A DNA stretch of 64,000 nucleotides, taken from positions 1,920,001 through 1,984,000 of the forward strand of contig CP084166.1 in the NCBI GenBank assembly GCA_021513695.1. Direction: 5' to 3'. Position numbers and translations under genes: made by a program. Source of the stretch: Candidatus Heimdallarchaeum aukensis. Lineage in GTDB: Archaea > Asgardarchaeota > Heimdallarchaeia > Heimdallarchaeales > Heimdallarchaeaceae. Below, one piece after another: positions 1-64,000 of this stretch (within the stretch, counting starts at the first letter, position 1; the number at the start of each line of letters is the position of its first letter). The notes below the pieces were generated by a model, which searched no databases, was not told the DNA's origin, and saw nothing but the letters and a program-made list of their open reading frames with translations.

Positions 1-440
1 CATATGATGCAGGAAATAGAAAAGGTAATTTTCCTGTGCACATACATCTAGTAGCTAAAGAAAAATGTCAAATAAGGCATACAGCATTAGAAGCAGCACG
101 TATTGCAGTAAACAGAATATTATCAAGAAACCTTGGTACAAAAAATTATCATATGACAATTAGAGTTCACCCTCACCATATTTTAAGAGAGAATAAAATG
201 ATGGCTGTTGCAGGAGCAGACCGTATACAAGACGGAATGAGAAGATCTTTTGGAAAACCCACAGATCGAGCTGCAAGAGTAAGAGTAGGGCAAGAACTAA
301 TTACAGTACGAACTGAAGCAAAAAACTATAAGCTTGTTTTAGACGCATTAAAAAGAGGAGCAGACCGTTTTCCAACTCCGTGTACATATAAGATTGGAAA
401 GGGTGAAGAACTAGTTAGAGAGTATTTGAAAAAGAAGTAA
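1..440 (+). CDS. rpl10e: ribosomal protein L10e (uL16), C-terminal part; gene starts upstream of the window
   Basis: The reading frame is open from nt 3. The motif GADRIQDGMRRSFGKPTDRAARVRVGQELITVRT matches the conserved L10e/L16 core. Confidence 0.7.
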   Translation, partial: YDAGNRKGNFPVHIHLVAKEKCQIRHTALEAARIAVNRILSRNLGTKNYHMTIRVHPHHILRENKMMAVAGADRIQDGMRRSFGKPTDRAARVRVGQELITVRTEAKNYKLVLDALKRGADRFPTPCTYKIGKGEELVREYLKKK

Positions 441-765
441 GAAAATATTTTTTTCCTTCTTAACTTCTAAATTTTTCTCTGCAATAAGATCAGTAAAATC
501 CATTTAAGATGCTCAATATTATCTGGCAGAGGATATAAAGTATCGATAATATGATTATCCTTTTCCACCAAATGAAGTAGATTTTCTTTTTCAAAAAAAT
601 CCTTTTTGTAGTTTGAAATACAAAAAATACCACTCCAAGAAATAAGCAGATTCTAGAAAATAGATCTACTAAATAAATAATAAAATAAACATAATTTACG
701 GATAACATTAACAATTTAACAATAATGAACTATTAATAGACCACAATTTTTGAAAGAAAAAAATA

Positions 766-1701
766 TCAATCAATCAAGGGTCTATTTTTTCTGGTGAATT
801 TAATTGAAACAAGAAACATTGAGAGAATTATCAAGAAAATTCCAAAAAGAGACCATGTTCCAGGAATTGAATGAGGAAACAGACTTGGAAAAAAGATCGA
901 TAAAATGATTTCTAAACTAAAAGCTACCACAATTTCTAGTAAAAGAAAGATTGAACTTTGACTCACATTAGCAAACTTTAGAGCAAATAAATAAAGACTA
1001 AAAGCTCCAACAGTACAAAAAATAACCAAATAGAGCAAGCATAAAATAGATATTAAAGAAAAATCTAAAACTGCATTCTTTTTTAGAACTAAAAAATAAA
1101 GGAATTCAGGAAGCAAAAAGATAGTTGTCCAGAAAATGGAGCCAAAAAAAGTTTCTAGCTCACTATTGGTTTCATCAAGTGATTTTTTAGATATTATTAT
1201 ATACCCTGTCCAACCCAAACTTGCACCAAATGTTAATATGTTTCCAAGAAAAGTCCCAGACATTAATTCCTTGAAATTTAAATTAGTGCTTACAAAAAAG
1301 ACTCCAATAAAACCAATAACTGCGCTGATATAGGTCTTTATACCAATCTTTTCATTTAGGATAAAATGTGAAAAGATAGGAACAATTACCACATAAAAGT
1401 TTACAAAAAGAGCAGAATTTCCAGCAGTGGTTAAATCTTGGCCAAGATATTGAAAGAAAAAGGCAACAAAATTAAAAAAACCGATACCTATTATTTTTCT
1501 ATCAAAAAGAACTTTTTTGACGTTTATTTTTTTAATTATAATCACGGGAAGAAACAAAAAAACAGAAAATAAAAACCTCAAAAAGACAAAAGATATTGGA
1601 TCAAAATAATTCAATCCAAAACGAATAACAACAAAACTAGTTCCCCAAATAAGAGCAGTTGATGCAACAAGAAAATTAGCAGTATATTTTGAAGTTGTCA
1701 A
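766..1701 (-). CDS. EamA/DMT-superfamily-like integral membrane transporter
   Basis: 311 aa with about 10 hydrophobic helices arranged as two repeated halves. The family assignment comes from this pattern and was not confirmed by any search. Confidence 0.45.
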   Translation of the reverse strand: MTTSKYTANFLVASTALIWGTSFVVIRFGLNYFDPISFVFLRFLFSVFLFLPVIIIKKINVKKVLFDRKIIGIGFFNFVAFFFQYLGQDLTTAGNSALFVNFYVVIVPIFSHFILNEKIGIKTYISAVIGFIGVFFVSTNLNFKELMSGTFLGNILTFGASLGWTGYIIISKKSLDETNSELETFFGSIFWTTIFLLPEFLYFLVLKKNAVLDFSLISILCLLYLVIFCTVGAFSLYLFALKFANVSQSSIFLLLEIVVAFSLEIILSIFFPSLFPHSIPGTWSLFGIFLIILSMFLVSIKFTRKNRPLID

Positions 1702-1838
1702 TCTTGCATTAGCGAACTTCTTAACATTAAAAAACTTTTACTTTTAATTACGAGAAACGACAAATTTTTAGAGAAAATAAACTCAAGAGAACTTCAAATA
1801 ATACAAAAAATTTACAATGATTGAAAAAAGTTTTGATT

Positions 1839-2180
1839 ATGAAACTTGAAATAGTAAACAAAGATGTTGAAATAGAAGATAATTTATTTTTTCTTACAGT
1901 AATTTTTTTTGATAACGGAATATCTATATTTATATCAGAAAAATCTCCGAAATTAGGCACTATAGGTTTGTCATACCCTCCAATCGATTTTTCTTCTTCA
2001 ACTAGCCTTTTACATGGAATGAAAAACGAACAATTTGTAAGAATCATAGGAGAGAGATATTCCAAAATAACTGGGAAAATGGTCCTTGTTTCCTTAAACA
2101 TTGAGAATATCAATATTTTTGACGATATATTATCAACATTAAATGAAATCATTATAAATAGAGAAAAAATTAATGAATAA
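1839..2180 (+). CDS. hypothetical protein
   Basis: Open frame with non-repetitive composition; the ATG at 1839 lies inside the tracked 1821..2180 ORF. The opposite-strand ORF 1748..2152 is low-complexity. Confidence 0.3.
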   Translation: MKLEIVNKDVEIEDNLFFLTVIFFDNGISIFISEKSPKLGTIGLSYPPIDFSSSTSLLHGMKNEQFVRIIGERYSKITGKMVLVSLNIENINIFDDILSTLNEIIINREKINE

Positions 2181-2229
2181 TAAGGAACAATTAAAAGGTT
2201 TATTTACATCTTTTATTAAAACAAAATGA

Positions 2230-3528
2230 GTGTTTAAAGTGAGTCTTAGAGGATATATCAATGAATTAGAAAAAAGAAAACTTTTAACCATAATTGATGA
2301 TACTGTTGATTCAAATTTAGAAATTACAAAACTCATGAAGAAGCATAGTAATAGCTCAATTCTTTTTAAAAAAGTGAAAAATGCAAAATACCCATTAATT
2401 GGAAATTTATTACAATCAAGAAGCTGGTTTAATCTATTATTAAAATCAAATAAAAAGGAAATGTATGAAAAACTCAATAATGCGTCTACAAAAGCAAAGT
2501 ATCCCGAAGAAACTGACTTTTCAACAAGCTTTGAAGTTGAAACTGAAGTCGACTTTAACCAGCTGCCTATCCCTAAATTTTTTCCGAAAGATGGTGGAAG
2601 GTATTTAACCTCTGCTATTGTCATCGCAAAAAACCCAGAGACAGATAAAGTCAATGCTAGTATACATAGAATCATGATTCTATCTAAAAATGAGGGAATT
2701 ATTCGTTTAGTACCACGTGATTTGTATCAAATATTTCATTCAAATCGTAAAAATGGGAGAAATACACCAATTGCACTAATTGTTGGTTATCATCCATTAA
2801 TTGCTCTAGCAGCATCAACACCTCTTAAATATGGAGAAAGTGAACTTTCTGTTGCAAATGCTTTATTAGAAAAAGGAATAAAGGTTATCAAAACACCAAT
2901 TTTTGGAATTGATGTTCCTGTAGATGTTGAATTTGTAATTGAAGGAGAAATAATTGCGGATGAAACAGAGGAAGAAGGGCCTTTTGTAGATATTACAGGA
3001 ACTTTAGATACAAAAAGAATTCAACCTGTAATAAGATTCAAAAAACTATATCACAGAAAAGATGCTATTTTTCAAACAATATTACCAGCTCATGAAGAAC
3101 ATTATCTTCTGATGGGGTTCCCGAAAGAAGCTGCAATATACTCATATGTTAAGAAGATAGTCCCAGAAGTTCATGATTTAGTTTTAACATCAGGAGGATG
3201 TGGATGGTTACATGCAGTTATTTCTATTACTCAAAGAAAAACAGGAGATGCAAAGAATGTAGCTTTAGCTGCTTTTGCAGCTCATCCATCGTTAAAATGG
3301 TGCACAGTAGTCAATGAAGATATTGATGTAAACAATCCCTCAAGCGTTGAATGGGCAATGATAACAAGAGCAGGTTCAGGAGATATTATTGTTATAGATA
3401 ATATAAGAGGTTCATCTTTAGATCCTTCTCGAAATAAAAATGATGATACCAGCATTAAGGTAATTATTGATGCTACAAAAAAAGAGAGCAGAAATGAAAG
3501 CGAATATAATAGAATTATCTTTGATTAA
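2230..3528 (+). CDS. UbiD-family (prenylated-FMN dependent) decarboxylase
   Basis: 432 aa. The segment GGRYLTSAIVIAKNPETDKVNASIHRIMIL and the overall length fit the UbiD family. Confidence 0.65.
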   Translation: MFKVSLRGYINELEKRKLLTIIDDTVDSNLEITKLMKKHSNSSILFKKVKNAKYPLIGNLLQSRSWFNLLLKSNKKEMYEKLNNASTKAKYPEETDFSTSFEVETEVDFNQLPIPKFFPKDGGRYLTSAIVIAKNPETDKVNASIHRIMILSKNEGIIRLVPRDLYQIFHSNRKNGRNTPIALIVGYHPLIALAASTPLKYGESELSVANALLEKGIKVIKTPIFGIDVPVDVEFVIEGEIIADETEEEGPFVDITGTLDTKRIQPVIRFKKLYHRKDAIFQTILPAHEEHYLLMGFPKEAAIYSYVKKIVPEVHDLVLTSGGCGWLHAVISITQRKTGDAKNVALAAFAAHPSLKWCTVVNEDIDVNNPSSVEWAMITRAGSGDIIVIDNIRGSSLDPSRNKNDDTSIKVIIDATKKESRNESEYNRIIFD

Positions 3529-3643
3529 AGCAATTATCACAACCACCACTCTCGAGTAAAGATAAATTTTTATTAGCCATCGTTTTTTCAATTATAAGTG
3601 CAGAAGAATATTTAATGATATAGTAGAAGATATAGAAACATGA

Positions 3644-3729
3644 GCCAGGATAGCCAAGCGGACTACGGCGCTGGTCTTGAAAATCAGTTCTCTCTGAGAT
3701 CCGGGGTTCAAATCCCCGTCCTGGCTCCA
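3644..3729 (+). tRNA. tRNA-Ser (anticodon TGA), genomically encoded CCA
   Basis: Acceptor stem gccagga/tcctggc; anticodon stem ctggt/atcag with loop cttgaaa; long variable arm; T arm cgggg-ttcaaat-ccccg; discriminator t followed by cca. Confidence 0.8.
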
Positions 3730-3772
3730 TTCAGTGCTTTTTCTTGAGAAGTAAACACTTGGAGATTAAATA

Positions 3773-5875
3773 ATGCCAACATCTAAAATAACTCCGCCGT
3801 ATATTATAGGAATTGCAGAAAAACCCCAAGCTGCTAACAGATTAGCTTGGGCTATTGATGAACAAAATAAACCAGAAAAAGTTGATATCAAAGGAGTTTC
3901 TGTTTATTTGTGCAAGAGGAATAAGAAAAAGATCATTATTGTTCCAGCTATAGGACACCTATTCACATTATCTCAAATTGGAGAGAATTGGTTATATCCA
4001 GCTTTAGATTTCAGATGGATACCAACATACAAAGAAGGAAAAAGTAAAAGAACAAAAAAATACGTTGAAGTCTTTCAATCATTAAGAAATGGAACTAAAG
4101 ATATAATCATAATGACAGACTATGACAGAGAAGGAGAAGTAATTGGATACTTAATCCTGAAATATGTTTTTGGAAAAGAAAATGCAAAGAGAATGAAATT
4201 CTCAACTCTAACAAAACGAGATATAAACAAAGCATTTGATGCAATGGAAAAATCTTTAGATATAGGTTTTTTAAATGCGGGGTTATTAAGACACTATGTT
4301 GACTGGTTATATGGAATAAATTTTACAACTGCCCTTTCTAACGCATACAAACGGATTACAGGAAAATTTAAACTCTTATCAATTGGTAGAGTTCAAGGCC
4401 CTACACTTTTCTTTATTGTTGAAAGAGAAGAGAAAATCAACTTATTTGTTCCCATTCCCTACTGGAAAATTTCAGCAGAAGTTAAAATGGGAGGAAATAA
4501 TCTCTCTGTTTCATACTTTAAAGATAAAATTGATACTCTTGCAGAAGCACAAAAAATCTCTTCTGAATGTAGTTCGTTAGAGGGGACTATAACCGACATT
4601 AAAAGTGAAGAAAAACCCATATACAACCAACCACCTTTTAATCTAAGTGAATTACAGAGACAAGCTTATTGGTTTTTTAAATTCTCACCAAGTAAAACCC
4701 TAAAAATCGCAGAAAAACTCTACCTCAAGGGTATAATTTCCTACCCCAGAACAGATAGTCAGAAGCTTCCCATGACACTAGGACATAAAAATATTTTGAG
4801 TAAACTTAGTCAAATATCGCAATATCACGAATTAACAGAAGAAATTCTAGAGAAAAAGAAGTTTAAACCTTTTGAAGGTAAAAAAACCGATGCTGCTCAC
4901 CCAGCTATTCATCCAACGGGGTTACCCCTAGATTCCCAAAGCACGAAAGATGAAAGAAATCTGTTTGATCTAATAGTAAAAAAATATCTGTCTGTTTTTG
5001 CTGGTCCTGGTAAAAAGATAGAAAAAAGAATAGAAATAAGTGTAAACAAACATATATTTTATTTTAAAGGGCAAGAGCTAATAGAAGAGGGGTGGATGAG
5101 ATACTATAAACCCTATGTGTCATTTGAAGAAAAAGCCACACCAAATGTAGAATTAAATGATAAGGTAATTTTTAACTTCATAAAACATGAAAAACATTTC
5201 ACAAAACCGCCAAATAGGTTTAATGAATCAACACTATTAAAGAAAATGGAAGACGAAAAATTAGGAACAAAAGCTACGAGAGCAGATATAATAACAACCC
5301 TCTACACAAGGGAATATATTGAAGGAATTGAAATAAAACCTACTCTATTAGGAGAATCCATTATACGAGTGTTGTTAAAAAATTTCCCTCTCATAATAAC
5401 ACCTACCATGACACGGAACTTAGAAGAAATGATGGATAAGATCCAAGAAGAAAAAAGAGAACTAAAATCAGAGTTAATTTCAATCCAACAAGAACTAACA
5501 GAAACCTTGAAAGGCTTTCATGAAAAAGAGGAAGTAATTGGATATGAATTAGCAACTGATCTCCATTCAATGCCAAATAATAATGAACAAACAACTGTTT
5601 TAGGAAAATGCCCTGTATGTAAAAAAGGAGAACTCATAATCGTAAAAAATAAAAAAACAAAAAAGCGTTTTATTGCTTGTTCGGCTTTTAGGAATCCAAA
5701 AATACAATGTAAAGCTACCTTTCCTTTACCTCAATATGGCAATATTTATCCAACAGAAGAAATTTGTGAATATGATAACCTTCCAATGATAAAAATTGAA
5801 AATAAGAAAAAGACAATAATTTCATGCATATCAATGGATTGTCCTTCAAAGAAGAGTGATAAAAATGAAAAATAG
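3773..5875 (+). CDS. topA: DNA topoisomerase, type IA (TopA / Topo III-like) with C-terminal zinc ribbons
   Basis: Toprim acidic motif MTDYDREGEVIGY; central type IA topoisomerase core; C-terminal CPVCKK...CS and CxxC zinc ribbons. Confidence 0.85.
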   Translation: MPTSKITPPYIIGIAEKPQAANRLAWAIDEQNKPEKVDIKGVSVYLCKRNKKKIIIVPAIGHLFTLSQIGENWLYPALDFRWIPTYKEGKSKRTKKYVEVFQSLRNGTKDIIIMTDYDREGEVIGYLILKYVFGKENAKRMKFSTLTKRDINKAFDAMEKSLDIGFLNAGLLRHYVDWLYGINFTTALSNAYKRITGKFKLLSIGRVQGPTLFFIVEREEKINLFVPIPYWKISAEVKMGGNNLSVSYFKDKIDTLAEAQKISSECSSLEGTITDIKSEEKPIYNQPPFNLSELQRQAYWFFKFSPSKTLKIAEKLYLKGIISYPRTDSQKLPMTLGHKNILSKLSQISQYHELTEEILEKKKFKPFEGKKTDAAHPAIHPTGLPLDSQSTKDERNLFDLIVKKYLSVFAGPGKKIEKRIEISVNKHIFYFKGQELIEEGWMRYYKPYVSFEEKATPNVELNDKVIFNFIKHEKHFTKPPNRFNESTLLKKMEDEKLGTKATRADIITTLYTREYIEGIEIKPTLLGESIIRVLLKNFPLIITPTMTRNLEEMMDKIQEEKRELKSELISIQQELTETLKGFHEKEEVIGYELATDLHSMPNNNEQTTVLGKCPVCKKGELIIVKNKKTKKRFIACSAFRNPKIQCKATFPLPQYGNIYPTEEICEYDNLPMIKIENKKKTIISCISMDCPSKKSDKNEK

Positions 5876-6101
5876 TATAAAACACTGCCCAATTTGTAAA
5901 AAGGAAAAAAATGGAGAAAACACTTTTTGCGAAATTCATGAAAAAGCCAAAAAGTCACTTTTAGAAGGATACGAACTCTGGCTTAAAGCGTATGGGATAT
6001 TATCATGGGAAGCATACTTAAAAGAACTTTCAGCTTTAGATGAAAGAGTCGGAAAAACTGTAAAAGAAGTTATAGACTATGAAAGATTCTTCAAGAAGTA
6101 A
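5856..6101 (+). CDS. small zinc-ribbon protein (hypothetical)
   Basis: 81 aa containing HCPICKK...FCEIH. It overlaps the topA stop by 20 nt. Confidence 0.35.
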   Translation: MIKMKNSIKHCPICKKEKNGENTFCEIHEKAKKSLLEGYELWLKAYGILSWEAYLKELSALDERVGKTVKEVIDYERFFKK

Positions 6102-6107
6102 AAGATG

Positions 6108-6344
6108 TTAAGAAGAGAAGAGAGCAATATGAATCTGATCTTTCTCTAGAACGCCCTCAAATTTCTTTTTACCAATAATTATAGTAGGTAAAACGGTTAC
6201 TGATGCTTCCATGTCTTCGTGTTCAACGTTTTTAAGTTTCAATTCAAACAAGTCTCCATATTCATCAATAACTTCCTTTAATTTCTTTTCAGCAATAGAA
6301 CAATATAAGCAATCGTTGGATGTGAATAGAATAATCTCGTTCAT
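6108..6344 (-). CDS. glutaredoxin/thioredoxin-fold small redox protein
   Basis: 78 aa with an N-terminal CLYC (CxxC) motif in a beta-alpha-beta context. Confidence 0.55.
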   Translation of the reverse strand: MNEIILFTSNDCLYCSIAEKKLKEVIDEYGDLFELKLKNVEHEDMEASVTVLPTIIIGKKKFEGVLEKDQIHIALFSS

Positions 6345-6496
6345 CGGTGTATAAATAAAATTCTTAAAAACTTAAAAACTGAAACAAAAAAAGTCGACAA
6401 GTGACTAATAGTCGGAAAATTTTTTGATATTTTTTAGAAACAAAATTAATATATATAAAATATAAATATGGACAATATAGAGATAATTCGTCGAGT

Positions 6497-7441
6497 GTGA
6501 AATACATGAAAGTATTAGAAGTGAATGAAGATGGTTCATTAACCGAACTTCCTGATTTACAATTAAAGCCAGAAAGCGTTATCATTATCGTAGATGAAGT
6601 AGATAAAAGGATGTGGTTATGGAAGGGCCAAAATTGTCAAATAAGAAAGAAGTTTATTGGAAGTAGAGCACTATCAGATTTAAGGAAAAAAGAATATGGA
6701 TTCGCATATATTCCTCAAACATGCGATCAAGGAGAGGAAACAGCAGAATTTGTTGCTATGCTTCAAAAAATAGGAAAAGAGGATCTAGTTAGTAGTGAAG
6801 TCTTGAGAAAGGCAAAAGAACTCATGGAAAGACAAAGTAGAATAAATGTTTTTGATGAAGTTGAGGAAGAACCTCATAAATTAACTGCATCAATTAGCGA
6901 TGAGGAAGTAGCTAGAATAAAAGATCGACCAGCACAAGTTCCTACATCACAATTGCCAGCAAAGATGGCCAAAATGGGCGCACCAGGAAATAGACCTACA
7001 CCTTCGATCTTATCAGCACTGGACGCGCTAGAAGAGGAAGGGGAACAAGGACCGCCTATTCCAAAAACAAAACAAGTGAGTCAGGAAGTAGAAATCTCAA
7101 CCAAAAGAGCTATGCAAGAACAAGCGGACGATTTACTCAAAAAATCTTTTGAAATTTTGAAAGATTTAGGTGTTCCAAAGGGATTTTATAGAGATCTTAT
7201 AATTATAGGAACAAACGTATATACAGAATCATATGATGGTTCATTCGAAGAATTAGATGAACCACCAGAAGGAGTATTCTTTTCTAGATCTCATGTGCCA
7301 AGAATGATATGTGAAAATGGAATTGTAAGAGCGATAGAATTCCTTAAACCAGAGGAAGGAGCAGAATTAAGCGAGGAAGACGAAAAAATAGCTCAAGATA
7401 TCGAAGATATCTTAAGTATGTTTGAGATAGACATAGGATAA
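6497..7441 (+). CDS. hypothetical acidic protein
   Basis: 314 aa, glutamate-rich; I recognise no family. Confidence 0.4.
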   Translation: MKYMKVLEVNEDGSLTELPDLQLKPESVIIIVDEVDKRMWLWKGQNCQIRKKFIGSRALSDLRKKEYGFAYIPQTCDQGEETAEFVAMLQKIGKEDLVSSEVLRKAKELMERQSRINVFDEVEEEPHKLTASISDEEVARIKDRPAQVPTSQLPAKMAKMGAPGNRPTPSILSALDALEEEGEQGPPIPKTKQVSQEVEISTKRAMQEQADDLLKKSFEILKDLGVPKGFYRDLIIIGTNVYTESYDGSFEELDEPPEGVFFSRSHVPRMICENGIVRAIEFLKPEEGAELSEEDEKIAQDIEDILSMFEIDIG

Positions 7442-7480
7442 AAAAGAACAAATTAAAGGTAAAGTAGATAGGGTGATAGA

Positions 7481-7771
7481 GTGGATATAAAAGACTACGC
7501 CTCTCTACAAATTCTTTTTCACCCTTCAATTCCAATTAATCAAAAAAAAATAGAGAAAAGAGTGAAAAAGGGTCTAACGATAGGAGAAGCATTAATTGAA
7601 ACACTTAAGGAAAGTGAAGAAGCATTTAATTATTTAGTAAAGAACGAAAAAATACGCCCTGGATTTTTAATCTTAAATAACAAAATAGAACTAAAGACAA
7701 CAGGAAAACTGGGAAGTAAAATAGAGGGAGATTTAACTATAAGAATAATTCCAATTTCACACGGCGGATAA
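7481..7771 (+). CDS. MoaD/ThiS/SAMP-like ubiquitin-fold protein ending in Gly-Gly
   Basis: 96 aa with the C-terminus ...IPISHGG immediately before the stop, as in beta-grasp sulfur carriers and archaeal SAMP modifiers. Confidence 0.55.
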   Translation: MDIKDYASLQILFHPSIPINQKKIEKRVKKGLTIGEALIETLKESEEAFNYLVKNEKIRPGFLILNNKIELKTTGKLGSKIEGDLTIRIIPISHGG

Positions 7772-7891
7772 GATATAGATAAAATAATCCAAGAAGAATT
7801 ATAAGAAAAAGAAAAAAAGATTTCAAATAAATTTTAGATTAAAAGAGAAGAAATAAGCAAAAAGAGAGAAGAGATTATTTAACCGTCTTTT

Positions 7892-8623
7892 TTAGTCTCT
7901 TTTTTTTGTTTCTTTTTTAGAGTCCTTTTTTGAAGAGAAGAGGTCCAACAAACTGTCGATCCATAAGGAGACAGTGTTTAAAATTGGAACATTCTGCCCT
8001 TCAATTATAAAAGCAAACAAAATTGTACCAAAAAAGCCAATAGGCTTACCTAACACGTCATGAGACCACATCCAAGCAGCATCATAGGTAGTACCATAAT
8101 CAACCATGAGTGTGACAGTCATACCAACGATTAAAGCTATACGCAAAAAATTAGTTAGAACAAGAGCCAAGATAGTAAAACTAGTGGCTTTAACTTTATC
8201 CCAAGGCTTGGCGGGAGTAACAATAATAAGAGCCATGAGTAAAGCACCAGCTTGCATGGCAGTACAAGCGCGAACAATGGCAAAACGCTTGTTAACAGTA
8301 ATAGCCTTAATAACAGGAGATTGACCATTATGAAAGTCAAACTTAGCAAAAAAGTCGATTATAGAACCAATAAAGGAACCCTCGATAGCAGGGCTAGTGT
8401 CAATAAATAAGCCATCATAACGAACATTGAATTGGTAAAGCTTCAAGATAGAAAAAGCAGTACTATAAGTAATCTCTTCTAAGAAATAATAGTCAGGAAC
8501 AACATACAATAAAAAAGTTAAGAGTATAACAACGATAAAGGAATAAAGAGAATAAACATGCTTGGATCTACCTTCAAGGCGAATTAAATCACGTAAAACT
8601 AAAGGCTCGGTTTCACTATTCAT
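7892..8623 (-). CDS. archaeosortase/exosortase-family membrane protein
   Basis: Polytopic membrane protein of 243 aa. A single conserved-looking Cys sits in IVRACTAMQAG and an N-x-x-R motif in LTNFLRIALIVG, resembling exosortase/archaeosortase catalytic residues. Confidence 0.5.
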   Translation of the reverse strand: MNSETEPLVLRDLIRLEGRSKHVYSLYSFIVVILLTFLLYVVPDYYFLEEITYSTAFSILKLYQFNVRYDGLFIDTSPAIEGSFIGSIIDFFAKFDFHNGQSPVIKAITVNKRFAIVRACTAMQAGALLMALIIVTPAKPWDKVKATSFTILALVLTNFLRIALIVGMTVTLMVDYGTTYDAAWMWSHDVLGKPIGFFGTILFAFIIEGQNVPILNTVSLWIDSLLDLFSSKKDSKKETKKRD

Positions 8624-8879
8624 ATATTATCGAACAACGATGAATATAGGTAGTTAAAAATACTTCGATATTAAAAAGATTATTTGATAAAAGAGTTCGT
8701 TTGCCTTTCTAAAAAGACTCTAAACAACAATTTTTAATAGCTGTTGAGAAATAATAATATTAGTAAGCAATAACAAAGAAACGTTCGTTTGGTTCGACAA
8801 AAAAAGAAAAAAGCCAACGAACGAATAATTTAAAAACGATGCAAAAACAACAAAATTGCAAACAAACGCAGCATCACCT

Positions 8880-8928
8880 CCAATGATAACAAGAACTCTA
8901 AGCGTGAAAAACAGATGAGTTAGAGAAT
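8880..8928 (+). other. pre-16S rRNA processing stem, 5' arm
   Basis: ccaatgataacaagaactctaagcgtgaaaaacagatgagttagagaat is complementary, with G-U wobbles and small bulges, to the segment at 10563..10616 downstream of the 16S gene. Confidence 0.65.
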
Positions 8929-9054
8929 TTTAGGCCAAAAAAAAATTTTGGTAGTACAGAAAAAGCGTGACACTTGGAGTGTGCGTAAAAGTTAATTCAA
9001 GTTTTAAAAAGCGAAAAAGGTAATAACGACCGTACGAAAATCGTCTGAAAAAGA

Positions 9055-10531
<1,477 letters not shown>

Positions 10532-10536
10532 AAGTT

Positions 10537-10558
10537 TGGGGGGCCTCAGGCCCCTCCC
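10537..10558 (+). other. GC-rich hairpin immediately 3' of the 16S gene (ggggggcc-tcag-ggcccctccc)
   Basis: A perfect 7-8 bp G/C stem, the only such structure in the AT-rich flank. It is present in both copies of the direct repeat. Confidence 0.55.
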
Positions 10559-10562
10559 TATT

Positions 10563-10616
10563 ATTCTCTTTATTTACTCTCTGTTTTTCATTGCTTGGAG
10601 TTCTTGTTATCATTGG
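10563..10616 (+). other. pre-16S rRNA processing stem, 3' arm
   Basis: The reverse complement reads ccaatgataacaagaactccaagcaatgaaaaacagag..., matching 8880..8928. Confidence 0.65.
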
Positions 10617-10644
10617 ACTTTTTTATTTGTCTCAACTTTTCTTT

Positions 10645-10980
10645 ATCTCTTCTATTTTTTTCCATCTTTTTCTTTTATTACGTTTTCTCTTTTTTTCTCC
10701 TTTCTCCCTTTTTTCTCTAGGAGGTGATCCTACCTTCTGTTCTCCTACGGCTACTTTCTTGTTACTTTTTTTCTTTTTCCGCGCTTCTACCTTATTTTTG
10801 CAACAACGGGTGGTATGTTCTTTTTCTTTTTCCTTTTCCATTTCCTTTTTTTATCTAAGTATTAGATTTGTGATCTACGTAATTAATTGTATAGTGATTA
10901 GTTCGGTTGATAAAGCTTACAAAAATAGATTTTTCTTCGATTTTTCGATATTTTTTGTTACTTTTCTGATTTAAAGGTAC
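10645..10980 (+). repeat. long polypyrimidine (CT-rich) low-complexity tract
   Basis: The plus strand is almost purine-free over several hundred nt. ORFs called here are composition artefacts. Confidence 0.8.
10719..10820 (-). pseudogene. inverted, degenerate fragment of the 16S 3' terminal region
   Basis: aggaggtgatcc...cctacggctac...cttgttac...ccgcgcttctacc...gcaacaacgggtggtatgttc aligns to the reverse complement of 16S 10392..10531 with an internal deletion and many purine-to-pyrimidine changes. Confidence 0.6.
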
Positions 10981-11324
10981 TAGACTTTGTAATATAAGTC
11001 TTATAAAATCTAGCAAAATACCGAAACAGTAAGCGAGGATTTTAATTTTATTTTAGTTTCAACTACCTAATTCATGGCTCAATGAGTGGTAGGTTCTTCC
11101 TCCCTCCCGGATGGACCTTTCCCGAGAGCAAGATTACAGTACAAAAATTTTGTACAAAAATCGAGTTGATGGAACAATGTCTTCCTTTGGTCAGGTAAAC
11201 TTCTCTCCCTTGTTACTGTGACTGTATGTCTCATCCTAAATTAGCACAAAATATTGTTGTGGTTTTCTCCAATACAGAAATGAATTATTACAACAAGCCG
11301 TTAAATTAGAAAAAAGAATCAGAT

Positions 11325-12152
11325 ATGTTTCATATTAGGGTTACAAGGTTTAATATTTTTAAACAAAGGTTTTTTATACCTAAACAAATATTAATTATTA
11401 GAACATCTTATATTTTAAGCGTGCACACAATGGATTTTGAAGATTCAATTGAAATATGTATGAAAGTAGATAACATTAATTCAGAAATAGATGTTAATAT
11501 ATCAGAAGAAGAAAAAGATAGGATATATTTAGAGGTAATTCAATGGTTGAATGACAATCCAATTCGTTCGTTAAGTTCTGTAAGCGATTTTATGCAACTC
11601 TTGGAAAGTTTATTATGCTTGGAGATTAAAGAAGATGGAAGACTTATATTAAGTACTTCTGCTTACAGTGATCAACAGTTAAGTGAAGGACTTAAGAGAA
11701 ATAAGGATTTCTTTAATAATTTAATTAAGGAATTTCAAAATAATATTGATAAAGAAATAAATAGAGAGTATGAAAACGAAACAGAAGAGGTTCTATTATT
11801 ACGTTTTCTTAATACAGAAGAACAGATTATTGAGGGAATAAATGAAGTATCAAAAGCATTGACAAAATTCTCTTTCAACAGAAAAAGACGTAGATTTACA
11901 AGAATATTAATTGAAGCATTATTTGAATTTTTAGATAGTATTATTCTAATATTCATAAGATGGATTGAAATAAGTGCTAATAGAAACACAAAGAGAGAAA
12001 ATTTGTCTTTAGAATTATTAGAATGGGATATAAACACGTTTAAATCGACCATCTATAATATAAATAGAATTGCACAATTATCTCAAACAAGTATCGAAGA
12101 AGAAGGAAATAAAAATTTAGCAAAGGTCTTTATAGAAATTTTACAACAGTAG
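11325..12152 (+). CDS. hypothetical protein (the true start may be the ATG at 11430)
   Basis: Open frame with protein-like composition. The first 35 codons read like an AT-rich promoter. First gene of the island. Confidence 0.4.
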   Translation: MFHIRVTRFNIFKQRFFIPKQILIIRTSYILSVHTMDFEDSIEICMKVDNINSEIDVNISEEEKDRIYLEVIQWLNDNPIRSLSSVSDFMQLLESLLCLEIKEDGRLILSTSAYSDQQLSEGLKRNKDFFNNLIKEFQNNIDKEINREYENETEEVLLLRFLNTEEQIIEGINEVSKALTKFSFNRKRRRFTRILIEALFEFLDSIILIFIRWIEISANRNTKRENLSLELLEWDINTFKSTIYNINRIAQLSQTSIEEEGNKNLAKVFIEILQQ

Positions 12153-12162
12153 GAGGTTTTTC

Positions 12163-12948
12163 ATGTCTTTAATTTCAATTGGACATGATACATGTATTCT
12201 TTTAGCATACATATATGATGATGGAATTAGAGATGAATTTGAAAATTATCTTGAAATAAGTAATAATATTAACAATAGAAGTTATTCAAAATATTATCAC
12301 TTACTTCTAAAGTCAGTCGTTGATGAGATTAGTGCGGTGATAGGATCTCGTTTAGGTAATATAATTAAAGAAATGTCAAAAAAATTACAAGAAATAATAC
12401 CTGAAAGAACTACATCTTTATCAATGAAACAATTAAGCGAATTCCTTGAATATATGGAAGATCTAGAAACGATTTATCCAAAAGATGCTGGATTAATTAG
12501 ATATATTAAAAGAAATATGTTAGACAAGAAAAAAAATTACTCTTCTTTAATTGATACAGCTTCAAGAAGGAAAAAATTTTCAGAAATGATAAGTCTAAAG
12601 AATAGGTTCGATATTAATTACTTTTCATCACTTTTTGGAACCTACTTTAAATACTATGATCCAACTGATAAGCTAAGAGATACTGAAATTAAGGAAGATT
12701 TTGAAGAGATAATGAAGAAAATCTTTAAAGGTGCAAGAACAAAAAGAAATACTTATGATAAAATTCACATTTACTCATGTTGCGCTTTTATACGGGAAAA
12801 TAGAAATGATAATCTAAAGTTTACGACCTCTGATCAAATACTACTTGAAAACTCTAGATTATTAGAAAAATATTTTGAGATAGTAGATATGCAATCGTTG
12901 GTAAGATTACTTTACACCCACATGGATTCTCTTCCAGAATCTGTTTGA
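12163..12948 (+). CDS. hypothetical protein
   Basis: 261 aa, preceded by a perfect SD, aggaggtttttcATG. I recognise no family. Confidence 0.5.
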   Translation: MSLISIGHDTCILLAYIYDDGIRDEFENYLEISNNINNRSYSKYYHLLLKSVVDEISAVIGSRLGNIIKEMSKKLQEIIPERTTSLSMKQLSEFLEYMEDLETIYPKDAGLIRYIKRNMLDKKKNYSSLIDTASRRKKFSEMISLKNRFDINYFSSLFGTYFKYYDPTDKLRDTEIKEDFEEIMKKIFKGARTKRNTYDKIHIYSCCAFIRENRNDNLKFTTSDQILLENSRLLEKYFEIVDMQSLVRLLYTHMDSLPESV

Positions 12949-13025
12949 CCTAGTTAATATTTTTCATTTTCTTTGATTTTTATACCGTTTACCGTTCTCT
13001 TTAAACCCATGAAGTATGGTTTCTT

Positions 13026-13301
13026 ATGGCAGATAGATGGAAAGATAACCAAGATAACATTTTTGAGCAATTTTTTCTAAAATATTTTGAATTTAGAAAA
13101 AATAGTAATAATAAACAAAATGATGCATTAAATGAAATTTTAGAGTATATTAAACAAAAAGAAAAATCCAGATATTGGGATTTATATTGCTTTCTTCAGT
13201 CAACTCCTGTGAGAAAAGAATCCCCTTATGTTCGCAAGTTTTCAACAAAGCCATTAAATAAAAGATGGCTAATTTATAAATGGAAAAGCTTTTTTTATTA
13301 A
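13026..13301 (+). pseudogene. gene fragment paralogous to an internal segment of the downstream NACHT-LRR gene
   Basis: ADRWKDNQDNIFEQFFLKYFEFRKN...ILEYI compared with IADKWKDSKENNFEKFIIKCLEFRRD...ILDYI. The 17-nt string gaagtatggtttcttat is identical at 13008 and 14986. Confidence 0.55.
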
Positions 13302-13345
13302 TAGCGTAAAAACTAATCTTGTTTTAAAGAAAGGAGTAAAAAACT

Positions 13346-16300
13346 ATGCCTAATAAGAAAAGAATCTTCGTATTTTTTATTATTCTGTTAGTACTTTCTT
13401 TCCTTGTTGGAGCACTACCTGCTTTAGTTTCAGAAGGAATCTTTCATTTAAATAGTACGTTAGTTATCATTCTTGCATTATTAAGCCCAATACTAAGCCC
13501 CTTTATTGAGCTTATTTACAGTAATATTGCAAATATAGTTAAAAAGGCCAACTATAACAGAAAAAGAATCGTTTCAATCTTAGAAGAAAATTATCGCAAT
13601 TTTATTCAACATTTAATTATTCCTTCTGCGAGAGGAAACACAGTTAATGAACTTTTACCTCTCCATTCAATAGAACGAAGAATTATGAGCGTTGAAGATT
13701 TGGAAAAATATGTCGAAAGGGGTGAGAAGAACGTTGATTCTTTTCCTTTTACACAAATTGTAGAAGAATTAAAAGGTTCACCTCCAAGATCACTCTCTTC
13801 TAGCCCCCTAAAATATATTATTACGGGAATCTTGAGAAAAAGAAAAAAAATAAAGAACGAGGGAAAAAGACTTCTCAAATATATTATTACAGGAATTCCC
13901 GGAGTAGGGAAGACTAGTTGTTCTTTTCAACTTGCCCTAAAACAGTTAGAAGCTTTCAATAACAAAGAATCAAATTATCTTCCTCTTTGGTTTGATATAG
14001 GTGAAAGAACTGGAAGAAAACAGCTAGGAAATGGTTTGAAATCATTACGTGATATACTTAAGGATTGTAGTACTCAGGTGTCAAAAGAAGAACAACTTAA
14101 AACCTATCTTGCTTTTCTTGAAGGTAAATCTGTTGATAATGTAGAATTACGTCTTTCTGATGATGATTTTGAAATCTTCTGGATTCTCGATGGATGGAAT
14201 GAAAACCCCATAAATGATATGATTACTTGGTTAAGCAATAGAGATACCATAACTATCTTTTCTAGAATGGGAGGAGAACCTTTAGGCTCATCTTCAATTT
14301 CTTTTGATAAATATACTCTTAGACCTTTTACTGTTCAAGATTCCATCTCTTTTCTAACTCAGTTTAATCATGTCCCTGAAAAATGTGCACGTATTATCGC
14401 TAGTTCACTAGATGAACATTATGGTGAAGAATTTCTTATTCCTTTCTTTCTAAATATTATAGTTTATAACTTATCAATACAAGGGATCAATGATACGGTT
14501 CAAACAATAAATTACTTCAACATCGAGCAGACTACTAAATTTAGTTTTTTAAAAGATTTTTTCTACTCTATACTCGAACGTGATTTTTCAAGTATAAATG
14601 CTCAACGTAAACTTAATGATCGACTAAAAAGACAAATTCTCTCTTGGTTCTCTCAAATTCTCTATTTTATAGTGAAAAAAAACTCTAATGTCCCTTCAAG
14701 GATGATTTTCAGAGAGGAAGATTTGCAAGACGCAATAGATAACGTACGTCCTCCAGAAATTGTGAGAACTGATCCTTTAGAAGTATTGACTGATTTATTA
14801 TTTATAGAAAAAGTACAAGATAACAGAGGGGAACGGACTATTTCTTATAGTTTAGTCCATGAACTATATTTAGACTTTTTTCTAGCTTATGCTATTAGTT
14901 CCTTTTGGGAAAAAAAAGAGAATGAGCCTAAATTTGATAACGATGGTCGAATGTATCTTCAGTGGATGGATAATGAATCTTTCGATGAAGTATGGTTTCT
15001 TATTGCTGATAAATGGAAAGATAGCAAAGAGAATAATTTTGAGAAATTTATTATAAAATGTCTTGAATTTAGAAGAGACAAGAAAGACAATCAAGATCTT
15101 ACACTACAACACATTTTAGACTATATTAGAAATAGAGTACTTTCCTATTCTTTTTTACATCCTAATAAACGAAGTATCTCTTCTCATCATAACATATGTT
15201 TATCTTTAAGACTTTTTCCTGGTGGAATTAAAGAATTAGATTTGAGTGAAACAAAAGTTACAGACATTAGTGCTCTTGTGCACTGCACAAATCTACGATA
15301 CTTAGATTTAAGTGGAACAAAAGTTACAGACATTAGTGCTCTTGTGCACTGCACAAATCTACAATACTTAGATTTAAGTGGAACAGACGTTCAAGACATT
15401 AGTCCTCTTTCGCACTGTCCGAATCTACAAAAAATATATTTAAGTGGAACAGATGTTCAAGACATTCGTCCTCTTTCAAGTTGTCCAAATCTACAAGTGC
15501 TGTATTTACTTGGAACACACGTTCAAGACATTAGTCCTCTTTCAAGTTGTCCAAATCTACAAGTGCTGTATTTACTTGGAACACACGTTCAAGACATTCG
15601 TCCTCTTTCAAGTTGTCCAAATCTACAAGTGCTGTATTTACTTGGAACACACGTTCAAGACATTCGTCCTCTTTCAAGTTGTCCAAATTTACAGAGATTA
15701 CGTTTAAGTGGAACAAAAGTTACAGACATTAGTGTTCTTAAAAACTGTCCGAATCTACAAGAATTAGATTTAAGCGATACAGACGTTCAAGACATTAGTC
15801 CTCTTTCAAGTTGTCTAAATCTACAAGAACTGTACTTACTTGCAACACACGTTCAAGACATTAATCCTCTTTCGCACTGTCCGAAACTACAAGTATTAGA
15901 TTTAAGGGGTACACACGTTCAAGACATTAATCCTCTTTCGCACTGTCCGAAACTACAAGTATTAGATTTACATGGAACAAAAGTTACAGACATTAGTGTT
16001 CTTAAAAACTGTCCGAATCTACAAGAATTAGATTTAAGTGGAACAAAAGTTACAGACATTAATCCTCTTTCAAGTTGTCTAAATCTACAAGCACTGTATT
16101 TAAGTGATACAGACGTTACAGACCTTAATCCTCTTTCAAGTTGTCTAAATCTACAAGCACTGTATTTAAGTGATACAGACGTTACAGACCTTAATCCTCT
16201 TTCAAGTTGTCTAAATCTACAAGCACTGTATTTAAGTGATACAGACGTTACAGACCTTAATCCTCTTTCGCACTGTCCGAAACTACAAGTATTAGATTTA

Positions 16301-16861
16301 CATGGAACAAAAGTTACAGACCTTAATCCTCTTTCAAGTTGTCCGAAACTACAAGTATTAGATTTACATGGAACAGACGTTCAAGACATTAGTCCTCTTG
16401 TAAGCTTACCCCATCTACAATACTTAGTTTTACGTGGAACAGACGTTCAAGACCTTAATCCTCTTTCGCACTGTCCGAAACTACAAGTATTAGATTTACA
16501 TGGAACAGACGTTCAAGACATTAGTCCTCTTGTAAGCTTGCCCCATCTACAATACTTAGATTTAAGTGGAACAGACGTTCACGATATTAGTGCTCTTTCA
16601 AGTTGTCCAAATTTACAGAGATTACGTTTAAGTGAAACAAAAGTTACAGACATTAGTGTTCTTGAAAACTGTCCAAATCTACAAGAATTAGTTTTACGTG
16701 GAATAGAAGGTGAATTTAATATTTCTCCTATCATTCGGCATAGACAATTATTAAATCTTGATTTTGATTCTTCACTACAGTTGCTTTGTCCTCGAGACCT
16801 TCAGGATAGTATTGAAGCTCCTGCTCTTCTCAAGATAAAAGATCAAATACAATTTTTCTAA
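13346..16861 (+). CDS. membrane-anchored NACHT/STAND NTPase with C-terminal leucine-rich repeats (NLR-like protein)
   Basis: Two N-terminal hydrophobic helices. Walker A GIPGVGKTS at about 13892..13918. NACHT-type Walker B FWILDGWNE. Helical middle region. About 22 tandem 22-aa repeats of the form LxxCxNLQxLxLxGTxVxDIxPL. Confidence 0.8.
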   Translation: MPNKKRIFVFFIILLVLSFLVGALPALVSEGIFHLNSTLVIILALLSPILSPFIELIYSNIANIVKKANYNRKRIVSILEENYRNFIQHLIIPSARGNTVNELLPLHSIERRIMSVEDLEKYVERGEKNVDSFPFTQIVEELKGSPPRSLSSSPLKYIITGILRKRKKIKNEGKRLLKYIITGIPGVGKTSCSFQLALKQLEAFNNKESNYLPLWFDIGERTGRKQLGNGLKSLRDILKDCSTQVSKEEQLKTYLAFLEGKSVDNVELRLSDDDFEIFWILDGWNENPINDMITWLSNRDTITIFSRMGGEPLGSSSISFDKYTLRPFTVQDSISFLTQFNHVPEKCARIIASSLDEHYGEEFLIPFFLNIIVYNLSIQGINDTVQTINYFNIEQTTKFSFLKDFFYSILERDFSSINAQRKLNDRLKRQILSWFSQILYFIVKKNSNVPSRMIFREEDLQDAIDNVRPPEIVRTDPLEVLTDLLFIEKVQDNRGERTISYSLVHELYLDFFLAYAISSFWEKKENEPKFDNDGRMYLQWMDNESFDEVWFLIADKWKDSKENNFEKFIIKCLEFRRDKKDNQDLTLQHILDYIRNRVLSYSFLHPNKRSISSHHNICLSLRLFPGGIKELDLSETKVTDISALVHCTNLRYLDLSGTKVTDISALVHCTNLQYLDLSGTDVQDISPLSHCPNLQKIYLSGTDVQDIRPLSSCPNLQVLYLLGTHVQDISPLSSCPNLQVLYLLGTHVQDIRPLSSCPNLQVLYLLGTHVQDIRPLSSCPNLQRLRLSGTKVTDISVLKNCPNLQELDLSDTDVQDISPLSSCLNLQELYLLATHVQDINPLSHCPKLQVLDLRGTHVQDINPLSHCPKLQVLDLHGTKVTDISVLKNCPNLQELDLSGTKVTDINPLSSCLNLQALYLSDTDVTDLNPLSSCLNLQALYLSDTDVTDLNPLSSCLNLQALYLSDTDVTDLNPLSHCPKLQVLDLHGTKVTDLNPLSSCPKLQVLDLHGTDVQDISPLVSLPHLQYLVLRGTDVQDLNPLSHCPKLQVLDLHGTDVQDISPLVSLPHLQYLDLSGTDVHDISALSSCPNLQRLRLSETKVTDISVLENCPNLQELVLRGIEGEFNISPIIRHRQLLNLDFDSSLQLLCPRDLQDSIEAPALLKIKDQIQFF
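15221..16710 (+). repeat. 66-bp tandem repeat array (about 22 units, several adjacent units nearly identical) encoding the LRRs
   Basis: For example, the units at 15469..15534, 15535..15600 and 15601..15666 are near-identical at the nucleotide level. Alternative-frame ORFs in the track repeat the same peptide. Confidence 0.9.
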
Positions 16862-17159
16862 ATTGTTGTATATTAGTTTTTTCTTTTTAGAACACCTATC
16901 TTTCTGAAAAAAATCTATTGTTCAGTTATAGCCATAAATCTTTTTTTATGATTGTAAATTTGAATCTATCTTACACAAAAGATCTACCTGTTAACATCCC
17001 TTATTATTTTAGGTAAGATTCTATCCCTCTTTCATGATACAGTTCTAGATATACTGAATTATCTACAAACTGTCAAAGAGCAATACAACATAACAGTGGT
17101 TACTCTTGCTTTTTAGAAATCTCCCTTCATTAGGAGAAAGGAAAAAAACACGATATTGT

Positions 17160-17289
17160 CCTGCGGATGGATCACCTCCTAAGTTTGGGGGGCCTCAGGC
17201 CCCTCCCTATTATTCTTTTTACTCTCTGTTTTTCATTGCTTGGAGTTCTTGTTATCATTGGACTTTTTTATTTGTCTCAATTTTTCTTT
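17160..17289 (+). repeat. direct repeat copy 2 (last 20 nt of 16S + GC hairpin + processing-stem 3' arm) without an upstream 16S gene
   Basis: Identity with 10511..10644 begins exactly at cctgcggatggatcacctcct. Confidence 0.9.
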
Positions 17290-17496
17290 CTTTCATGTTC
17301 TAACACTTTTAGTCGTGTTTCCACCAAAATCCCTTTTCAACTTTCTAAATTTTTTATTCTCGCTCCCATTCTTCTCCATTTTTCTCCATTTTTCTTTTTT
17401 TTTCTAACTAACCTTTTTCTCCCTCTTCCTTTCTTTCTCTCTCCTTCCCCTTTCTTTTTTGGATAAATTTATGTACTTTTTTTCTCTCTTTTCTGT

Positions 17497-18117
17497 ATGT
17501 TTCTTTCTCCTGACCTTTCTTACCTTGTTGGTGCCTTACGTGACGGTTCTGTTTACTATTATTCTCGGAATAGGTCTTACTATACTCTTTTTTATCAAAA
17601 GTATCGTTCTTGGCTTGTTCACTCTATTGGTAAGCGTATAACTAGATTATTTGGTTTAAACTATTCTATTGACGAATATAAGCGCGGTCATTATCGTCTT
17701 CGCATTTCAAGCAAGCGCTTGTATTCTCTCTGGATTGACCAATTTGGTTTTCCTCGTGAGGGTGAGACTCAGTTACACTGGGATGTTCCTCGTCTTATTT
17801 TAGATAGCGATCTTCTTACTCAGTCTTACTTTCTCCGAGCTTTTTTTGACACTGAGGGTGATGTTTCTCCTTCATCTAGTTCTACTTATTATCTTGGTTT
17901 AAGTCAAAAGAATACTACTGTTTTATATCAACTTAAATCTCTTCTTTCTTCTTTCGATATTAAAACTTCCTCCATTCATTTAGCTGATAAAAAGTCTAAT
18001 ACTTACAGGTTTAGTATTGTTGGCAAGGAAGAAATTTTCAAATTTAGGGACAAGATAGGTTCTGAGCACCCTGTTAAGAAAGAAAAAATTGACCAAATTC
18101 TTCTTTCCAGCGACTAA
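17497..18117 (+). CDS. free-standing LAGLIDADG homing endonuclease (two-motif)
   Basis: Motif 1 LSYLVGALRDGSV and motif 2 YFLRAFFDTEGDVS. 206 aa. Strongly T-rich codon usage (tct, ctt, cgt, ttt) unlike neighbouring genes. Confidence 0.75.
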   Translation: MFLSPDLSYLVGALRDGSVYYYSRNRSYYTLFYQKYRSWLVHSIGKRITRLFGLNYSIDEYKRGHYRLRISSKRLYSLWIDQFGFPREGETQLHWDVPRLILDSDLLTQSYFLRAFFDTEGDVSPSSSSTYYLGLSQKNTTVLYQLKSLLSSFDIKTSSIHLADKKSNTYRFSIVGKEEIFKFRDKIGSEHPVKKEKIDQILLSSD

Positions 18118-18619
18118 ATTATTATTTTTTAATTATCAAGAGCATTAAGGGTTTATTCAGCTTATTTTTGTCTCTTTAGATATGGATTAGCTTTTTCTTT
18201 CTTAGATGGAAGTTGTTTGTTTATAGAATTGCCTTTCCTCCTTCCTTCTCTTTCTTATCCTTTCTTATTTTCTCTTTATTCCTCTTTATTAAGTTTCAAA
18301 TACATATTCATTGTTAGTTTATTCTTTCTAGCCTAATTTATTCATTTTTAGATCCATACCTTTCCTTTTTAGTTAACTTTCTTTTTAGCTATCATATTAC
18401 AGCTATCACTATCAATAATGCTATCGACTATCACTATCAAAGGGAGTGATAACATTAAGAAAATAAAGATAAAGTGAATGAAAAGAAAGGAAAAAATAAG
18501 TAAAAGCAGAAAAAGTAAAAAACGGACATAAGGTAAAAAAAATAGAAGAGTAAGACTTAAGTCAAATACAAAAAAGTTTAAGATAGAATTGTAAAAAAGA
18601 GAATCAAAAGGAAAAATAA

Positions 18620-18715
18620 GACCCTGTAGCTCAGCAGGATAGAGCGCTGGCCTTCTAATCTCAGTTGAGAGAAGCTAGTCAGCGGTCGACGGTTCGAATC
18701 CGCCCAGGGTCGCCA
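18620..18715 (+). tRNA. tRNA-Arg (anticodon TCT) with a 19-nt intron after the anticodon loop (about 18659..18677), CCA encoded
   Basis: Acceptor stem gaccctg/cagggtc; D stem gctc/gagc; anticodon stem ctggc/gtcag with loop cttctaa; T loop ttcgaat. One A-C mismatch in the T stem lowers confidence. Confidence 0.55.
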
Positions 18716-21127
18716 TTACATTTTTAGTTTTCCTATTATTGTTATTATTTCCCCCTTTTTGTCTTTGAATACTTCACTCTCTGCTATTTCTCTTAATTTT
18801 TTCAAGTATTTCTTTACCAATTCGTTTTCTTCTGGTAAGTTTACTTTTTTCTTTTGTACGTTGGGCTTTTTTTCTTTTTCTCCCACCAGTTTAACTTTGT
18901 ATTCTCTTTTTTGTTTTCCTTCTTTCACTCTTATCTTGTTTTGATTAGTCACTTCATATTCTTTTTTTGCATTCTCTTTTCTGTCATTCTCTTTTCTGGC
19001 ATTCGAGAACCCTTTTTCTTTTATCAATTCCACGAATTTTTCTCCTACTTTATTCCACACTTGTTGGTATTCCCACATAATCAGTATTATCAGAGCTATA
19101 TCTTCTTCTTTTCCTTTCAGCATATTTACTCCGTTTATAGACATTCCTTGTTTTATTGCTGTTGATAGACCAGCTCTTTTTTTCAGAATAGACAGTTTTC
19201 CCTCACTTAAATTGTACTTTTCTTTTAGATATTTTATCCAAGCTTCTCTTTTCTCTATCATTCTTGAGTTACCAAAGTCTACGAAAAGTTTTCCTTTTTT
19301 ATCTATCTTAAAATACATTGGTTCGTGCAACAGAACAGGGCTAAAGTTCTTTATATCAACATTTTTCATCAATTCGTTTAATAAATTGAATTTGCAAGTT
19401 ATCAGTGGGCTTTTTCTGTTCTCGCTTACTCTTAAAAGATCTCCCCTTTCGTTTTCTAGTATAACAAACGTGTCTTTTGATATATTTCTTTTTTCGGTTA
19501 TCTTATGTCCTATCCAATTGCCATCTATAGTTCCTACTTTAAATTTGAAAAATTCTGTAACTTTTTTTGCTATTGAAGAATTATTGGCTAATATATTTTC
19601 TATTTCTTCTAAAGAAAGACAGGTAAAATCCACATTTTCTATTTTCTTTATTATTTCTTTGAAGATTTGCTCTGTAAAACTTTTAATATTGTTAATTGTT
19701 TCAATATTTTTACTTTCAGAAATTTTTGTTATTAAAGAGAAACGTTCATTTGTTGGCACTAAATTAAGAACAATTTCGTCGTAAGTTCTAATTGCGTATC
19801 TAGAAGCCCATTTTTCTAAATAAGAGTAATAGTAAAACAGCTCATCTTTGCACCCAATAAATTCTAAACGGTGTTTTGTTTCGCAGCTGCTTAAAACTTC
19901 AAAATCCTTGAATAGCCCCTCTTTTGTAATAATATTATAAAGGACGTCCTGAATCTTGATGATTGTCTCTATAAAACTATATTTATTTTCTAGGTTATAA
20001 ACAAATTTTCTCTTTTTCAGTCTCGTGAGAAGAAGATTATCTATTTTTTTGAAAATATTTTTATTTTCATTTTTTTCTTCAAATGATGGAATCTCAATAA
20101 AATCAAGGTTAATTCTTGGTTGAAGATCAGTTGCTTCAATTCTCACTATAGAGTTATTCTCACTCACTAGATCTATATAATTGACTATATCGTTTGTAAC
20201 TACTAAATATCCTTGAAGGTTTTTTGTTGCTTCAAATGTCCAACCATTTTCAAGTAAAGAAATAAGTTGATGTTGTTTTATTGCTGCATTTAAGATAAGA
20301 TTTATTGTATCAAGATCTAAACCACTTTTTATTAGCGCTTCTTTTAGATCTCCGTTTTTTTCTTTTCTTAGGAAATCTAAGCCAATATCGTGTAGAGAAC
20401 TTCTTCTTTTTCTTATTAACATTCTTACTAGTTCTTTTTTCTCTTTCACTGCCTCATCTAGACTACCTATTTCAGAGTTTATTTTTTCAAAGATTTTAGA
20501 TTTACGTCTGAAATATACGTTATTTGAACCATTAAACTTCAAGTTTATCGTTTTAATTATATATTTCCCTGAAGCATCTCTTGCCAGCAGTAACTGATCA
20601 AATCCATTATTTTTCCTCTTTCCAAATTTACCAAAACATAGAGTCTCTTCTGCTGTTCCTATCAACTCAACAACATATTTTGTTGTTAATGTGCTTAAAA
20701 TATAAATTAACTGAAATCTCTCAACATAAGCTCGTGGATCATTAACAAAAATTACTTCTTCTTTTATTCCTGCTAAAAATAAGATGATTCTAATAAAAGC
20801 TTCTATTTCAATCTCATTAATTGTTCTAAAAAAGTGCTTGTACTTCTTTTCAAATTCCTTTTTTCCTACTTTGCTATAAATTGAACTTTCTATTTCCTTT
20901 ATTATTTTATTTATAAAAATCATAAAGAATAATTTAAGAGATTCTAACTCCAGTCTAGTAATTGAATCCACTCTTAATTTACTTATTTTCTTTAAGTTAT
21001 TTCTTTCTAAATCCAGTTCTTGTTGTTCTTTGAGGAGATGAAATAATTCTGTAATAGTAGAGCAACGCAAAAGATTCCAGATATTTAAATTTGCATTTTT
21101 ATAAACAATTTTTTTCATTATATGCAA
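18716..21127 (-). CDS. large hypothetical protein with a lysine-rich C-terminal tail
   Basis: 803 aa with no recognisable catalytic motif. The C-terminal ~100 aa are K/E-rich. The stop codon abuts the CCA end of tRNA-Arg. Confidence 0.5.
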   Translation of the reverse strand: MHIMKKIVYKNANLNIWNLLRCSTITELFHLLKEQQELDLERNNLKKISKLRVDSITRLELESLKLFFMIFINKIIKEIESSIYSKVGKKEFEKKYKHFFRTINEIEIEAFIRIILFLAGIKEEVIFVNDPRAYVERFQLIYILSTLTTKYVVELIGTAEETLCFGKFGKRKNNGFDQLLLARDASGKYIIKTINLKFNGSNNVYFRRKSKIFEKINSEIGSLDEAVKEKKELVRMLIRKRRSSLHDIGLDFLRKEKNGDLKEALIKSGLDLDTINLILNAAIKQHQLISLLENGWTFEATKNLQGYLVVTNDIVNYIDLVSENNSIVRIEATDLQPRINLDFIEIPSFEEKNENKNIFKKIDNLLLTRLKKRKFVYNLENKYSFIETIIKIQDVLYNIITKEGLFKDFEVLSSCETKHRLEFIGCKDELFYYYSYLEKWASRYAIRTYDEIVLNLVPTNERFSLITKISESKNIETINNIKSFTEQIFKEIIKKIENVDFTCLSLEEIENILANNSSIAKKVTEFFKFKVGTIDGNWIGHKITEKRNISKDTFVILENERGDLLRVSENRKSPLITCKFNLLNELMKNVDIKNFSPVLLHEPMYFKIDKKGKLFVDFGNSRMIEKREAWIKYLKEKYNLSEGKLSILKKRAGLSTAIKQGMSINGVNMLKGKEEDIALIILIMWEYQQVWNKVGEKFVELIKEKGFSNARKENDRKENAKKEYEVTNQNKIRVKEGKQKREYKVKLVGEKEKKPNVQKKKVNLPEENELVKKYLKKLREIAESEVFKDKKGEIITIIGKLKM

Positions 21128-21206
21128 TTTGTCTATTTTAGAATTCTATAAAAACATATAGCGAAACATTCATTATAAATCAATTACTTTCAGATTCTCC
21201 TTTAAA

Positions 21207-21518
21207 GTGTTTAAAACAGTCAATTCCTGCGATATTTTCACTTTCAATTTTTTTACCGAGTATCAATTTTCTGTGGAGTATAAATATTATTTATTTTTAT
21301 TATTAATAATGATTGAAAATAGTGAGCAAAATAATAAGTGGAAAAGTCTTCCTTACTTTAATCTCTCAATAGGTGTTCCTCTACTTTTAATTGTAGTCTA
21401 TATGATATTTTCAGGTGCTCTCCAACTATCGATATTTATTATTGTATCAATAAGTCTACTTTTCATAGGTCTTGCGTATTCTGTTTATATTATTAAAAAA
21501 AGAAAGAAGGATGTTTAA
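21207..21518 (+). CDS. small membrane protein (hypothetical)
   Basis: 103 aa with two hydrophobic helices. Confidence 0.3.
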   Translation: MFKTVNSCDIFTFNFFTEYQFSVEYKYYLFLLLIMIENSEQNNKWKSLPYFNLSIGVPLLLIVVYMIFSGALQLSIFIIVSISLLFIGLAYSVYIIKKRKKDV

Positions 21519-21618
21519 AAGTAAAAGAGAGTAGTTTCTTTGATTTAAAAGAGGATAAATAATTTAGTAGAGTAAAATAGTGTAATATTTTTATAGATTC
21601 TTCAGACCGTTTTCTCGA

Positions 21619-23169
21619 ATGGTAATTCCCGAGAAGCTTAAAGAACTTATGAGTAGCGGTTATCAACTTACGCCAGAAACATTTTCGTTTTTGATGCAAG
21701 AGACGGATAGAGATGGGATTATAGATAAGATTTTGAAAATTAAACCAAAAGAAGTTATTTTAGATCTAGATACAATCAAAAGAATCATTAAAACAGATAT
21801 TTCAGAAACTAAATTAAGTGATAGTGAGAAAAAAAAGCAAATTGAGATTACTGAAAAAAAAGTTATAGAAAAAAAAATTGTCCAAAAGAGTCCTCCAGCA
21901 ACAATACCAAGAGAGAGGAAAAATAAAATTGACACACAATTAGAGATTATTAATACACCTTCAATGGAAGTAGATAGAATCTCTGTGGATCGATTTCACG
22001 AATATTTTGTTAGTCGATTTAAACAAATATCAAAGATATTTGAGGGAAGGCGTGATATAAAAAATATTGTCAATACAAGATATCTAAAATCGATTGATTC
22101 ACGTGATGAAGTTTCAGTTATCGCCTCTGTTTTTTCCAAAACTGAAAGAAGTAACGGCATTTTTTCTTTTGAATTGGAGGACTTAGAAGGTAAAATAGAA
22201 GCAATATTAGTAAAAAAACCTCAAACAATAATACAAAAAGCTATTCATGTCCTTGAAGATTCAATTCTTTGTTTCACAGGTCAATGGAGACGAGGATTAC
22301 TTTACATTTCAGATATTTTCTGGCCAGATATTCCATATAATAAACCAGTACATTATTCAGAACAAGATGTTTTTGCTCTATTTATTTCTGACATACACAT
22401 AGGTTCAAGACATTTTCTCAAGAATTTGTTCATGAAGAGTATAAAATTTCTTAACTCTGATTTAAATTCTTCAAAGCTTAATAAAATAGGAGAGCAAGTA
22501 AAATACCTTTTTGTAGCAGGAGATGTAGTAGACGGAGTAGGGGTTTACCCTAATCAAGATGCAGATCTTGTATTAAAAAATATTAAAGTTCAATATTTGC
22601 AAGCTTCAGAATATTTTGAAAAGATCAATTCAGATATTGAGATAATTATAATACCAGGAAATCACGACGCAGCAAGAGCTGCAGAACCCCAATCACCCAT
22701 TAGAAAAGAATTTGCAGAAGAGCTATATGAAATAGATAATATCCATTTATTGGGTAGTCCCGCATATATTAAAGCTCATAATGTAGAGATTTTAATGTCT
22801 CACGGCAATTCAATAATTGACATTAATGCAGCAATTAGGGATATTCCCAATGAATCTGCAGTACCTGCCATGGTCGAAATGCTAAGAAATAGGCATTTAG
22901 TCCCAATATATGGACAGAGAACACCGATTATGCCAGATTATATTGATCAATTAGTCATCAATCGTATCCCAGATATTTTTCATGCTGGACACACACATCT
23001 TTGTGAGGATTCCACCTATAGAAATGTTACTTTAATTAGCTCAGGAACATTCCAGTCACAAACAGAATATCAGAAAAGTATGAATATTAATCCAAATCCT
23101 GGAGAAACCTATATTATAAATTTAAAGAATCTGCAGAGAATAGGTATTGATTTCAAAAATATAAATTAG
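21619..23169 (+). CDS. polB: DNA polymerase II (PolD) small subunit DP1, calcineurin-like phosphoesterase
   Basis: Metallophosphatase motifs FISDIHIGSRHF, GDVVDG, IIPGNHDAAR and HAGHTHL. N-terminal region typical of DP1. Confidence 0.85.
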   Translation: MVIPEKLKELMSSGYQLTPETFSFLMQETDRDGIIDKILKIKPKEVILDLDTIKRIIKTDISETKLSDSEKKKQIEITEKKVIEKKIVQKSPPATIPRERKNKIDTQLEIINTPSMEVDRISVDRFHEYFVSRFKQISKIFEGRRDIKNIVNTRYLKSIDSRDEVSVIASVFSKTERSNGIFSFELEDLEGKIEAILVKKPQTIIQKAIHVLEDSILCFTGQWRRGLLYISDIFWPDIPYNKPVHYSEQDVFALFISDIHIGSRHFLKNLFMKSIKFLNSDLNSSKLNKIGEQVKYLFVAGDVVDGVGVYPNQDADLVLKNIKVQYLQASEYFEKINSDIEIIIIPGNHDAARAAEPQSPIRKEFAEELYEIDNIHLLGSPAYIKAHNVEILMSHGNSIIDINAAIRDIPNESAVPAMVEMLRNRHLVPIYGQRTPIMPDYIDQLVINRIPDIFHAGHTHLCEDSTYRNVTLISSGTFQSQTEYQKSMNINPNPGETYIINLKNLQRIGIDFKNIN

Positions 23170-23196
23170 AATTTTAAAAAAATAATAAAAATAAAT

Positions 23197-23595
23197 TTAT
23201 TCTTCGTCAATTTCTACATAGGATAAAATATCTGCAATCTTTGGTGCATGGCTAGATAGTACCGCTATCGCTGTTTTAAATTCTTCAATATCGCTTGTTC
23301 CACCAATTAAGTGAAAATCTCCAATAGATTTGATAATCAACAGCCCGTTTTTTCCTCGTACCATAACATCATTAATAGGTGAAAAATTTAGACGTTCTAA
23401 TGCCAATCTAGCTGCAGCAACAAGTGCTGCTCCAATAGCTGATAATTCTGTAGAATTAGCTTTTTTATCTCCTGCATAAAAAGCCACCCTATCACCTGTT
23501 GCAGTTAAGACCGCAAGAGCTTCTAATTTAGCTTGTTGTGTAATTTCTTTTAGTTCTTTAGCTAAAGCATAGGCAATTTTTCTTTCTAGTTTCAT
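23197..23595 (-). CDS. Roadblock/LC7 (MglB-like) domain protein
   Basis: 132 aa with an alpha-beta-alpha pattern and a length typical of Roadblock/LC7. Confidence 0.55.
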   Translation of the reverse strand: MKLERKIAYALAKELKEITQQAKLEALAVLTATGDRVAFYAGDKKANSTELSAIGAALVAAARLALERLNFSPINDVMVRGKNGLLIIKSIGDFHLIGGTSDIEEFKTAIAVLSSHAPKIADILSYVEIDEE

Positions 23596-23674
23596 TTTTT
23601 TCCCCTTAACATCTTTTCTTAAATAACGATTAAAGCATACTAGCTTAATTAATTTTACTATAAAAAAAGTGAAT

Positions 23675-24487
23675 TTATCTTAAAATTATCTTTATCATCC
23701 TATCCACTAATCTATCAGGTAAGTACTCTAAAACGCGTCTACCTCGATTATTTTTAATTTTATATCTTGGTTTTGGATTTTTCGTATGCATAACTTTGTA
23801 AACCAATTTTGCAATAGTGTAGGGATCAGTAGCTCTTTTCCACTCTGCTGAACTTAATTCATGTATTCTCTTTATTTGCCTTGAAAATAAAGAAGACTCT
23901 GATTCTGCATAATAATTAGGAGTCTTGTCTAAAAGGTTGGTTTTTACAGCACCAGGCTGTATCGTTGAAACTTTAACGCCAACAAACATCAATTCGCGCC
24001 GTAAAGCATCAGAAAATGATTCTATTGCATATTTGGTCATAGAATAGGGCCCACTAAATGGGGGAGTAAATCTACCAGCTTCGGAACTAATATTAATTAT
24101 TCTTCCTTTTCTTTTATGGATCAGTGAAAAAAAAGTTTTAGTAACAAAAATTGTTCCAAACACATTTACTTCGAAAATCCTATTTATTAGTTCCATATCC
24201 ATCTCAATCAATGAACCACCAACAAAAATTCCAGCATTGTTAACTAAAGCATCAATTCCTTGATACTGCTCTTCTACAAGTTCCTTTGTTATTAGTATAC
24301 TATCATGGTTACTTAAATCCATTTTAAAGAAATCAATATTTGAATACTGCTCAAGAATTTCATCAGAAAGTTTACTTTTATCTGTTGCAATAACATAGTC
24401 TCCTTTTTCTGCCAGAAATTTAGTAATAGCTAACCCAATTCCAGCTGATGCTCCTGTTACAAGAACAAACTTAGATTTTTTCGCCAT
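23675..24487 (-). CDS. short-chain dehydrogenase/reductase (SDR)
   Basis: TGASAGIG Rossmann motif, NNAG, and YSMTKYAIE (the catalytic YxxxK). Confidence 0.85.
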   Translation of the reverse strand: MAKKSKFVLVTGASAGIGLAITKFLAEKGDYVIATDKSKLSDEILEQYSNIDFFKMDLSNHDSILITKELVEEQYQGIDALVNNAGIFVGGSLIEMDMELINRIFEVNVFGTIFVTKTFFSLIHKRKGRIINISSEAGRFTPPFSGPYSMTKYAIESFSDALRRELMFVGVKVSTIQPGAVKTNLLDKTPNYYAESESSLFSRQIKRIHELSSAEWKRATDPYTIAKLVYKVMHTKNPKPRYKIKNNRGRRVLEYLPDRLVDRMIKIILR

Positions 24488-24712
24488 ATAGATCGCTTTT
24501 TAGTTTTGATTGAAATTTTTTTAGTTACTATAAGTTTTTCTAATTATTGATTTTTATAGTTTGAAATCTTAAACACTAAATCGGAGGATTATTCAAATAA
24601 AAAAATTAACAAATAAAAATTAATCTGATAAGTAATGTTTTTAAACCTCACACTTCTACTCATTTCAAATAATAAGAGACTAAAAAATAGTTCAACAATT
24701 AGGTGAATAACT

Positions 24713-26962
24713 GTGTCTAGCAACGAAGGCTTATCAGATATGTTATCAAATTTATGGGATCGTATAGTCGATCACTTCGAAGATTATGAAATAAAAAAAG
24801 AGGATATTCTGCACAAATTAGCTTTTCTACTTATTTTATCAGTAGGAATAATAGTAAGATTATTTAGTGTCATCAAAGGATATGACCCTTTGATAAAAGC
24901 ATTTGATCCCTATGTTCAACTACAAAGTGCGACATACATTAGCGATCACGGTTTTGCAAATTTTGTTCATTGGTTTAAAACAGATTCATGGTATCCTTTT
25001 GGTTTTAAGATTGGACAAGAATTGTATTGGGGAGTACCTTTAAGTGCTGTTTTGCTAAAGATGATACTTGGTTTTCTATCAATAAATATAACTATGCAGC
25101 AGGCAGCCTATTACAGCCCCGTAATTTATGGAACTTTAACAATAATCGCAGCCTATTACTTAGGAAAAGAAGCAAATGGTCCAAGAACGGGATTATTTAC
25201 TGCATTTTTCATGTCGATTACTCCTGCATTCTTATCAAGAAGTGTTGCGGGATTTTTTGACAATGAATCAGTAGGTATCCTATTTACAGTTCTCTCATTG
25301 TACTTCTTCATAAAGGCAATGAAAAACGGTAAGACCTCATCAGCAATTTGGGGAGGAATAAGTTTAGCTGCTTTGATGGGTAGTTGGGGTGCCTACAGGT
25401 ACGTTTTAGATCTACTACCTTTGACTGTATTTTTCTTAGCAATGCTTCGTAAACTTAACTATAAAATTGTAAAAAGTTACACAATAACAATTTCCACAGC
25501 ATTAAGCTTAGGTTTTGTTGTTATTCGTGTCCTCAAGAATGAATTTTTCAATATTGAAATCATGATACCTGTCTTAATGATTGTTTTTCTAATATTGGTA
25601 AGTATGATACAAAATATGGCTAGCAATCTGAGTGAAAGATTGTTTAAGAAAATAGTCGTTATTAGTGTCCTAAGCATAATGACATTAGTTGCTGTTGCTA
25701 CTGCAATCTTCCTTTCTTTAGGTATATTCCAAAACATTGCTGACAAATTCTGGGCAGTAATTCTACCTAGTGGTCGATCTTCAATTCCAATAATATCATC
25801 AGTAAGCGAACATCAACCTATGGCTTGGGGAGAATTATTCAATAACATTCACATAATGACATTTCTGATACCATTAGGCATTTACTATTGCTTAAAAAAA
25901 CCAACAGATGTTAATATCACCATATTACTCTTTGGAATAACAACGATATACTTCTCAGGTTCAATGATAAGATTAGCCTTATTACTTGCACCCGCTGCAT
26001 CTTTATTAAGTGCAATAGCTATTGATAAATTATTATTCCCATATGCGTTAAGTGCTCATGGAAAAATAGCCCTAACAAAGAGAAAACTACGTGTTGCAAA
26101 ATCAATAGGAAGAGATGAGGCAATTATAGTATATGTAATAATTTTTGGTTTACTAGTTACCTTTGTTTTCCACAGTATGGGAATAGCTAAAAACTTTGCT
26201 CAATCTGAAATGGCTCCAATAGTTAACAGCCAAAATCTGCTGCCACTCACAGATTGGCAAGAAGCCCTACTTTGGTTAAGAAACAATGCGCAAGGAGAAG
26301 GAATAGTGAAAAACAGCCCTTCAGTGGTGCTCAGCTGGTGGGATTACGGGTATTGGATAACAAATTATGGAAACGCTACAACACTTGTTGATAACGCAAC
26401 CACTAACAAAACGCAGATTGGTGTAGTTGGAACAATGCTTATGTGGAACTTCACAGAAGCAGTGAAATTAATGTACAAATATAATGTGAAATACGTCTTG
26501 ATCAACAGTCAAGCAGGAGAAACTGGTTTAGGTTCAGATCTAGGAAAAGCAATATGGCCAATACGTATTGCAGAATCTACAGTACCTAGATATGGAATAA
26601 ATGAAACAGAATATTATTCCAAATCAGAAACTGAAGGAGAAGGCACAATATATAAGGAACCATTCTATATGTCAGTCTTATATAGATTAGCAGCCTATGA
26701 TGAAAATTCAGGTTTCGCTTTCCATCCAAACGGACCTCAAACATCAGAGAGCGGATCGTTTGTATTAATGAAAAATTATCCTGTAAAAACCTTAGAAGGA
26801 AGTGATGGCTTCGTTTACTTCAAAGAAGTTTTTAGAAGCTTTGGTCTAGGTGGCCTATCAGAAGCAAGAGCATACCCAACAGTCAGAATATACGAAGTCA
26901 TTTATCCACCAAATATTGCACAGTTGGCTGCTGAACTTAATTCTTTATATCCAGAAGTTTAA
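24713..26962 (+). CDS. aglB: archaeal oligosaccharyltransferase AglB (STT3 family)
   Basis: 749 aa polytopic N-terminal domain plus the diagnostic WWDYGYWI motif. Confidence 0.85.
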   Translation: MSSNEGLSDMLSNLWDRIVDHFEDYEIKKEDILHKLAFLLILSVGIIVRLFSVIKGYDPLIKAFDPYVQLQSATYISDHGFANFVHWFKTDSWYPFGFKIGQELYWGVPLSAVLLKMILGFLSINITMQQAAYYSPVIYGTLTIIAAYYLGKEANGPRTGLFTAFFMSITPAFLSRSVAGFFDNESVGILFTVLSLYFFIKAMKNGKTSSAIWGGISLAALMGSWGAYRYVLDLLPLTVFFLAMLRKLNYKIVKSYTITISTALSLGFVVIRVLKNEFFNIEIMIPVLMIVFLILVSMIQNMASNLSERLFKKIVVISVLSIMTLVAVATAIFLSLGIFQNIADKFWAVILPSGRSSIPIISSVSEHQPMAWGELFNNIHIMTFLIPLGIYYCLKKPTDVNITILLFGITTIYFSGSMIRLALLLAPAASLLSAIAIDKLLFPYALSAHGKIALTKRKLRVAKSIGRDEAIIVYVIIFGLLVTFVFHSMGIAKNFAQSEMAPIVNSQNLLPLTDWQEALLWLRNNAQGEGIVKNSPSVVLSWWDYGYWITNYGNATTLVDNATTNKTQIGVVGTMLMWNFTEAVKLMYKYNVKYVLINSQAGETGLGSDLGKAIWPIRIAESTVPRYGINETEYYSKSETEGEGTIYKEPFYMSVLYRLAAYDENSGFAFHPNGPQTSESGSFVLMKNYPVKTLEGSDGFVYFKEVFRSFGLGGLSEARAYPTVRIYEVIYPPNIAQLAAELNSLYPEV

Positions 26963-27037
26963 CTTTTTTCTACTTCTTTTCTTCTCTTTTTACCTTTATC
27001 TTTTTTCAATTTTAAAAATGAAGTAAAATCAAAAAAG

Positions 27038-27196
27038 TTACAAACTAAAGTTTATCCTTGTTTTTGTATTATCAGGTTTGTGATTTAAGTATTGTACAAC
27101 GTAATGAGGAAGGCAATAATATTTTCCATCTTCCCCCATTATGAGATGATGATTACTACTGCATCCACATATAGCACATTTCCTAATGGTTGGCAT
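27038..27196 (-). CDS. 52-aa zinc-ribbon-like small protein (not in the ORF track)
   Basis: MPTIRKCAICGCSSNHHLIMGEDGKYYCLPHYVV..., preceded by the SD ggggga. Confidence 0.3.
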   Translation of the reverse strand: MPTIRKCAICGCSSNHHLIMGEDGKYYCLPHYVVQYLNHKPDNTKTRINFSL

Positions 27197-27400
27197 TTGT
27201 ATCCCCCAATATAATGAGCAGTAAAATCATTAATAAAAATTTTGTTTATTATAATATTCGTGTAATTTATCATTAATAGACAGTAATTAAAATAGTTTTT
27301 CGTTTTTAAAAATAGCAATTTAATTATATATAAGGCAATTTATTATTTAATTATGTAAGTGTAAAAGAAACCCCCCAATTTTGTTGCATTTTTATAAACA

Positions 27401-28717
27401 ATGATAGTAATAAAGATGATGATTAAAGAAGTAAGCATACGTGAAGAAATTAAAGAGATAAGAAGATTGATTGAAAATTTACTTGAAGGGTATATATCAC
27501 CTACCGAATTTAGAATGAAAACAGCGAAGTACAGTCAAAAAAAGGTGTATACATTATTCAGAGACTCTTTTCCGAAATTTGAAACAACAATAAAAAATAT
27601 TGTTGTAAGATTGTTTAAAAGTTATTTCTTTTCTAAAGATTATGAAAAAAATATTTTTTTAATAGAATATGTAGACTACAAAAATTTTTTCCCAGAACTA
27701 AAACAATTCCATGATTCAGTATATTTCAAAGGAATGAATTTGAAAGAAATTGAAAATTATTTTTTAAAACAATTAGTAGAAAAAAGTACGTTTACTCCAT
27801 TAGAAAAAGAATTTCTGAAATTATTAAATGAACAAATAGAAAGCAAAGAACCAATCATATTTAATAAGATTGCAAAAAAATTAAACGTTTCCAACAAGAA
27901 GATCACTATAATCTTAAACAATTTGAAGAAAAAAGGAATAAGGTTAAAAGCTAGTATAGATTGGAAAAAGATCGGAATAAATGAATGTTTCACCTTATCA
28001 GAGAAAGAAGTTGGTAAATCAATATTAATGAAAAAGAATTATACTCTTTTTCCTGATTTAAAAATCCATTACATAATATCATTAAACGAAAATAAAACAG
28101 CAGATTATAGAGTAGTTAATAAAAAATATATTATTAATATTCCAATAATTTTAAAGAACAGAAACCTATCTAAGCAGAATAAAATAATGGAACAAGTAAT
28201 ATTGCAAAAAAAAGAAAATTTAGAGGATAAATCAAACTATTTAAAGATTAATAGTACAAATCATATAGAAAAAAAAACTAATGACTATATTCTCAGCTTG
28301 TTAGTAAATTGTGCAAAAGACTATAAACGACCAAATTTTAAAGTAATAACTGAAAATTATGAAATATCAGAACGAACATTAACTAGAACAAAGCAGAAAT
28401 TTGTGGATCAAGAGATAATCAAACCAGAAATCAGGATTAAAAGCAAAAATCATGTTAAAATTCTACTAATTACTAAAACACAACAATCATTTTTATATCC
28501 CTTATTACCATCTTTAGAAGAATACCATGTTATTGATAAGATGAATAATCAGTCATGGTTTTATATCCTCCAAATATGGAGAGAAGATGTTGAAGATTTA
28601 CTAAAAATTCTTAAAAAATACCCTAATTGTTATCTAGTAATTAACGAAGAAACAAAATATTATCAAGGAAAAAAAATGCAATTAATGCAAGAAAAAAAAT
28701 GTATAATGAATTTTTAA
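27401..28717 (+). CDS. hypothetical protein, possibly a multi-winged-helix DNA-binding protein
   Basis: 438 aa, K/I-rich; I recognise no catalytic motifs. Confidence 0.4.
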   Translation: MIVIKMMIKEVSIREEIKEIRRLIENLLEGYISPTEFRMKTAKYSQKKVYTLFRDSFPKFETTIKNIVVRLFKSYFFSKDYEKNIFLIEYVDYKNFFPELKQFHDSVYFKGMNLKEIENYFLKQLVEKSTFTPLEKEFLKLLNEQIESKEPIIFNKIAKKLNVSNKKITIILNNLKKKGIRLKASIDWKKIGINECFTLSEKEVGKSILMKKNYTLFPDLKIHYIISLNENKTADYRVVNKKYIINIPIILKNRNLSKQNKIMEQVILQKKENLEDKSNYLKINSTNHIEKKTNDYILSLLVNCAKDYKRPNFKVITENYEISERTLTRTKQKFVDQEIIKPEIRIKSKNHVKILLITKTQQSFLYPLLPSLEEYHVIDKMNNQSWFYILQIWREDVEDLLKILKKYPNCYLVINEETKYYQGKKMQLMQEKKCIMNF

Positions 28718-28847
28718 CTTTATAAAAGGATAAGATAAATACTACCTACACAACAATAATAAAAGAGAATATTGATGAATTAAATAAAGAAATATCAAAA
28801 AAAAGCTATATTAAAAATCGTGATAATTAAAAAGAAAGAGGATTTAG

Positions 28848-30962
28848 ATGGATAATTTAAAAGAAATAATAGACAAAATAGTTTTGGAAACAGGAAAAAC
28901 GAAAGATGAAATTTATAAATTGATATCGGAACACAAGGAAAAACTAGGAGATCTCGTTACAGAAATAGGTGCAGCACATATTGTTGCAAAAGATCTCAAT
29001 GTTGACTTATCGTCAAAAGAGGAAATTGAAAAAGCTTTACCTGTTACAACCCCAATTAAAGATTTAGTGCCAAATTTGAACAATGTTTCAATATTTGGTA
29101 GAATTTTAAGGATATACGGAGAATATACTTTTCAATCAAAAACAGATAATAGAGAAGGAGTTTTACAATCATTAATTGTTGAAGATAAAACAGGAACAAT
29201 AAGAGTTGTTTGCTGGAATCAAAAGGTAACAGATTTAAGAAATGCAAATTGTAAAATTGGTGACCCTATCAGGATTATAGGAGCTTATACGAAGGAAGGA
29301 AGAAATGGAGAGTGTGAGCTACATGTTGGAAACAAAGGATATGTACAAATTCGTCCGTCAGATATTAGTGAAGCGGATTTGCCAGAATATAAGATCGATG
29401 CATATAAAATAAAAACAATTAAAGGAAATGAAAAGGATATAGCAATCTTTGGAAAAATAACTAAAAAGGACGAAGAAATACTAAATTTTCAAAGAAATGA
29501 TGGAACAGAAGGATATAAGGTTACAGTTATTATTGGAGACGAAACAGGAGAAGTGATAGTTAACTGTTGGAATGAATTAGCACCAGAAATTTCACAATTT
29601 AAAGTAGGAGATCTAGTGTATATTAATGGACTAAATGCCAAAATTAGAGGCGATGGACAAATAGAATTACAGTCTACACGAGTAAGTAAGATCATAAAAT
29701 TGGATGCTGAAAAAGAGGTTAAGGTAAAAAAAGAACTAATACGAGCAAACAATATTGAAAATATAGAATTAGAACCTCTGCAGAGCATAAATGAACCAAA
29801 CAAAATGGTTTCAACTAAGGGAATTATTACTTCTATAATGCCCATAAGAGAATTTAAGAGAAACGACGGAACAGTGGGACTAGTTCGTAACTTAATTATT
29901 TCAGATGGAACTGCTTCAATTCGCGTTGTATTATGGGATAATAACGCCAAAAAAATAAACGAAGAAGATCTTCATAAACAACTAAAGATAATAGGAGGAT
30001 ATACAAAGAAAAACGATAATTTTGGGCTAGAAATATACTGTGGGAACCAAACAAATATTGTAATTGATGAAATTAAGGAAGAACTCAAAGATTTAGGTAT
30101 AAAAATCACAAATATTAACGAAATTTCGAGTGAAACAGAGATAGTAAATGTAAGAGGAGTTATAACAAACTTAGAACCGATAAGGGAGATTCAGACAAAG
30201 ACGGGAGAAACAGTAGAGCTACAAACGTTTAATTTGAATGATAATACTGGAAAGATTCGTGTAACATGTTGGCGAAATAATGTTAAAAAATTAATGAATT
30301 TCTCAGATAACGATTATGTCCAAATAATAAATGCAAAAGTCAAAATAAATGAAAATTACCCCCCAGATTTGATAGTCACAAATAGCACTGTTCTGATAAA
30401 GATTAATAAAAAACCAGATGAGGAGCTAGGATTTGTTTCAGGAAATAAGATTGCAGAAATTGAATTGTCTAAAGAGAAAATCATAGACTTAGATGAGATA
30501 AAACAAGGAGAAAAAGTGATAGTAGAAGGAACAATAATACATTTGTATGATAGACCATTTATTTACTATTTGTGCAAAGAGTGTGGAAAGAAAGTTTCTA
30601 TCGATAGTAATGGACAATTTATATGCCCTACGCATAATATGATCTCTGATGCTGATTCTCTGCTTATTTTCAATTTTGTAATAAATGATGGAACAGAGAA
30701 TTTAAACATAGTTTGCAGTAGAAAAACGGCTGAACAAGTAATAGGAATGGATACACAAGCGATTATATCTTTGATCAAAGAGAGTGAGTCGGATAAAGCA
30801 CCATATATGTACTTGAAAAATAAAAACTTCATTGGAAAACTTGTTAGAATTACAGGCTTTGCTAGACTGAATAATTATCTTAATGTTATAGAAGTCAGTG
30901 CATCAAAAGTGGACTTTTTAGATCATCGTGAAGGAGCTAATGAAGTATTAAAATTAATTTAA
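28848..30962 (+). CDS. rpa: replication protein A (RPA)-like ssDNA-binding protein with multiple OB folds and a C-terminal zinc ribbon
   Basis: Repeated OB-fold-like modules (...IRVVCWNQ..., ...IVNCWNE..., ...IRVTCWRN...) and CKECGKK...CPTHN. Confidence 0.7.
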   Translation: MDNLKEIIDKIVLETGKTKDEIYKLISEHKEKLGDLVTEIGAAHIVAKDLNVDLSSKEEIEKALPVTTPIKDLVPNLNNVSIFGRILRIYGEYTFQSKTDNREGVLQSLIVEDKTGTIRVVCWNQKVTDLRNANCKIGDPIRIIGAYTKEGRNGECELHVGNKGYVQIRPSDISEADLPEYKIDAYKIKTIKGNEKDIAIFGKITKKDEEILNFQRNDGTEGYKVTVIIGDETGEVIVNCWNELAPEISQFKVGDLVYINGLNAKIRGDGQIELQSTRVSKIIKLDAEKEVKVKKELIRANNIENIELEPLQSINEPNKMVSTKGIITSIMPIREFKRNDGTVGLVRNLIISDGTASIRVVLWDNNAKKINEEDLHKQLKIIGGYTKKNDNFGLEIYCGNQTNIVIDEIKEELKDLGIKITNINEISSETEIVNVRGVITNLEPIREIQTKTGETVELQTFNLNDNTGKIRVTCWRNNVKKLMNFSDNDYVQIINAKVKINENYPPDLIVTNSTVLIKINKKPDEELGFVSGNKIAEIELSKEKIIDLDEIKQGEKVIVEGTIIHLYDRPFIYYLCKECGKKVSIDSNGQFICPTHNMISDADSLLIFNFVINDGTENLNIVCSRKTAEQVIGMDTQAIISLIKESESDKAPYMYLKNKNFIGKLVRITGFARLNNYLNVIEVSASKVDFLDHREGANEVLKLI

Positions 30963-30989
30963 CAAAAGGAAGAAATAAAGAGGAATAAT

Positions 30990-31241
30990 CTATTCAGAAT
31001 CGGATGATCCTGTGTGAAATGCATGAAAGAAAAGTCCAAAAAATGCTCCCAATATTGCCAGTATAATAGTCAACACATATACTACATTAAAGTCCATATT
31101 AATCATCTCACCCATTTTATTCCTATTAATAAGCATTTCGTTATCTGGAATACATATCAACTCGATTTTTGTACAAACTAGTTGTACGTCAATCTTGCTC
31201 GCGGAGAAGTCAAAAATTTTAGAAAAAGTAAGTTTAACCAA
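30990..31241 (-). CDS. small membrane protein (hypothetical)
   Basis: 83 aa with one C-terminal hydrophobic helix. Confidence 0.3.
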   Translation of the reverse strand: MVKLTFSKIFDFSASKIDVQLVCTKIELICIPDNEMLINRNKMGEMINMDFNVVYVLTIILAILGAFFGLFFHAFHTGSSDSE

Positions 31242-31376
31242 TTACGTGACAGAACAGCCTAGAGAAAATCTTACAGAAAATTCTTGATAATTACTTTAAA
31301 TTATAACTTCTTGAGCACAATACAATTTTGGGAATAGTTTGTCATTTTAGCCTTAATTCTTTAAAATAATAAAAAA

Positions 31377-32135
31377 TTATTTTTTGATTAATATTTTTTT
31401 ATCGATAGGATATAAAGTGAACCTATCTGGATTCTCTTTAACAATTTTAAACAGAATAGGTTCAATAAAAGATGCGGGAATATCAACCTCTGTTGAAATT
31501 TCGTCGAATGATATTTCTAGGGAGCTTTGGCTTTGTTCTTCAATTATCTGAATTACCAACTGGAAGGTTTGTTGCTCTGAAAGGAATATGGAATTACTTT
31601 TTATTGCTCCTTTAACTTCATTATCATTTAAAAGGGACTTGGCAAGTTTAAGAATGATTTCTTCATCCAAACCAAGCTCATCAGACAGATTCTTAAGAGA
31701 GAACTCTTCTTCACATTTCATTAAATTGTCTTTTAGGAGAGAGTAAACATAATTATAAGAGTAATAGAAGGTATGACCCAAAAAACCTTTTCCAAATTTT
31801 TGAAGTACAGAAGACAACAATTTCTCACTTATAGGCCATTGTTTTTTTAGATTTTGTATATCAAATTTACCTGTTTGCTTAAGCTTTTGTTCTATTTCTA
31901 CCATCAATTTTTCCTCAAGTGAAAAAAAGTATTTTTTCTTGGGTAAGAAAATACCAGAGATTAAACTTTCTGCTAGTAATCTATTTACTATATCAACTCT
32001 TTGATTATATGCTAGCTTTGTTTCTATTTTAGCTAAATTAGCGTATCTCTTTTCATCTAATATCTTGTAAAATTTTTCAATGAAATCTTTCTCTTTACTT
32101 ACAAACAGTGAACGTAAGAAACCAATTAATTTCAT
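31377..32135 (-). CDS. hypothetical protein
   Basis: 252 aa; no family recognised. Confidence 0.4.
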   Translation of the reverse strand: MKLIGFLRSLFVSKEKDFIEKFYKILDEKRYANLAKIETKLAYNQRVDIVNRLLAESLISGIFLPKKKYFFSLEEKLMVEIEQKLKQTGKFDIQNLKKQWPISEKLLSSVLQKFGKGFLGHTFYYSYNYVYSLLKDNLMKCEEEFSLKNLSDELGLDEEIILKLAKSLLNDNEVKGAIKSNSIFLSEQQTFQLVIQIIEEQSQSSLEISFDEISTEVDIPASFIEPILFKIVKENPDRFTLYPIDKKILIKK

Positions 32136-32203
32136 TTATACAAACCTTCCTTTTCATCTCAAAGATTTTTTTGGCCTTTATATAATTTTCATATGTATAG
32201 TAA

Positions 32204-33136
32204 TTGATAATAATGGAAAACATAGATAGAATCTCTTCAGGAATTAATGGAATAGATAAATTGCTCTATGGAGGATTTATAAAAAACTCGATCAATTCTA
32301 TTGTTGGGAGTAGTGGAACTGGAAAAACAACTTTTGCATTAGCATACCTACAACAAGGAATAATGGCAGGAGACGATGTTTTATATTTGTCATTTGAAGA
32401 AGAACCGAAGAAGTTAATATCAGAAGGAAAATCTCTCGGTATTAATCTTGAAGAAAAGCACGAAAACATAAGTGAAGTCATTCATTTAGTAGAAAGTGAG
32501 AAAATAGTAGAGTTTATGACAGAGATATTACCTGCACTTGCAAAAAAACTTAAAACTCAACAAGTTAAGCACACAAGAATTGTATTAGATCCTTTAACCC
32601 CAATTCTTTGGGAATTCACATCAGAAAGAGAGCAAAGAAGAGTTTTGACAAAAGTCTATAATTACTTAAGCTCTTTAGGAACAGTATTACAAACAGTAGA
32701 AGAACCGAATGCATTTGGGCAAACAGATATTGGTGCAAGTGAGACAAGAGTGCCAATTTACTTATCAGATACTGTTATCCACATCCAAAACTTAGGTTTA
32801 GGTGGAAAGTACAACCGAACTTGTAAAGTAATAAAATCACGGAAGACTGCACATTTAGAAGGAATTTACCCATTAAGATTTAACTATGGAACAGGAATTG
32901 AAATTGAAACAGGGGTTGAACATGAAACATCTTTTAACGCATACTTAGTGGAAAGAAAAAAAGAAATTTTAGAAAAATTGAAACTATGGTCTAAATCTAA
33001 TGATAAAAAACAGCGTGCAATAGCTGAAATTGGGATTGATCTAATAAAAAAACCAAATAGGAAAAATCAAGAGACAACTTACGAGATAATAAAATTACTT
33101 GCAGATAGTGGTATAGTTCAAGAGGTAAAAAGATGA
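32204..33136 (+). CDS. KaiC/RadA-like RecA-superfamily ATPase
   Basis: Walker A GSSGTGKTTFAL and a KaiC-like architecture. Confidence 0.6.
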   Translation: MIIMENIDRISSGINGIDKLLYGGFIKNSINSIVGSSGTGKTTFALAYLQQGIMAGDDVLYLSFEEEPKKLISEGKSLGINLEEKHENISEVIHLVESEKIVEFMTEILPALAKKLKTQQVKHTRIVLDPLTPILWEFTSEREQRRVLTKVYNYLSSLGTVLQTVEEPNAFGQTDIGASETRVPIYLSDTVIHIQNLGLGGKYNRTCKVIKSRKTAHLEGIYPLRFNYGTGIEIETGVEHETSFNAYLVERKKEILEKLKLWSKSNDKKQRAIAEIGIDLIKKPNRKNQETTYEIIKLLADSGIVQEVKR

Positions 33137-33492
33137 GTTCTATTAATAGAATAAAATCTGAATTAGAAGATTTACTTGAATTAGAAGATGTAGAAGCAGT
33201 GGTATTGTTTAGAATCGACGGAAGTGTAATTGAATCATCATTTGACAATAATTACACAAGCAGAAAAATAAGAGTGTTACAATGGTGTAAAGATAATATC
33301 CCAAGAGTTTCACAAGAAATGAGAGGGAATAACCTTCAAAAAGTCACTTATGAGCTTTCTGACACATGTATTCTATTTTTTGCTATAGGAAAAATTGGAA
33401 TATTGACAACGTTAGCGAACAATACTGCAAATTTGAGTCTATTAGCTGTAGAAACAAAAAGAAAAGCTAGTATAATTGAGAACTATATGTGA
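33133..33492 (+). CDS. Roadblock/LC7 (MglB-like) domain protein
   Basis: 119 aa. The start overlaps the upstream stop (ATGA). Confidence 0.55.
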   Translation: MSSINRIKSELEDLLELEDVEAVVLFRIDGSVIESSFDNNYTSRKIRVLQWCKDNIPRVSQEMRGNNLQKVTYELSDTCILFFAIGKIGILTTLANNTANLSLLAVETKRKASIIENYM

Positions 33493-33501
33493 GGGGTTTT
33501 T

Positions 33502-34809
33502 TTGCAAGTAAATTCAGGAATAGTGAGTAATCGCTCTCTCAAAAAAGTAGTAAAAGGGTTAATTAATGATGTAATTTTTGAAATTAAAGGCATACCTGAT
33601 TTCTTACTAATAGCTTTTACATCAAAATATAAGCGATCAGACTATAAAAAAGCACTAGAATTAATAACACAAGAAACAGGAATAAAAAATTTAATTGGAG
33701 GGACATTTCCAACCATAGGAGTCCAAAATGAAATTCCAACAACTCAAGGAGGGGCAGCGTTTACTTTCAAGGGAAACGAAATAAAAGTTCAAAGACCAGT
33801 CATCTACAAAAATATTAGAACAAAGAAAAAGAAGTTTATCAGTGAGTTTCCAAGAATCTACAATTCTATAAAAGCAAAATCAAAAATATCTTTTGTCCTT
33901 TCTACGGGACCAAAACTTCAACCAAATGCGATGGAACAGCTAAAATTACTTGATAGTTATCCTGCAATAAAATATCAAAACATGTTCAATGTACTTGGTT
34001 CAGGGTTGGAATGGTTCTTAGGAAAACAAGGTCTAGGAACTGGAAGTTATATAGATGAATTATTAAATTATTTAGCAATAAATAATGTTTCAGACTTAAT
34101 TGGTGGTGCAACTTTTGATATTGATCTACAAGACAACTATCAGTTTGTAAATAATTTCATTCATAGCAATTCTTTAGTAGGCACCAGTTTCTCATCCGAT
34201 ACGATTAAATTCGGACATAGTTGGGCCTTTGATAAATCAGAAAAGACTAGAGAATACTCTATCACTCATAAATTGAAGAGTGGATATATCCAGAAAATAA
34301 ACGGAGAAAGAGCAAATAACCAGCTTCTACAAATAATGGATCTCCCGAGTAACATATACAATGAATTTTTTGAGAGATTTTCTTACGCAAACGCACTTTA
34401 TCTTTCAGGAATTAAAGAAGAAGATGGCGACTATCATCCATTTATGACAGCAAATCATCCAAAGCTGAAAGGAGTTGTTTCTACCCTACCTCCGAGTAAA
34501 ATAACTAAAAAACCTATAAAAGCAGAGCTGTTCACACAGTCAGGATTGGGAATACAAAGATCAGCTTATGAGTGTGCAAATAAAGCAGTAAAAGAAATTA
34601 TTAATCCAAAATTCGGAATTTTCATCAATTGTGCAAATAGGTTATTGATTGCAGGAGACAAGATTGCTGAAGAAAATAAGAAACTTGCAGAAAGGTTAGG
34701 AGAAGATGTGCCATTCATCACTTTATATTCTGGTTGTGAATTCTCAATTTTCAATAAAAAACCAATGTATACAACTGTTTCTATCCATGGACTCGTAGCT
34801 GGAGAATAA
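33502..34809 (+). CDS. hypothetical protein (operon partner of a small GTPase)
   Basis: 435 aa; no family recognised with confidence. Confidence 0.45.
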   Translation: MQVNSGIVSNRSLKKVVKGLINDVIFEIKGIPDFLLIAFTSKYKRSDYKKALELITQETGIKNLIGGTFPTIGVQNEIPTTQGGAAFTFKGNEIKVQRPVIYKNIRTKKKKFISEFPRIYNSIKAKSKISFVLSTGPKLQPNAMEQLKLLDSYPAIKYQNMFNVLGSGLEWFLGKQGLGTGSYIDELLNYLAINNVSDLIGGATFDIDLQDNYQFVNNFIHSNSLVGTSFSSDTIKFGHSWAFDKSEKTREYSITHKLKSGYIQKINGERANNQLLQIMDLPSNIYNEFFERFSYANALYLSGIKEEDGDYHPFMTANHPKLKGVVSTLPPSKITKKPIKAELFTQSGLGIQRSAYECANKAVKEIINPKFGIFINCANRLLIAGDKIAEENKKLAERLGEDVPFITLYSGCEFSIFNKKPMYTTVSIHGLVAGE

Positions 34810-34851
34810 AAAATTGTGGTGTTTTAAATAGTTAAAGTAGTTGACTTAACA

Positions 34852-35439
34852 ATGATCTCGGAAAATTGGAAAACAAAAAAAACTCTGAAAATTGCAATAT
34901 TGGGTGAAGGTTCTGTAGGAAAGACAACAATATCAAAAAAATATTCTGAAGACTTATCTGAAACAGAAAAAATTACAATGACAAAAGGAGTCGACATTGC
35001 GGTAAAGAATCTTATTCATAAATCTACGCCCATTGCTTTACAAATTTGGGATTTTGCGGGTCAAAAGCAGTTTCGATTTATGATTGATATTTTCCTAAGA
35101 GGAGTAAAAGGAATCGTATATGTCTATGACGTAAACGATATAGAAACATTATACCTGCTTTATGAATTTGTAGAAATTGTGCGAAATTATTTTAAAGAAA
35201 ATAATATCTCCCAGGTCCCAGAAGTACTTGTAGGAAACAAAATTGATATTGGTGATGCAGAAGTTTCAATTGAAGATATATACAGCTTTATGAATACTCA
35301 CAACATTGAAAAGCATTTTCTCGTTAGCGGAATGTATGGAGATAATGTTTATCCATTATTTGATTATTTAATAGAAAAAATAGTCTTTGATGAGTCTAAG
35401 GAGCATATCTCTACAATAAATCAATATTCACTTAAATAA
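34852..35439 (+). CDS. Ras-superfamily small GTPase
   Basis: G1 GEGSVGKTT, G3 WDFAGQ, G4 GNKID. 195 aa. Confidence 0.75.
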   Translation: MISENWKTKKTLKIAILGEGSVGKTTISKKYSEDLSETEKITMTKGVDIAVKNLIHKSTPIALQIWDFAGQKQFRFMIDIFLRGVKGIVYVYDVNDIETLYLLYEFVEIVRNYFKENNISQVPEVLVGNKIDIGDAEVSIEDIYSFMNTHNIEKHFLVSGMYGDNVYPLFDYLIEKIVFDESKEHISTINQYSLK

Positions 35440-35494
35440 TGACTATAACTCTTTCAATTTCATATGTTTTACAAACTGATAAAGGGAGAAAAAA

Positions 35495-35815
35495 ATGGAA
35501 AAATTTCAACAATTCATTAATAAAACTCTTGTCTGTTCTAAATGTAATAGAAAATTAGACTTCAAAATCGATAGGAAACAACTTGAAGAATTAAGGAATA
35601 GCCAATTATTCAACTTTGTTATAATGCATGCCAACGATCATACTTTAGTAATTTCGGTTGATGGAAGGGGGGAAATTAGAAGATCAAGAATTGCAACCTT
35701 GAATGCTATTGAAGAAGAGAAAAAAAGTAATAATGCTTTTCAAGATATCCAAATTATTGAAGAAAGTAATAACTTACGAGAAGCTTTTGTAAACTGGTTT
35801 GAAAAAAAGAAGTAA
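35495..35815 (+). CDS. hypothetical protein
   Basis: 106 aa, preceded by the SD agggag. Confidence 0.4.
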   Translation: MEKFQQFINKTLVCSKCNRKLDFKIDRKQLEELRNSQLFNFVIMHANDHTLVISVDGRGEIRRSRIATLNAIEEEKKSNNAFQDIQIIEESNNLREAFVNWFEKKK

Positions 35816-35826
35816 AAAGAGAGAAA

Positions 35827-37119
35827 TTATTTAGGAACTACGTCCTTAACTATTCCTACAGCAACAGTTTGACCCATATCTCTAACTGCAAAACGGCCAA
35901 GTTCTGGGAATTCACTGTATTTTTCAATAACCATGTCTCTTGTGGGGATCATTTTAACTATTGCTCCATCCCCATTCTTCAAGAAGGCTGGCTTATCTTC
36001 GGTTTGGCCTTTACTCATCTTTTTAACAAGTTCAGCAAATCTTACAGCAACTTGGGCAGTTCCTGCATGAATTACTGGAGTGTAACCTGCAGCTATAGCT
36101 GATGGATGTCTAATAACTTGTACTTGAGCTGTGAACTCTGCTGCGATGGTTGGTGGGTTTGAAACATGTCCTACAACGTCTCCTCTACGAACATCTTTCT
36201 TTGATAACCCTTTGCAACTAAATCCGATGTTGTCACCAGGTTCAGCTTTAGGAATTTGCTCATGATGCATTTCAATAGACATGACTTTTGCTTTTTTACC
36301 AGTTGGTTGGAAGATAACTTCATCATTTGGTTTAAGAACACCAGTCTCCACTCTTCCTACTGGAACAGTTCCTATACCAGTAATTGTGTAGACATCTTGA
36401 ACGGGTAATCTAAGAGGTTTGTCTATTGGTTTCTTTGGTACTTCAAATTTATCTAAGGCTTCTAGAATTGTTGGTCCTTTATACCATGGCATTTTGGTGG
36501 ATTTATCTTTTAAGTTATCTCCATCCATACCACTGCAAGGAACAAATTCGACCTTATCTAAATTAAAACCAAAACGTTTTAATTCACGACCCATTTCGTT
36601 TTTAATTTCTTCGTATCGTTCTTGTTTATAATCTGCAAGATCCATTTTATTAACTGCAACAAGGAACTGATCGACACCCAATGTTTTTGCAAGAAGAGCA
36701 TGCTCTCTTGTTTGACCAGTTGCGCTAATTCCTGCCTCAAACTCTCCAGTTCCAGCGCTGACTACTAAGATAGCGGCATCTGCTTGTGAAGTTCCTGTGA
36801 TCATGTTTTTAACAAAGTCTCTATGGCCTGGAGCATCAATGATTGTGAAATAATATTTGTTGGTTTCGAATTTGTAGAAAGCAAGATCGATGGTTACTCC
36901 TCTTTCTCTCTCTTCCTTGAGCTTATCTAAGACCCAAGCAAATTTGAAACTTCCACGGCCGATAGATTCTGCTTCTTTTTCATATTTTGCCATTTCTCTT
37001 TCGCTTATGCCTCCGCATAAATAAAGTAAATGGCCAGTCATTGTTGATTTTCCATGATCAACATGACCAATGATTACTAAATTTAAGTGTGGTTTTTCCT
37101 TTGAACTCATATTTAACAC
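35827..37119 (-). CDS. tuf: translation elongation factor 1-alpha
   Basis: [17 protein letters not shown] and NKMD motifs. 430 aa. Confidence 0.95.
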
Positions 37120-37605
37120 CTTTAAGTTTCTAGATGTACTTACTATTATTCAAGTTGTACTTGAATAACACCCAAAGGTTCATTTTTAAAAGCATTTTGG
37201 TTTTGATGTTTTTTGCTAGAGGTTAGCTAACATCAGATTTCTTTGAGTTCTTGTGGTTTTGGGGTGAATAGTGACTGTAATGCTTCTCGAAATATCTCTT
37301 TGAAAGGGCTAAAGGAACTTTGTTTGTCCTTCACTAATTTCTGGTCTTCTTCTCTTCATTTCTCACGTGAGAAGAAAAAACCTTTTTTCTGGTTTTAGTG
37401 CTCGAGAAGTGCTCAATCTTCTCTTCTGGTACAATAAGTGGTTAGTTTTTCTCTCTTAACTTTCCTTTGAGTAAAATTACGTCGAACAATTTGTACAAAA
37501 ATTAAGTTTATGAAAATTTATTGTAAAAAAACTTTTTAAAAAATCGACCCTCACCAAATAAGCAATAATGAATATAGAAATATAAAAAATGACAAGATTT
37601 AACAA

Positions 37606-38433
37606 ATGTTAAAAACTGTTAAGTATATGAGCTTTGACAAAACAATTTTATTAACCAATGATGATGGAATTGCTTCATTAGGTCTACAAAGTTTAAGGAG
37701 AGAATTAGCAGAATTAGGGAATGTTATCTGTATTGCCCCAAGGTCCCCAAGTTCTGCAATATCAAAAGCTCTTACTTTCCATAAACCAATAAGGTACAGA
37801 TCAGTAAAATTTGAAGGAGGACAAAAAGGTTATAGTACTTCAGGTTCTCCTGCTGATAATGTACTAGTTGGCTTTCATTTACTAAATAGAAAACCAGATA
37901 TTGTAGTTTCAGGTATAAATTATGGAGATAATAGTTCAATTCACTCCGTTTTAACATCTGGTACCTGTGCTGCTGCATTTGAAGCAGCCTTAAATGGTGT
38001 TCCCGCAATTGCTTTTTCATCAGATGTTGCAGATGATGCACAATTAATAGAACAAGATGGAGTAAACTTTGAACCAATGGCAAAGATTGCAAAAAATATA
38101 ACAAAAGTAGTATTAGAAACAGAGTGGCCAAAAAATTTAGCTTTTTTGAATGTTAATTTTCCTGTAGAAATTACAGACGAAACAGAGATGTTTATAACTT
38201 TTCCAAATTTATACAAATATGATAACTACATGATCGCAAAAAAAGATCCGAGAGGACTACCTTATCTTTGGCTGTGGGGAGAAAGAAAAAAATCCTTTCC
38301 AGAAGGTTCAGACACATGGGCAGTTATTGAAAAAAAGGCCATCAGTATTACTCCTATCGGATTTAATCTTCATGCAAAAACAGAAGAAACATCAAAATTT
38401 TTAGAATATATTCAAAACAAAGTTAAGGGTTAA
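37606..38433 (+). CDS. surE: 5'/3'-nucleotidase SurE
   Basis: N-terminal LLTNDDGIAS signature. 275 aa. Confidence 0.85.
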   Translation: MLKTVKYMSFDKTILLTNDDGIASLGLQSLRRELAELGNVICIAPRSPSSAISKALTFHKPIRYRSVKFEGGQKGYSTSGSPADNVLVGFHLLNRKPDIVVSGINYGDNSSIHSVLTSGTCAAAFEAALNGVPAIAFSSDVADDAQLIEQDGVNFEPMAKIAKNITKVVLETEWPKNLAFLNVNFPVEITDETEMFITFPNLYKYDNYMIAKKDPRGLPYLWLWGERKKSFPEGSDTWAVIEKKAISITPIGFNLHAKTEETSKFLEYIQNKVKG

Positions 38434-38452
38434 GACTACAATTAATAAAAAA

Positions 38453-39859
38453 TTAACTATTAACATTTTTTTCTCCATAGTAAATAATAGACCACGGATA
38501 TTTAACTACGATTTCACTAATTACTCTACGGACTTTATTCTGTTCTGAGGTGTTATTATAAAATAAAATAAACACCTTTCCTCCTCGACTACGTTTCATC
38601 TTCTGATATACAGTTTTTGGACTATTAACTAAATCATAAACAATTAATACATCTGTTTGTGGAATATCAAGGTCACGTTCTCCAACAGAAGAAATTAATA
38701 ATACAGATTTTTCTTTCGCATTTTTAAAATTTATAAGAGGTTCCGCTTTTATAGTTGTTTTTCCTTCTAATACATAAACATTATAGCCAATAGATAAAAA
38801 TTGTTTTTTTAATGAGTAAATAGATGATAAATATGAACATAAAATAACAACTTTTTTGAATCTTTGCGCGACTTTTATTGTATAATTTTCTTTTCCTGTT
38901 TTCTGAGGATAGGGGGGCAATTGTTCAGGAGAAAATCCAAATCTAAGTAGATGTTTCCAAAAAGAGGAAACAGGCATAGAATAAACGTATTTCCTTAAAA
39001 TTAAAAGGTGATTTAACTTTTTTATTATTTCAGGTTCAATATCGAGAAATTGAAGATCATTTAAGAACATCTCATCGTTCTGAAGCTCACTAGAATGATC
39101 TTTCTTTATATTATCCTCTATTTTTTTAATTTCAAGTGATAGGAAATCTATAACTTCTTTTATTGAATCATCGTTTACTGGGTGAAGATAAATTTCTGTA
39201 TGGGTAATATAATTATTAATATCTGTTTTATTAAGATCTTCAAGATAAATGATATCAGTATTTGGAAAAAAGTCTAATAACGTAGACAATTCTTTTCTTT
39301 TGAAAACTTTCTTATCACTAGAGATTGTATGATAATCTCTTAAAGTCCCACTCATTCCTATAAATCTACAATGACTAAATCTAGATATTATGTGATTCCA
39401 TGGATTTCGCAATACTGTGTTATAACTAATTCTTCGAATTATAGTATCGATTTCATTTATAATTATTATATTAAAGGAAGATGCAATATTAGGGTACTTT
39501 TTGATTGTATTCATAAAAGATAAAGGTAGTGTAAGTATTATCCTGCTATTTTCTAAGATATATTTTCTTTGGATTGAACTGTGTTTTGAATGAACAACCC
39601 CTAAATCTTCAATGCCTCCATATCTATTGTTTAAGTAATCTTCTGTTTCTTGTAAACTTGATTGATTTTGAAGAAAAATCAAGATTTTCTCTTTTAAAAA
39701 AGCTTCTACTATTAAACGATAAATAATTACTCTTTTTCCCATCCCACAATCAAGTTCTAAAATAACATTCCGATTGTTATTAACAGAAGTCAAAATACGA
39801 TCAATTATATAGTTTTGATACTCACGATTCTCAATTCGATTTGATTCCAAAATCCTCAA
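38453..39859 (-). CDS. SF2 helicase-like protein (degenerate DExH motifs)
   Basis: Q-like REYQ motif; motif I LDCGMGKR; motif II-like IIINEID; SGT motif; C-terminal RecA-like domain. Confidence 0.45.
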   Translation of the reverse strand: MRILESNRIENREYQNYIIDRILTSVNNNRNVILELDCGMGKRVIIYRLIVEAFLKEKILIFLQNQSSLQETEDYLNNRYGGIEDLGVVHSKHSSIQRKYILENSRIILTLPLSFMNTIKKYPNIASSFNIIIINEIDTIIRRISYNTVLRNPWNHIISRFSHCRFIGMSGTLRDYHTISSDKKVFKRKELSTLLDFFPNTDIIYLEDLNKTDINNYITHTEIYLHPVNDDSIKEVIDFLSLEIKKIEDNIKKDHSSELQNDEMFLNDLQFLDIEPEIIKKLNHLLILRKYVYSMPVSSFWKHLLRFGFSPEQLPPYPQKTGKENYTIKVAQRFKKVVILCSYLSSIYSLKKQFLSIGYNVYVLEGKTTIKAEPLINFKNAKEKSVLLISSVGERDLDIPQTDVLIVYDLVNSPKTVYQKMKRSRGGKVFILFYNNTSEQNKVRRVISEIVVKYPWSIIYYGEKNVNS

Positions 39860-39953
39860 AATAATAAACGAGATTTCTCTATATAAAGTTAAAGAATTAT
39901 AACATAGCTGGTATTTTTGGAGTTTAAATATTTTCGTAGTATATCTCTAATGA

Positions 39954-40988
39954 ATGTCAATTGAAATATCTAATTTAACAAAAATTTACAAAGTAAAAGG
40001 AAGAGATATTATAGCACTAAATAACATTACCTTGTCCATTAAAGAAGGGGAGTTTGTTGGACTTCTAGGACCAAATGGGGCTGGAAAAACAACATTAACA
40101 AAAATATTAGCAACATTGGTATCACCAGATCATGGAACAGCTTTTATTGATAATATAAATATTAAAAATTCTAAAAAAATAAGGCAACTTATTGGGCCTC
40201 TTTTCGGAGAAAATGGAGGTCGGAGCTTGTATTATAGGCTGTCAATATATGACAATTTAATTTTTTATTCAAGTTTAGCCGGTGTTCCAAAAAAAATTGC
40301 AAAAAAAAGGATTAATGCTCTTTTAGATTATTTTGATCTAGATAAATATAGAGACGTATTAGTAATGAAATTGAGCACAGGAATGAAAACAAAAGTATTA
40401 TTTATTAGAACTCTCATACCCAATCCAAAGATATTACTGTTAGATGAACCAACACTTGGTTTTGATGCAAATACTTCAGATAAAGCTAGAAAAATTTTAG
40501 AATATTTCAATAAAAAATTCAAGACAACTATTATTCTTACAAGCCATAATTTTTTAGAAGTAGACAGCTTAACAAAACGCATTGTTCTAATTGATAAAGG
40601 AAAAATAATAAAAGATTGTGCTCCTGAATCTTTTAAACAACTAGCATCTAAAAATTTCATTGACATTCATTTTTCTATGCAAAAATTCAATAAGGAAATC
40701 TTTTCAGCATTAGTTTCACAAGTTGTTGGGGGACAACTAGTCAAAATAAAAAAAAGTGAAATAAAGAAAAATGTCCATATTTTTAATGCACGAATTTTGG
40801 CTAAGAAATTCCCAATCAATGAAACAATTGCACTATTAAATAGGATGATTGTAGAAAGGAGAGGAAAAGTGTTTCAACTACAACCATACCAACCATCATT
40901 GAAAGAGGCATTTTTAGCTTATCTAAATTCTAGTGAAAAAAAGTATGAGGAAAACATGGAACAAAAAATAAAGATTACTAATTGGTGA
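39954..40988 (+). CDS. ABC transporter ATP-binding protein
   Basis: Walker A GPNGAGKTT, signature LSTGMKTK and Walker B LLLDEPT. Confidence 0.85.
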   Translation: MSIEISNLTKIYKVKGRDIIALNNITLSIKEGEFVGLLGPNGAGKTTLTKILATLVSPDHGTAFIDNINIKNSKKIRQLIGPLFGENGGRSLYYRLSIYDNLIFYSSLAGVPKKIAKKRINALLDYFDLDKYRDVLVMKLSTGMKTKVLFIRTLIPNPKILLLDEPTLGFDANTSDKARKILEYFNKKFKTTIILTSHNFLEVDSLTKRIVLIDKGKIIKDCAPESFKQLASKNFIDIHFSMQKFNKEIFSALVSQVVGGQLVKIKKSEIKKNVHIFNARILAKKFPINETIALLNRMIVERRGKVFQLQPYQPSLKEAFLAYLNSSEKKYEENMEQKIKITNW

Positions 40989-40992
40989 GAAA

Positions 40993-41856
40993 ATGGTTAA
41001 TGTAGAGGAAATTCTACCCTTTTTCGTTGATAAGTCAAAAAAATATAACTTTTTTCAAAAAATTAAAGCCATAATTGGAGCTAAAATAAAAACAGCTTTA
41101 AACTATAAAAGTGCATTTTTCATGACTTTGTTTTTAAATATAATATATATCTTCATGTTTTATTTTTTTGGAGAAAACAATATTTCTATTGAAATTCATG
41201 GAGTGTCAATTACATACTTTCAATATGCCTTTGTTGGTCTATCTCTCCAGATGGTAGTAGGAACGGCTTTAGCTTCTACAGAGCAAAATATTCTGCAAGA
41301 AATTATTACTGGAACCTGGTCATCTACTTTTTTCTACTTTAATATTGTAGAATACGCATTAGGAACATCAATAGCAGGAATATTTTTGTCTTCATTTTCT
41401 ATATTGATATCATATGTTATAGCAACAGTTTTTCTAAAGATACCATTTTGGTTTTCCATTAATTTTACTATTTATTTAATTATCCTTTTCTTTTTAATAA
41501 TGCTGTCTTATATATCAATTAGCATATTTTTCAGTTCTTTTTCTATTTGGTACAAAAAGAATATTGGAATAACAAAAATGTTCTATGAATTAACAAAAGC
41601 TTTTACAGGAATCACTTTTCCAATAATTTTGCTGAAAGGATATCCTGTTGCGTGGTTCTTTTCTAGAATAATGCCTTTGACATATGGTCTAAAAGGGATA
41701 TATGCAGTTTTATTTCTAGATAATTTTGATAAGTCAGTCTTAGTAAACGCATCCATTTTGGGAGGATTTACTTTTATTATCGGAGTAATTGGAGTGGTCA
41801 TGGTAAACTTAAGTTTAAGAAAAATAAGAAAGGAAGGAAGTGTATCAATTTATTAG
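40993..41856 (+). CDS. ABC-2 type transporter permease
   Basis: 287 aa with 6 TM helices, immediately downstream of the ABC ATPase. Confidence 0.55.
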   Translation: MVNVEEILPFFVDKSKKYNFFQKIKAIIGAKIKTALNYKSAFFMTLFLNIIYIFMFYFFGENNISIEIHGVSITYFQYAFVGLSLQMVVGTALASTEQNILQEIITGTWSSTFFYFNIVEYALGTSIAGIFLSSFSILISYVIATVFLKIPFWFSINFTIYLIILFFLIMLSYISISIFFSSFSIWYKKNIGITKMFYELTKAFTGITFPIILLKGYPVAWFFSRIMPLTYGLKGIYAVLFLDNFDKSVLVNASILGGFTFIIGVIGVVMVNLSLRKIRKEGSVSIY

Positions 41857-41868
41857 GAGATAAACACT

Positions 41869-42756
41869 ATGTATGAAAGTTTGGAAGAGATAGGAAAAGT
41901 TTTTTCTACAAAACAGATAAAGATCCAATCAATAATCTCTGGATTCAGTGCAATCTTTAAAAGAAATATTTCAATAATAGCAAAATACAAACTAAAAATT
42001 TTCAACTCGTTTTTGAATAGTTTTATTGCATATTCAATGTATTTTTTTGTTTCTTTATTATTACCAAAGAAAGTAATAGCTACAGAAAGCTATACTGTTT
42101 CTGGTGTTTCTTATATTTTTTCTGGATTATTAATTGCATCATACGGTACTACAATCTTAGGAGCAGGATTAGGATCTTTAACTAATGAAATGAGACAAGG
42201 TACTTTTGAATCAATAGTTTTAACACCATATGGCCTTAAAAAATATATTATTATAGAAATAATTTCAGAGGTAATATATTATTCATTTCAGAATATCATC
42301 TTTCTTTTTCCAATTTTGTTAATTTACCCTTTTACAAGCAGTTTAACAAGTTTTACACTAAAAACGATTATGACACTAATAATTTTATTGCTTGCTTACA
42401 TACTATTCATGTCAATTCTTACATTAACATCATCTTTAATAGTTGTAGTATTAAAAAGAGGAAGAGAAATTGCTTTGGCAATTTCAGGCCTACTACACTT
42501 TTTGGGAGGAATTTTGTATCCAATATCAGTTTTCCCAAAATTTCTTCAAGCCATAGCTTTAGCTTCACCGTTAACACAGGCCATATCAGCTTTCAGAGAG
42601 ATATTATTTACTGGTGCAGTGCTAACAAACACAACAGTTTGGAGTGCAATTATTATATTACTGGTTTACGCTTGTGTATTAGTATGTTCATTCAATTGGT
42701 TATACAAAAAAGTCTACTTAATAGTGCAGAAAAAAGGCTCAATATCTCATTATTAG
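41869..42756 (+). CDS. ABC-2 type transporter permease (second)
   Basis: 295 aa with 6 TM helices, in the same operon. Confidence 0.55.
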   Translation: MYESLEEIGKVFSTKQIKIQSIISGFSAIFKRNISIIAKYKLKIFNSFLNSFIAYSMYFFVSLLLPKKVIATESYTVSGVSYIFSGLLIASYGTTILGAGLGSLTNEMRQGTFESIVLTPYGLKKYIIIEIISEVIYYSFQNIIFLFPILLIYPFTSSLTSFTLKTIMTLIILLLAYILFMSILTLTSSLIVVVLKRGREIALAISGLLHFLGGILYPISVFPKFLQAIALASPLTQAISAFREILFTGAVLTNTTVWSAIIILLVYACVLVCSFNWLYKKVYLIVQKKGSISHY

Positions 42757-42831
42757 CTTTTTAAAGTTCTTTATACGCTTTAGATAATTATTAACATTAA
42801 ACCACAATCTAGAAAAAATAAATCAGTACAT

Positions 42832-43140
42832 TCATTGTACTGCATTCAATATGTCACTATCTCCTGTTTCATAAATAGTTAAAGCAGAAACAAAATGTGG
42901 TCTTCCACAAGTAGCACCAAGATCTAATGTTGAACTAGGAAATGTTAAAACGGGTGTATTTGACATTTTTGCGTAATATTCAATATCAGATTTTACATTT
43001 TTTGGTGTATTTTCTGCAATAATAACTAATTTAGCTTTATTGTTTAATAGTGCATTAATAGCTGATTTTGCACCAAAATCAACTTTACCCGTATCTACGG
43101 CGATTCTAATACTCCGGTTTAAATCCATCTCATTATTCAC
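42832..43140 (-). CDS. rpl30e: ribosomal protein L30e (eL30)
   Basis: 102 aa with the KLVIIAENTP...YYA...PV...LGATCGRP pattern. Confidence 0.8.
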   Translation of the reverse strand: MNNEMDLNRSIRIAVDTGKVDFGAKSAINALLNNKAKLVIIAENTPKNVKSDIEYYAKMSNTPVLTFPSSTLDLGATCGRPHFVSALTIYETGDSDILNAVQ

Positions 43141-43381
43141 CTTGATTGGACTGTTAGATTTTTAGTTATAAAGATTATTAATAATGACAAAATTTTGGCA
43201 ATAATTATTATTCTAAATCCGAGTCTTCTTTTATTTCTTTCAATATCTAGAAAATAATGTTCTAATAAAGCTAGTTACAATCTTAACAATAAGAAATTCA
43301 AACAAAAAATTAACAAAAAACGTTTATCTCGTAGTGCGAAATGTTTAAAAGAACCAATGTTTTTCAAAAAATGAGAATATT

Positions 43382-43816
43382 ATGACGAAAAGATTACCGT
43401 GGATACTTCCGGGCATAAGAAGACCTAAATTTAATCTTCATCAAGTAACATTTCGAATACCCACTGAAATTCCACAAAGTGTTTGGTATTTTATAGTATA
43501 TGGAATAATATTTTACATTTTCAGTGGTGGAGCTTATGATATCGTCAATAAAGATTATATTGCTCCATTGGGAAGTGGATCGCAAGGACAACCTCTTTTT
43601 GTTTATCCTGCCACACAAGCACAATTTCTTATTGAAGGAATAGTAGCTGGTTTTATCATTGCCTTTGCAGCTTTAAGTTTATACTTATTTGATTATGCAA
43701 CAAGATTTACCTTTGATGTGAACACGGCACAAAAAATTGAAGTAATAGCTTCAATATTTGTTTTAATCTGGTATGTTGTTATAGTGCTTTTATACAAGAA
43801 AAAAACAGGAGGATAA
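43382..43816 (+). CDS. membrane protein (hypothetical)
   Basis: 144 aa with 3-4 hydrophobic helices. Confidence 0.4.
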   Translation: MTKRLPWILPGIRRPKFNLHQVTFRIPTEIPQSVWYFIVYGIIFYIFSGGAYDIVNKDYIAPLGSGSQGQPLFVYPATQAQFLIEGIVAGFIIAFAALSLYLFDYATRFTFDVNTAQKIEVIASIFVLIWYVVIVLLYKKKTGG

Positions 43817-43931
43817 TTTTTTTTCATATTTTTTTCTCGTTTAATTTTTTCATTAATCAAAATGTTCAAAAGACTGCACTCGAGAGTGCAATTAGCCTTA
43901 TGAAAACTACATTTACAAAGGTGCTTAATGA

Positions 43932-46643
43932 ATGAGTGAGAAATACGTCTATAGATTTTTTTCAAAAGAAAAATGTGAAGGTTCTGCAGAAATGAAAAGC
44001 TTATTGGGAGGCAAAGGAGCAAATCTTGCCCAGATGACTAGTTTAGGTCTACCTGTACCTCCAGGCTTTGTGATTTCTACAAAAGCTTGTTTACATTTTC
44101 TAGCTAATAACAATGAGTATCCCGAAGGGTTAAGCGAACAAATAGAAGAAGCATTGACTGAATTAGAACAAGTCAATGGTAAAAAATTAGGAGATAATGA
44201 AGATCCACTCCTAGTTTCTGTAAGAAGTGGTGCTGCAATATCAATGCCTGGAATGATGGATACTGTACTTAATCTAGGACTAAATGATGTATCAGTCGAA
44301 GGATTAGCAAAGAAGACTAATAACCCACGTTTTGCTTACGACGCATATAGACGTTTTATTTATATGTTCGCAGATGTTGTAATGGGTCTCTCTAAAGATT
44401 ATTTTGAAAAAGAATTAGAAAAGATGAAAGAAAAACAAGGAGTGAAATTCGATTCAGAACTTAGTGCAGAATCACTAAAGGAACTGGTTGAGATAAATAA
44501 AAAAGTATATGAGGAGCATCTAGGAGAGCCATTTCCACAAGATCCAAAAGAACAATTAGATAAAGCAATAAGAGCAGTATTTAATAGCTGGAACAATAAA
44601 AGAGCTATTGATTACCGCAATTATCATGGAATTAGCCATGATCTAGGAACAGCAGTAAATGTCCAAACTATGGTTTTTGGAAATATGGGGGATGACTCTG
44701 CAACAGGTGTTGCATTTACAAGAAATCCTTCTACTGGAGAAAAACAAGTTTATGGTGAATATTTAGTAAATGCTCAAGGTGAAGATGTAGTTGCAGGAAT
44801 TCGAACTCCTGAACCAATAAGCCACTTAAAAGATCATATGCCAGAAGTTTACAATCAATTAATAGAACTAGCTCAATTGTTAGAAAATAGATATAGAGAT
44901 ATGCAAGACATGGAGTTTACTATTCAACAAGGAAAACTATATCTTCTACAAACAAGAAATGGAAAAAGAACAGGTATAGCCGCAGGAAAAATTGCTTATG
45001 ATCTAGTACAAGAAGGATTAATAACTAAAGAAGAAGCAATATTGAGAATTAGTGCAAGTGACGTAGACAATTGTCTGTTTCCTAGCATTAATTGGGCTCA
45101 AATAAATCCAAATGCTCCAATAAAAAGCATAAAAGCAGAATTAAAGAAGAGGCAACTTGGAAAAGGATTACCTGCCGGAGCTGCAGCTGCTTGTGGAATT
45201 GCATATTTTACAGCTGATGGAGCAAAAGAAGCTGCAGACAGAGGAGAAGATACAATACTAATTAGAGTAGAAACAACTCCAGAAGATTTTCATGGTATGG
45301 CTGCATCAAAAGGAATTCTAACAATGAAAGGGGGATTAACTTCACACGCAGCAATAGTAGCTAGACAAATAGGAAAAGCATGTATTGTTGGTAGTGAAAG
45401 AGGAGGAATAACTATTGATCTTGAAGCTAAAGAAGTTCGTGGAAATGGACTAGTAGTCAAAGAAGGAGAATGGATAACAATTGATGGAACAGATGGAGCA
45501 ATCTACCAAGGAAAACTACCAACTACTCCAGCAGAATTACCAGAAGGAATGCAAAAAATACTTGAATGGGCAGATGAATACGCAAAATTAAAAGTAAGAG
45601 CAAACGCAGATAAGCCAGACCAATTCAGAAAAGCAATAGAATTTGGAGCAACGGGAATAGGATTATGCAGAACAGAGCATATGTTCTTTGACCACTTAGA
45701 CATAGTAAGAGAAATGATATTAGCACGTTCTGAAGAGGAAAGAAAAATAGCAGTAGATAAACTAGAACCATTCCAAGAAAAAGATTTCGAAGGATTATTC
45801 GAAGCAGCAGAAGGAAGACCAGTAATAATCAGATTAATTGATCCACCATTGCATGAGTTTCTACCAAGTGAAGAAGAATTACTAATAGAGATTTATGAAG
45901 CAAGATTAGCAGGAAAAACAGAAGAAGATCTTAAAGAACAATACAACATGCTAGAACACGTACGTCTAATGAAAGAACAAAACCCAATGCTTGGACTAAG
46001 AGGATGCAGACTAGGAATAACTATGCCTATAGTAACAGAAATGCAAAGTAGAGCAATATTCAGAGCAGCTGCAAAAGTTAAGAAAAAAGGAATAGAAGTG
46101 ATGCCAGAAGTAATGGTACCCTTAGTAGGATTTGAAACAGAGTTTAAACATCAAAGAAAAATAATCGATAGAATAGCTAAAGAAATAATGGAAAAAGAAG
46201 GAGTAGAATTCAAATATCTAGTAGGAACAATGATAGAAGTACCAAGAGCAGCAATAACAGCAGCAGATATAGCAAAAGGAGAAAAAGGAGCAGAATTCTT
46301 CAGCTTCGGAACAAATGATCTACATCAAATGACACTAGGATTTAGCAGAGATGATGCAGGGCCATTTATTAACAAGTACCTAAGTTTAGACATAATGCCA
46401 GCAGACCCATTCGTAACAATAGACCAGGTGGGCGTAGGAAGACTAATGCAACTATGTGTAAGTGAAGGAAGGTTAACAAAACCAGATCTGGAAATAGGCA
46501 TATGCGGGGAACAAGGTGGTGAACCAAAATCAATTGAATTCTGCCACAAAATAGGATTAAATTATGTTTCTTGCAGTCCTTTCCGTGTCCCAATAGCCAG
46601 ACTTGCTGCTGCTCATTCCGCATTAAAAGATACAAAGAAATAA
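43932..46643 (+). CDS. ppdK: pyruvate, phosphate dikinase
   Basis: N-terminal GGKGANLAQMTSLGLPVPPGF; phosphohistidine region GGLTSHAAIVARQIG; C-terminal PEP-utilising domain. 903 aa. Confidence 0.9.
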   Translation: MSEKYVYRFFSKEKCEGSAEMKSLLGGKGANLAQMTSLGLPVPPGFVISTKACLHFLANNNEYPEGLSEQIEEALTELEQVNGKKLGDNEDPLLVSVRSGAAISMPGMMDTVLNLGLNDVSVEGLAKKTNNPRFAYDAYRRFIYMFADVVMGLSKDYFEKELEKMKEKQGVKFDSELSAESLKELVEINKKVYEEHLGEPFPQDPKEQLDKAIRAVFNSWNNKRAIDYRNYHGISHDLGTAVNVQTMVFGNMGDDSATGVAFTRNPSTGEKQVYGEYLVNAQGEDVVAGIRTPEPISHLKDHMPEVYNQLIELAQLLENRYRDMQDMEFTIQQGKLYLLQTRNGKRTGIAAGKIAYDLVQEGLITKEEAILRISASDVDNCLFPSINWAQINPNAPIKSIKAELKKRQLGKGLPAGAAAACGIAYFTADGAKEAADRGEDTILIRVETTPEDFHGMAASKGILTMKGGLTSHAAIVARQIGKACIVGSERGGITIDLEAKEVRGNGLVVKEGEWITIDGTDGAIYQGKLPTTPAELPEGMQKILEWADEYAKLKVRANADKPDQFRKAIEFGATGIGLCRTEHMFFDHLDIVREMILARSEEERKIAVDKLEPFQEKDFEGLFEAAEGRPVIIRLIDPPLHEFLPSEEELLIEIYEARLAGKTEEDLKEQYNMLEHVRLMKEQNPMLGLRGCRLGITMPIVTEMQSRAIFRAAAKVKKKGIEVMPEVMVPLVGFETEFKHQRKIIDRIAKEIMEKEGVEFKYLVGTMIEVPRAAITAADIAKGEKGAEFFSFGTNDLHQMTLGFSRDDAGPFINKYLSLDIMPADPFVTIDQVGVGRLMQLCVSEGRLTKPDLEIGICGEQGGEPKSIEFCHKIGLNYVSCSPFRVPIARLAAAHSALKDTKK

Positions 46644-46678
46644 TCACTTTTTTCTTCTTTTTTATTAGATTAAATTTT

Positions 46679-47737
46679 TTATTTTAAGAGTTTTAAAAGG
46701 ATTTTTTTTCTATTTTCAGTTTCTTCAGAAAAATATTCTGGAAATTTTTCTTTTATTTCGTTTTTCCATTCTTTTTTAGAGATAGAATTAGAAAATTTGA
46801 ATGGAAACAACTCATTAGCTATTTTAAACAGGCGTGCTTGCTCAATATAGCTAAAGAAATCTTTTTTGTTTGTTTTTGTCAAAGAAATGCCTATCTGGTG
46901 GTGGTTACCTTTTTTTCTTATTTTTGCTTTAATCCCAACTTCTGATAAGAGTTTTATCAGATACTTTTGTTCTTCAAACGTAAAGTTATTTGTACATAAG
47001 GATAAATCAGTACCTGAAAAATAACCGTCGTCAATATACCAAAATAATAAAACAGTTGGTGTTAGAGTAAGATCTTTTTTCAAAACCTTTTTTGTTTTAC
47101 CTAATTTATTTGAATACCAATTTTCCCAATAACTAAAAAATTCTACAGAGGAAGAAGTATCAAAGCCACAAGACCATTTTATTGATTCTGTATTACTCGG
47201 TTTAACAAATACCTTTAGTTTCGTAAAACTGCTAAATAGAGGAATAAGAGTTTTAATCCACTGAAACTCTAATATAGATTTATGGATTCTTAATGCAGCA
47301 GTATTTACTTTTGAGATTTTAGATACACATTTATTCCAATTAGAGATATCTGTGTTAGTTATAGCTTTTCCTTCATTTACTTTCTTTCTTAATTTTTCGG
47401 CTCTATCCAATAAACGGAGATATTCTGACAAAAGAGGTTGCTTCTTACTCGCTTGCAATTTTGTTTGCAATCGTAAATTTGCGTCTCCCAACATCATTCC
47501 TTCAATGATTTCTTGTATCTCTAAAGGGATAGGATGTGTAAATTCCTTGTTAATATGGTTTCTAGTTTTCGTCCAAAGTGAACCAGGAAAAGGTATTTTC
47601 AAACCCATTGAAGTTAAAAGAGGTTTTATAGTTCTTGGATCTTTATTCAATTCTTTTCCAATTACCTTTATTCCCTTTAATTCACCAACATACATTTTTA
47701 ACAGTTTTTTTTGTATTTCTGTTATTTCTAATGTCAT
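46679..47737 (-). CDS. free-standing LAGLIDADG-family endonuclease-like protein
   Basis: Motif 1 IEGMMLGDANLR and motif 2 LLFWYIDDGYFSG. 352 aa, host-like AT-rich codon usage. It is wedged between ppdK and nadE. Confidence 0.5.
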   Translation of the reverse strand: MTLEITEIQKKLLKMYVGELKGIKVIGKELNKDPRTIKPLLTSMGLKIPFPGSLWTKTRNHINKEFTHPIPLEIQEIIEGMMLGDANLRLQTKLQASKKQPLLSEYLRLLDRAEKLRKKVNEGKAITNTDISNWNKCVSKISKVNTAALRIHKSILEFQWIKTLIPLFSSFTKLKVFVKPSNTESIKWSCGFDTSSSVEFFSYWENWYSNKLGKTKKVLKKDLTLTPTVLLFWYIDDGYFSGTDLSLCTNNFTFEEQKYLIKLLSEVGIKAKIRKKGNHHQIGISLTKTNKKDFFSYIEQARLFKIANELFPFKFSNSISKKEWKNEIKEKFPEYFSEETENRKKILLKLLK

Positions 47738-47891
47738 AGTAATTTCTTTCCTGTTGAAAACTGCAGATTTAACTACTTAATGCCCGGGTATTTATTTTCA
47801 ATAAGCTATTTATTATTAACTTAATTTATTCTAACTGTTCAAAAAAAGATTATACCAAATGACTTTATAATACAATTATTAATTTTTATCT

Positions 47892-49577
47892 ATGAAAGTG
47901 GCTATTGCACAAATCAACCCCACAGTTGGAGATTTAGAAAGGAATTACAAAAAAATTGTCAATTATACTAAAGAAGCTTATGAAAATGGTGCAAACATAG
48001 TTATTTTTCCAGAAGGATCTATACCTGGTTATCCAGCCAATGATTTAATGTTAGAAAAATCATTCATTAGGGAAAACAAGAATTATCTGATGAAAGCTGT
48101 AAACGAAAGTCCAGATATTGTTACCATTGTAGGGTTTATTGATTATAACCAAGAATACAAGCTCTATAATTGTGCAGCGATATATAAGTCTGGAAAAATA
48201 ATAGGAACCATAAAAAAGACTTTACTTCCAACATATGATGTTTTTGATGAGTTAAGATATTTTATTCCAGCAAAAAGAGAAGAGATAAAACCTGTAAAAG
48301 TTGAAATTGGAGGGAAAACGATTAATCTGGGGGTTGAAATTTGTGAAGATCTATGGGATCATGATTATGAAACCAAAGTAACAGAATTACTTGTTGAAAG
48401 AGGAGCTGAACTTATAATAAATATCTCTGCTTCACCATATTTTGTAGGAAAAGGAATTGAAAGAGAAGAATTAATCAAAGAAAAAGTTAGAAAAACGAAC
48501 ACACCCTTTGTTTATTGTAACTTAGTGGGAGGACAAGATGAGCTAGTATTCGATGGGCAAAGTTTGATAGTAAATAAAAATGCTCAAACAATCTATTATG
48601 GAAAAAAGTTTGAGGAAGAGTTATCCATAATAGAATTAGATTTAGAAAGAGGTAATGAAAAACCTGAAGAAAGACCTCTATACAATAGAGAGGAAGAGTT
48701 TTACAATGCTATAGTCTTAGGAATAAGAGATTATTTTAGGAAAACAGGCTTTAAGAAAGCAATTTTAGGATTAAGTGGAGGGATTGATTCATCTTTAGTA
48801 GCTTGTTTAGCATGTGACGCATTAGGAAAGAACAATGTAATAGGAGTATCCATGCCTTCAAAATACTCTAGTGACCATAGTAAAAGTGACGCAGAGCAAC
48901 TAGCAAATAATTTAGGAATAGTATATCTTAAATTTTCAATCCAAGACATTGTTGACATGTATTCAAGAGTTCTAGAAGAGCCATTAAAAAAAGTAAGAGA
49001 ATATTATAAAGTGTCAGAAGAAGAGGATAACAGTGTAGCAGATGAAAATATACAGCCAAGAGTAAGAGCGAACTGTTTAATGGATTTTTCAAATAGATTA
49101 TCAAAATTAGGTATTCTCGTTTTAAACACAGGAAATAAAACAGAATTAGCATTAGGATATTGCACAATATATGGAGATATGACAGGGGGACTAAGTGTAA
49201 TAGGAGATGTAAATAAATTAGATGTATATAAACTTGCAAAATATGTTAATATAAGAGAGAAAAAAGAGATCATACCAGAAAATGTATTCAGAAAAAAACC
49301 TTCTGCAGAACTAAAAGAAAATCAATATGACCCATTCAATTTTGATATAGTAAGTCCATTAGTAGATGAAATAATTGAAAACAGGAGAACAAAAAAAGAA
49401 TTAGAAGAAATGGGTTATCCTAGGGAAGAAATAGATAACGTGTATGAAAGAATAAGAAAAGCAGAATATAAGAGATGGCAAGCTCCGCCAACAATAAAAG
49501 TAACAAAAAGAGCTTTTGGAATAGGTTGGAAAATGCCAATAGTAAACAAATATACTGACAAATACGAAGAAGTGTAA
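47892..49577 (+). CDS. nadE: glutamine-dependent NAD+ synthetase (nitrilase domain + NAD synthase domain)
   Basis: N-terminal CN-hydrolase domain (VAIAQINPTVGD...) and the PP-loop LGLSGGIDSS. Confidence 0.9.
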   Translation: MKVAIAQINPTVGDLERNYKKIVNYTKEAYENGANIVIFPEGSIPGYPANDLMLEKSFIRENKNYLMKAVNESPDIVTIVGFIDYNQEYKLYNCAAIYKSGKIIGTIKKTLLPTYDVFDELRYFIPAKREEIKPVKVEIGGKTINLGVEICEDLWDHDYETKVTELLVERGAELIINISASPYFVGKGIEREELIKEKVRKTNTPFVYCNLVGGQDELVFDGQSLIVNKNAQTIYYGKKFEEELSIIELDLERGNEKPEERPLYNREEEFYNAIVLGIRDYFRKTGFKKAILGLSGGIDSSLVACLACDALGKNNVIGVSMPSKYSSDHSKSDAEQLANNLGIVYLKFSIQDIVDMYSRVLEEPLKKVREYYKVSEEEDNSVADENIQPRVRANCLMDFSNRLSKLGILVLNTGNKTELALGYCTIYGDMTGGLSVIGDVNKLDVYKLAKYVNIREKKEIIPENVFRKKPSAELKENQYDPFNFDIVSPLVDEIIENRRTKKELEEMGYPREEIDNVYERIRKAEYKRWQAPPTIKVTKRAFGIGWKMPIVNKYTDKYEEV

Positions 49578-49607
49578 TAGAGTAGAAAAAGAAAAGAAGG
49601 AAAAAAG

Positions 49608-50240
49608 ATGTTGGAAGAAATAGTTAAACAATGTCTGAAAAGAGGAAATTTAACACATATTGTAGGGCCACCAAAATCAGGAAAAAATACACTGTTATAT
49701 CATTTGGTATCAAAAGTGCGTAAAGGAGAGAAGGCAATAATTATTGATGCAGAAATAAGCGTGAGTGTTCAAAGACTTATAGAAATAACAAAATTCAAAG
49801 AAATCGAACTAGAAAGAATAATAATAATACAAACAAAAAATAGTTATGAGCAACACAAAACAGTGTTAAACCTGCATAATTTGATAGGTAGTAGAAAAAT
49901 AAAATTCATAGCAATAAATGGAATAACAAACCATTTCAGAAATAACGGAATAAAAATAGGAAAAGCAAATAAATACAATATTTTAGCCCTTCAAGTAGCA
50001 TATCTGAAAGAATTCGCAAAAAAAATGAAAATAGCAGTAATTGTAACAAATCAAATGAAAGGAGAAAGGGATAAATTCAGAGCTAGTATGGGGATAGTGG
50101 GTAAAAAAATCTTTGAAAAATATGTTGACACAACATTCGAAATTAATCAAGTAAATGAAAAATTATGGTCAATAAATAGCGATAAGAATTTTAGAAGTTT
50201 ATATTTAATCACAGAAGAAGGAATAAAGGTTTTAGATTAA
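49608..50240 (+). CDS. RecA-superfamily ATPase (RadB/KaiC-like)
   Basis: Walker A GPPKSGKNT. 210 aa. Confidence 0.5.
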   Translation: MLEEIVKQCLKRGNLTHIVGPPKSGKNTLLYHLVSKVRKGEKAIIIDAEISVSVQRLIEITKFKEIELERIIIIQTKNSYEQHKTVLNLHNLIGSRKIKFIAINGITNHFRNNGIKIGKANKYNILALQVAYLKEFAKKMKIAVIVTNQMKGERDKFRASMGIVGKKIFEKYVDTTFEINQVNEKLWSINSDKNFRSLYLITEEGIKVLD

Positions 50241-50260
50241 AATAAGCAATTAAGAAAATC

Positions 50261-50367
50261 TGGAGCCCCGAGGGGGGATTTCAAGCTTTTGCTCACAACA
50301 AAGAGCTATTTGAACCCCCGACCTTTACCTTACCAAGGTAACGCTCTACCAGCTGAGCTATCGAGGC
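50261..50367 (-). tRNA. tRNA-Thr (anticodon GGT) with a ~30-nt intron in the T arm (about 50278..50307), CCA encoded
   Basis: Reverse complement gcctcga-ta-gctc...gagc-g-ttacc-ttggtaa-ggtaa-aggtc-ggggg-ttcaaat-[intron]-ccccc-tcggggc-t-cca. A T-arm intron position is non-canonical. Confidence 0.55.
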
Positions 50368-50525
50368 TCGTAGTTGTTTCCTTAAGATAATTTATCCTTA
50401 ACGGATTTTCATCTCGAATATTTTTTAAACCTTATGATTGAGAATATTCCAATTTCCTCAAAGGGCGAAAACTCTAAATATAGTTCTTTTTATTTGCACT
50501 CAAAACAAGTATAAAGGAGATTCTA

Positions 50526-51578
50526 ATGAAATTTAAGACTCTTGCTTTCTTAATTCTTATAATGTCACCTTTTATTATGACAACAAAAGGACAATTTATT
50601 TTAGCTGCACCTAACACAGAAAAAGAATATGTGATCTTATTTGATGAATCACATGGCCAATATTTTAACCGTACTTTGATGAAAAGTGCTTTAAGTGCCA
50701 TAAATGATAGTTTAAATGTAAGATTTATCTTTTTCAATGAGTCGAAATTTAATTCTACTAATCTTCAGGGTGTTGATTTAGTTATTATTGGAAATCCTGG
50801 AATATACAAGAATTACAATTTGTCTTCGGAAGAGGTTGAGGTTATTCAAGATTATGTTGAAGCAGGAGGTTCATTATTTCTACTTGCTAATCCACTTTCT
50901 TCTGATACAAATATTACAGGACATGTTTCTTCCTTCAACGACATACTTAGTGCAAGATTATCAAAACTATCCTCAGCCAGATTCAGAACAGGATTAGATA
51001 AAAGTTCAACAGTTATAATGGATGATTATCATAATAAATATAATAATGAATCTTTTCTTTCAATAGTCAATTACAATACCTCTGATAATGAGTTTCTTGA
51101 AAAAAATAAGATTTTTGAGCAAACAAGTAAAGTTGAGAATTTAACAGTTTATTCTACTGCAATATCTTTTGACAGACCAGAAAAAGAAAACGCTATAGGT
51201 CGAACAGAAATAACTAGTTACGCATTAGAGAAAGATGGTTCAATCGTTCAAGATATGATAAATGGTTTTCTTGTTTGGTTATTTGCTAAAGAAATAGGAA
51301 ATGCACGAATAGTTCTTTCTGGTTCAACTATTATGTTCAGTGACTTGATAATTTATGAAGATCAGAAGTTTATTGATGAAGAACAAAACAAAGAACTATG
51401 GTTAAACTTAATCAACTGGTTACTACATATAACTCCTTATGAAGAAAGAAATCCTATAGCCATGCCTTTCTACGCTTTAGTTTTGTTAGCTTTAGGTTTT
51501 GCCGCAGTGGTTTTCGTTATCGCTTTATTGTTGTATAGTTACAAAAAACAAAAGAAAATAAATATAAAAATTAAGTAG
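50526..51578 (+). CDS. secreted, C-terminally anchored protein with many N-glycosylation sequons
   Basis: N-terminal signal peptide; at least 10 N-x-S/T sequons; C-terminus MPFYALVLLALGFAAVVFVIALLLYSYKKQKK. Confidence 0.45.
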   Translation: MKFKTLAFLILIMSPFIMTTKGQFILAAPNTEKEYVILFDESHGQYFNRTLMKSALSAINDSLNVRFIFFNESKFNSTNLQGVDLVIIGNPGIYKNYNLSSEEVEVIQDYVEAGGSLFLLANPLSSDTNITGHVSSFNDILSARLSKLSSARFRTGLDKSSTVIMDDYHNKYNNESFLSIVNYNTSDNEFLEKNKIFEQTSKVENLTVYSTAISFDRPEKENAIGRTEITSYALEKDGSIVQDMINGFLVWLFAKEIGNARIVLSGSTIMFSDLIIYEDQKFIDEEQNKELWLNLINWLLHITPYEERNPIAMPFYALVLLALGFAAVVFVIALLLYSYKKQKKINIKIK

Positions 51579-51604
51579 AAGATATTTCATTTTTTATTTT
51601 TTTA

Positions 51605-54600
51605 CTATTGTTCAAGAAGAAAATCTGATAAATTAACAGATTTCTTTTTCTCTGTTTTTCTAATTTTACGCTTTGATTTTTTATCAGCTGATCCATCATC
51701 AGGTAGGAACATTGTTAAAATGTTTTGTTTTAGTACGTCTATCCTAGATCGCAAATATTCTGAAACTGAATATTTCGAAACTAAATAATTGATAATATTA
51801 AGATATTTGGTTACTGATTTTTCAAAAACAGTAAGATTTAGCTTATTTGCACCACATTTTGTACAATATCCGCCCAAAGGAATACGACGATAGGTAGTAT
51901 TACAATTTGTGCAACGTATTTTTTGGCTACCAAATCTACGCATATTACCTATAAGATCTGGCAGAAATTGTTTGAAAATTACTCTTGTTGCTACATCGTC
52001 AACATCAACTGCTCTAATCTTACTAGCTAGTTCTAATTGTGCATCCACTTTTTCTTTCATTGTAGCTAAACGAGTATAAAGAGAAGATTTTTCGCCTACG
52101 AAAATTGAGGAAGTCTCATGACTATAGGAAAAACCTTCATAGGCAGCTTTTGTGTTTAACCTATGACTTACAATGTCAATTAAAGGGAGAACCTTCTTTG
52201 CGGGTAATGATTTCAGTGTAGATTCATAAAAAGACAAAGGATAAGAGTTACCTGTATCAACGTTATGAGACTCATCATCAACCTCAAAGGGATCTATTGT
52301 AGAAACCAAAATTAGCGGGGCATCCATTTGACCGCCTCTAACTTCTGGTAAAAAGAATTTTGAAAAATTAAGAAAAGCATCAAGAGCTAGAAGAATACTA
52401 TCCTCATCTCCATCGCAGTTCATCGTAATGCAACTAGTTGTCTGGAAATTATGTAACATTGTGTCATTTCTTATTGTTTCAACTTCCAAACAATATGAAG
52501 CCTCTTCTTTTGCAATATTATTTATTTCAGCTATTTGGTCACATATAGTATTATGTGCTTCTTTAAGTTCATAATAGTGATTGTTGTATTTTATCCGTCT
52601 ATTTTCAGGAAAACCTTTTTTAATAAATTGTTTCAGTTTTTCTTTTTTATTTTGATTAATTAGATCTAGATGTTGCATTATCCAAAGGTCTGCTCCTCTA
52701 ATAGATATTTTGTGAACAACTGTCTTTTTAGGCTCTTTTCCCAATTCTTTATATTTTTCCAATATTTTTTTGCCAAAATGTCCTTCTGGAGAAGATACTC
52801 TAGATCTTACGAATACACCAATGGTTGAAAAGAGATAAGTTATATCCTTTAATAATTCATTTGAAACAGAATAGAATGATATTTCCCCTACATCTTTTGA
52901 GAGCGTTCCATCTCCATCTAGATAGGCGGAAATAAAAGCTAATTTATATTTAGTTGGTACTGTATAGAGAAAGTTTGGCAAACGTTTTCTATAAGCTCCT
53001 TTCCCCATATTCCATGCATATGCGAAAAGATAGGCTAATATTCTTCCAGAACAAATAACGTTTCTTTCTTCGCTGATATAAGGAGTAAGACCTAGAGTTC
53101 GTTTTATTATTTCCACCAAATATTTTCTCATTTTTTCGTCTGGGATAGAAAAATTAATCTGATAACAGTTCTTATTATCCCGAATATGTCCTTCAGAAAT
53201 GTAATAACCTAGAATTCTCATTAACTCATCATTAAAAGGAAAATAGGGAGAAATAGTAAAATCATCTCTAGCCATCCCCAATCTTGCATCTGAAGGGATC
53301 TCATTCCAGTCAAAAATTCCTTCTTTTTGCAAAAGTTCTAAGTGGGATAAGGGGATAGAATCAAACCAGTGATTAGAAAAGAAGTATGTAGAATGAGGTA
53401 TATCGATTCCTTTTGAAAGAATATAATTTAGAAGTATCTTAGTACATGAAGAAGAGTTAATATTGCTGCTTTTTTCTTGAGAAAGTTTATTGCAGAAATC
53501 GTTTAACTTACTTTTTATCCAATTTCGGGCTTTTCTAAGTCTTACTGTGTGTTTAAATTCAGTAAACTTCTTGCTGTCAGGTAAGTTTTTTGCCAATTCC
53601 TCTAAAACATTTACTACTTTGTTATGTTGAAACCCTAACTCTGGAATCTTTGTTTTAATTGCAATATATTCGCCTATTTGTAAATTTCTTGCTTTCACAT
53701 TTTCGAAATCATTTGTCAGTTCATTCAACACGAGCATATTGTGGTCAGGTGTTACTGTTATTTCATTTCCACTTTTGGTTTTTATTTGCAACCATCTTTC
53801 ACTTTTTCCCTTAATCCAATGCTTGATGGGTTGTAAAATAGAAGAAGAGTTTTTTTGATCTAGACTAATGACCTTCCATTCTTTATGAAGATTCTCAATT
53901 GCAAATGTCCCAAAATCATCTACCAGCTTACTCTTAGCTCCTGATTTTATCTCTTCTTCTACTAGTTCTCCAATACTTTTTACAATGACCTGTTTCTTAT
54001 TTTCGTCCCAAATAAGTAGTTGTTCAGTTGGAAATAAACAATTTCTTCTTTTTGCTGCATGCCAATAAGGATGAGCTAATATTACTTTAGCATCAGTAAA
54101 TCCTATTAACCTTCCAGCAATACCTGCTGAAGTATGAGGAGCTAAACCTATAATTAAATGACCAACTAGGTCATTAATTGTTTTTGCTTTGTAAAAGGGA
54201 GGAAGTCCATACAATCTTTCTAACAACTCATCGATAAAATGAGAGACTTTTAGGAGATATTTACCTCCTTCCTCATTAACAATCACATCTTGAATTTTTA
54301 ATTCTAGTAGCTGATCTTCATTTTCTAGTAAATTCCCATGAATATCGTGTGTATAACCTATAGAATGGAGTTTTGAAATTGAAACACCAATTTCTTTTGG
54401 CTTAAAATGCGTAATTACAGCATCAGTAGCATCAAAACGTATTGTTCCATCACGGTATACAAATACATCGTTTAAAGAACGTAATATCCCTTTTACTATA
54501 AATTCTGGTATACGATGTTTATTCATCAGTTTTTTAACAGCTTTTACATTTTTAGGTAAATCAGAGTTAAATTCTCTTGCAATTTTTCTAAATTCTTCGT

Positions 54601-56776
54601 TAATAGGAAAGGGTTTAGTTTTGTAACTAATTAGAGGTATCCCACACCTTTTACATTTATCGTCATTAGATTCTAACCCACATCTTGGACAAAATTTAAT
54701 GATTTCTGTTACTACATTACAACGTGAACATATGGATAAATGCGTAGTAGAACCACATACATGACATTTTCTTTGTACTAATTCGATCTCTATAACTTTT
54801 TTTTCACTCGCGGAAACAATATTTCTTTGATTACCTCCTGCTTCACCAATTGGAAAAAGTAGATGCACTGGAGGTTTCATCTTTCTACTTTTAGCTTTTT
54901 CTGGACGCCCCATTCTTGCACCAGTATAACAAGGACACTTATCTCTCACTTTAATATATTTGTAGGAGTTAATTATTTCTAAAACAGTTTTTGCTTTATT
55001 TTCCACCGGAAGTAAACTTCCATTTTTAAAACCTAAAGATATTAGTAGAGTTTGCGAATGTTCCCCAAATAAAATTTTTCCATCCCTTATAGAGTGAGGA
55101 ATGCATATTTCTTCCAAAATTGTTTTTATCTCTTTATCATAAGGTAACTCTAAATTTTCATCTTTATTATAGTATGATGATATATATTCACGTAACCGAA
55201 TATATGCAGAAATTGAAATATCATTCCAATGATATGTATATTCAGGATGAAGTGGAATATCAAGTAAAAGCGATAGTCCTATAGCTTCTTCAGCGGTTGG
55301 GATAATGTTCAAGGGGTCTTTTATGAACTTATCAAACTTTTGTTTTTTATTTTTAAAAAACTGATTTATCTCTACTTCAGAAAAATTCATTAACTGCTTC
55401 TCAAGTTCTTTTGCCCACCATTCTTCACAATATCCAGAAGGTACAAGATCATGGTTAAACTGGTTAAATTCACCTACACCATAAAGCATATCTCCAAGAA
55501 AAAGAATCTTTTCTATTTGATCTTTTAATTGAATACCTTCTTCATAGGAATTAACTTTACAAACATTACCGTTTTTTAGAAGCACAATAGGTGGATGTAT
55601 AGAATCCACAGGCATGACAATGGCTCCTTTTCCGGGTCTTTCTGTTCGCAAATGTGTTCCACAAACCAAAAAATCATTTGTGATTGCAAAAAGTGCTGGA
55701 TGTACACCCATTGCAGCTAATCCAGTAATTCTAGAACGCCCATATCTAATCCTAAAACCACCTTTCGCGGATGGATGACTAAAAACTGGCCTTCCACCAA
55801 TTACGTCTTGAATATAACCTGTATCAGGCTTAATAAACAAATTATCTTGCTCAATTTCATGTTTACTTGTACCTTTTTCTTCATCAGTTTCTCCAGAATT
55901 CTCAATATTCTGGCTTGAGTGTATTTGTATTAAATCGGAAAACCAGTCCCAACCCTTTAATTTATGTTTTGATACTCTTTTTTCAAGTTTTTTTACTCTA
56001 CCCACAATACCGTCATTAAAAACTAAACAAGCACCTCCTCTAAGTCTATTAGTTTCAATACGTTTCAAATCTCTATTTCCAGAAACTTCAACTTTCTCAG
56101 TAGGTTCTCCTGTGATTTCAATGGGAAGATTTCTTGCCGCAAATCGCTGCTCCTCTTTAGTTGTGGGAAGTTGTAAATGCATTACTTTGTTGTAAAGATC
56201 TATTTCCTCTACCGTTCGCTCTATTTCTCTCTCTGTAGGTTTATACCTATCAAGTTTTAATGTTCGTCGTATGTGATCAGCCAACAAAACACTCATACCC
56301 GCTGCCGTACCACCAGCAGAGCGTATAGGTCCAGCATAGTAAACAGCTAAGTAGTCGGATCCGTCATCATTTTGCTTAATTTTTACTTTCGCTATACCTT
56401 CAAGAGGAGCTGCAGTGATGCTTTCAGTTATTATTGCCAATGATGTACGGAGTGCTTGCTCGGCGAGCTCAATTTTTTCAGAAGAAAAAAATTTACCTTC
56501 AGCTATTTCTTCTGCAATTTTAAATGCCACGCTTTCGCGAGAGAGACCTTGTCTTTCAAGTTCTCTAATTCTCTTCCCAACCCCTTTAGGTCCAATTAAT
56601 CCTTCAACTCGATCAGCAATATCTTTAGCGATAGGTATTTCAACTTCAGAAGAAGGATCATAACCTTTTTTTCTCGCCTGTTTAGCAATCCTATAAGTTT
56701 GTTCTATCAATGAATTAATTTCCTCAAAATATCCCCTAACATTTACTGAAATTAACTCGTCATCTGATATTTCCAT
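51605..56776 (-). CDS. polC: DNA polymerase II (PolD) large subunit DP2, interrupted by an intein
   Basis: N-terminal DP2 region; CxxC zinc clusters; conserved ...HAAKRRN / CDGDED... junction split by a 541-aa insertion. Confidence 0.9.
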   Translation of the reverse strand: MEISDDELISVNVRGYFEEINSLIEQTYRIAKQARKKGYDPSSEVEIPIAKDIADRVEGLIGPKGVGKRIRELERQGLSRESVAFKIAEEIAEGKFFSSEKIELAEQALRTSLAIITESITAAPLEGIAKVKIKQNDDGSDYLAVYYAGPIRSAGGTAAGMSVLLADHIRRTLKLDRYKPTEREIERTVEEIDLYNKVMHLQLPTTKEEQRFAARNLPIEITGEPTEKVEVSGNRDLKRIETNRLRGGACLVFNDGIVGRVKKLEKRVSKHKLKGWDWFSDLIQIHSSQNIENSGETDEEKGTSKHEIEQDNLFIKPDTGYIQDVIGGRPVFSHPSAKGGFRIRYGRSRITGLAAMGVHPALFAITNDFLVCGTHLRTERPGKGAIVMPVDSIHPPIVLLKNGNVCKVNSYEEGIQLKDQIEKILFLGDMLYGVGEFNQFNHDLVPSGYCEEWWAKELEKQLMNFSEVEINQFFKNKKQKFDKFIKDPLNIIPTAEEAIGLSLLLDIPLHPEYTYHWNDISISAYIRLREYISSYYNKDENLELPYDKEIKTILEEICIPHSIRDGKILFGEHSQTLLISLGFKNGSLLPVENKAKTVLEIINSYKYIKVRDKCPCYTGARMGRPEKAKSRKMKPPVHLLFPIGEAGGNQRNIVSASEKKVIEIELVQRKCHVCGSTTHLSICSRCNVVTEIIKFCPRCGLESNDDKCKRCGIPLISYKTKPFPINEEFRKIAREFNSDLPKNVKAVKKLMNKHRIPEFIVKGILRSLNDVFVYRDGTIRFDATDAVITHFKPKEIGVSISKLHSIGYTHDIHGNLLENEDQLLELKIQDVIVNEEGGKYLLKVSHFIDELLERLYGLPPFYKAKTINDLVGHLIIGLAPHTSAGIAGRLIGFTDAKVILAHPYWHAAKRRNCLFPTEQLLIWDENKKQVIVKSIGELVEEEIKSGAKSKLVDDFGTFAIENLHKEWKVISLDQKNSSSILQPIKHWIKGKSERWLQIKTKSGNEITVTPDHNMLVLNELTNDFENVKARNLQIGEYIAIKTKIPELGFQHNKVVNVLEELAKNLPDSKKFTEFKHTVRLRKARNWIKSKLNDFCNKLSQEKSSNINSSSCTKILLNYILSKGIDIPHSTYFFSNHWFDSIPLSHLELLQKEGIFDWNEIPSDARLGMARDDFTISPYFPFNDELMRILGYYISEGHIRDNKNCYQINFSIPDEKMRKYLVEIIKRTLGLTPYISEERNVICSGRILAYLFAYAWNMGKGAYRKRLPNFLYTVPTKYKLAFISAYLDGDGTLSKDVGEISFYSVSNELLKDITYLFSTIGVFVRSRVSSPEGHFGKKILEKYKELGKEPKKTVVHKISIRGADLWIMQHLDLINQNKKEKLKQFIKKGFPENRRIKYNNHYYELKEAHNTICDQIAEINNIAKEEASYCLEVETIRNDTMLHNFQTTSCITMNCDGDEDSILLALDAFLNFSKFFLPEVRGGQMDAPLILVSTIDPFEVDDESHNVDTGNSYPLSFYESTLKSLPAKKVLPLIDIVSHRLNTKAAYEGFSYSHETSSIFVGEKSSLYTRLATMKEKVDAQLELASKIRAVDVDDVATRVIFKQFLPDLIGNMRRFGSQKIRCTNCNTTYRRIPLGGYCTKCGANKLNLTVFEKSVTKYLNIINYLVSKYSVSEYLRSRIDVLKQNILTMFLPDDGSADKKSKRKIRKTEKKKSVNLSDFLLEQ
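52418..54040 (-). mobile_element. intein (541 aa) with a LAGLIDADG homing-endonuclease domain inside polD-DP2
   Basis: Begins with Cys (CLFPTEQ...). LAGLIDADG motifs GYYISEGH and ISAYLDGDGT. C-terminal block ...LHNFQTTSCITMN is followed by the extein Cys of CDGDED. Confidence 0.8.
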
Positions 56777-56885
56777 TACAAATAATTAATTGGTAAATGG
56801 CTTTTAGTTTTTTTCATATTCGTGAGTTAAAATATTTTACTAAATAGACGAACTATTTTTTAATATTATAAATAAACAGGTATTT

Positions 56886-56998
56886 CCCCTTTCACTGGAA
56901 ATTTTATTGTTATATTCTAATTCAACTTTTGTTGTGAATGGTTGTGAACATGTGAATAAAGAATCAGACTAATTCATCTTCCAGTGGAAATAAAGGGG
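56886..56998. promoter_or_regulatory. candidate replication origin: two inverted ORB-like elements flanking a 78-bp AT-rich stretch
   Basis: ORB-b is ttccagtggaaataaagggg (56979..56998). ORB-a is cccctttcactggaa (56886..56900), the reverse complement of ttccagtgaaagggg. Both resemble the archaeal ORB core TCCAGTGGAAA followed by a G-string. Confidence 0.5.
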
Positions 56999-57291
56999 TT
57001 AGTTAAGAATATATTTAATTATTTAATAAAATGAAGTAGTAAAATAAATCACATGTACATGCCATCTAGCAAGTAATTAAAGATTTTTTTTGTTGTGAAC
57101 AGCGGTGAATGTTTTAAACTCAAGAGTTGTGAAACAAAATAAAGACATTCTAAAGTATTCTGTCGGTTATATCTGTTCACTTATCTTCAAATCATTGTGA
57201 ATTTTGAAAACAACGTATCTGCTAGGTATTACGTTTGCAGTTCTCATAAAAAACCAATAAAGAATCAACAAAAAATCAAAAAAAAAGAAAA

Positions 57292-57726
57292 TCATGCATT
57301 AATTTTCTCAGCTTTATATTTTTCTAATATCTTGGCTATTCTTTCTGCAATTGGCCCTGTACCTTTTACTCCTTCCTCTGAAACTGTGAATCTATCTAAC
57401 ACTTGTATGATTCCTGCTTCTTCTATAATTTTCACATTTTGTGGTTGAAACATAGCTGATAATTCCTTTGCAAGACCAGTAAGATCAAAGGGTTCTTCTG
57501 CCAAAGTTATTTCGGAAATACTCTTCCCTGCAATAAAAACTCTAAATATTTTCACATTATCACTTTCAGCATCACCCAACACAAGATTCAAGGATTGATC
57601 TTGGATTCCACGTAATATTCCAGTATAGACTCTACCTGATTCTAAAATAATTTTTACACGTTTGTTCAAAAGTGCACTCAATTCTAACAGAAATTCTCGA
57701 TTTGGATTACTTGGCATATCTATCAA
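57292..57726 (-). CDS. Sm-like (LSm) archaeal protein with a C-terminal extension
   Basis: Sm1-like segment RVKIILESGRVYTGILRGIQDQSLNLVLGDA. Confidence 0.6.
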   Translation of the reverse strand: MIDMPSNPNREFLLELSALLNKRVKIILESGRVYTGILRGIQDQSLNLVLGDAESDNVKIFRVFIAGKSISEITLAEEPFDLTGLAKELSAMFQPQNVKIIEEAGIIQVLDRFTVSEEGVKGTGPIAERIAKILEKYKAEKINA

Positions 57727-57780
57727 GGTTCAATTTTTCTATTATTAAAAAAATGTTGTTATTTTTGAGCATTTAGTAAT

Positions 57781-59784
57781 TTAGAAATTAATCTCAGACA
57801 CGGTATTTTTTATTTTTTCCTTTGTATTTCGATGTGTTATTGTGTAAATAGGACACACATCAAAACATTTCTCACATTGGACGCAAGTACTAGGGTCAAC
57901 AATCAAACCTTTGTTATTAAAAGATAATGAATAGGTTTTACATTCATCAAAGCACAGTTTACACTCTAAACATTCTTCAGTTCGTAACACAGAAAAAACA
58001 AATTTTTCAACAAAATTTTTCAATTTCTTTTCATTATTTTTTCCCAATCTCAATTTAAAAGTCCCATCAGGATAGAGAAATGCTGTAAAATCATTTTTCT
58101 TTACCTGTATGAAATCTAAACTATTATTATTAACAACTTTTCCTACCATTGAAAGTGTTTTTTGTAGATTTTCAAATTTAGTAATCCTCGAAAAAGAACC
58201 AATTATAGTAGTTTGTTGTACTCTACATTCTGATTCTTCTACATCAATATCATCCAAATCAATAGCCATTTTTCTTTTTTCAATTATAAAGAGATCTTTT
58301 TTATCAAGTGTCAAAATATTTCTAATTTTTTGAGGGATGTGCTTAAAACGCCATAAGCCTTTAGTAATATACTCTTTCGGTAATTTCTTTTTATTTCTCC
58401 ATTTTTCTAATTCTCGTGATAATTTCTTATACAATCGCCTATTATTGTTTTTCAATAAATCAAATTGAGCAAGATTTGATGAAGGACAAACCCAACAGCC
58501 TATGCGTTCATATTGTTTATCATATAAAGGATTGTAAGGTAAGTTATTTAAGAAAATATATAACCAAACAACTAAAGCAGTCCAATTTTGAATAGGAGAG
58601 ACATTTATTTGATTAGGAATATAATGATTTTGCCAGATATCGGCAGTAGCTCGAGCATAAGATTCATAACGTCGTTGACCAACTAAACTTATACATTTTC
58701 CTTCAGGGTAATTCTGGAGTATTAACTCTCTAATAGGAGCTAGCTTCGCAAATTTACAACAATATCTATAATCCCTTCCAGGAGGACCAAATTTCTGAAA
58801 AGCATTCCAAAATGTTTTAGTTTTAACTTTTTTTACTTTTAAATTGTCTTTAAAATTCATTTTTTTACTTAACCTTTTTACATAAGAAACTGTTTGAGGA
58901 AATTCTATTCCAGTATCTACAAAAAAGATTTTCAAGTCTTCCTCTGGTAAAGCTTTTTGAGCTAAGTCTAAAGTAACCAAACTATCCTTTCCGCCACTAA
59001 AACTTACAGCCACAGGTAGCTTTAACTCCTCCTTTATTCTTCTGATAAATTGAACAGCTTCTTTAGTAATATCATTAATTATACTTGAATTTGCTTCAAT
59101 TACTTCATCCCATGTCGTTTTCTTTATTTTTCTTAGAGTTCTATTTTTTATGGTGACATAATTTTTTGCATAAGTCCCTCTTGCTTGTTTTTTTCTTTCT
59201 ACTTCATTAATTTTGGCTATGCCCCCAGCAATTACGTTTTTATTCTTATCCAAAATTGCAATGTAATTATCTTTTCTTATTCGACGATCTGCGTCGATAA
59301 TTCCAGGAATAAGCGCATTTGAGCCATTTAAAATGTTATTAATTGCACCATCATCAACAATTACCCAATTTTTTCTAATCTCTTTTTCTATCAATAAAAG
59401 TCCATAAGCATTTAATTTAATGGTCCAATGCCTATAAACTAGATCATATCGCCTTATTCCAATGATATTACCATAATAAACTATTTCATCCATCTGATCC
59501 TCTGAACCCACATGGTTGAGCAGTAATACGTCATCTAAAGAAAATATCTTTTTTCTTACTCCAAAATTCCGTTTTATTAGCTTTAATATTTCCTTTATAT
59601 CCTGTTTTGTAGCTGGGCGAACATCATAGGGAGGAGTTATTGGGATTTTATTTAATTTCTTCCCGCATTTAGGACAAATATCAGACTTAACAATTGGTAG
59701 AGAACAATCACTACAAAAATAGAGAATATTTTTTCCTAAATAGGGAATATTCTTCTTTTTCTTTCGTTTTTTCTTTTCTTGCAT
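57781..59784 (-). CDS. PAPS-reductase-family PP-loop ATPase with an N-terminal zinc ribbon and C-terminal 4Fe-4S ferredoxin domain
   Basis: PP-loop VAVSFSGGKDS. Ferredoxin-type cysteine motifs CLECKLCFDECK and CVQCEKCFDVCP. Confidence 0.6.
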   Translation of the reverse strand: MQEKKKRKKKKNIPYLGKNILYFCSDCSLPIVKSDICPKCGKKLNKIPITPPYDVRPATKQDIKEILKLIKRNFGVRKKIFSLDDVLLLNHVGSEDQMDEIVYYGNIIGIRRYDLVYRHWTIKLNAYGLLLIEKEIRKNWVIVDDGAINNILNGSNALIPGIIDADRRIRKDNYIAILDKNKNVIAGGIAKINEVERKKQARGTYAKNYVTIKNRTLRKIKKTTWDEVIEANSSIINDITKEAVQFIRRIKEELKLPVAVSFSGGKDSLVTLDLAQKALPEEDLKIFFVDTGIEFPQTVSYVKRLSKKMNFKDNLKVKKVKTKTFWNAFQKFGPPGRDYRYCCKFAKLAPIRELILQNYPEGKCISLVGQRRYESYARATADIWQNHYIPNQINVSPIQNWTALVVWLYIFLNNLPYNPLYDKQYERIGCWVCPSSNLAQFDLLKNNNRRLYKKLSRELEKWRNKKKLPKEYITKGLWRFKHIPQKIRNILTLDKKDLFIIEKRKMAIDLDDIDVEESECRVQQTTIIGSFSRITKFENLQKTLSMVGKVVNNNSLDFIQVKKNDFTAFLYPDGTFKLRLGKNNEKKLKNFVEKFVFSVLRTEECLECKLCFDECKTYSLSFNNKGLIVDPSTCVQCEKCFDVCPIYTITHRNTKEKIKNTVSEINF

Positions 59785-59788
59785 TGCA

Positions 59789-60808
59789 TTATACCTGTTT
59801 TAGTAATCTCATCAACACCCTAGGTAAGGAATTATAACTTTTTATTTCGGCAAATTTTCCTCGTCCTAATCTTGCAAGATCTTTGCATAACCTAGTTCCC
59901 CAATCATGTTTTGATGGAAGTGCAATAACATGTAATTTAGGATAATACATTAAGTATTTTCGGGGGTCTCCTCCTCTGTTGAATGCACCATCTGTTATTA
60001 AAATACCAAATTTATTCTTTCTTTTTATTTTCTCTAATTCAAGACCACCATATTTCAATCCTTCAGCAATATTTGTATAACCAGCACTCTCACTTTCTAA
60101 TATTCTATTTACTAATTCATCGGTTCTTACTCTTTCTTTCATTCTTTTAATCACAGTTGCTTTTGTATTGAACAATACTACACTGAAATTATCGCGTGCT
60201 AGGTTGTAGGCCATAACTGCAACAGCAAGAGCAGCAGTTGTAAATTTTTCACCATATAAAGAACCTGAAGTATCAAAAATCAATACGGCTGTTTTTAACC
60301 TCTCTTTTCTTTCTAAAGCTACAATATCTTCCCTATGCAATATTCTACTTCGATTTTGTAAGAATCGTTCTAGGGTTTCATCAATATCAAATTCATCTAA
60401 ACCAGGTTCAAACTCTGTTTGTTCAAAAACCTCTCCACGAATACCTTGACCAGTTATACCGTAAGCTGTTTTCAAGATTACTTGCCTAGCCAATCTCCTG
60501 AAAATAGGCCTCATTTTATCATCTATTGCTGTTCTTAGCATGAAAAACAATTCTGGAGCACTACTATCTCCTTTTGCAGCTCTTCGAGCTAGAAGGGTGT
60601 AGCCTTTTTTTGAGTTCAAAGCTTCTGCTACAGCAAATTTATTTGATATAGCTAATCCTTGAATAGCAGGCATATTGTTTACATCAATAGCTAATTCGGT
60701 CTGTTTTTTTATCTCATAGAAACTCATTCCATCTGAAAGACTAGAATATACAGATGGATTCCTTTTACCAGAGACTATTTCTGCTTCAAGTAGTTTGTTT
60801 TTATCCAT
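59789..60808 (-). CDS. von Willebrand factor type A (vWA) domain protein
   Basis: MIDAS motif VLIFDTSGSL. Paired with the adjacent MoxR ATPase. Confidence 0.7.
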   Translation of the reverse strand: MDKNKLLEAEIVSGKRNPSVYSSLSDGMSFYEIKKQTELAIDVNNMPAIQGLAISNKFAVAEALNSKKGYTLLARRAAKGDSSAPELFFMLRTAIDDKMRPIFRRLARQVILKTAYGITGQGIRGEVFEQTEFEPGLDEFDIDETLERFLQNRSRILHREDIVALERKERLKTAVLIFDTSGSLYGEKFTTAALAVAVMAYNLARDNFSVVLFNTKATVIKRMKERVRTDELVNRILESESAGYTNIAEGLKYGGLELEKIKRKNKFGILITDGAFNRGGDPRKYLMYYPKLHVIALPSKHDWGTRLCKDLARLGRGKFAEIKSYNSLPRVLMRLLKQV

Positions 60809-60864
60809 TCGACCTCTGTAAACGTATGGCTTTTGAAGATCAAAGCTTATGTCCCCCCCCTCTG

Positions 60865-61761
60865 TTAGAAAAAATCCTCTTCTTCAAACACCTTGTTTAC
60901 AATTTCTTTTATTACATCTTCTACTTGGCTTTCTACTCCATCCTCTAATTCTATCTTTGTAGCTAAAGCCATAATGCTGCTATCAATCCAAGAATCAATG
61001 TCATTAGGATCTAAAAATCGGATTATAGAAGCTAAATCTATTGCTCCACGGATTGAGGAACCTCTCCTTAGATCAGGCCAATCCCTTGTTTTTCTAACAA
61101 TTCTTACAGCAATTTTTACAATTTTATCGTCTTTTATTCCTGTTTTTACACGAACAATATTTTCTTCTTCTTCTTCAGATTGATAATTTAAACGAACCCA
61201 AACAAATCTATCTCTTAAAGCCTCACTTAATGGTGTTGTGGCTACAAGTTCTGCTGGATTCATAGCACTTATTATAAAGAAACCATCTTTAGCTTTCACT
61301 TCTCCTAATTTAGGCAAAATGATTGTACCCTCATCCATTGCAGCTAATAAAACATTTTGAGTACCTTCAGGCATACGGTTAAGTTCATTAAGAAAAAGTA
61401 TAGCTCCATCTTGCATAGCTTTTGTTAATGCTCCTGTGACAAAAGATTCCCAGCTATATCCTTTTTCTATTACCATAGGGGGATCAAAGTGCCCCACTAA
61501 TTTTGAACTACTATAACGCTCATCTCCGTCCACTCTTTCAATATTTTGTGAGAAGTAGGAAGCAATAGCATGAGCTAATGTAGTTTTTCCTACACCTACA
61601 TCTCCTTCTAATAAAATATGTCTTTCAGCTAGTTTGGCAGCTAAGCATTTTCTGAGTTCTCTTTCACGACCCACAATATTATATTTATCTTGTATCTCGC
61701 TAATCATCTCATCAATAGTCTTCTCTTGTTTCGCAACGCTTTTTGCAGTCATTTTAACCAC
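60865..61761 (-). CDS. MoxR-family AAA+ ATPase
   Basis: LLEGDVGVGKTTLAHAIA Walker A and a typical MoxR length (298 aa). Confidence 0.8.
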   Translation of the reverse strand: MVKMTAKSVAKQEKTIDEMISEIQDKYNIVGRERELRKCLAAKLAERHILLEGDVGVGKTTLAHAIASYFSQNIERVDGDERYSSSKLVGHFDPPMVIEKGYSWESFVTGALTKAMQDGAILFLNELNRMPEGTQNVLLAAMDEGTIILPKLGEVKAKDGFFIISAMNPAELVATTPLSEALRDRFVWVRLNYQSEEEEENIVRVKTGIKDDKIVKIAVRIVRKTRDWPDLRRGSSIRGAIDLASIIRFLDPNDIDSWIDSSIMALATKIELEDGVESQVEDVIKEIVNKVFEEEDFF

Positions 61762-62055
61762 TTATATTTGTAAACAACTATAATTTTAGTATACTCCACT
61801 TTGTGTTTTATATAGTTTTAGATTCAGCTTATTTCTTACACATATTTTTGCAGAGTATAATTGTTACTGCTGTTTGATATGTGTTTTATATAGTTTTAGA
61901 TAATGTTCAAGTTAAAAGTAATAAAAGGCTAAATACCCAAAGTGATATACAAAAAAGATTGCTACCTGATTAAAAATAGATAATAGTTGTTACTGCCATC
62001 AGAATTGATTAAAAAAAAATTAAAGATCAAGGCTTCTTAACGGAAATAATTTTTT

Positions 62056-62079
62056 GATAGTGATAGTGATAGTGATAGG
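62056..62079. repeat. hexanucleotide microsatellite (GATAGT)x3-4
   Basis: Reads gatagtgatagtgatagtgatagg. The same CTATCACTATCA motif occurs on the other strand around 18398..18440. Confidence 0.8.
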
Positions 62080-62281
62080 AATAATAATAACGATAGCAAT
62101 TGCATAATAATATCGAAACAGAAAATGTTAAAACGTAAGTGGAGAGCCAAAGCGGAAAAATGAGAAATCTTACCACACCACATAATATTATGTGGTAAGA
62201 TATTTCAATCAAGCAAAGTGGGTTTCCAGCCGAATAACAACAAAAATCAACTAAAAATGAGCTGAAAGACAAAATAAAACT

Positions 62282-62728
62282 TTATTTAGAAATTAGATCA
62301 GGAATTGAATGAATGTCTAGTTCACCATAAGCATTCAACAGCTTTTTAGTTACAGAATAATAACGTTGTGAAACATTTCCACGTCTTGTCAATAAACCTT
62401 CATCAGCCATTCTTGATAAGGTTGTACTTACAGTACTTAATCGTATGCCTTCATTAAAGATCTTTGAGTATAGTATTTCTATGTCATTAGATGTAAACCA
62501 ATCATTTTCAGGATAATGATTTCTCACAATAGAAGCTATTCTTTCCTTTTTTGAAGCACTTAGAAGCTCATTCTGGGTATTTATTTTGGTTACTTCCTCT
62601 TCGTCCTCGGTTATTTCACCTTTTCCTGTAACTAAAGAAATAATAGTTCTAATGGTCTCGGTGCTAGATCCCTCTGGTACGCTAATAATAGTACCATCAG
62701 GAAGTTTAATTGTAATCTCTTTACCCAT
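62282..62728 (-). CDS. hypothetical protein, possible winged-helix DNA-binding regulator
   Basis: 148 aa with a C-terminal helix-turn-helix-like segment, LSTVSTTLSRMADEGLLTRRG. Confidence 0.4.
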   Translation of the reverse strand: MGKEITIKLPDGTIISVPEGSSTETIRTIISLVTGKGEITEDEEEVTKINTQNELLSASKKERIASIVRNHYPENDWFTSNDIEILYSKIFNEGIRLSTVSTTLSRMADEGLLTRRGNVSQRYYSVTKKLLNAYGELDIHSIPDLISK

Positions 62729-63242
62729 TAGAACTCACTTAGTAATTCTATTATTATATATCGCATATTCATTTATAAAACTACATATTACCAATAGTAC
62801 TTTGGTGAGGTATTACAATAAAAGGTATTCTTTTTTTCTAGCCAGTAATATCACACTTAGAAAGGGTATAATCACTTTTTTTAAAAAAAAGTCAGTAATT
62901 TATAAACGATTTTAAAAGATGTAAAGATACCCGTTTATTTCTATTCGAGAATATATAATTTATTTAAGAGTGAAAAATATGATTTTCAAAAAGTTTATAT
63001 ATATAGAAGTTTGCAAAACTATGGGAGGGTATGTACTTTTAGTATATTAACTAATAGAGAAATTAGGTATGCAGTAAGTAAAGTTCCAGTTGACGTGTAC
63101 GGGAGTCTGTGCTTCTTTAAAAGACATTTTTATAGATTTGTACACATTTGCTTTAAAACCATATTTCATCATAGTTTTTTTTCGATAAGCAACTTCTTTG
63201 CTCTTCCAATAAGTTTAATAAAAAAAATCAACATTTTCGCTT

Positions 63243-63521
63243 ATGGTTACAAGAGTTCATTTTTGTCAGAAATGTGGACGCCCTATTAAAAGATCTGGAT
63301 ATTGTGAAGATTGTGCCTCTGAATTAAACGTAGGAATAAAAAATCGTTGTTCATTTTGTGGAAAAAGTAATTTAATGTCTCCTTTAGCTTATAACTTAAA
63401 AACTAAACATGTTTATTGTAAGACTTGTTTAGATCTTTTTGTAAAAGGACTTCGTTCTAATCATTTTACAGAACATGAAATTAAGAAAATAATTGATAAA
63501 GATTTTATCCCTGTTAGGTAG
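63243..63521 (+). CDS. zinc-ribbon protein (hypothetical)
   Basis: 92 aa with two CxxC pairs, CQKCG...CEDC and CSFCG...CKTC. Confidence 0.4.
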   Translation: MVTRVHFCQKCGRPIKRSGYCEDCASELNVGIKNRCSFCGKSNLMSPLAYNLKTKHVYCKTCLDLFVKGLRSNHFTEHEIKKIIDKDFIPVR

Positions 63522-64000
63522 TTATTGTTTTTTTATTATTTCATTTACACCAATTATTATTCCTAAATATGTTATTAGATAATTCAAAAAGCACAATAAT
63601 GAAATTTTCATACCTAACAATTTAGTAATAGTAATTTCTACAATGAAGTATTTGATAATAACTAAACCAAGTAAAAAGCTTAATACAAGTCCTGGAATAG
63701 TATTTAAACTCATATCATTTAACATACAATTCCGAAGTACTCTTTTTTTAGTTCCTATCTTATACATTAGTTTTATGTCGTCAGAATTTTCACTTACCAA
63801 TAGGATTCCAAAAGCTAGAAATCTTGTTAAAGTTATTATAAAAAGAATACCATAAATTGAGTTTACTAAATTAATTACATTCCACAGTCCTTTTATCTTT
63901 TTTTCAACGATTTCTGTGATATTGGATACTCGGTAATTACTTTCCTCAGCACTAGTATATATTTTACTAATTATATCACTTTTCACAGATTTAATAAGAA
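63522..64000 (-). CDS. FtsX/MacB-like permease, C-terminal part (the gene continues past the window end)
   Basis: Three C-terminal TM helices with an FtsX-like spacing. The frame is open to nt 64000. Confidence 0.4.
   Translation of the reverse strand, partial: LIKSVKSDIISKIYTSAEESNYRVSNITEIVEKKIKGLWNVINLVNSIYGILFIITLTRFLAFGILLVSENSDDIKLMYKIGTKKRVLRNCMLNDMSLNTIPGLVLSFLLGLVIIKYFIVEITITKLLGMKISLLCFLNYLITYLGIIIGVNEIIKKQ

What the first reader, a model, noticed from the sequence alone, without database searches (positions are those of the whole stretch)
10511..17289. 6.65-kb island bracketed by 130-134 bp direct repeats made of the 16S rRNA 3' terminus
Repeat copy 1 (10511..10644) comprises the last 20 nt of the 16S gene, the GC hairpin and the 3' processing-stem arm. 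Copy 2 (17160..17289) repeats this almost exactly, but has no 16S body upstream. Together they flank the island (two unknown ORFs, a gene fragment and the NLR-like gene).

This is the pattern of attL/attR sites after site-specific integration into the end of a conserved RNA gene, as is usual at tRNA 3' ends. It could alternatively reflect homing-endonuclease-assisted insertion using rRNA-end homology. No integrase is present. The island could excise as a circle by recombination between the repeats.
Basis: seen in the sequence. Interest (0 to 1): 0.75.

Follow-up and report, generated by a model that had tools for sequence, protein, structure and literature searches.

The report
Strain-variable island at 16S rRNA tail
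A 6.5-kb block of accessory genes sits just after the only 16S rRNA gene of the Asgard archaeon Candidatus Heimdallarchaeum aukensis, bracketed by two copies of the gene's tail and trailer; a sister strain lacks it exactly at those copies, so it is a real gain-or-loss island, and it was already published in coarser form as the mobile element HeimM2.

Summary
Window 10511-10644 and 17160-17289 are a 134/130-nt direct repeat (95.5%, E 5e-57), made of the last 21 nt of the 16S gene, a GC hairpin, the 3' arm of the 16S processing stem and an oligo-T run. The att-like reading is largely supported:
- An 81-kb metagenome contig from a closely related strain has one repeat copy and no island, the predicted empty site.
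- A second strain carries the island with the same copy-specific markers.
- The sister species H. endolithica has different cargo at the same site, plus two more orphan trailer copies.

No recombinase is encoded in the island, and no circular form was seen. The enzymology, and whether the polymorphism reflects gain or loss, remain open.

The locus is Wu et al. 2022's 'HeimM2 (8 kbp)', described as lying between the only 16S gene and tRNA-Arg(TCT). New here are the repeat boundaries, the empty site, and the status of the I-DmoI-like LAGLIDADG gene. That gene lies outside the repeat-bounded unit and sits next to the 16S 3' end in five island-free relatives. It therefore looks like a resident of the site, not island cargo. 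Novelty is modest and interest moderate.

The parts
8879..8934 (+). 5' leader arm of the 16S processing stem, complementary to both repeat copies
   Evidence: blastn inverted matches; cofold with either trailer about -88 to -89 kcal/mol
9054..10531 (+). 16S rRNA gene, full length; the only one in this genome according to the literature
   Evidence: Rfam RF01959, 1336 bits, model positions 1-1478; PMC8813620
10511..10644 (+). Repeat copy 1 (attL-like): last 21 nt of 16S, GC hairpin, 3' processing-stem arm, oligo-T run
   Evidence: identical in strain L004
10718..10820 (-). Degenerate inverted copy of the 16S 3' end (base of helix 44, helix 45, anti-SD sequence), with an exact 13-mer GGATCACCTCCTA
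   Evidence: (I1); a counterpart follows trailer copy A in H. endolithica
10818..11170 (+). Non-coding left arm of the island, homologous (72%) to the DNA after trailer copy A in H. endolithica; contains the palindrome GTACAAAAATTTTGTAC at 11139-11161
   Evidence: no support for an RNA structure
11325..12152 (+). ORF1, unknown function; the likely true start is M36 at 11430, giving 240 aa
   Evidence: no family hit; three homologues of 239-244 aa at 35-50% identity
12163..12948 (+). ORF2 (K9W45_08665), unknown function
   Evidence: no family hit; AF2 model unusable, pLDDT 39; name
13009..13301 (+). Decayed fragment paralogous to an internal part of the LRR gene
   Evidence: D3 repeat at 76% nt identity; tblastn 42-44% aa identity
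13346..16861 (+). 1171-aa protein: two N-terminal hydrophobic helices, P-loop NTPase, about 25 LRRs of 22 aa (66-nt tandem repeats at 15165-16842); this is the 'internalin-like LRR peptide' of HeimM2
   Evidence: Pfam LRR_4 1.4e-102; nSTAND3 only 0.0047, below threshold
16862..17159 (+). Non-coding right end of the island
   Evidence: no ORF and no homologue in H. endolithica
17160..17289 (+). Repeat copy 2 (attR-like), with no 16S body upstream; the empty-site strain carries this marker type
17497..18117 (+). I-DmoI-like monomeric LAGLIDADG homing endonuclease (K9W45_08675), outside the repeat-bounded unit
   Evidence: Pfam LAGLIDADG_3 8.6e-13; both motifs invariant in 9 homologues; AF2 pLDDT 95.5 and Foldseek match to I-DmoI, E 6e-11; present in the island-free strain L136
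18620..18715 (+). tRNA-Arg(TCT) with intron; orthology with H. endolithica resumes at 18197

Best explanation
The segment between the repeats (about 6.5 kb: non-coding left arm, ORF1, ORF2, a decayed LRR-gene fragment and a P-loop + LRR gene) is the variable core of the published element HeimM2 of Candidatus Heimdallarchaeum aukensis. It lies in the trailer of the single 16S rRNA gene.

The genome gains or loses it by reciprocal recombination across a block of about 130 nt: the 16S tail, a hairpin, the processing-stem 3' arm and an oligo-T run. In the Campbell-type model, a circular form carrying one copy of this block recombines with the chromosomal copy. Copy 1 then keeps the 16S gene and its processing stem complete. 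Copy 2 is left as an orphan in front of the resident LAGLIDADG gene and tRNA-Arg. Recombination between the two copies removes the island and restores a single copy.

Shown here:
- the repeat itself;
- an intact 16S gene and processing stem at the left junction;
- presence/absence between strains exactly at the repeats;
- reuse of the same site by other modules in the sister species.

Inferred: a circular intermediate and the enzyme. The island encodes no recombinase. The reaction must therefore use host homologous recombination over 130 nt, a recombinase supplied in trans, or repair of breaks made by the neighbouring homing endonuclease.
For: Repeat: 95.5% over 134 nt, E 4.6e-57.

Empty site: L136 (JGI 3300033148, 81,460-bp contig), reverse-complemented, aligns to window 4644-10644 at 99.05% and then to 17160-19494 at 99.66%. 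The two alignments overlap by 130 nt, which means one repeat copy and no island. That single copy has a private SNP 2 nt after the 16S end, linked to the copy-2-type deletion. It is therefore a separate haplotype and not a collapsed assembly.

Occupied site in a second dataset: L004 (JGI 3300033149, 7274 bp) is colinear with 10419-17696 at 99.4% and has the same copy-specific indel and C/T marker. Logan unitigs of SRR15988954 break exactly 30 nt before the C/T marker of each copy.

Sister species: H. endolithica (CP084167.1) has the 16S trailer plus two orphan trailer copies (L131 about 20415-20551 and 17717-17787). All share an invariant 44-nt stem-arm core. Their left boundaries differ but their right boundary is common. 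Copy A is followed by an inverted 16S tail and a left arm homologous to the aukensis island, at 71.6% identity against 78-96% for eight orthologous intergenic regions.

Both trailers pair equally well with the leader.

[quoted passage not shown] Its LRR gene is matched by a CRISPR spacer, and HeimV2 is at the same site in the other species (PMC8813620). The window is identified as H. aukensis.
Against: No integrase, transposase or other recombinase is present in the island. ORF1 and ORF2 have no recognisable fold or family.

No circular junction or free copy was seen, and there are no relatives in IMG/VR.

Island GC equals the host GC.

The direction of change is unresolved. In 540 nt next to the repeat, the island-free strain is closer to PM71 than the second island-bearing strain is. 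This suggests loss in L136 rather than recent gain in PM71.

The left arm occurs at the equivalent place in the sister species, so part of the 'island' could be old resident DNA.

The core of the left arm also occurs elsewhere in the genome (window 31165-31187).
Confidence: 0.75

Rival explanations
1. The published reading: the whole 8-kb interval from 16S to tRNA-Arg is one mobile element, and its own LAGLIDADG endonuclease, co-opted from rRNA introns, drives site-specific insertion.
For: PMC8813620 section 10. Between the two species the variable interval does run from the trailer end to window 18197, which includes the endonuclease gene. H. endolithica has no annotated homologue. The enzyme looks active: both motifs and both acidic residues are invariant, and the fold matches I-DmoI.
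Against: The endonuclease gene lies outside the repeats and is present, 99.5% identical, in the strain that lacks the island. In five other Heimdall-group contigs its homologue sits 110-290 nt after a 16S 3' end with no island and with different downstream genes. Its divergence from the L127 homologue (64% aa) falls within the range of neighbouring orthologues (55-85%), which fits vertical residence at the site. H. endolithica acquired trailer-flanked modules without the endonuclease.
Confidence: 0.1
2. Endonuclease-cassette homing made the repeat. The island DNA was already downstream of the 16S gene. A cassette consisting of the 16S tail, trailer and LAGLIDADG gene was then copied in from another allele by incomplete double-strand-break repair. 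This created copy 2. Recombination between the copies later deleted the intervening DNA in some strains.
For: Copy 1 has the 4-nt state shared with all three H. endolithica copies, while copy 2 and the empty-site strain share the derived deletion. The left arm occurs next to a trailer copy in both species. The SNP pattern hints that the island-free state is derived. Several different modules all begin within a few nt of the same trailer end, as expected for a fixed cleavage point.
Against: The endonuclease appears long resident next to the 16S gene across genera, with conserved neighbours in L127. It does not look like a recent arrival. Orphan trailer copies A and B in H. endolithica have no endonuclease beside them. 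The left arm is more diverged between species (71.6%, 44 gaps) than any of eight orthologous intergenic regions, which argues against simple shared ancestry. The C/T marker points the opposite way to the indel marker.
Confidence: 0.12
3. It is an artefact or a relic: either a misassembly that inserted a plasmid or second locus at a collapsed repeat, or the leftover tail of a second, degraded rRNA operon with no mobility.
For: A 130-nt repeat can confuse short-read assemblers. A third, degenerate 16S tail nearby shows that rRNA-end fragments do accumulate here.
Against: The genome was closed with Nanopore plus Illumina reads and has a single 16S gene. An independent JGI contig spans both junctions in a different strain. 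Copy 2 has a sharp left edge with no further 16S homology. Presence/absence falls exactly at the repeats.
Confidence: 0.03

Closest known systems
HeimM2, Heimdallarchaeal mobile element 2 (Wu et al. 2022, Nat Microbiol, PMC8813620)
   Same: Same organism and locus. The interval between the only 16S gene and tRNA-Arg(TCT) is 8.09 kb here. It holds an internalin-like LRR gene and a homing-endonuclease homologue. The protein names match Ca. H. aukensis.
   Different: The paper's main text does not mention direct repeats or att sites, and it treats the endonuclease as part of the element and as its integration tool. Here the strain-variable unit is the 6.5 kb between two 16S-tail/trailer repeats. 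The endonuclease lies outside that unit and is present in the island-free strain and in five island-free relatives.
Integrative genomic islands and proviruses at the 3' ends of tRNA or tmRNA genes (attL/attR repeats that rebuild the RNA gene)
   Same: A direct repeat covers the 3' part of a structural RNA gene, and the gene is left intact. A related strain has the empty site. The sister species has an array of successively displaced repeat copies, with a common boundary at the functional end of the RNA unit.
   Different: The target is a 16S rRNA tail and its processing-stem trailer, not a tRNA. No integrase is encoded, there is no compositional signature, and no excised circle was observed.
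I-DmoI and other archaeal rRNA-intron LAGLIDADG homing endonucleases
   Same: The neighbouring ORF has two LAGLIDADG motifs with conserved acidic residues and an I-DmoI-like fold (TM 0.69-0.80), and it is associated with an rRNA gene.
   Different: It is free-standing in the 16S downstream spacer, not inside an intron or intein; Rfam finds no intron. Its target site is unknown.
R2 and other rDNA-specific insertion elements of eukaryotes
   Same: Accessory DNA uses a conserved rRNA-gene sequence as a safe and reliable landing site.
   Different: Those elements are retrotransposons or transposons that encode their own enzymes and interrupt the rRNA gene. Here the gene is preserved and no element-encoded enzyme exists.

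Membership tests
HeimM2 (Wu et al. 2022) | Lies between the only 16S rRNA gene and tRNA-Arg(TCT) of Ca. Heimdallarchaeum, about 8 kb | tested here: met
   The 16S gene ends at 10531 and tRNA-Arg(TCT) starts at 18620, an interval of 8.09 kb. The proteins are named Ca. H. aukensis K9W45_08665/08675.
HeimM2 (Wu et al. 2022) | Encodes an LRR repeat protein and a homing-endonuclease homologue | tested here: met
   Pfam LRR_4 1.4e-102 and LAGLIDADG_3 8.6e-13
HeimM2 (Wu et al. 2022) | LRR gene matched by a Heimdallarchaeum CRISPR spacer | not testable with these tools
   Taken from PMC8813620.
tRNA/tmRNA-type integrative island | Direct repeats at both ends, one overlapping the 3' end of a structural RNA gene that stays intact | tested here: met
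   full-length Rfam 16S match; the leader-trailer stem is preserved
tRNA/tmRNA-type integrative island | An unoccupied site with a single repeat copy in a close relative | tested here: met
   L136
tRNA/tmRNA-type integrative island | Element-encoded tyrosine or serine recombinase next to an att site | tested here: not met
   No hit in Pfam, PHROGs, NCBIfam or PADLOC for any island ORF. The ORF2 model is uninformative.
tRNA/tmRNA-type integrative island | Excised circular form with an attP junction | not testable with these tools
   Raw reads cannot be searched. No free copy was found in IMG/VR.
tRNA/tmRNA-type integrative island | Foreign base composition | tested here: not met
   Island GC is 0.27-0.34, against 0.24-0.39 for the non-rRNA part of the window
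LAGLIDADG homing endonuclease (monomeric, I-DmoI type) | Two LAGLIDADG motifs, each ending in an acidic residue followed by Gly | tested here: met
   YLVGALRDGS and FLRxFFDxEGD are invariant in 9 homologues
LAGLIDADG homing endonuclease (monomeric, I-DmoI type) | Alpha-beta-beta-alpha-beta-beta-alpha double-domain fold | tested here: met
   AF2 pLDDT 95.5; Foldseek match to I-DmoI, E 6e-11, TM 0.69-0.80
LAGLIDADG homing endonuclease (monomeric, I-DmoI type) | Encoded inside an intron or intein, and cleaves the element-free allele | tested here: not met
   It is free-standing in the spacer after the 16S trailer, and no intron family is detected. Cleavage cannot be tested here.
NLR-like STAND NTPase with LRR sensor | NACHT/STAND NTPase domain | tested here: inconclusive
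   Walker A (GIPGVGKTS) and an ILDGWNE Walker-B-like motif are visible in the sequence. The best Pfam hit is only nSTAND3, 0.0047, 17 bits, below the cut-off. PADLOC gives 0.0085.
NLR-like STAND NTPase with LRR sensor | C-terminal leucine-rich repeats | tested here: met
   15 LRR_4 stretches; 66-nt tandem repeat in about 21-25 copies
Transposon with target-site duplication | Short target-site duplication, terminal inverted repeats and a transposase | tested here: not met
   The repeat is 130 nt, the ends have no terminal inverted repeats, and there is no transposase

The most novel reading that the evidence does not exclude
The 16S trailer of Heimdallarchaeaceae may be a dedicated capture site kept open by a vertically inherited, free-standing I-DmoI-like endonuclease. 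Breaks at the functional end of the rRNA unit would be repaired using DNA that carries a copy of the processing-stem arm. In this way integrase-less modules (defence-like LRR genes, IbrA/B genes, the giant-gene element HeimV2) would be stacked behind the single 16S gene, each leaving an orphan trailer copy. This would be an endonuclease-driven, recombinase-free analogue of a tRNA integration hot spot.
Probability: 0.2. Interest if true: 0.7.

Novelty: already known. Interest (0 to 1): 0.42.

Why it matters
Structural RNA genes are the classic landing sites for mobile DNA, but a 16S rRNA gene, and the only copy in the genome, is an unusual and risky target. This locus shows how the risk is avoided: the duplicated block rebuilds the last 21 nt of 16S, the processing-stem arm and the terminator.

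The work sharpens a published Asgard mobile element in three ways. It gives exact boundaries, provides a natural empty site, and separates the homing endonuclease from the cargo. It also points to the 16S trailer as a reusable hot spot in two species.

The practical consequences are modest: better annotation of Asgard mobile elements, a defined substrate for testing an archaeal free-standing LAGLIDADG enzyme, and a caution for 16S-adjacent binning and assembly.

Tried and rejected
1. An exact search for the trailer in JGI metagenome contigs found nothing, although a JGI contig that carries it exists. That collection is therefore incomplete for this sample.
It returned 120 loci from Woesearchaeota, Thermoplasmatota and others. 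Only L027 was of use, showing a similar trailer in a Heimdallarchaeota MAG with no endonuclease.
3. The structure prediction for ORF2 without homologues gave pLDDT 39 and was not searched further. ORF1 has only three distant homologues, and their contexts could not be retrieved.
4. The conserved left arm was tested as a possible non-coding RNA. It has no Rfam match, the fold z-score is -1.4, and there is no covariation. Rejected.
5. IMG/VR searches for the trailer core, ORF1, ORF2 and the endonuclease were all negative.
6. Synteny through a 74%-identical sortase orthologue was uninformative, because the 16S gene is not adjacent in that genome.
7. Literature searches for 16S-targeted integration found no precedent in the held library.
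8. I considered a bulge-helix-bulge explanation for the 4-nt indel. The indel lies in an internal loop beside a 4-bp helix, but no canonical motif could be assigned.

Full report
**Observation**

The window is low-GC archaeal DNA (about 30% GC). It holds one full-length 16S rRNA gene at 9054-10531 and no 23S gene. The repeat finder and blastn confirm a direct repeat, 10511-10644 against 17160-17289. Identity is 95.5% over 134 columns, E is 4.6e-57, and the spacing is 6649 nt.

The alignment shows a sharp left edge at CCTGCGG, 21 nt before the 16S end. It then runs through 58 identical nt, a 4-nt indel with one mismatch, 66 identical nt and one C/T difference (10636/17281), after which similarity decays. 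The block contains four elements:
- the 16S tail;
- the hairpin GGGGGGCCTCAGGCCCC;
- the 3' arm of the processing stem, complementary to leader 8879-8934;
- an oligo-T run.

Either copy pairs with the leader equally well, at -88.1 and -89.0 kcal/mol, and the indel falls in an internal loop. Apart from a gene-fragment paralogue, this is the only long dispersed repeat in the 64 kb.

**Contents of the island**

Between the copies lie:
- a non-coding left arm (10645-11324);
- ORF1 and ORF2, with no hit in Pfam, PHROGs, NCBIfam or PADLOC;
- a decayed fragment of an LRR-gene paralogue;
- a 1171-aa protein with a P-loop and about 25 LRRs of 22 aa.

No recombinase is present. GC does not differ from the background.

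One is a degenerate, inverted copy of the 16S 3' end at 10718-10820, which includes an exact GGATCACCTCCTA. The other is a LAGLIDADG ORF at 17497-18117, directly after copy 2, followed by an intron-containing tRNA-Arg(TCT) at 18620-18715.

**Identity of the locus**

The LAGLIDADG protein, ORF2 and the LRR protein are 100% identical to proteins of Candidatus Heimdallarchaeum aukensis, whose genome is a 3.08-Mb contig.

Wu et al. 2022 (PMC8813620) closed this genome with Nanopore and Illumina reads. They describe 'HeimM2 (8 kbp)', which encodes an internalin-like LRR peptide and a homing-endonuclease homologue. [quoted passage not shown] A CRISPR spacer matches its LRR gene, and they propose that the endonuclease was co-opted for integration. 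They also report that HeimV2 (44 kb) occupies the same site in H. endolithica.

The interval here is 8.09 kb, so the element itself is already known. The paper's main text does not mention direct repeats or att sites.

**Is the arrangement real?**

An independent JGI contig (L004, sample 3300033149, 7274 bp) is colinear with 10419-17696 at 99.4%. It carries the same copy-specific indel and C/T marker, plus a private extra G in copy 2. Logan unitigs of SRR15988954 start exactly 30 nt before the C/T marker of each copy, as expected at k = 31 when both copies are in the sample. Together with long-read closure of the genome, this excludes an assembly artefact.

**The empty site**

An 81,460-bp JGI contig (L136, sample 3300033148) contains the sortase gene, the 16S gene, one trailer, the LAGLIDADG gene (99.5% aa identity) and tRNA-Arg, with no island. 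Reverse-complemented, it aligns to window 4644-10644 (99.05%) and to 17160-19494 (99.66%). The two alignments overlap by 130 nt, which is a single repeat copy.

That copy links the 16S body to a private A-to-C change 2 nt after the gene end and to the copy-2-type deletion and T marker. This combination does not exist in the sequenced strain PM71. L136 is therefore a distinct haplotype and not a collapsed repeat.

Polarity is not settled. In 540 nt next to the repeat, L004 has about 9 private differences, L136 about 4 and PM71 one. This weakly suggests that the island-free state arose by loss, through recombination between the copies to the left of the indel.

**The sister species**

In H. endolithica (CP084167.1; L133 and L131) the 16S trailer is followed by HeimV2 genes. 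Two further orphan trailer copies lie between HeimV2 and tRNA-Arg, at L131 about 20415-20551 and 17717-17787. The middle 28.8 kb of this interval was not retrievable.

All five trailer copies in the two species share an invariant 44-nt core, TCTGTTTTTCATTGCTTGGAGTTCTTGTTATCATTGGACTTTTT. Their left boundaries differ: inside the 16S gene, inside the hairpin, or after the hairpin. Their right boundary is common to within a few nt, at the end of the trailer. tRNA-type att arrays show the same picture, with the shared boundary at the functional end of the RNA unit.

Copy A is followed by an inverted 16S-tail remnant and about 370 nt homologous to the aukensis left arm, but the cargo differs (IbrA/IbrB-like genes). 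The left arms are 71.6% identical with 44 gaps, whereas eight orthologous intergenic regions are 78-96% identical. This fits related elements better than simple orthology, though only weakly.

**The homing endonuclease**

The ORF has both LAGLIDADG motifs, with the acidic residue and glycine invariant across nine homologues. A confident model (pLDDT 95.5) is closest to I-DmoI, with E 6e-11 and TM 0.69-0.80.

In every context that could be retrieved, the homologue lies 110-290 nt downstream of a 16S 3' end and trailer. These contexts are L126, L127, L128/L129 and L130, at 55-64% aa identity. In each the gene is on the same strand as the 16S gene, has no island, and is followed by different genes.

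Its divergence from the L127 homologue (64%) lies within the range of neighbouring orthologues (55-85%). Together with its presence in the island-free strain L136, this makes it a long-term resident of the 16S flank and not cargo of the 6.5-kb island.

It may still matter mechanistically. All the different modules start at almost the same point after the trailer, which could be a cleavage site. Against an essential role, H. endolithica has trailer-flanked modules but no annotated homologue.

**Mechanism**

The best-supported account is reciprocal recombination across the 130-nt block: Campbell-type insertion of a circle carrying one copy, and deletion by recombination between the two copies. 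The duplicated block rebuilds everything the rRNA unit needs at its 3' end.

What catalyses the reaction is inferred, not shown. The candidates are host homologous recombination, a recombinase acting in trans, or repair of endonuclease-induced breaks.

A rival account is that the repeat arose when a cassette of 16S tail, trailer and endonuclease gene was copied in downstream of pre-existing DNA. The indel marker and the hint of loss favour this rival. The long residence of the endonuclease, the endonuclease-free orphan copies in H. endolithica and the C/T marker count against it.

**Verdict**

The att-like interpretation is largely right but incomplete, and the element is already in the literature as HeimM2.

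New details from this analysis are the exact repeat boundaries, a natural empty site, the array of orphan trailers in the sister species, and the reassignment of the endonuclease as a resident of the 16S flank. Interest is moderate.

Noticed in passing
window 17497-18117; L126 291-890; L127 806-1417; L128 166-780; L130 168-767; L136 14862-15482: A family of free-standing I-DmoI-like LAGLIDADG genes lies directly downstream of the 16S rRNA 3' end and trailer in every retrievable context across Heimdall-group archaea. The genes after it differ between contexts. This looks like a 16S-flank-specific homing endonuclease that is not housed in an intron.
   Followed up: partly
window 10718-10820 (-); L131 about 20385-20411: A degenerate inverted copy of the 16S 3' end (base of helix 44, helix 45, anti-SD) sits about 70 nt after repeat copy 1, and a shorter counterpart follows trailer copy A in H. 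endolithica. On the + strand it could pair with the 16S tail (arms of 52 nt, 75% complementary). Its function or origin is unknown.
   Followed up: partly
window 11139-11161 and 31165-31187 (-); L131 17265-17287: A motif of about 55 nt contains the palindrome GTACAAAAATTTTGTAC followed by CGAGTTGAT. It recurs in the island left arm, after both orphan trailers of H. endolithica, and once elsewhere in the window. It may be a protein-binding or promoter element; there is no support for an RNA structure.
   Followed up: partly
window about 19482-19494; L136 11804-13255; L131 11804-13255: A 1.85-kb TnpB (Cas12f1-like_TNB) insertion splits the 803-aa gene at the same position in the island-free aukensis strain and in H. 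endolithica. It is absent in PM71 and in the endolithica-like contig L137. This is either an insertion recurring at the same target or a precise loss.
   Followed up: no
window 13009-13301 vs 14985-15137: A 91-codon fragment upstream of the LRR gene is a decayed paralogue (76% nt, about 42% aa) of an internal part of that gene. This suggests cargo turnover inside the island.
   Followed up: partly
L004 2928-6442 vs window 13346-16861: In the second island-bearing strain the LRR gene is called as 962 + 217 aa instead of 1171 aa. This points to a frameshift or repeat-number change in the gene the literature reports as CRISPR-targeted.
   Followed up: no
window 8871-8883: The 5' leader carries an anti-SD-like GCATCACCTCCAA at the outer edge of the processing-stem arm, and the same is found in H. 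endolithica at L133 9728-9740.
   Followed up: no
L138, reverse complement 1-252 (equivalent to window upstream of 18502): An ENA contig of an endolithica-like strain diverges into unrelated GC-rich DNA 118 nt upstream of tRNA-Arg. This is either another breakpoint in the variable interval or a chimeric contig.
   Followed up: no
window 7892-8623 (-): The gene divergent from the 16S promoter is a 'heimdallarchaeosortase' (exosortase/archaeosortase family). It has 64 homologues, and its adjacency to the 16S gene is not conserved in a 74%-identical relative (L139).
   Followed up: partly

What the first reader, a model, noticed from the sequence alone, without database searches (positions are those of the whole stretch)
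10645..10980. Inverted, decayed copy of the 16S 3' end embedded in a polypyrimidine tract right after the processing stem
The stretch 10719..10820 reads aggaggtgatcc / cctacggctac / cttgttac / ccgcgcttctacc / gcaacaacgggtggtatgttc. That is the reverse complement of the last ~140 nt of the adjacent 16S gene, with a ~38-nt deletion. Almost all changes convert purines to pyrimidines on the plus strand.

The surrounding ~330 nt are nearly purine-free. It looks like a relic of an inverted duplication or a second rRNA end. Its decay is strongly strand-biased, or selected towards a homopyrimidine state capable of forming a triplex (H-DNA).
Basis: seen in the sequence. Interest (0 to 1): 0.55.

Follow-up and report, generated by a model that had tools for sequence, protein, structure and literature searches.

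The report
16S-end scar inside a mobile element
The inverted, decayed copy of the 16S rRNA 3' end is real, but it sits just inside a published mobile element (HeimM2) inserted behind the only 16S gene of an Asgard archaeon, so it is most likely a recombination scar and not part of rRNA processing.

Summary
The reverse complement of 10719-10820 aligns colinearly with the last 137 nt of the adjacent 16S gene. The score is 73.5, against 27.8±3.5 for dinucleotide shuffles and a maximum of 38 in 2072 genomic controls. Its decay is strand-biased: 11 changes make the + strand more pyrimidine-rich, 1 goes the other way (Fisher P=2e-4).

The context changes the reading. The window comes from Ca. Heimdallarchaeum aukensis. 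Homology with the sister species H. endolithica stops at 10643/10644 and resumes near 18197. The relic and its pyrimidine tract are therefore the first ~210 nt of the published ~8-kb element HeimM2, not part of the rRNA locus.

New here: a 134-bp direct repeat (last 21 nt of the 16S plus the whole trailer; 10511-10644 and 17160-17289) splits the element into two modules.

The sister species and 15 more distant relatives lack the relic. Rfam does not detect it. Only 4 of 19 mismatches would keep pairing with the 16S. Eight T-runs of at least 4 precede it. The tract has no mirror symmetry above chance, so H-DNA gets no specific support.

Best reading: a recombination scar being absorbed by slippage-prone T/C-rich DNA that may also terminate rRNA read-through. 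Interest is modest.

The parts
9054..10531 (+). The only 16S rRNA gene of the genome; source, or homologue of the source, of the relic
   Evidence: Rfam SSU_rRNA_archaea, 1336 bits, model positions 1-1478. PMC8813620 states it is the only 16S copy.
8879..8934 (+). 5' strand of the 16S processing stem, in the leader
   Evidence: RNAcofold gives 52 intermolecular pairs between 8879-8934 and 10557-10617, -88 kcal/mol. An inverted repeat is 96% complementary over 25 nt. The leader is about 90% conserved in H. endolithica.
10511..10644 (+). Direct repeat copy 1 (DR1). It holds the last 21 nt of the 16S and the 113-nt trailer: a stem-loop, the 3' strand of the processing stem (10557-10617) and a T6 run at 10619-10624 (probable terminator). 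Its right end is the left junction of the mobile element.
   Evidence: 95.5% identical to 17160-17289 over 134 nt. Homology with H. endolithica ends at 10643. All related trailers end with a T-run after the stem.
10645..10718 (+). Pyrimidine tract, part a (92% C+T). First 74 nt of the element, with six T-runs of at least 4.
   Evidence: Composition and T-runs. TRF finds a 17-nt period at 10656-10695. No homologue in H. endolithica.
10719..10820 (-). The relic: an inverted, degenerate copy of 16S positions 10395-10531, lacking the tip and 3' strand of helix 44
   Evidence: SW 73.5 against shuffles 27.8±3.5 and an empirical maximum of 38. Substitution spectrum. Not detected by Rfam even at E<=10.
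10821..10856 (+). Pyrimidine tract, part b (94% C+T; TTCCTT repeated about 5 times)
10632..10841 (-). Annotated 69-aa Lys/Glu/Arg-rich ORF (K9W45_08655) lying over the relic; probably a by-product of the purine-rich minus strand
   Evidence: The only database match is itself. No Pfam or PHROG family. The stop-free run is 72 codons against 46±13 in shuffles, P=0.05.
11325..16861 (+). Cargo genes of module A: three ORFans (275, 261 and 91 aa) and a 1171-aa leucine-rich-repeat protein
   Evidence: ORFs. Pfam LRR_4 1.4e-102, nothing for the others; PADLOC none. PMC8813620 describes the LRR gene as targeted by a CRISPR spacer.
17160..17289 (+). Direct repeat copy 2 (DR2): last 21 nt of the 16S plus the trailer. 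It separates module A from module B.
   Evidence: 90.6% identical to the H. endolithica trailer.
17290..17496 (+). Second pyrimidine tract, directly after DR2. It has no 16S similarity and differs by indels between assemblies.
   Evidence: The stretch 17263-17496 is 82% C+T with nine T-runs of at least 5. CCATTTTTCT is repeated 3 times. There are 8 differences from L019 in about 300 nt. SW against the 16S is at background.
17497..18117 (+). LAGLIDADG homing endonuclease gene (module B)
   Evidence: Pfam LAGLIDADG_3, 8.6e-13. Described in PMC8813620.
18197..18715 (+). The right junction of the element (~18197) and conserved chromosomal DNA: a pyrimidine tract, CTATCA repeats, a purine tract, and tRNA-Arg(TCT) at 18620-18715 with an intron
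   Evidence: 91% identical to H. endolithica from 18197 onward. tRNA.

Best explanation
The relic is a non-functional scar. It is a partial, inverted copy of the 3' end of a Heimdallarchaeum 16S gene. It sits 75-176 nt inside the left end of HeimM2, a mobile element integrated directly behind the 16S trailer of Ca. Heimdallarchaeum aukensis.

**Shown**
- The space between the 16S trailer and tRNA-Arg(TCT) is an insertion hot spot. Different DNA occupies it in the two sister species.
- Extra copies of the trailer (134 bp in this genome) bracket the inserted modules, as attachment-site duplications do.
- The relic is decaying with a strong bias towards pyrimidines on the + strand.
- The surrounding T/C-rich DNA has short-period internal repeats. 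The second tract differs by indels between assemblies.

**Inferred**
- One of the recombination events between mobile DNA and the 16S 3' end, possibly helped by the element's homing endonuclease, left a piece of the gene in inverted orientation.
- Deletions, biased substitutions and slippage are absorbing the relic into the pyrimidine tract.
- With 15 T-runs of at least 4 in 239 nt, the tract plausibly also acts as a stack of archaeal U-tract terminators. That would insulate the element from read-through out of the rRNA gene. It would also keep the relic out of the pre-rRNA.
For: **Reality and bias of the relic:**

**Location inside element-specific DNA**
- The 69-aa ORF identifies the genome as Ca. 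H. aukensis.
- PMC8813620 describes an 8-kb element with an LRR protein and a homing endonuclease. It lies exactly between the single 16S gene and tRNA-Arg(TCT). HeimV2 occupies the same site in H. endolithica.
- Homology with H. endolithica covers 6000-10643 (90.9%), stops there, and resumes at 18197 (91%).

**Attachment-site-like repeats**
- 10511-10644 equals 17160-17289 at 95.5%.
- H. endolithica also has a second, partial trailer copy at L027 1713-1783.

**No sign of function in rRNA biology**
- H. endolithica and 15 Heimdall-type 16S loci lack the relic.
- No Rfam hit.
- Only 4 of 19 mismatches keep pairing through G-U.
- Helix 45 of the copy is broken.
- Eight T-runs of at least 4 lie between the processing stem and the relic. 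In Methanococcus, termination efficacy rises with the number of U4 tracts, and a Lokiarchaeal aCPSF1 reads the same signal (PMC8716108).

**Slippage:** short-period repeats in the tracts and indel differences between assemblies in the second tract.
Against: - The creating event cannot be reconstructed. The source 16S is unresolved: at informative sites the relic matches aukensis 3 times, endolithica 2 times and neither once.
- The element has no integrase.
- An inverted relic of the rRNA 3' flank also occurs in the unrelated left end of HeimV2 in H. endolithica. There it is the trailer, with SW 58.5 against 37±4.7. Recurrence hints at something more systematic than an accident.
- Purine avoidance, with C at 24-26% against 16% genome-wide, is stronger than T-run terminators alone would need.
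- The bias in the relic (P=2e-4) could reflect selection rather than mutation.
- The relic region shows no difference between two assemblies, while the second tract shows eight.
- Transcription and termination were not measured.
Confidence: 0.6

Rival explanations
1. The inverted copy is part of the recombination-site architecture of elements that target the 16S trailer. Under this view an inverted copy of the target next to the attachment core is needed for integration or excision, or is made systematically by it. The mechanism could be a recombinase acting in trans, or break repair induced by the homing endonuclease.
For: - Both elements that directly abut the real 16S carry an inverted relic of the neighbouring rRNA 3' region within about 75-340 nt of the junction. 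Their flanks are otherwise not homologous.
- Trailer copies bracket modules in both genomes.
- A homing endonuclease gene is present.
Against: - The two relics cover different parts of the target (16S end versus trailer) and lie at different distances from the junction.
- Both are heavily decayed, which is not expected for a binding site in use.
- The second modules have none.
- No terminal inverted repeat of module A exceeds chance.
- No recombinase gene in the element.
- The sample is two elements.
Confidence: 0.12
2. The tract is a functional RNA element. In this reading, transcripts that read through from the 16S gene carry an antisense segment. That segment folds back on the 16S 3' minor domain (decoding-site strand, helix 45, anti-Shine-Dalgarno tail). 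It would hold the domain inactive or mark the transcript for decay.
For: - As one RNA, 10380-10860 folds at -141 kcal/mol against -88±4.5 for shuffles. The relic pairs with the 16S segments either side of helix 44, and helix 44 stays a separate hairpin.
- There is a perfect 13-nt match to the 16S 3' tail.
Against: - The low energy is simply what any inverted repeat gives.
- The relic lies in element DNA that the sister species and other relatives lack.
- Only 4 of 19 mismatches keep pairing.
- Eight T-runs of at least 4, including the conserved terminator, lie upstream of it.
- A perfect run of 13 is expected by chance at this level of divergence (my own estimate, about 1.4 such runs).
Confidence: 0.07
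3. The pyrimidine tract is kept for a DNA-level property. Candidates are triplex (H-DNA) formation, exclusion of archaeal histones, or easy unwinding. The relic is being converted because that property is under selection.
For: - Extreme strand asymmetry, the lowest purine content in 64 kb.
- Bias in the relic's substitutions and indels.
- A pyrimidine tract upstream of tRNA-Arg is kept in both species although its repeat units differ.
- Uninterrupted pyrimidine runs of up to about 36 nt can be read directly in the sequence.
Against: - No mirror symmetry above shuffles in any of the three tracts.
- About 18% purines interrupt the tract.
- Nothing like it follows the 16S in the sister species or other relatives.
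- Slippage and terminator function explain the composition without invoking DNA structure.
Confidence: 0.1
4. The minus strand encodes a real small basic protein (K9W45_08655, 69 aa). Selection on its Lys/Glu/Arg codons would explain the purine richness of that strand.
For: - Gene callers predict it in three assemblies.
- The open frame is somewhat longer than composition predicts, 72 against 46±13 codons, P=0.05.
Against: - No homologue among 5.8 billion proteins, and no Pfam or PHROG family.
- Part of it is demonstrably rRNA-derived.
- Purine tracts are poor in stop codons by composition.
- The purine-rich stretch extends beyond the ORF.
- The second pyrimidine tract has no such ORF.
Confidence: 0.06
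5. The relic is the stump of an ancestral second rRNA operon that converged on the first, most of it deleted.
For: Tail-to-tail orientation with the intact gene.
Against: - No further 16S similarity anywhere else in the window (nhmmer --max).
- The relic is absent at the orthologous place in the sister species, whose DNA right of 10644 is unrelated.
- PMC8813620 reports a single 16S copy.
Confidence: 0.04

Closest known systems
HeimM2 and HeimV2, mobile elements of Ca. Heimdallarchaeum (Wu et al. 2022, Nat Microbiol, PMC8813620)
   Same: This is that element. It is an ~8-kb stretch with an LRR protein and an rRNA-intron-type homing endonuclease, between the single 16S gene and tRNA-Arg(TCT). 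The window matches in gene content and position.
   Different: The main text does not contain the terms 'direct repeat', 'inverted repeat' or 'polypyrimidine'. So the 134-bp repeat, the two-module structure, the inverted 16S relic and the pyrimidine tracts are not described there. I did not read the supplements.
Duplication of the 3' end of a stable-RNA gene by integrative elements at tRNA or tmRNA genes (attL/attR repeats; tandem arrays at hot spots). From general knowledge of bacterial islands and archaeal SSV- and pNOB8-type integration.
   Same: Direct repeats containing the 3' end of an RNA gene flank the inserted DNA. The repeat ends exactly where synteny with the sister genome ends. Several unrelated elements use the same site.
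   Different: The target is the 3' end and trailer of a 16S rRNA gene, not a tRNA. No integrase gene lies in the element. The feature under study is an additional inverted and decayed copy that reaches 137 nt into the gene, far beyond the repeat.
Archaeal rRNA introns carrying LAGLIDADG homing endonucleases (I-DmoI type; general knowledge)
   Same: The same enzyme family is present. Relatives carry small insertions at three sites in the very same 16S 3' region, and DR2 begins between two of those sites.
   Different: The endonuclease gene here lies outside the mature rRNA, after a trailer copy. No match to a solved endonuclease by sequence. The cleavage site is unknown.
Archaeal U-tract terminators read by aCPSF1/FttA (PMC8716108)
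   Same: The tract has 15 T-runs of at least 4 in 239 nt. In Methanococcus, more U4 tracts give more termination and stronger aCPSF1 binding.
   Different: Known terminators have one to a few tracts within about 30 nt, not a 200-nt purine-free array. Function here is not tested.
H-DNA-forming homopurine-homopyrimidine mirror repeats (general knowledge)
   Same: Strong purine/pyrimidine strand asymmetry.
   Different: No mirror symmetry above chance, and the tract is interrupted by purines.
rRNA-gene-specific mobile elements of eukaryotes (R1/R2 retrotransposons, Pokey; general knowledge)
   Same: They use the rRNA locus as a specific landing site.
   Different: Those insert inside the 28S gene by other enzymes. 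Here the mature rRNA is left intact.

Membership tests
Functional SSU rRNA gene or recognisable SSU fragment | Match to an Rfam SSU covariance model | tested here: not met
   cmscan of 10532-19100 at E<=10 gives no SSU hit on either strand.
Inverted duplicate of the adjacent 16S 3' end | Colinear reverse-complement similarity above chance | tested here: met
   SW 73.5 against dinucleotide shuffles 27.8±3.5 and an empirical maximum of 38 in 2072 segments.
Conserved rRNA leader/trailer processing element | Present at the orthologous place in related genomes | tested here: not met
   Homology with H. endolithica ends at 10643. No relic in H. endolithica or the other Heimdall-type 16S loci.
Conserved rRNA leader/trailer processing element | Base pairing with its partner maintained by compensatory or G-U changes | tested here: not met
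   Only 4 of 19 mismatch columns still pair. No homologous sequences exist for a covariation test.
Integrated mobile element with attachment-site duplication | Direct repeats flank the insert, and the repeat edge coincides with the synteny break | tested here: met
   10511-10644 equals 17160-17289 at 95.5%. Three-way divergence at 10644 / 17289 / endolithica 12775. The right junction is near 18197.
Integrated mobile element with attachment-site duplication | Element-encoded integrase or recombinase | tested here: not met
   Pfam, PHROGs and PADLOC find only LRR and LAGLIDADG domains.
Integrated mobile element with attachment-site duplication | Excision, a circular form, or an empty site observed | not testable with these tools
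   Needs read-level data or PCR. Both metagenome scans returned nothing.
DNA transposon with terminal inverted repeats | Inverted repeats at the two inner ends of module A | tested here: not met
   The best match scores 27, and 5% of random segments score as high.
H-DNA (intramolecular triplex) motif | Homopurine-homopyrimidine mirror repeat | tested here: not met
   The best mirror arm has 11 matches against 9.8±1.3 (max 14) in shuffles. The other two tracts behave the same.
Archaeal U-tract terminator | T-runs of at least 4 on the non-template strand downstream of the gene | tested here: met
   15 runs of at least 4 and 11 runs of at least 5 in 10618-10856. The background mean is 1.5 runs of at least 5 per 240 nt, maximum 10.
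Archaeal U-tract terminator | Transcript 3' ends map there | not testable with these tools
   No transcript data are available here.
Protein-coding gene (K9W45_08655) | Homologues or a known domain | tested here: not met
   Only a self-hit. No Pfam or PHROG family.

The most novel reading that the evidence does not exclude
Mobile elements that land behind the sole 16S gene of Heimdallarchaeum may share an undescribed way of using the rRNA 3' end. The evidence is that both elements abutting the gene (HeimM2 here, HeimV2 in the sister species) carry an inverted copy of the adjacent rRNA end or trailer. That copy could be a required or systematically generated part of a 16S-trailer-specific integration system, perhaps assisted by the homing endonuclease. 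Together with a purine-free U-tract array, it could form an element-borne insulator against rRNA read-through.
Probability: 0.12. Interest if true: 0.6.

Novelty: new member of a known kind. Interest (0 to 1): 0.3.

Why it matters
- **For rRNA biology:** this is not a new rRNA-processing or triplex element, so it should not be pursued as one.
- **For the published element HeimM2:** the work adds detail. It places the junctions at about 10644 and 18197. It finds a 134-bp repeat made of the 16S 3' end plus the trailer, and shows a two-module build.
- **For Asgard mobile elements:** the flank of the only 16S gene takes up unrelated mobile DNA again and again, and fragments of the rRNA gene are left behind. 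If the inverted copies prove systematic, they would point to an rRNA-trailer-specific integration mechanism.
- **For annotation:** K9W45_08655 is probably not a gene.

Tried and rejected
**Searches that returned nothing**
- Two metagenome scans with lineage-specific 16S helix-44 patterns: 0 hits.
- Two viral-contig scans, one with the relic and one with the 100-nt repeat: 0 hits.

**Routes that led nowhere**
- Synteny to more distant relatives: neighbouring proteins of the window have no match in the 16 GTDB loci, and the reverse search also fails. A 74%-identical archaeosortase locus has no 16S next to it.

**Ideas tested and rejected**
- 16S similarity in the other pyrimidine or purine tracts: all at background.
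- A decayed direct 16S copy upstream of DR2: P about 0.045 at best, so inconclusive.
- Orthology between the aukensis tract and DNA after the endolithica trailer: 33% of random segments score as high.
- Terminal inverted repeats of module A: not above chance.
- Pyrimidine tracts as a general 3'-flank feature of this genome: no. Gene 3' flanks are 30-70% pyrimidine.
- A hairpin between the pyrimidine and purine tracts upstream of tRNA-Arg: no better than shuffles, z=+1.6.
- Mirror symmetry for H-DNA: none above chance.
- Assigning the source 16S of the relic: unresolved, 3 against 2 informative sites.
- A replication-origin signal in skew profiles: none evident.
- A solved-structure match for the endonuclease, or a defence-system match for the cargo: none.

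Full report
**1. The observation**

The window carries one archaeal 16S rRNA gene at 9054-10531 on the + strand and no 23S gene.

Its reverse complement aligns colinearly with 16S 10395-10531:
- The Smith-Waterman score is 73.5.
- Mononucleotide shuffles give 19.9±3.1, maximum 42.5.
- Dinucleotide shuffles scored against the whole 16S give 27.8±3.5, maximum 41.5.
- 2072 real genomic segments give at most 38.
- The forward orientation is at background.

The alignment has 80 matches, 17 mismatches and 43 gap columns. The gaps are six deletions totalling 40 nt plus a few inserted purines. They remove the tip and the 3' strand of helix 44.

The decay is strand-biased. In the 16S sense there are 11 pyrimidine-to-purine changes against 1 in the opposite direction (Fisher P=1.8e-4). 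Deleted bases are 60% pyrimidine, and inserted bases are all purine.

The purine-poor stretch is 10550-10856, with purine fraction 0.10-0.26. This is the most extreme stretch in the window. Composition is normal beyond 10857.

Independent JGI and Logan assemblies reproduce the region. One is identical over 10419-11400.

**2. Where it sits**

The processing stem pairs leader 8879-8934 with trailer 10557-10617 (52 pairs). It is followed by a T6 run. Every related Heimdall trailer ends the same way, with the stem and then a T-run. In most relatives a gene on the opposite strand follows within about 200 nt, and none has a pyrimidine tract or a relic.

10511-10644 recurs at 17160-17289 with 95.5% identity. 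This repeat holds the last 21 nt of the 16S plus the entire trailer. After the second copy come another pyrimidine tract and a LAGLIDADG homing endonuclease gene at 17497-18117.

**3. Identity of the genome and the element**

Gene callers annotate a 69-aa ORF over the relic. Its only database match is itself, a hypothetical protein of Candidatus Heimdallarchaeum aukensis on a 3.08-Mb contig.

The genome paper (PMC8813620) describes HeimM2. It is an 8-kb mobile element targeted by a CRISPR spacer. It encodes a leucine-rich-repeat protein and an rRNA-intron-type homing endonuclease. [quoted passage not shown] The paper also says the 44-kb HeimV2 occupies the same site in the sister species H. 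endolithica. The terms 'direct repeat', 'inverted repeat' and 'polypyrimidine' do not occur in its main text.

**4. Comparison with the sister species**

I fetched both sides of the H. endolithica locus through flanking proteins.
- Homology with the window runs 6000-10643 at 90.9% and stops there, exactly at the end of the first repeat copy.
- The second copy and the endolithica trailer diverge at the same point.
- Homology resumes near 18197 at 91% and includes tRNA-Arg.

The element therefore spans about 10645-18196. The relic and its tract are its first ~210 nt.

H. endolithica also has a second, partial trailer copy (L027 1713-1783). So trailer copies bracket inserted modules in both genomes, as attachment-site duplications at a hot spot would.

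H. endolithica has no inverted 16S copy and no long pyrimidine tract after its trailer. It does have an inverted, decayed copy of its trailer about 240 nt into HeimV2. That copy scores 58.5 against 37±4.7 for shuffles, and 1 of 1924 empirical controls reaches it. The second modules in both genomes have nothing of the kind.

**5. Tests of function**

*RNA.* As a single RNA, 10380-10860 folds much better than shuffles (-141 against -88±4.5 kcal/mol). The relic pairs with the 16S segments that flank helix 44. Any inverted repeat would do this. Several results speak against a role in rRNA maturation:
- Only 4 of 19 mismatches stay pairable.
- The helix-45 stem of the copy is destroyed.
- Rfam sees nothing.
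- The sequence is not conserved in relatives.
- Eight T-runs of at least 4, including the conserved terminator, lie between the stem and the relic. In Methanococcus, termination efficacy and aCPSF1 binding rise with the number of U4 tracts, and a Lokiarchaeal aCPSF1 reads the same signal (PMC8716108).

*DNA structure.* No tract shows mirror symmetry above shuffles. H-DNA therefore has no specific support.

*Protein.* The 69-aa ORF has no homologue and no known domain. Its open frame is only marginally longer than composition predicts, P=0.05.

*Transposon ends.* Module A has no terminal inverted repeats above chance.

**6. The pyrimidine tracts**

They are not a general feature of gene 3' flanks in this genome. 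They cluster in the 16S-to-tRNA-Arg interval.

Both copies of the repeat are followed by about 200 nt of unrelated but equally T/C-rich DNA. The tracts contain short-period repeats. The second tract differs by several indels between two assemblies of the same population. The tract upstream of tRNA-Arg is kept in both species with different repeat units.

This pattern fits slippage-prone low-complexity DNA. Composition, not sequence, persists. A terminator or insulator role is plausible but untested.

**7. Conclusion**

The relic is best read as a scar of recombination between mobile DNA and the 16S 3' end at an insertion hot spot. It is now eroding into a T/C-rich tract at the element's 16S-proximal end. 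I give this 0.6 confidence.

The main rival is that such inverted target copies are a systematic part of how these elements use the site (0.12). It rests on two elements only. The antisense-RNA, DNA-structure, small-protein and second-operon readings are each weaker.

The source 16S of the relic could not be assigned. The creating event cannot be reconstructed from the available genomes.

Noticed in passing
L022, reverse complement 13018-13114 (H. endolithica CP084167.1): An inverted, decayed copy of the 16S trailer lies about 240 nt into HeimV2, just downstream of a leftward HxlR/PadR-like gene. SW 58.5 against 37±4.7 for shuffles. It parallels the relic in the window but covers a different part of the rRNA 3' region.
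   Followed up: partly
L001-L016 (related Heimdall-type 16S genes), 3' 170 nt: Many relatives carry insertions of about 32-35 nt at three sites in the 16S 3' end: after AAAGTCGT, after GTATCCGT in helix 45, and after CCTGCGGA. These may be mini-introns. DR2 of the window begins between the last two sites.
   Followed up: no
window 11075-11171; 31156-31204 (-); 37460-37515; L027 2154-2245: A repeated element of about 100 nt has a conserved core GAGCAAGATT...GTACAAAAATTTTGTAC...AGTTGATG. One copy sits about 430 nt inside HeimM2 and one at the equivalent place after the second trailer copy in H. endolithica. No Rfam family matches it.
   Followed up: partly
window 18197-18619: The non-coding stretch upstream of tRNA-Arg(TCT) holds a pyrimidine tract, six CTATCA repeats (18403-18439) and a purine tract. 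It is 91% conserved overall in H. endolithica and more conserved in its right-hand part, above the 88% genome-wide identity. It does not fold better than shuffles.
   Followed up: partly
window 8872-8881: The 16S leader contains CATCACCTCC directly abutting the 5' strand of the processing stem. It includes a 9-mer (ATCACCTCC) identical to part of the 16S 3' end, and it is conserved in both species.
   Followed up: no
window 17290-17496 versus L019: The second pyrimidine tract differs from the JGI assembly at eight positions, mostly T or CTTC indels. The first tract and the relic are identical between the two assemblies.
   Followed up: partly
window 17107-17159: The sequence just upstream of DR2 may be a decayed direct copy of the 16S region around the decoding site, with helix 44 missing. 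P is only about 0.045 in the most favourable test.
   Followed up: yes
window 15231-16707: The LRR gene holds about 22 tandem 66-nt repeats. The JGI assembly splits the gene into 962 and 217 aa, so the repeat number or frame differs between assemblies.
   Followed up: no
window 18620-18715: tRNA-Arg(TCT) carries a 21-nt intron. ARAGORN mislabels the anticodon because of it.
   Followed up: no
L027 6245-7696: H. endolithica has a Cas12f/TnpB-like IS element inserted where the window has the uninterrupted ORF 18716-21127.
   Followed up: no

What the first reader, a model, noticed from the sequence alone, without database searches (positions are those of the whole stretch)
13008..13301. Orphan fragment paralogous to an internal segment of the NLR-like gene lies just upstream of it
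The 91-aa ORF at 13026..13301 is about 45% identical to residues ~545-605 of the NLR-like protein, the segment just before the LRRs (ADRWKDNQDNIFEQFF...EFRKN...ILEYI compared with IADKWKDSKENNFEKFI...EFRRD...ILDYI). The two loci share a 17-nt identical string, gaagtatggtttcttat, at 13008 and 14986. This points to a past recombination or cassette-exchange event, or to a decayed second paralog, within the island.
Basis: seen in the sequence. Interest (0 to 1): 0.5.

Follow-up and report, generated by a model that had tools for sequence, protein, structure and literature searches.

The report
Relic of a second NLR-like gene
A real but ordinary leftover: about 190 bases copied long ago from the middle of the neighbouring NLR-like immune-type gene sit just upstream of it, inside a small, already published mobile element (HeimM2) of the Asgard archaeon Ca. 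Heimdallarchaeum aukensis, and they most likely no longer do anything.

Summary
Window 13009-13161 matches 14985-15137 without gaps at 76% (117/153; next best offset in the window 73/153). It starts with an exact 19-mer. The protein match is 42-47% identical, E 2e-11 to 9e-14 with composition correction. Homology starts 17 nt upstream of the ORF's ATG, directly after an in-frame TAA, and fades by about 13199.

The copied block is the family-conserved three-helix end of the NTPase module (HD2-like), just before the LRRs of a TM-NACHT-like-LRR protein.

I read it as a doubly truncated, probably non-functional relic of an older duplicate:
- dN/dS is about 1.
- It shows more unique changes than the resident gene (11 vs 3), including a lost conserved Cys.
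- Its codon usage is weak and it has no Shine-Dalgarno motif.
- NCBI appears not to annotate it.

Nothing supports cassette exchange.

ORF2 identifies the genome as Ca. Heimdallarchaeum aukensis, and the island as the published element HeimM2. Strains 99.6% identical lack exactly the 6.65 kb between two ~134-nt repeats of the 16S 3' end. The upstream ORF1-ORF2 pair occurs elsewhere without the NLR gene, so the relic's sharp 5' edge lies about 60 nt from a module junction.

Interest is low to moderate.

The parts
13009..13161 (+). Ungapped DNA homology block of the relic. It begins with an exact 19-mer (13009-13027).
   Evidence: 76% identical (117/153) to 14985-15137. The 19-mer ATGAAGTATGGTTTCTTAT occurs only at 13009 and 14985. 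Identity falls to background immediately 5' of 13009.
13011..13199 (+). Protein-level extent of the relic: EVWFLMADRWKD...ILEYIKQKEKSRYWDLYCFLQ. It corresponds to NLR residues 548-605, with a 5-codon in-frame indel.
   Evidence: tblastn gives 44% over 63 aa, E = 5e-11. The relic also matches the same block of the distant homolog P0002 (27% over 55 aa, E = 7e-7).
13002..13004 (+). In-frame TAA that closes the relic's reading frame two codons upstream of the first homologous codon. It lies inside a TTTAAA hexamer (13000-13005) at -26 from the ATG.
   Evidence: Read directly from the sequence.
13026..13301 (+). The 91-aa ORF. Residues 1-58 are relic; residues 59-91 are a non-homologous tail.
   Evidence: - ORF listing.
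- No Shine-Dalgarno motif upstream.
- Codon-usage score 0.094, below the 5th percentile (0.168) of 91-codon windows from real genes of this window.
- AF2 on the single sequence gives pLDDT 58.5.
- No Pfam, PHROG or PADLOC hit.
- Called by JGI and Logan gene finders, but apparently not in the NCBI record.
13200..13345 (+). Tail of the ORF plus the 5' region of the NLR-like gene. It holds a candidate BRE/TATA (GAAAAGC-TTTTTTTATTAATA, about 13283-13303, which contains the ORF's stop codon 13299-13301) and a Shine-Dalgarno GGAG at 13333-13336.
   Evidence: No similarity to any part of the NLR gene or to the rest of the window. The promoter assignment is inference from the sequence only.
14985..15137 (+). 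The resident counterpart inside the NLR-like gene (residues 547-597). It forms the last three helices of the NTPase module, just before the first LRR.
   Evidence: In the AF2 model of residues 160-625 these are model helices 385-397, 405-414 and 424-445, after the winged-helix hairpin. The block is conserved in P0002 and P0004.
13346..16861 (+). NLR-like gene (1171 aa): two N-terminal TM helices, a NACHT-like P-loop NTPase, a helical region, and about 24 LRRs of 22 aa (66-nt DNA repeats).
   Evidence: - LRR Pfam hits, E = 1e-102.
- 66-nt repeat array at 15165-16842.
- Motifs GIPGVGKTS (aa 183), ILDGWNE (aa 280), FSRMGG (aa 305).
- NCBI UJG39917.1, 'leucine-rich repeat domain-containing protein', Ca. 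Heimdallarchaeum aukensis.
11325..12948 (+). ORF1 (11325-12152) and ORF2 (12163-12948), a two-gene module of unknown function immediately upstream of the relic.
   Evidence: - No similarity to the NLR gene.
- ORF2 has a strong SD and lies 10 nt after ORF1.
- The pair is conserved at 51-54% aa identity on contigs L013-L016 from other samples. There it has the same spacing but a different downstream neighbour.
10511..10644 (+). Left direct repeat (att-like): the last 21 nt of the 16S rRNA gene plus its 3' trailer.
   Evidence: The 16S gene is at 9054-10531.
17160..17289 (+). Right direct repeat. Strains that lack the insert go from window 10644 straight to 17160.
   Evidence: The insert, counted from repeat to repeat, is 6,649 bp.

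Best explanation
The feature is a doubly truncated, most likely non-functional relic of a second copy of the NLR-like gene.

Shown:
- About 190 nt (13009-13199) descend from the same ancestral sequence as residues 547-605 of the resident gene. That is the conserved three-helix end of its NACHT-like module.
- Everything 5' of it (about 1.64 kb of TM and NTPase coding sequence) and everything 3' of it (the LRR array) is missing.
- The copy has diverged by 24% at the DNA level.

Inferred history:
1. An older duplication, or a meeting of two element variants that carried diverged paralogs, gave two copies.
2. Both copies evolved for a while as coding sequence. This fits the absence of frameshifts and the single in-frame 5-codon indel.
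3. Recombination during assembly of the mobile element HeimM2 removed the 5' part. The ORF1-ORF2 module, which occurs independently elsewhere, ends 60 nt upstream of the breakpoint.
4. Loss of the recombination-prone 66-nt LRR repeats removed the 3' part. This left the relic about 145 nt upstream of the resident gene's start.
5. Since then the relic has drifted.

Inferred present state: the 91-aa ORF is open partly by descent and partly by chance. It is probably transcribed passively with ORF1-ORF2 and the NLR gene (same strand, gaps of 10, 77 and 44 nt, and the NLR gene starts with a Shine-Dalgarno motif). Its 3' tail overlaps the likely promoter and leader of the NLR gene.

Unresolved: whether the lost copy was a full-length tandem paralog or only a partial duplication.
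For: - Homology is real and sharply bounded: 117/153 ungapped identities against a background of 46 +/- 6; E = 2e-11 to 9e-14; identity drops to background at 13008 and after about 13170-13199.
- The frame is closed by a TAA two codons before the homology starts.
- No other piece of the NLR gene is found anywhere in the 64-kb window. ORF1 and ORF2 are unrelated to it.
- Evolution looks neutral: dN/dS is 1.02-1.23, and differences fall 13/8/12 over the three codon positions.
- With P0002 and P0004 as outgroups, the relic has 11 unique changes against 3 in the resident gene. These include ADKW to ADRW and the family-invariant Cys to Tyr.
- The relic has lower GC than its counterpart (21.6% vs 26.1%), with a 16:9 excess of AT states at differing sites.
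- Its codon-usage score is below the 5th percentile of real genes. It has no SD, whereas ORF2 and the NLR gene both have one.
- It is apparently not annotated by NCBI: the locus tags and protein accessions around it are consecutive, and the exact protein is found only in JGI and Logan gene calls.
- It is an older lineage, not a fresh copy. It is 24% diverged, while strains differ by about 0.4-0.6%. It also keeps 'SRYWDLYCFL', which resembles P0002 'GRQYLLHHYLFL' and P0004 'NYWKDTYEHYY'; the resident gene lacks this stretch.
- A module junction is close by. ORF1-ORF2 is conserved elsewhere with a different downstream neighbour and no relic.
- The whole 6.65-kb unit is a polymorphic insertion, published as the mobile element HeimM2.
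Against: - The frame is open for 98 codons in a genome with 30% GC. By simulation, the 53 homologous codons stay free of stops after 30-40 random substitutions only 9-14% of the time. A random 34-44-codon tail stays open about 3-6% of the time.
- There is no frameshift in a block that carries 36 substitutions.
- An ATG sits almost exactly at the start of the homology, with a TTTAAA hexamer at -26. That is the spacing seen at several apparently leaderless genes of this window.
- The ORF is intact in all four assemblies, but these are at least 99.4% identical, so this carries almost no weight.
- dN/dS rests on only about 5 synonymous differences. The relative-rate test is borderline (two-sided binomial p = 0.057).
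Confidence: 0.73

Rival explanations
1. The 91-aa ORF is a translated small protein. It would be an isolated copy of the HD2-like hinge that sits between the NTPase and the LRRs, and it would modulate the resident NLR-like protein. It could, for example, compete for the intramolecular NTPase-LRR contact that keeps such proteins off, or act as a decoy.
For: - The frame is open longer than neutral decay predicts.
- The ATG lies at the start of the homology, and a TATA-like hexamer lies at -26, as at leaderless genes of this window.
- JGI and Logan gene finders call it.
- The retained residues (W, AD.WK, EFR, ILEYI) are the most conserved ones of the family block.
Against: - dN/dS is about 1, and the family-invariant Cys is lost.
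- The relic lineage evolves faster than the resident gene.
- Codon usage is poor.
- There is no SD.
- It is three helices cut out of a larger helical domain, with a non-homologous tail. The AF2 model has low confidence: pLDDT 58.5, pTM 0.36.
- No homolog of the small ORF exists among 5.8 billion proteins apart from itself.
- No extra copies lie beside the family members P0002, P0003 and P0004.
Confidence: 0.12
2. The fragment is a silent donor or partner for recombination with the expressed gene. This could be gene conversion of the HD2 block (cassette exchange), or direct-repeat recombination that deletes 13009-14985. The deletion would create an in-frame, NTPase-less LRR protein starting at the ATG at 13026.
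For: - The two copies are direct repeats 1,976 nt apart and are in the same reading register.
- They share an exact 19-mer.
- The only strain polymorphism in the fragment (13074 T>A, F17I in L001) changes the residue to the one found in the resident gene.
Against: - There is a single copy only.
- It matches the conserved block, not the hypervariable LRRs where the strain differences actually cluster.
- 76% identity with one 19-nt seed is a poor substrate for homologous recombination.
- None of the four assemblies shows a recombinant.
- One SNP cannot distinguish conversion from mutation.
Confidence: 0.05
3. The similarity is chance resemblance between AT-rich, Lys/Asn/Glu-rich sequences, or a mis-assembly.
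For: The genome has about 30% GC, and both segments are rich in K, N, D and E.
Against: - Composition-adjusted E is 2e-11.
- The ungapped DNA match has z of about 11 against all offsets of the same window.
- The fragment independently matches the same block of the distant homolog P0002 (E = 7e-7).
- The same structure appears in independent assemblies from three datasets.
Confidence: 0.01

Closest known systems
Truncated paralogs and pseudogene fragments in NLR gene clusters of plants, animals and fungi (my knowledge; fungal NLR repertoires are discussed in PMC12258605)
   Same: A short, diverged, truncated copy of part of an NLR-type gene lies next to an intact family member. It was produced by duplication and unequal or illegitimate recombination in a fast-evolving, repeat-rich receptor gene.
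   Different: Here there is a single relic of only about 63 codons, in an archaeon and inside a 6.65-kb mobile element. No cluster of paralogs is visible.
Prokaryotic NLR-related defence proteins: bacterial NACHT proteins (bNACHT; PMC12169576) and Avs antiviral STANDs (PMC11564622); 'NLR' systems counted in Asgard archaea (PMC11291487)
   Same: The parent gene has the tripartite layout of N-terminal effector-like module (here two TM helices; a TIR domain in homolog P0002), a central NACHT-like P-loop NTPase, and a C-terminal repeat sensor. It sits on a mobile element. P0002 lies next to an MmeI-type restriction-modification gene.
   Different: - Pfam NACHT does not hit, and PADLOC gives only a weak PDC-S41 match (E = 0.0034).
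- The family has only 9 representatives among 1.84 billion proteins; the members whose source is named are archaeal, mostly Asgard.
- It uses true LRRs as sensor, which to my knowledge is unusual for prokaryotic STANDs.
- No defence activity has been tested.
HeimM2, mobile element of Ca. Heimdallarchaeum aukensis (Wu et al. 2022, Nat Microbiol, PMC8813620)
   Same: It is the same locus. The paper describes an 8-kbp element between the only 16S rRNA gene and tRNA-Arg(TCT). [quoted passage not shown]
   Different: - In the text I could search, the paper does not mention the NTPase module of the LRR protein, the 91-aa relic, or the ~134-nt repeats of the 16S 3' end.
- Empty-site strains show that the polymorphic unit is 6.65 kb and excludes the LAGLIDADG gene.
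Silent-cassette variation systems (Neisseria pilS/pilE, Borrelia vls) (my knowledge)
   Same: A promoter-proximal partial copy of an expressed gene lies in the same orientation.
   Different: Those systems have many cassettes that cover the variable region and are highly similar at their borders. Here there is one copy of a conserved region, at 76% identity.

Membership tests
Gene relic (truncated pseudogene fragment) | Statistically significant homology to part of a functional gene | tested here: met
   E = 2e-11 to 9e-14; 117/153 nt identical; z about 11.
Gene relic (truncated pseudogene fragment) | Lacks the parts that the parent protein needs to function (truncated at one or both ends) | tested here: met
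   It covers only residues 547-605 of 1171. There is no P-loop, no TM segment and no LRR. An in-frame TAA lies at 13002. No other NLR-derived sequence exists in the window.
Gene relic (truncated pseudogene fragment) | Relaxed selective constraint relative to the functional copy | tested here: inconclusive
   dN/dS is 1.0-1.2, but on only about 5 synonymous differences. Unique changes are 11 vs 3, p = 0.057. A conserved Cys is lost. Against relaxation: there is no stop and no frameshift.
Gene relic (truncated pseudogene fragment) | Not translated into a functional product | not testable with these tools
   Only indirect evidence is available: no SD, weak codon usage, and apparently no NCBI annotation.
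NACHT-type STAND NTPase / NLR-like protein (the parent gene, 13346-16861) | P-loop NTPase motifs: Walker A GxxGxGK[ST], Walker B hhhhDGxxE, and an SRP-type sensor motif (NACHT signatures as I know them) | tested here: met
   GIPGVGKTS (aa 183), ILDGWNE (aa 280), FSRMGG (aa 305; family consensus FSRPGS).
NACHT-type STAND NTPase / NLR-like protein (the parent gene, 13346-16861) | Match to the curated NACHT sequence profile | tested here: not met
   With Pfam at E up to 10, only nSTAND3 appears (E = 0.0045, 17 bits, below its cut-off, covering the Walker A region only). NACHT is not listed.
NACHT-type STAND NTPase / NLR-like protein (the parent gene, 13346-16861) | NBD, helical and winged-helix fold closest to NACHT NLRs | tested here: met
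   [not shown]
NACHT-type STAND NTPase / NLR-like protein (the parent gene, 13346-16861) | C-terminal repeat sensor domain and a variable N-terminal effector | tested here: met
   LRR_4 E = 1.4e-102. The N-terminus has two hydrophobic helices, by direct reading. Homologs carry a TIR domain (P0002) or a C-terminal Roc/Ras domain (P0003).
NACHT-type STAND NTPase / NLR-like protein (the parent gene, 13346-16861) | Ligand-triggered oligomerisation and an immune or defence function | not testable with these tools
   Context only: the gene is on a CRISPR-targeted mobile element, and P0002 lies beside an MmeI-type restriction-modification gene.
Silent-cassette gene-conversion system | Several silent partial copies that cover the variable region of the expressed gene | tested here: not met
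   There is one copy in 64 kb. It matches the conserved HD2-like block, whereas strain variation lies in the LRR array.
Silent-cassette gene-conversion system | Mosaic variants among strains that can be traced to the silent copy | tested here: inconclusive
   Four nearly identical assemblies are available. There is one SNP in the fragment (F17I, towards the resident residue) and none in the resident block.
HeimM2 mobile element (PMC8813620) | Lies between the single 16S rRNA gene and tRNA-Arg(TCT) of Ca. Heimdallarchaeum aukensis and carries the LRR gene | tested here: met
   16S at 9054-10531 and a tRNA with a TCT-containing anticodon at 18620-18715. ORF2 is K9W45_08665 of Ca. H. aukensis.

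The most novel reading that the evidence does not exclude
The relic has been exapted. It would be expressed from its own leaderless promoter (TTTAAA at -26) as a 91-aa 'hinge mimic'. This protein would bind the LRR or NTPase face of the resident TM-NACHT-LRR protein and set its activation threshold. That would make it a cis-encoded micro-regulator of an archaeal NLR, carried with it on a mobile element. A variant of this reading: the two direct repeats let the element switch, by a 1,976-bp in-frame deletion, between a full NLR and an NTPase-less LRR protein.
Probability: 0.07. Interest if true: 0.6.

Novelty: new member of a known kind. Interest (0 to 1): 0.25.

Why it matters
On its own the fragment matters little. 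It is a molecular fossil showing that the NLR-like cargo of an Asgard mobile element was once duplicated and then rearranged, as NLR-type receptor genes are in eukaryotes.

Its value lies in the context it led to:
- The published 'internalin-like LRR peptide' of HeimM2 is a TM-NACHT-like-LRR protein. Its family is very rare (9 representatives among 1.84 billion proteins), and the members whose source is named are archaeal, mostly Asgard.
- The element is a 6.65-kb insertion polymorphic within one population. It is bracketed by repeats of the 16S rRNA 3' end.
- The relic lies about 60 nt from the seam between two independently occurring gene modules.

This is relevant to how immune-type STAND genes move and diversify in the archaeal relatives of eukaryotes, but it does not open a new question by itself.

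Tried and rejected
- ORF1 + ORF2 + fragment (275 + 261 + 91 aa, about 620 aa) as a broken-up second NLR N-terminal region. Rejected: BLASTP and hhalign find nothing.
  - ORF2 residues 169-220 align weakly to the same HD2 block (BLASTP E = 5.1; hhalign E = 0.041, probability 1.3%). This is not significant.
- The ORF's tail (13170-13345) or the 60 nt upstream as diverged or frameshifted NLR sequence, or as the 3' end of the NLR gene. No matches above noise.
- An intact paralog closer to the fragment:
  - Profile search of 5.8 billion proteins: only the ORF itself.
  - HMMER search of 1.84 billion representatives with the NLR N-terminal 620 aa: 9 family members, none closer.
  - Genome contigs: only the P0003 locus.
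  - Metagenome contigs, two scans: nothing.
  - Viral contigs: nothing.
  - The rest of the Ca. H. aukensis chromosome could not be searched directly.
- Extra fragments beside the homologs P0002, P0003 and P0004: none within the available flanks.
- A structured RNA or leader in 12949-13345: fold z = -0.62; no Rfam hit at E up to 1 in 10400-18800. The GC-richer patch at 11060-11245 has z = -0.5 and -0.7 on the two strands.
- A viral origin for ORF1, ORF2 or the 803-aa ORF: no PHROG hits, and no IMG/VR relatives of ORF2.
- AF2 of the 91-aa ORF alone: low confidence and uninformative.
- The sigma-70 promoter and terminator scan is not applicable to an archaeon and is at background level.
Full report

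Yes. The 91-aa ORF at 13026..13301 (+) exists. The repeat finder lists an ungapped direct repeat, 13009-13161 vs 14985-15137, at 76% identity. I recounted it as 117/153 identical. Sliding the same 153-mer over every offset on both strands of the window gives a mean of 46.3 identities (sd 6.3). The next best offset reaches 73, so z is about 11.

At the protein level:
- BLASTP with compositional adjustment gives 42% identity and 71% positives over 48 aa, E = 2e-11, against residues 553-600 of the 1171-aa protein encoded at 13346..16861.
- tblastn of that protein's first 625 aa against the whole window finds only itself and 13011-13199 (44% over 63 aa, E = 5e-11).
- The reciprocal search gives 47% over 53 aa, E = 9e-14.

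Two small corrections apply:
- The 17-mer is at 13011 and 14987. The exact shared run is a 19-mer, ATGAAGTATGGTTTCTTAT, at 13009 and 14985.
- The homology begins before the ORF's ATG. In frame the DNA reads TAA(13002)-T-H-E-V-W-F-L-M-A-D-R-W-K-D, against ...F-D-E-V-W-F-L-I-A-D-K-W-K-D in the large protein.

The same arrangement occurs in three other assemblies: L001 from JGI 3300033149 (99.4% identical), L006 from SRR15988954 (100%) and L007 from SRR15988958. It is not an assembly accident.

**2. Anatomy of the fragment**

- In 20-nt windows, identity is at background (3-6 of 20) up to 13010. It jumps to 19/20 at 13011, stays at 13-16/20 until about 13150, and is back at background from 13171.
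- With one 5-codon gap, the protein match can be carried to FLQ at 13199.
- Neither the 60 nt upstream nor the remaining 146 nt downstream (the ORF's tail and the spacer to 13346) resembles any part of the large gene or of the window.
- The two upstream ORFs (11325-12152 and 12163-12948) are unrelated to the large protein by BLASTP and by profile comparison.
- One weak ORF2 alignment to the same block (hhalign E = 0.041, probability 1.3%) is not significant.

The relic is therefore about 190 nt, truncated on both sides, with a sharp 5' edge.

**3. What was copied**

The parent protein has:
- two N-terminal hydrophobic helices;
- a P-loop NTPase with GIPGVGKTS (aa 183), ILDGWNE (aa 280) and FSRMGG (aa 305);
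- a helical region;
- about 24 LRRs of 22 aa, encoded by 66-nt DNA repeats.

Pfam's NACHT model does not hit. The only match is a sub-threshold nSTAND3 hit on the Walker A region.

An HMMER search of 1.84 billion representative proteins with the first 620 aa finds only 9 relatives. They include:
- P0002, with TIR, NTPase and LRR domains, from a Hermodarchaeota MAG, next to an MmeI-type restriction-modification gene;
- P0004, with TM, NTPase and LRR domains, from the same JGI sample as L001;
- P0003, with the NTPase and a C-terminal Roc/Ras domain, from an unclassified archaeal MAG.

The duplicated block corresponds to model helices 385-397, 405-414 and 424-445. These are the last three helices after the winged-helix hairpin, an HD2-like position directly before the first LRR. 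It is one of the best conserved blocks of the family..YLxWMxNxxFDEVWxLxADKW...F(I/L)KxC(F/L)xxR...L..LD(Y/F)(I/L). The fragment on its own also matches this block of P0002 (27% over 55 aa, E = 7e-7).

**4. Is it decaying or maintained?**

For decay:
- dN/dS between the two copies is 1.02 (48 codons) to 1.23 (53 codons). Differences are spread 13/8/12 over the codon positions.
- With P0002 and P0004 as outgroups, the fragment has 11 unique changes and the resident gene 3 (two-sided binomial p = 0.057). These include K to R in ADKW and the loss of the Cys shared by all three intact proteins.
- The fragment has lower GC than its counterpart (21.6% vs 26.1%), with a 16:9 AT excess at differing sites.
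- Its codon-usage score (0.094) is below the 5th percentile of 91-codon windows from real genes here (0.168).
- It has no Shine-Dalgarno motif, whereas ORF2 (TAGGAGGT) and the NLR gene (AAGGAGT) both have one.
- The NCBI record appears not to annotate it. The protein accessions of the NLR gene and the LAGLIDADG gene are consecutive. The locus tags 08665 (ORF2) and 08675 (LAGLIDADG) leave room only for the NLR gene. The exact 91-aa protein is known only from JGI and Logan gene calls.

Against decay:
- The frame is open for 98 codons although stop codons are frequent at 30% GC.
- In simulations, 53 codons survive 30-40 random substitutions without a stop only 9-14% of the time. A random 34-44-codon tail stays open about 3-6% of the time.
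- There is no frameshift, and the only indel is in frame.
- A TTTAAA hexamer lies at -26 from the ATG, a spacing seen at several apparently leaderless genes in this window.

My reading is that much of the 24% divergence accumulated while the second copy was still a coding gene. The truncation came later, and the present ORF is partly inherited and partly luck.

The ORF's stop codon lies inside a T-rich TATA-like stretch (about 13290-13303). This stretch could be the promoter of the SD-led NLR gene, which would make the 'tail' regulatory DNA rather than coding sequence (inference only).

No structured RNA is predicted (z = -0.62; no Rfam hit). AF2 of the ORF alone is uninformative (pLDDT 58.5).

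**5. Not a recent copy**

Strains of this population differ by 0.4-0.6%, whereas the two copies differ by 24%. The fragment keeps 'SRYWDLYCFL', which resembles P0002 'GRQYLLHHYLFL' and P0004 'NYWKDTYEHYY'. The resident gene has a 5-codon shorter version. So the relic comes from an older duplicate, or from a diverged paralog brought in by recombination. It was not produced by a fresh slip of the resident gene.

**6. Where this is**

ORF2 is identical to 'hypothetical protein K9W45_08665' of Ca. Heimdallarchaeum aukensis, on a 3,081,793-bp contig. The large protein is UJG39917.1, annotated 'leucine-rich repeat domain-containing protein'.

Wu et al. 2022 (PMC8813620) describe this island as HeimM2. 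[quoted passage not shown] In the window, the 16S gene is at 9054-10531 and the tRNA at 18620-18715. The surrounding genes are chromosomal housekeeping genes: topoisomerase, PolD small subunit, AglB/STT3 and RPA. NLR-type systems have been counted in Asgard genomes (PMC11291487).

**7. The element's real borders and modular make-up**

- A repeat of about 134 nt, made of the last 21 nt of 16S plus its trailer, occurs at 10511-10644 and at 17160-17289.
- Five contigs from sister samples (L008-L012) are 99.5-99.8% identical to the flanks. They go from window 10644 directly to 17160 with a single repeat copy, followed by the LAGLIDADG gene. One of these contigs comes from the same sample as the island-bearing L001.
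- The polymorphic insert is therefore exactly repeat-to-repeat (6,649 bp). It excludes the LAGLIDADG gene at 17497-18117.
- In the three-way alignment, the right repeat equals the empty site. The left repeat carries a 4-nt insertion and a C/T change, as expected if that part came in with the element.
- No integrase-like gene is recognisable in the insert.
- The ORF1-ORF2 pair recurs at 51-54% aa identity, with the same 10-nt spacing, on short contigs from other samples. There it is followed by about 120 nt of spacer and an unrelated ORF, not by a relic or an NLR gene.

The relic's sharp 5' edge, 60 nt after ORF2's stop, thus lies close to the seam between two modules that occur independently.

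**8. Most likely history and mechanism**

Shown:
- The homology and its limits.
- The truncation at both ends.
- The asymmetry of divergence.
- The polymorphic mobile context.
- The independent occurrence of the upstream module.

Inferred:
1. A second, diverged copy of the NLR-like gene once lay upstream of the present one, or was brought alongside it by recombination between element variants.
2. Joining with the ORF1-ORF2 module removed its 5' 1.6 kb.
3. Loss of its LRR array removed its 3' part. The array is easily deleted because it consists of 66-nt tandem repeats.
4. The remaining 190 nt now drift, probably transcribed passively within the ORF1-ORF2-NLR transcription unit.

I cannot tell a full-length tandem paralog from a partial duplication.

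The rivals are a translated 'hinge-mimic' micro-protein, a recombination or conversion partner, and chance or artefact. I score them at 0.12, 0.05 and 0.01, for the reasons given in their entries.

**9. Novelty and verdict**

A truncated paralog fragment next to an NLR-type gene is a familiar kind of object. The island itself is published. What appears to be new is modest:
- the relic itself;
- the recognition that HeimM2's 'internalin-like' protein is a TM-NACHT-like-LRR member of a very rare family whose named members are archaeal, mostly Asgard;
- the 6.65-kb repeat-bounded insert with empty-site alleles.

The finding is real, correctly described and sensibly interpreted apart from the cassette-exchange option. 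Its intrinsic interest is low to moderate.

Noticed in passing
window 10511-10644 and 17160-17289; loci L008-L012: A repeat of about 134 nt (the last 21 nt of 16S rRNA plus its trailer with the processing-stem arm) brackets a 6,649-bp insert. Five contigs 99.5-99.8% identical to the flanks have the empty site (16S, one repeat copy, then the LAGLIDADG gene). One of them comes from the same sample as an island-bearing contig. The polymorphic unit is therefore smaller than the published 8-kb HeimM2 and excludes the LAGLIDADG gene. The left repeat carries element-specific variants (a 4-nt insertion and a C/T change), and no integrase is recognisable.
   Followed up: yes
[not shown]
   Followed up: partly
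window 10718-10769 (- strand sense): A degenerate inverted copy (52 nt, 75% complementary, ending in an exact GGATCACCTCCTA) of the 16S 3' end lies about 75 nt inside the element's left border. It could pair with the true 16S 3' end in a read-through transcript, or it could be a scar of an earlier inverted integration.
   Followed up: no
window about 19482-19494, within the 803-aa ORF 18716-21127 (-); L008 12000-13846: The empty-site strains carry an insertion of about 1.85 kb that encodes a TnpB (Cas12f1-like_TNB) protein. It splits the 803-aa ORF into products of 217 and 551 aa. In the window this ORF is intact.
   Followed up: partly
window 15518-15642, 16058-16114 and 16229, compared with L001: Differences between the window and the 99.4%-identical contig L001 cluster in two short stretches of the LRR array. 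The pattern looks like conversion between repeats or repeat mis-assembly. A 1-nt deletion at 16229 truncates the protein to 962 aa in L001.
   Followed up: partly
window 13074: The only strain difference inside the fragment (T>A, F17I in L001) changes the residue to the Ile found at the homologous position of the resident gene. It could be a micro-conversion or a coincidence.
   Followed up: no
window 11325-12948; loci L013-L016: The ORF1-ORF2 pair has no Pfam, PHROG or PADLOC match. It is conserved as a pair (51-54% aa identity, same 10-nt spacing) in metagenomes from other projects (JGI 3300031255 and 3300031257, SRR9710561, ENA ERZ23486235), with a different downstream gene.
   Followed up: partly
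window 12667-12822 (ORF2 residues 169-220): This stretch has a weak resemblance to the same HD2-like block that the fragment copies (BLASTP E = 5.1; hhalign E = 0.041, probability 1.3%). I judge it not significant.
   Followed up: yes
window 18620-18715: A tRNA of 93-96 nt is reported by ARAGORN with a 4-nt 'tcta' anticodon. It is presumably the intron-containing tRNA-Arg(TCT) named in the HeimM2 paper.
   Followed up: no
window 11060-11245: A GC-richer patch lies inside the element, upstream of ORF1. It has no Rfam hit, and its fold z-scores are -0.5 and -0.7 on the two strands, so there is no evidence for an RNA gene.
   Followed up: yes

Follow-up and report, generated by a model that had tools for sequence, protein, structure and literature searches.

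A tandem leucine-rich repeat array with signs of concerted evolution in an NLR-like protein encoded by the Heimdallarchaeum mobile element HeimM2

The 66-bp tandem array in the 64-kb stretch of DNA analysed here (the window) encodes, in our preferred reading, the C-terminal leucine-rich repeat (LRR) sensor of an NLR-like protein carried by the mobile element HeimM2, its units being kept similar by recombination within the gene; we give this reading a probability of roughly 0.7. The source of the window, Candidatus Heimdallarchaeum aukensis, and the protein, UJG39917.1, were identified by an exact-sequence match at NCBI. The gene (13346–16861, + strand, from the ORF list and its translation) encodes 1171 amino acids, in which a transmembrane (TM) hairpin, a NACHT-like ATPase module and 22 LRRs follow one another in a single polypeptide.

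Wu et al. 2022 (PMC8813620) give HeimM2 as an 8-kb mobile element with the limits 10532–18619, placed between the 16S rRNA gene (9054–10531) and tRNA-Arg(TCT) (18620–18715), and state that it encodes a homing endonuclease and an internalin-like LRR peptide and is the target of a CRISPR spacer. The NLR-like gene is cargo of this published element, with the same locus and the same sequence according to the supplementary FASTA (PMC8813620). A LAGLIDADG ORF (17497–18117) also lies within HeimM2. Two att-like copies, 135-bp direct repeats of the 16S 3' end, flank a 6.65-kb segment that contains the NLR-like gene: the left copy (10511–10649, + strand; repeat scan, families D4 and D5, and alignment A2) consists of the 16S rRNA gene's final 21 nt plus ~118 nt 3' of it, and the right copy lies at 17160–17294 (+ strand; repeat scan and alignment).

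Analysis of the window with Tandem Repeats Finder gave the 66-bp array as the sole tandem array with a score of at least 100 (15236–16707, period 66, 22.3 copies, 81% matches, score 1181), with a higher-order period of 198 bp, or three units (score 1336). Split in frame, it comprises 22 units of 22 codons (15236–16687, + strand), followed by a degenerate capping unit and the C-terminal tail (16688–16858, + strand, by unit comparison); this cap, unit 23, differs from every other unit at 27–35 of 66 nt. Units 14 and 15 are nucleotide-identical; a single nucleotide separates unit 5 from unit 6 and unit 18 from unit 20, and three nucleotides separate unit 1 from unit 2 and unit 8 from unit 22. An exact repeat of 145 nt at an offset of 66 (16059–16203 = 16125–16269), the longest in the array, gives a perfect 211-nt tandem run across units 13–16 (16059–16269, + strand, exact-repeat scan), and a near-perfect run across units 4–7 (15455–15688, + strand) holds exact repeats of 89, 78 and 65 nt; further exact repeats of 58–89 nt lie at offsets of 1, 2, 3, 4 and 5 units. 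These in-frame copies, with the perfect run among them, confirm the near-identical 66-bp tandem units reported in a preliminary description of this DNA. The peptide repetition in alternative frames that it also reported was found in the ORF at 15444–15707, where a 22-aa peptide occurs four times (three exact, one with a single substitution) as a by-product of units 4–7. Across the array the ORF's own frame has 0 stops, and the other five have 12–72.

The units are LRRs, as had been proposed: they match Pfam LRR_4 (E = 1e-102), and NCBIfam internalin models match the repeat region (E = 1e-66 to 1e-70). The 22 units follow the SDS22/internalin-like 22-residue pattern LxxLxLxx(N/T)x(I/V)xxIxxL, with the consensus LDLSGTDVQDISPLSSCPNLQV; six residues (L3, T6, V8, D10, L14 and L20) do not vary, and 21 of 22 units have leucine at position 1. 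Listeria internalins and the SDS22 class share the 22-residue unit LxxLxLxx(N/T)x(I/V)xDIxxL, the repeat type alone being held in common.

Mean pairwise identity of the units is higher at the nucleotide level (77%) than at the amino acid level (65%), and their similarity to the consensus (Psim, computed against the column-majority consensus with our own script rather than T-REKS) is 0.84 for DNA and 0.75 for protein. At invariant residues one codon dominates in 20–22 of the 22 units, even if it is rare in the genome: leucine is CTT at column 14 in 22/22 units (background 0.17) and CTA at column 20 in 20/22 (background 0.18), aspartate at column 10 is GAC in 21/22 (background 0.20), and valine and threonine are GTT and ACA, respectively, in all 22. 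The pN/pS ratio is 0.20 for the scaffold columns and 1.19 for the 12 variable (x) columns, the latter being no proof of positive selection; the variable positions occupy both faces of the LRR, the concave-face x positions and also the convex side. The array has a mosaic history, as shown by exact repeats at offsets of 1–5 and 8 units and by newly combined half-unit cassettes.

An independent copy of the locus was found on a contig (L001) of JGI metagenome 3300033149, which is colinear with window positions 10419–17696 at 99.4% identity and contains both att-like copies. The two sequences differ at 30 sites in the 1472-bp array versus 4 in the 4817 bp upstream, a 25-fold higher density in the array (Fisher P = 2e-15). 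Among the 29 substitutions, 28 carry a base that another unit has at that phase (null 0.29, P = 2e-14), and two multi-nucleotide tracts that distinguish L001 from the window match a neighbouring unit exactly over 63–73 nt. Because synonymous sites are homogenised and the L001 differences are templated by other units, the claim that near-identity of the units reflects recent duplication or concerted evolution is supported, rather than protein-level constraint; concerted evolution of the array is well supported. The ORF in L001 is split by a 1-bp deletion, so that in some populations the NLR-like gene may not be needed or may be in decay.

The preliminary description had gone further and proposed rapid variation in repeat number. 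On this account the array would be mainly copy-number-variable, with fast gain and loss of units through slippage or unequal crossing-over and with lengths that differ between strains. Perfect tandem runs are good substrates for either process, the LRR domains of relatives are of visibly different extent, and in fungal NLRs with high internal conservation (HIC), the name given to this behaviour in fungi and bacteria, such conservation is reported to correlate perfectly with length polymorphism (PMC13449251). However, no independent copy other than L001 was found, and L001, like the window, has 22 units, the length differing by its 1-bp deletion; the metagenome and viral collections searched yielded no further copies. 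Between these two metagenome assemblies, a single comparison, repeat-number polymorphism (one of the HIC criteria) was not seen, and signs of repeat shuffling or conversion (another) were. What changes between the window and L001 is unit content, in gene-conversion-like tracts, not unit count, and we doubt that copy-number change is the main mode of variation here.

The earlier warning that assemblies may collapse at this array is relevant to a short-read SPAdes assembly with a perfect run of 211 nt that contains an exact repeat of 145 nt. According to the source paper, 150-bp Illumina reads were assembled with SPAdes at k of at most 99, and Nanopore reads were used for scaffolding only (PMC8813620); the perfect run exceeds both the largest k and the read length. 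Since the source genome was assembled in this way, there is no guarantee of how many copies the perfect run contains, and the published array sequence should not be trusted for copy number. Repeat threading might also have created or exaggerated the near-identity itself (the 211-nt run and units 5–7), the true array being less homogeneous or of another copy number. The longest exact repeat in L001 is at most 76 nt, versus 145 nt in the window, the window version is the more homogenised, and all large differences between the two make the window more uniform; a mis-threaded repeat would likewise yield templated differences, both sequences being metagenome assemblies. Against this, near-identical units are present in L001 too (1 nt between units 13 and 14; 2 nt between units 1 and 2 and between units 18 and 20), both assemblies contain 22 units in total, and the codon homogeneity extends across all 22 units, beyond the perfect runs. 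Moreover, a true sequence resembling L001 would contain no repeat of at least 99 nt, leaving a k = 99 graph without a loop that could be mis-threaded. We regard an assembly origin of the near-identity as unlikely, and prefer recombination within the gene.

The central module of the protein (aa 90–625; 13613–15220, + strand) was assigned as a divergent NACHT-type STAND NTPase from an AF2 model, Foldseek and a relative (P0010). The model (pLDDT 72, pTM 0.72) was built on a nine-sequence alignment (A1). Its top 24 Foldseek matches in the PDB are NLR NACHT modules, with NOD2, NLRP3, NLRC4, NAIP5 and NLRP5 as the best (E = 2.8e-8 to 4e-6, probability 1.00, 430–590 aligned columns, TMq 0.27–0.47), and ORC/Cdc6 proteins appear from rank 25 on. 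The arrangement NBD, HD1, WHD and HD2 of the NACHT fold is present in this model, which is a prediction from a shallow alignment. The Walker A motif GIPGVGKTS (aa 183–191, with K189; 13892–13918, + strand) conforms to GxxGxGK[ST], and A1 shows no variation at its G, P, G, G and K. The Walker B pattern, reportedly hhhhD[GAS]hDE with further acidic residues after it (it is said to come from Koonin & Aravind 2000 and Leipe et al. 2004), is represented by FWILDGWNE (aa 278–286), with N instead of D at the fourth position in most members; its D282-G-W-N-E286 lies at 14189–14203 (+ strand), D and W being invariant in A1. A sensor-1 motif, F-S-R307 (14258–14266, + strand; F and R invariant in A1), is the counterpart of the NACHT 'TSRP'. 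The segment HELYLDFFLA (14858–14887, + strand) contains a candidate winged-helix histidine, H505; the pattern H[ES]L..D[FY][FL]LA is found in all family members that reach this far, and we take it as the putative equivalent of the NLR motif FxHxxxQEFxAA. The motifs and the best fold matches bear out the earlier designation of the protein as NLR-like.

The window protein gave no match to Pfam NACHT (PF05729) at E ≤ 0.1 and reached no NACHT or defence model in Pfam, NCBIfam or PADLOC; over the P-loop it matched only nSTAND3 (E = 0.013). The best family member, P0010, scored 24.8 bits with Pfam NACHT (E = 2e-5), below the 26.7-bit cut-off, over profile positions 2–163 of 167. Among 1.84 billion representatives the family accounts for 9 clusters, all of which, where an organism is named, come from Asgard archaea; it is a tiny NACHT family that standard models miss. 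Walker A is present in 9/9 members, and Walker B and sensor-1 in the 8/8 that extend past Walker A. The Asgard relatives combine the same core with an N-terminal TIR, DUF4062 or TM segment and with C-terminal LRRs, the TIR or DUF4062 standing in the place of the hairpin; one relative with an N-terminal TIR (P0004) is encoded next to an MmeI-type restriction-modification gene. The LRR region of another (P0008) is also a tandem array at the DNA level (69 bp × 15), and such an array is absent from three other relatives examined, which indicates that homogenisation arises in individual lineages.

The N-terminus of the window protein contains two hydrophobic helices (aa ~7–29 and ~37–59; 13364–13522, + strand, Kyte-Doolittle), a hairpin that is a putative membrane anchor or effector. 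Kyte-Doolittle windows above 1.6 are confined to this hairpin and one isolated window at aa 363. The hairpin is flanked by positively charged (K/R) segments, MPNKKR before and KKANYNRKR after, and by the positive-inside rule both of its ends are predicted to be cytoplasmic.

The published annotation implies a different protein: an internalin-like product of the mobile element that acts outside the cell, in adhesion or host interaction, rather than an intracellular NLR-type sensor. The hydrophobic N-terminus and the E-values of the internalin models are compatible with this. However, membership of the full-length internalin families, defined by a curated cut-off, a signal peptide, a cap and an inter-repeat Ig-like region, failed by a wide margin (225–235 bits against cut-offs of 1050–1600). 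The LRRs are also preceded by a 530-residue NACHT-fold P-loop NTPase, which needs cytoplasmic ATP. Internalins themselves lack an ATPase and are either secreted or anchored in the wall. The predicted cytoplasmic location of both hairpin ends, the cysteines of the array (20 in all, in 20/22 units) and the cytoplasmic TIR or DUF4062 at the N-terminus of relatives likewise argue against an extracellular role, which we consider improbable. A non-coding satellite or mis-called CRISPR-like array, as might be suggested by a 66-bp period typical of repeat plus spacer and by the statement in the source paper that MinCED picks up intragenic tandem repeats (PMC8813620), is refuted by the reading-frame and domain evidence: one frame is open for 1.45 kb in a 30% GC genome and the other five are closed, the array runs on unbroken from the upstream ATPase ORF, the units have a clear LRR consensus with scaffold columns under purifying selection, and several whole units are identical with no block within them conserved as a CRISPR repeat would be.

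For the NLR-like protein, we hypothesize that recombination within the gene, either by gene conversion or by the unequal exchange of units that have misaligned, homogenises and reshuffles the array, with breakpoints that would often fall inside a unit. Because the scaffold residues are fixed and the x positions differ between units, such exchange would create new combinations of surface residues. The earlier suggestion that this diversifies the ligand-binding surface is plausible and unproven, given the pN/pS ratio and the variable positions on the convex side. The NACHT and LRR parts would be cytoplasmic, and the LRRs may bind a protein ligand, probably viral or from a competing element. Ligand binding would then release ATP-dependent oligomerisation of the NACHT module and cluster the membrane hairpins, which as putative effectors would damage the membrane in a defence of the abortive-infection type.

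The closest known systems are the HIC NLRs of fungi and bacteria, such as the Podospora HET-E/HNWD family (PMC13449251), and the window protein belongs, as a new archaeal LRR member, to this known class, in which the internal repeats of an NLR closely resemble one another. Both have an N-terminal effector (putative in the window protein), NACHT and C-terminal tandem repeats that are nearly identical at the DNA level, with a fixed scaffold, variable x positions and signs of exchange between repeats, and in both the internal conservation arises independently in single lineages. The Psim values exceed the HIC threshold of at least 0.7 (PMC13449251). Diversifying selection at a few hypervariable positions is a further HIC criterion, and the pN/pS ratios given above bear on it. 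The window protein differs in its Asgard host, its location on a mobile element, the equal length of the window and L001 arrays and its LRR repeats, archaeal HIC proteins with an ATPase having mostly WD40 repeats according to a recent survey (PMC13449251). The bNACHT anti-phage proteins (Kibby et al., bioRxiv 10.1101/2022.07.19.500537) likewise combine effector, NACHT and sensor in a single protein, include LRR (bNACHT16), TIR and TM modules and conserve the winged-helix histidine; unlike them, the window protein has no Pfam NACHT or PADLOC match and belongs to a nine-cluster family, and its role in defence is putative. Animal NLRs (NOD2, NLRP3, NLRC4/NAIP) match the ATPase module best in structure (~500 aligned columns at 11–14% identity) and also have a C-terminal LRR sensor, a likeness that implies no orthology. 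Their LRRs are of the 28–29-residue RI-like type and their effectors are CARD, PYD or BIR, in place of the 22-residue SDS22/internalin type and TM hairpin found here. The domain order of the family's TIR-NACHT-LRR protein resembles that of plant TNLs.

Since the locus has been described before, as HeimM2, and the phenomenon in general is familiar, the advance is an incremental one: a concrete Asgard case, carried by a mobile element, of a NACHT-LRR protein with signs of concerted evolution in its sensor array. Intracellular innate immunity in animals and plants centres on NLR-type receptors with LRR sensors, prokaryotic NLR relatives mostly have other repeat types, and Heimdallarchaeia are the archaea closest to eukaryotes. 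It is possible, though short of probable, that this mobile element of Heimdallarchaeia carries a working innate-immune receptor of NLR layout, a member of a small Asgard-restricted NACHT family whose LRR diversifies by conversion within the gene, a strategy known from fungal HIC NLRs. If so, LRR-sensing NLRs and their diversification by repeat shuffling would already have existed in Asgard archaea.

The NLR-like gene is an ORF at 13346-16861 that encodes 1171 aa (NCBI UJG39917.1, Ca. Heimdallarchaeum aukensis, by exact-sequence look-up), and the repeat array forms its 3' third. The array was delimited with Tandem Repeats Finder to 15236-16707 (period 66, 22.3 copies, 81% matches, score 1181), with a higher-order period of 198 bp also present, and no second tandem array with a score of at least 100 was detected in the 64-kb window. 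Cut in frame, it consists of 22 units of 22 codons at 15236-16687, after which comes a degenerate cap unit. Units 14 and 15 have the same sequence; the pairs 5/6 and 18/20 show one mismatch each, and the pairs 1/2 and 8/22 three each. The longest exact repeat is 145 nt at an offset of 66, so that 16059-16269 constitutes a perfect tandem run of 211 nt, and the preliminary description was correct in reporting near-identical 66-bp repeats within the LRR domain. Other exact repeats of 58-89 nt occur at offsets of one to five units, with one of 53 nt at eight units, indicating that blocks of several units have been copied too. Stop codons are absent from the ORF frame across the array, compared to 12-72 in each of the remaining five frames. 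An alternative-frame ORF with a repeated peptide, which had also been pointed out, was found at 15444-15707; units 4-7 produce it incidentally, and in it a peptide occurs four times, the copies being exact except for one that has a single substitution.

The repeats are LRRs (Pfam LRR_4, E 1e-102) of the 22-residue internalin/SDS22 class, as judged by matches to NCBIfam internalin models (E 1e-66 to 1e-70) that lie far below the full-length cut-offs, and 20 of the 22 units contain a cysteine. The conserved residues are encoded in a highly uniform manner: all 22 units use CTT for Leu in column 14 (background codon use 0.17), GTT for Val in column 8 (0.39) and ACA for Thr in column 6 (0.53), while GAC for Asp in column 10 is found in 21 units (0.20) and CTA for Leu in column 20 in 20 units (0.18). 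The synonymous sites of the array are homogenised, and between-unit identity is higher for nucleotides (77%) than for amino acids (65%). The pN/pS ratio is 0.20 for the scaffold columns and 1.19 for the twelve variable columns, the latter being no proof of positive selection; the scaffold is constrained and the x positions are free to vary. The variable columns are 2, 4, 5, 7, 9, 12, 13, 15, 16, 18, 19 and 22, and occur on both the concave (22, 2, 4, 5) and the convex side (12, 13, 15, 16, 18, 19).

A second copy of the array is present in L001, an independent contig of 7274 bp from JGI metagenome 3300033149, which is colinear with window 10419-17696 at 99.4% identity. The two differ at 46 alignment columns, 30 of them within the 1472-bp array and 4 within the 4817 bp upstream, a 25-fold higher density in the array (Fisher P 2e-15). 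These array differences are clustered, with the largest patches at 15518-15533, 15610-15642 and 16092-16114, and 28 of the 29 substitutions correspond to a base found at the same phase in another unit, compared to a random expectation of 29% (P 2e-14). In two tracts, the window version matches a neighbouring unit junction of L001 exactly, over 63 and 73 nt. Breakpoints also lie inside units, since first-half cassettes (SGTKVTD, LGTHVQD, SDTDVTD) and second-half cassettes (ISPLSSCPNLQV, INPLSHCPKLQV, LNPLSSCLNLQA) are combined in varied ways among the units. The pattern of differences between L001 and the window is characteristic of gene conversion or of unequal exchange among units. Because the synonymous sites are homogenised, the x positions vary and the L001 differences lie mainly inside the array, recent common descent of the units with continuing exchange, rather than protein-level constraint alone, is well supported, and with it the earlier proposal of recent duplication or concerted evolution. 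We estimate a probability of about 0.9 for the structural and evolutionary account taken jointly, that is, the domain layout and the exchange between units. Elsewhere, the best matches of the LRR domain do not exceed 50% identity, and several of them belong to fusions with NACHT or KAP NTPases; an exchange of units with other known genes is thus not indicated.

The near-identity of the units could also have been created by assembly. For H. aukensis (PM71 enrichment), 150-bp Illumina read pairs were assembled using SPAdes with k up to 99, followed by Nanopore scaffolding, as described in PMC8813620. The 145-nt repeat and the 211-nt run exceed both k and the read length, so the number of identical units here rests on read-pair information only, and the window version is more homogenised than that of L001, in which the longest exact array repeat is no more than 76 nt. 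Part of the extreme unit identity could be a product of assembly. However, near-identical units are also found in L001, the unit totals agree, and codon homogeneity extends across all 22 units, which makes a pure assembly artefact unlikely. Diversification by a diversity-generating retroelement was rejected, as no reverse-transcriptase family match was obtained among the ORFs of the mobile element HeimM2 (Pfam on the scanned ORFs, with LAGLIDADG as the sole match; PHROGs only for the 127-aa ORF at 10591-10974), and the sole imperfect long repeat, 13009-13161 versus 14985-15137, contains all kinds of mismatches.

Both metagenome-derived assemblies, the window and L001, contain 22 units. The sole difference in array length is a 1-bp deletion in a TTT run at L001 5810-5811 (window 16229), which breaks the gene into two ORFs, of 962 and 217 aa, and reflects either an assembly error or a true frameshift, in which case the gene would be a pseudogene in that population. 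Protein-pattern scans of genome and metagenome contigs, and DNA scans of metagenome and viral contigs with the 21-nt unit core, revealed no additional copies of the array, the viral contigs giving zero matches. The one metagenome match of this unit core, in the phage-like contig L007, has no LRR array nearby and was dismissed as chance similarity. Rapid variation in repeat number is thus a reasonable expectation, with no observed instance in the two assemblies.

Two hydrophobic helices, aa ~7-29 and ~37-59, lie at the N-terminus of the protein and are flanked by K/R-rich sequence, and the middle part contains a P-loop, GIPGVGKTS (aa 183-191). Beyond the P-loop, Pfam returned only nSTAND3 (E 0.013), and PADLOC and NCBIfam only P-loop-level noise. 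A 66-bp-spaced internal duplication, 'LKYIITGI...LKYIITGIPGVGKTS', precedes the P-loop (13808-13830 and 13874-13896). It repeats the beta-1 strand, the inserted stretch is of low confidence in the AF2 model, and the match between its spacing and the LRR period may be a coincidence. Only eight relatives of the N-terminal part (630 aa) were recovered (E 4e-52 to 7e-11), and finding them required HMMER to be run exhaustively against 1.84 billion representative proteins; word-indexed searches, whether with the N-terminal half or with the family profile, yielded nothing beyond the protein's own cluster. Two relatives are from Ca. Hermodarchaeota MAGs, another from a MAG labelled 'archaeon', and one further from the same JGI metagenome as L001. 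A profile scan of genome contigs yielded one archaeal MAG locus (L004), and single-protein pattern scans of genome and metagenome contigs gave no matches.

The motifs GxPGxGKT (Walker A), ILDGWNE (Walker B), FSRPG (containing the sensor-1 arginine, and comparable to NACHT 'TSRP') and HELxxDFxLA, which we take to be a candidate winged-helix histidine motif of NLRs, are conserved in the core of the family. The candidate histidine is H505 in the window protein; in NLRC4 and bNACHT proteins, changing this histidine to Leu or Pro is activating. One relative, P0010, matches Pfam NACHT nearly end to end (E 2e-5), with a score of 24.8 bits that lies below the 26.7-bit cut-off. A single-sequence AF2 model of the N-terminal 652 aa was unusable (pLDDT 36), and was replaced by a model based on a nine-sequence family alignment (pLDDT 72, pTM 0.72). 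The best 24 PDB matches of this model are all animal NLR NACHT modules, with ~430-590 aligned columns, in the order NOD2 (E 2.8e-8), NLRP5, NLRP3, NLRC4 and NAIP5, and ORC/Cdc6 appears only from rank 25. A profile search of PDB sequences gave P-loop-level matches only (RFC, adenylate kinase), and was uninformative on the clade. As modelled, the ATPase is a divergent NACHT, and the label 'NLR-like' used in the preliminary description is justified by the layout, the motifs and the predicted fold; by score, the protein does not formally belong to the Pfam NACHT family.

The ends of the relatives differ around this conserved core. The closest relative outside the protein's own cluster, P0004 (L003 6170-12273, GCA_048886025.1, Ca. 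Hermodarchaeota MAG), has an N-terminal TIR domain and C-terminal LRRs, a domain order resembling that of plant TNLs. Its gene is directly downstream of a 1192-aa MmeI/Eco57I-type restriction-modification gene, suggesting a defence island. The partial P0007 carries an N-terminal DUF4062, its C-terminal part not being covered. P0006 has a hydrophobic N-terminal segment (probable TM) and C-terminal LRRs, P0005 has no recognised N-terminal domain and a C-terminal Ras-like GTPase, and P0008-P0011 combine a large N-terminal domain of unknown type with C-terminal LRRs.

The gene lies in a region already described by Wu et al. 2022 as the mobile element HeimM2 (PMC8813620), between the archaeal 16S rRNA gene (9054-10531), given there as the sole 16S copy of the genome, and a tRNA gene (18620-18715). 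The latter is 96 nt long, was assigned a 4-base anticodon 'tcta' by ARAGORN, and is probably an intron-containing tRNA-Arg(TCT), as named in PMC8813620. The supplementary FASTA of that paper contains the same array sequence, and the words NACHT and LRR are absent from its main text. The paper reports the 'repeat peptide-encoding gene' of HeimM2 as the target of a CRISPR spacer, and notes that intragenic tandem repeats are picked up by MinCED-based tools; the 66-bp period is a typical CRISPR repeat-plus-spacer length. No 23S rRNA gene is present within the 64-kb window, and the rRNA genes are thus unlinked here.

A direct repeat, comprising the 16S rRNA gene's final 21 nt together with ~118 nt of downstream spacer, is present at 10511-10649 and 17160-17294. 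The copies are ~6.65 kb apart, near-identical (one 4-bp gap and a few mismatches), and both are also present in L001; from their sequence, they resemble attL/attR, as if an element had inserted at the 3' terminus of the 16S gene. The segment between them does not include the LAGLIDADG ORF (17497-18117), which PMC8813620 assigns to HeimM2. At 185 nt downstream of the gene, the 16S 3' end recurs a third time, in inverted and diverged form (10718-10769 versus 10481-10532, 75% complementary), perhaps left over from a previous integration or rearrangement at this hotspot. A 91-aa ORF just upstream of the NLR-like gene (13026-13301) is a partial, diverged duplicate of that gene's segment preceding the LRRs, aa ~547-600 (13009-13161 versus 14985-15137, ~76% nucleotide identity), pointing to either an old internal duplication or a second copy that has decayed. 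Two ORFs lying further upstream, at 11325-12152 and 12163-12948, were considered as decayed ATPase remnants and rejected (BLASTP not significant, E 0.2-0.5), and neither the ATPase nor the other HeimM2 ORFs gave a significant family in PADLOC, NCBIfam or PHROGs. The window also carries genes for PolD DP1, DP2 and AglB, which along with the 16S rRNA gene mark it as archaeal, and the gene for the PolD large subunit DP2 (51605-56776, minus strand) contains an intein (Intein_splicing E 8e-16) with a LAGLIDADG homing-endonuclease domain (LAGLIDADG_3 E 9e-14).

The closest known kind of protein is the 'high internal conservation' (HIC) class of NLRs, with repeats near-identical at the DNA level, hypervariable positions and repeat shuffling. 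Archaeal ATPase proteins with HIC repeats carry mostly WD40 repeats (PMC13449251). The repeat similarity to consensus (Psim) of the window protein, by a simple calculation of our own, is 0.75, above the 0.7 threshold of PMC13449251. Among the relatives, the LRRs of P0008 likewise form a tandem array in the DNA (69 bp x 15, 75% matches, L005 11649-12685, GCA_054014235.1) with higher-order periods of 207 and 276 bp, and no such array was found in P0006, P0010 or the L004 protein; HIC thus arises lineage by lineage, as in fungi. Other LRR genes and a giant ORF are also present on the L005 contig. Known bacterial NACHT proteins include some with LRR or TM modules (Kibby et al., bioRxiv 10.1101/2022.07.19.500537, where 25 NACHT clades are distinguished), and PMC11291487 gives counts of NLR-type systems for Asgard genomes. 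The locus, published as HeimM2, and the phenomenon, of a known class, are therefore not new. What is new is that the protein is identified as a TM-NACHT-LRR belonging to a tiny NACHT family specific to Asgard archaea, together with the quantitative evidence for conversion between units and, apparently, the bracketing of the element by direct repeats of the 16S 3' end.

The layout of TM hairpin, NACHT-like ATPase and LRR, in a gene carried on a mobile element and with TIR or DUF4062 taking the place of the hairpin in some relatives, suggests a possible mechanism. By the positive-inside rule, both hairpin ends would be cytoplasmic, which places the ATPase and LRR inside the cell. The LRR would keep the ATPase inactive until it binds a protein of a virus or competing element, whereupon ATP-dependent oligomerisation would cluster the hairpins and compromise the membrane, following the abortive-infection logic of bacterial NACHT and Avs systems. 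A defence function for this protein is tentative, and we place it slightly below even odds. Exchange of LRR units would reshuffle the surface residues, and could alter specificity.
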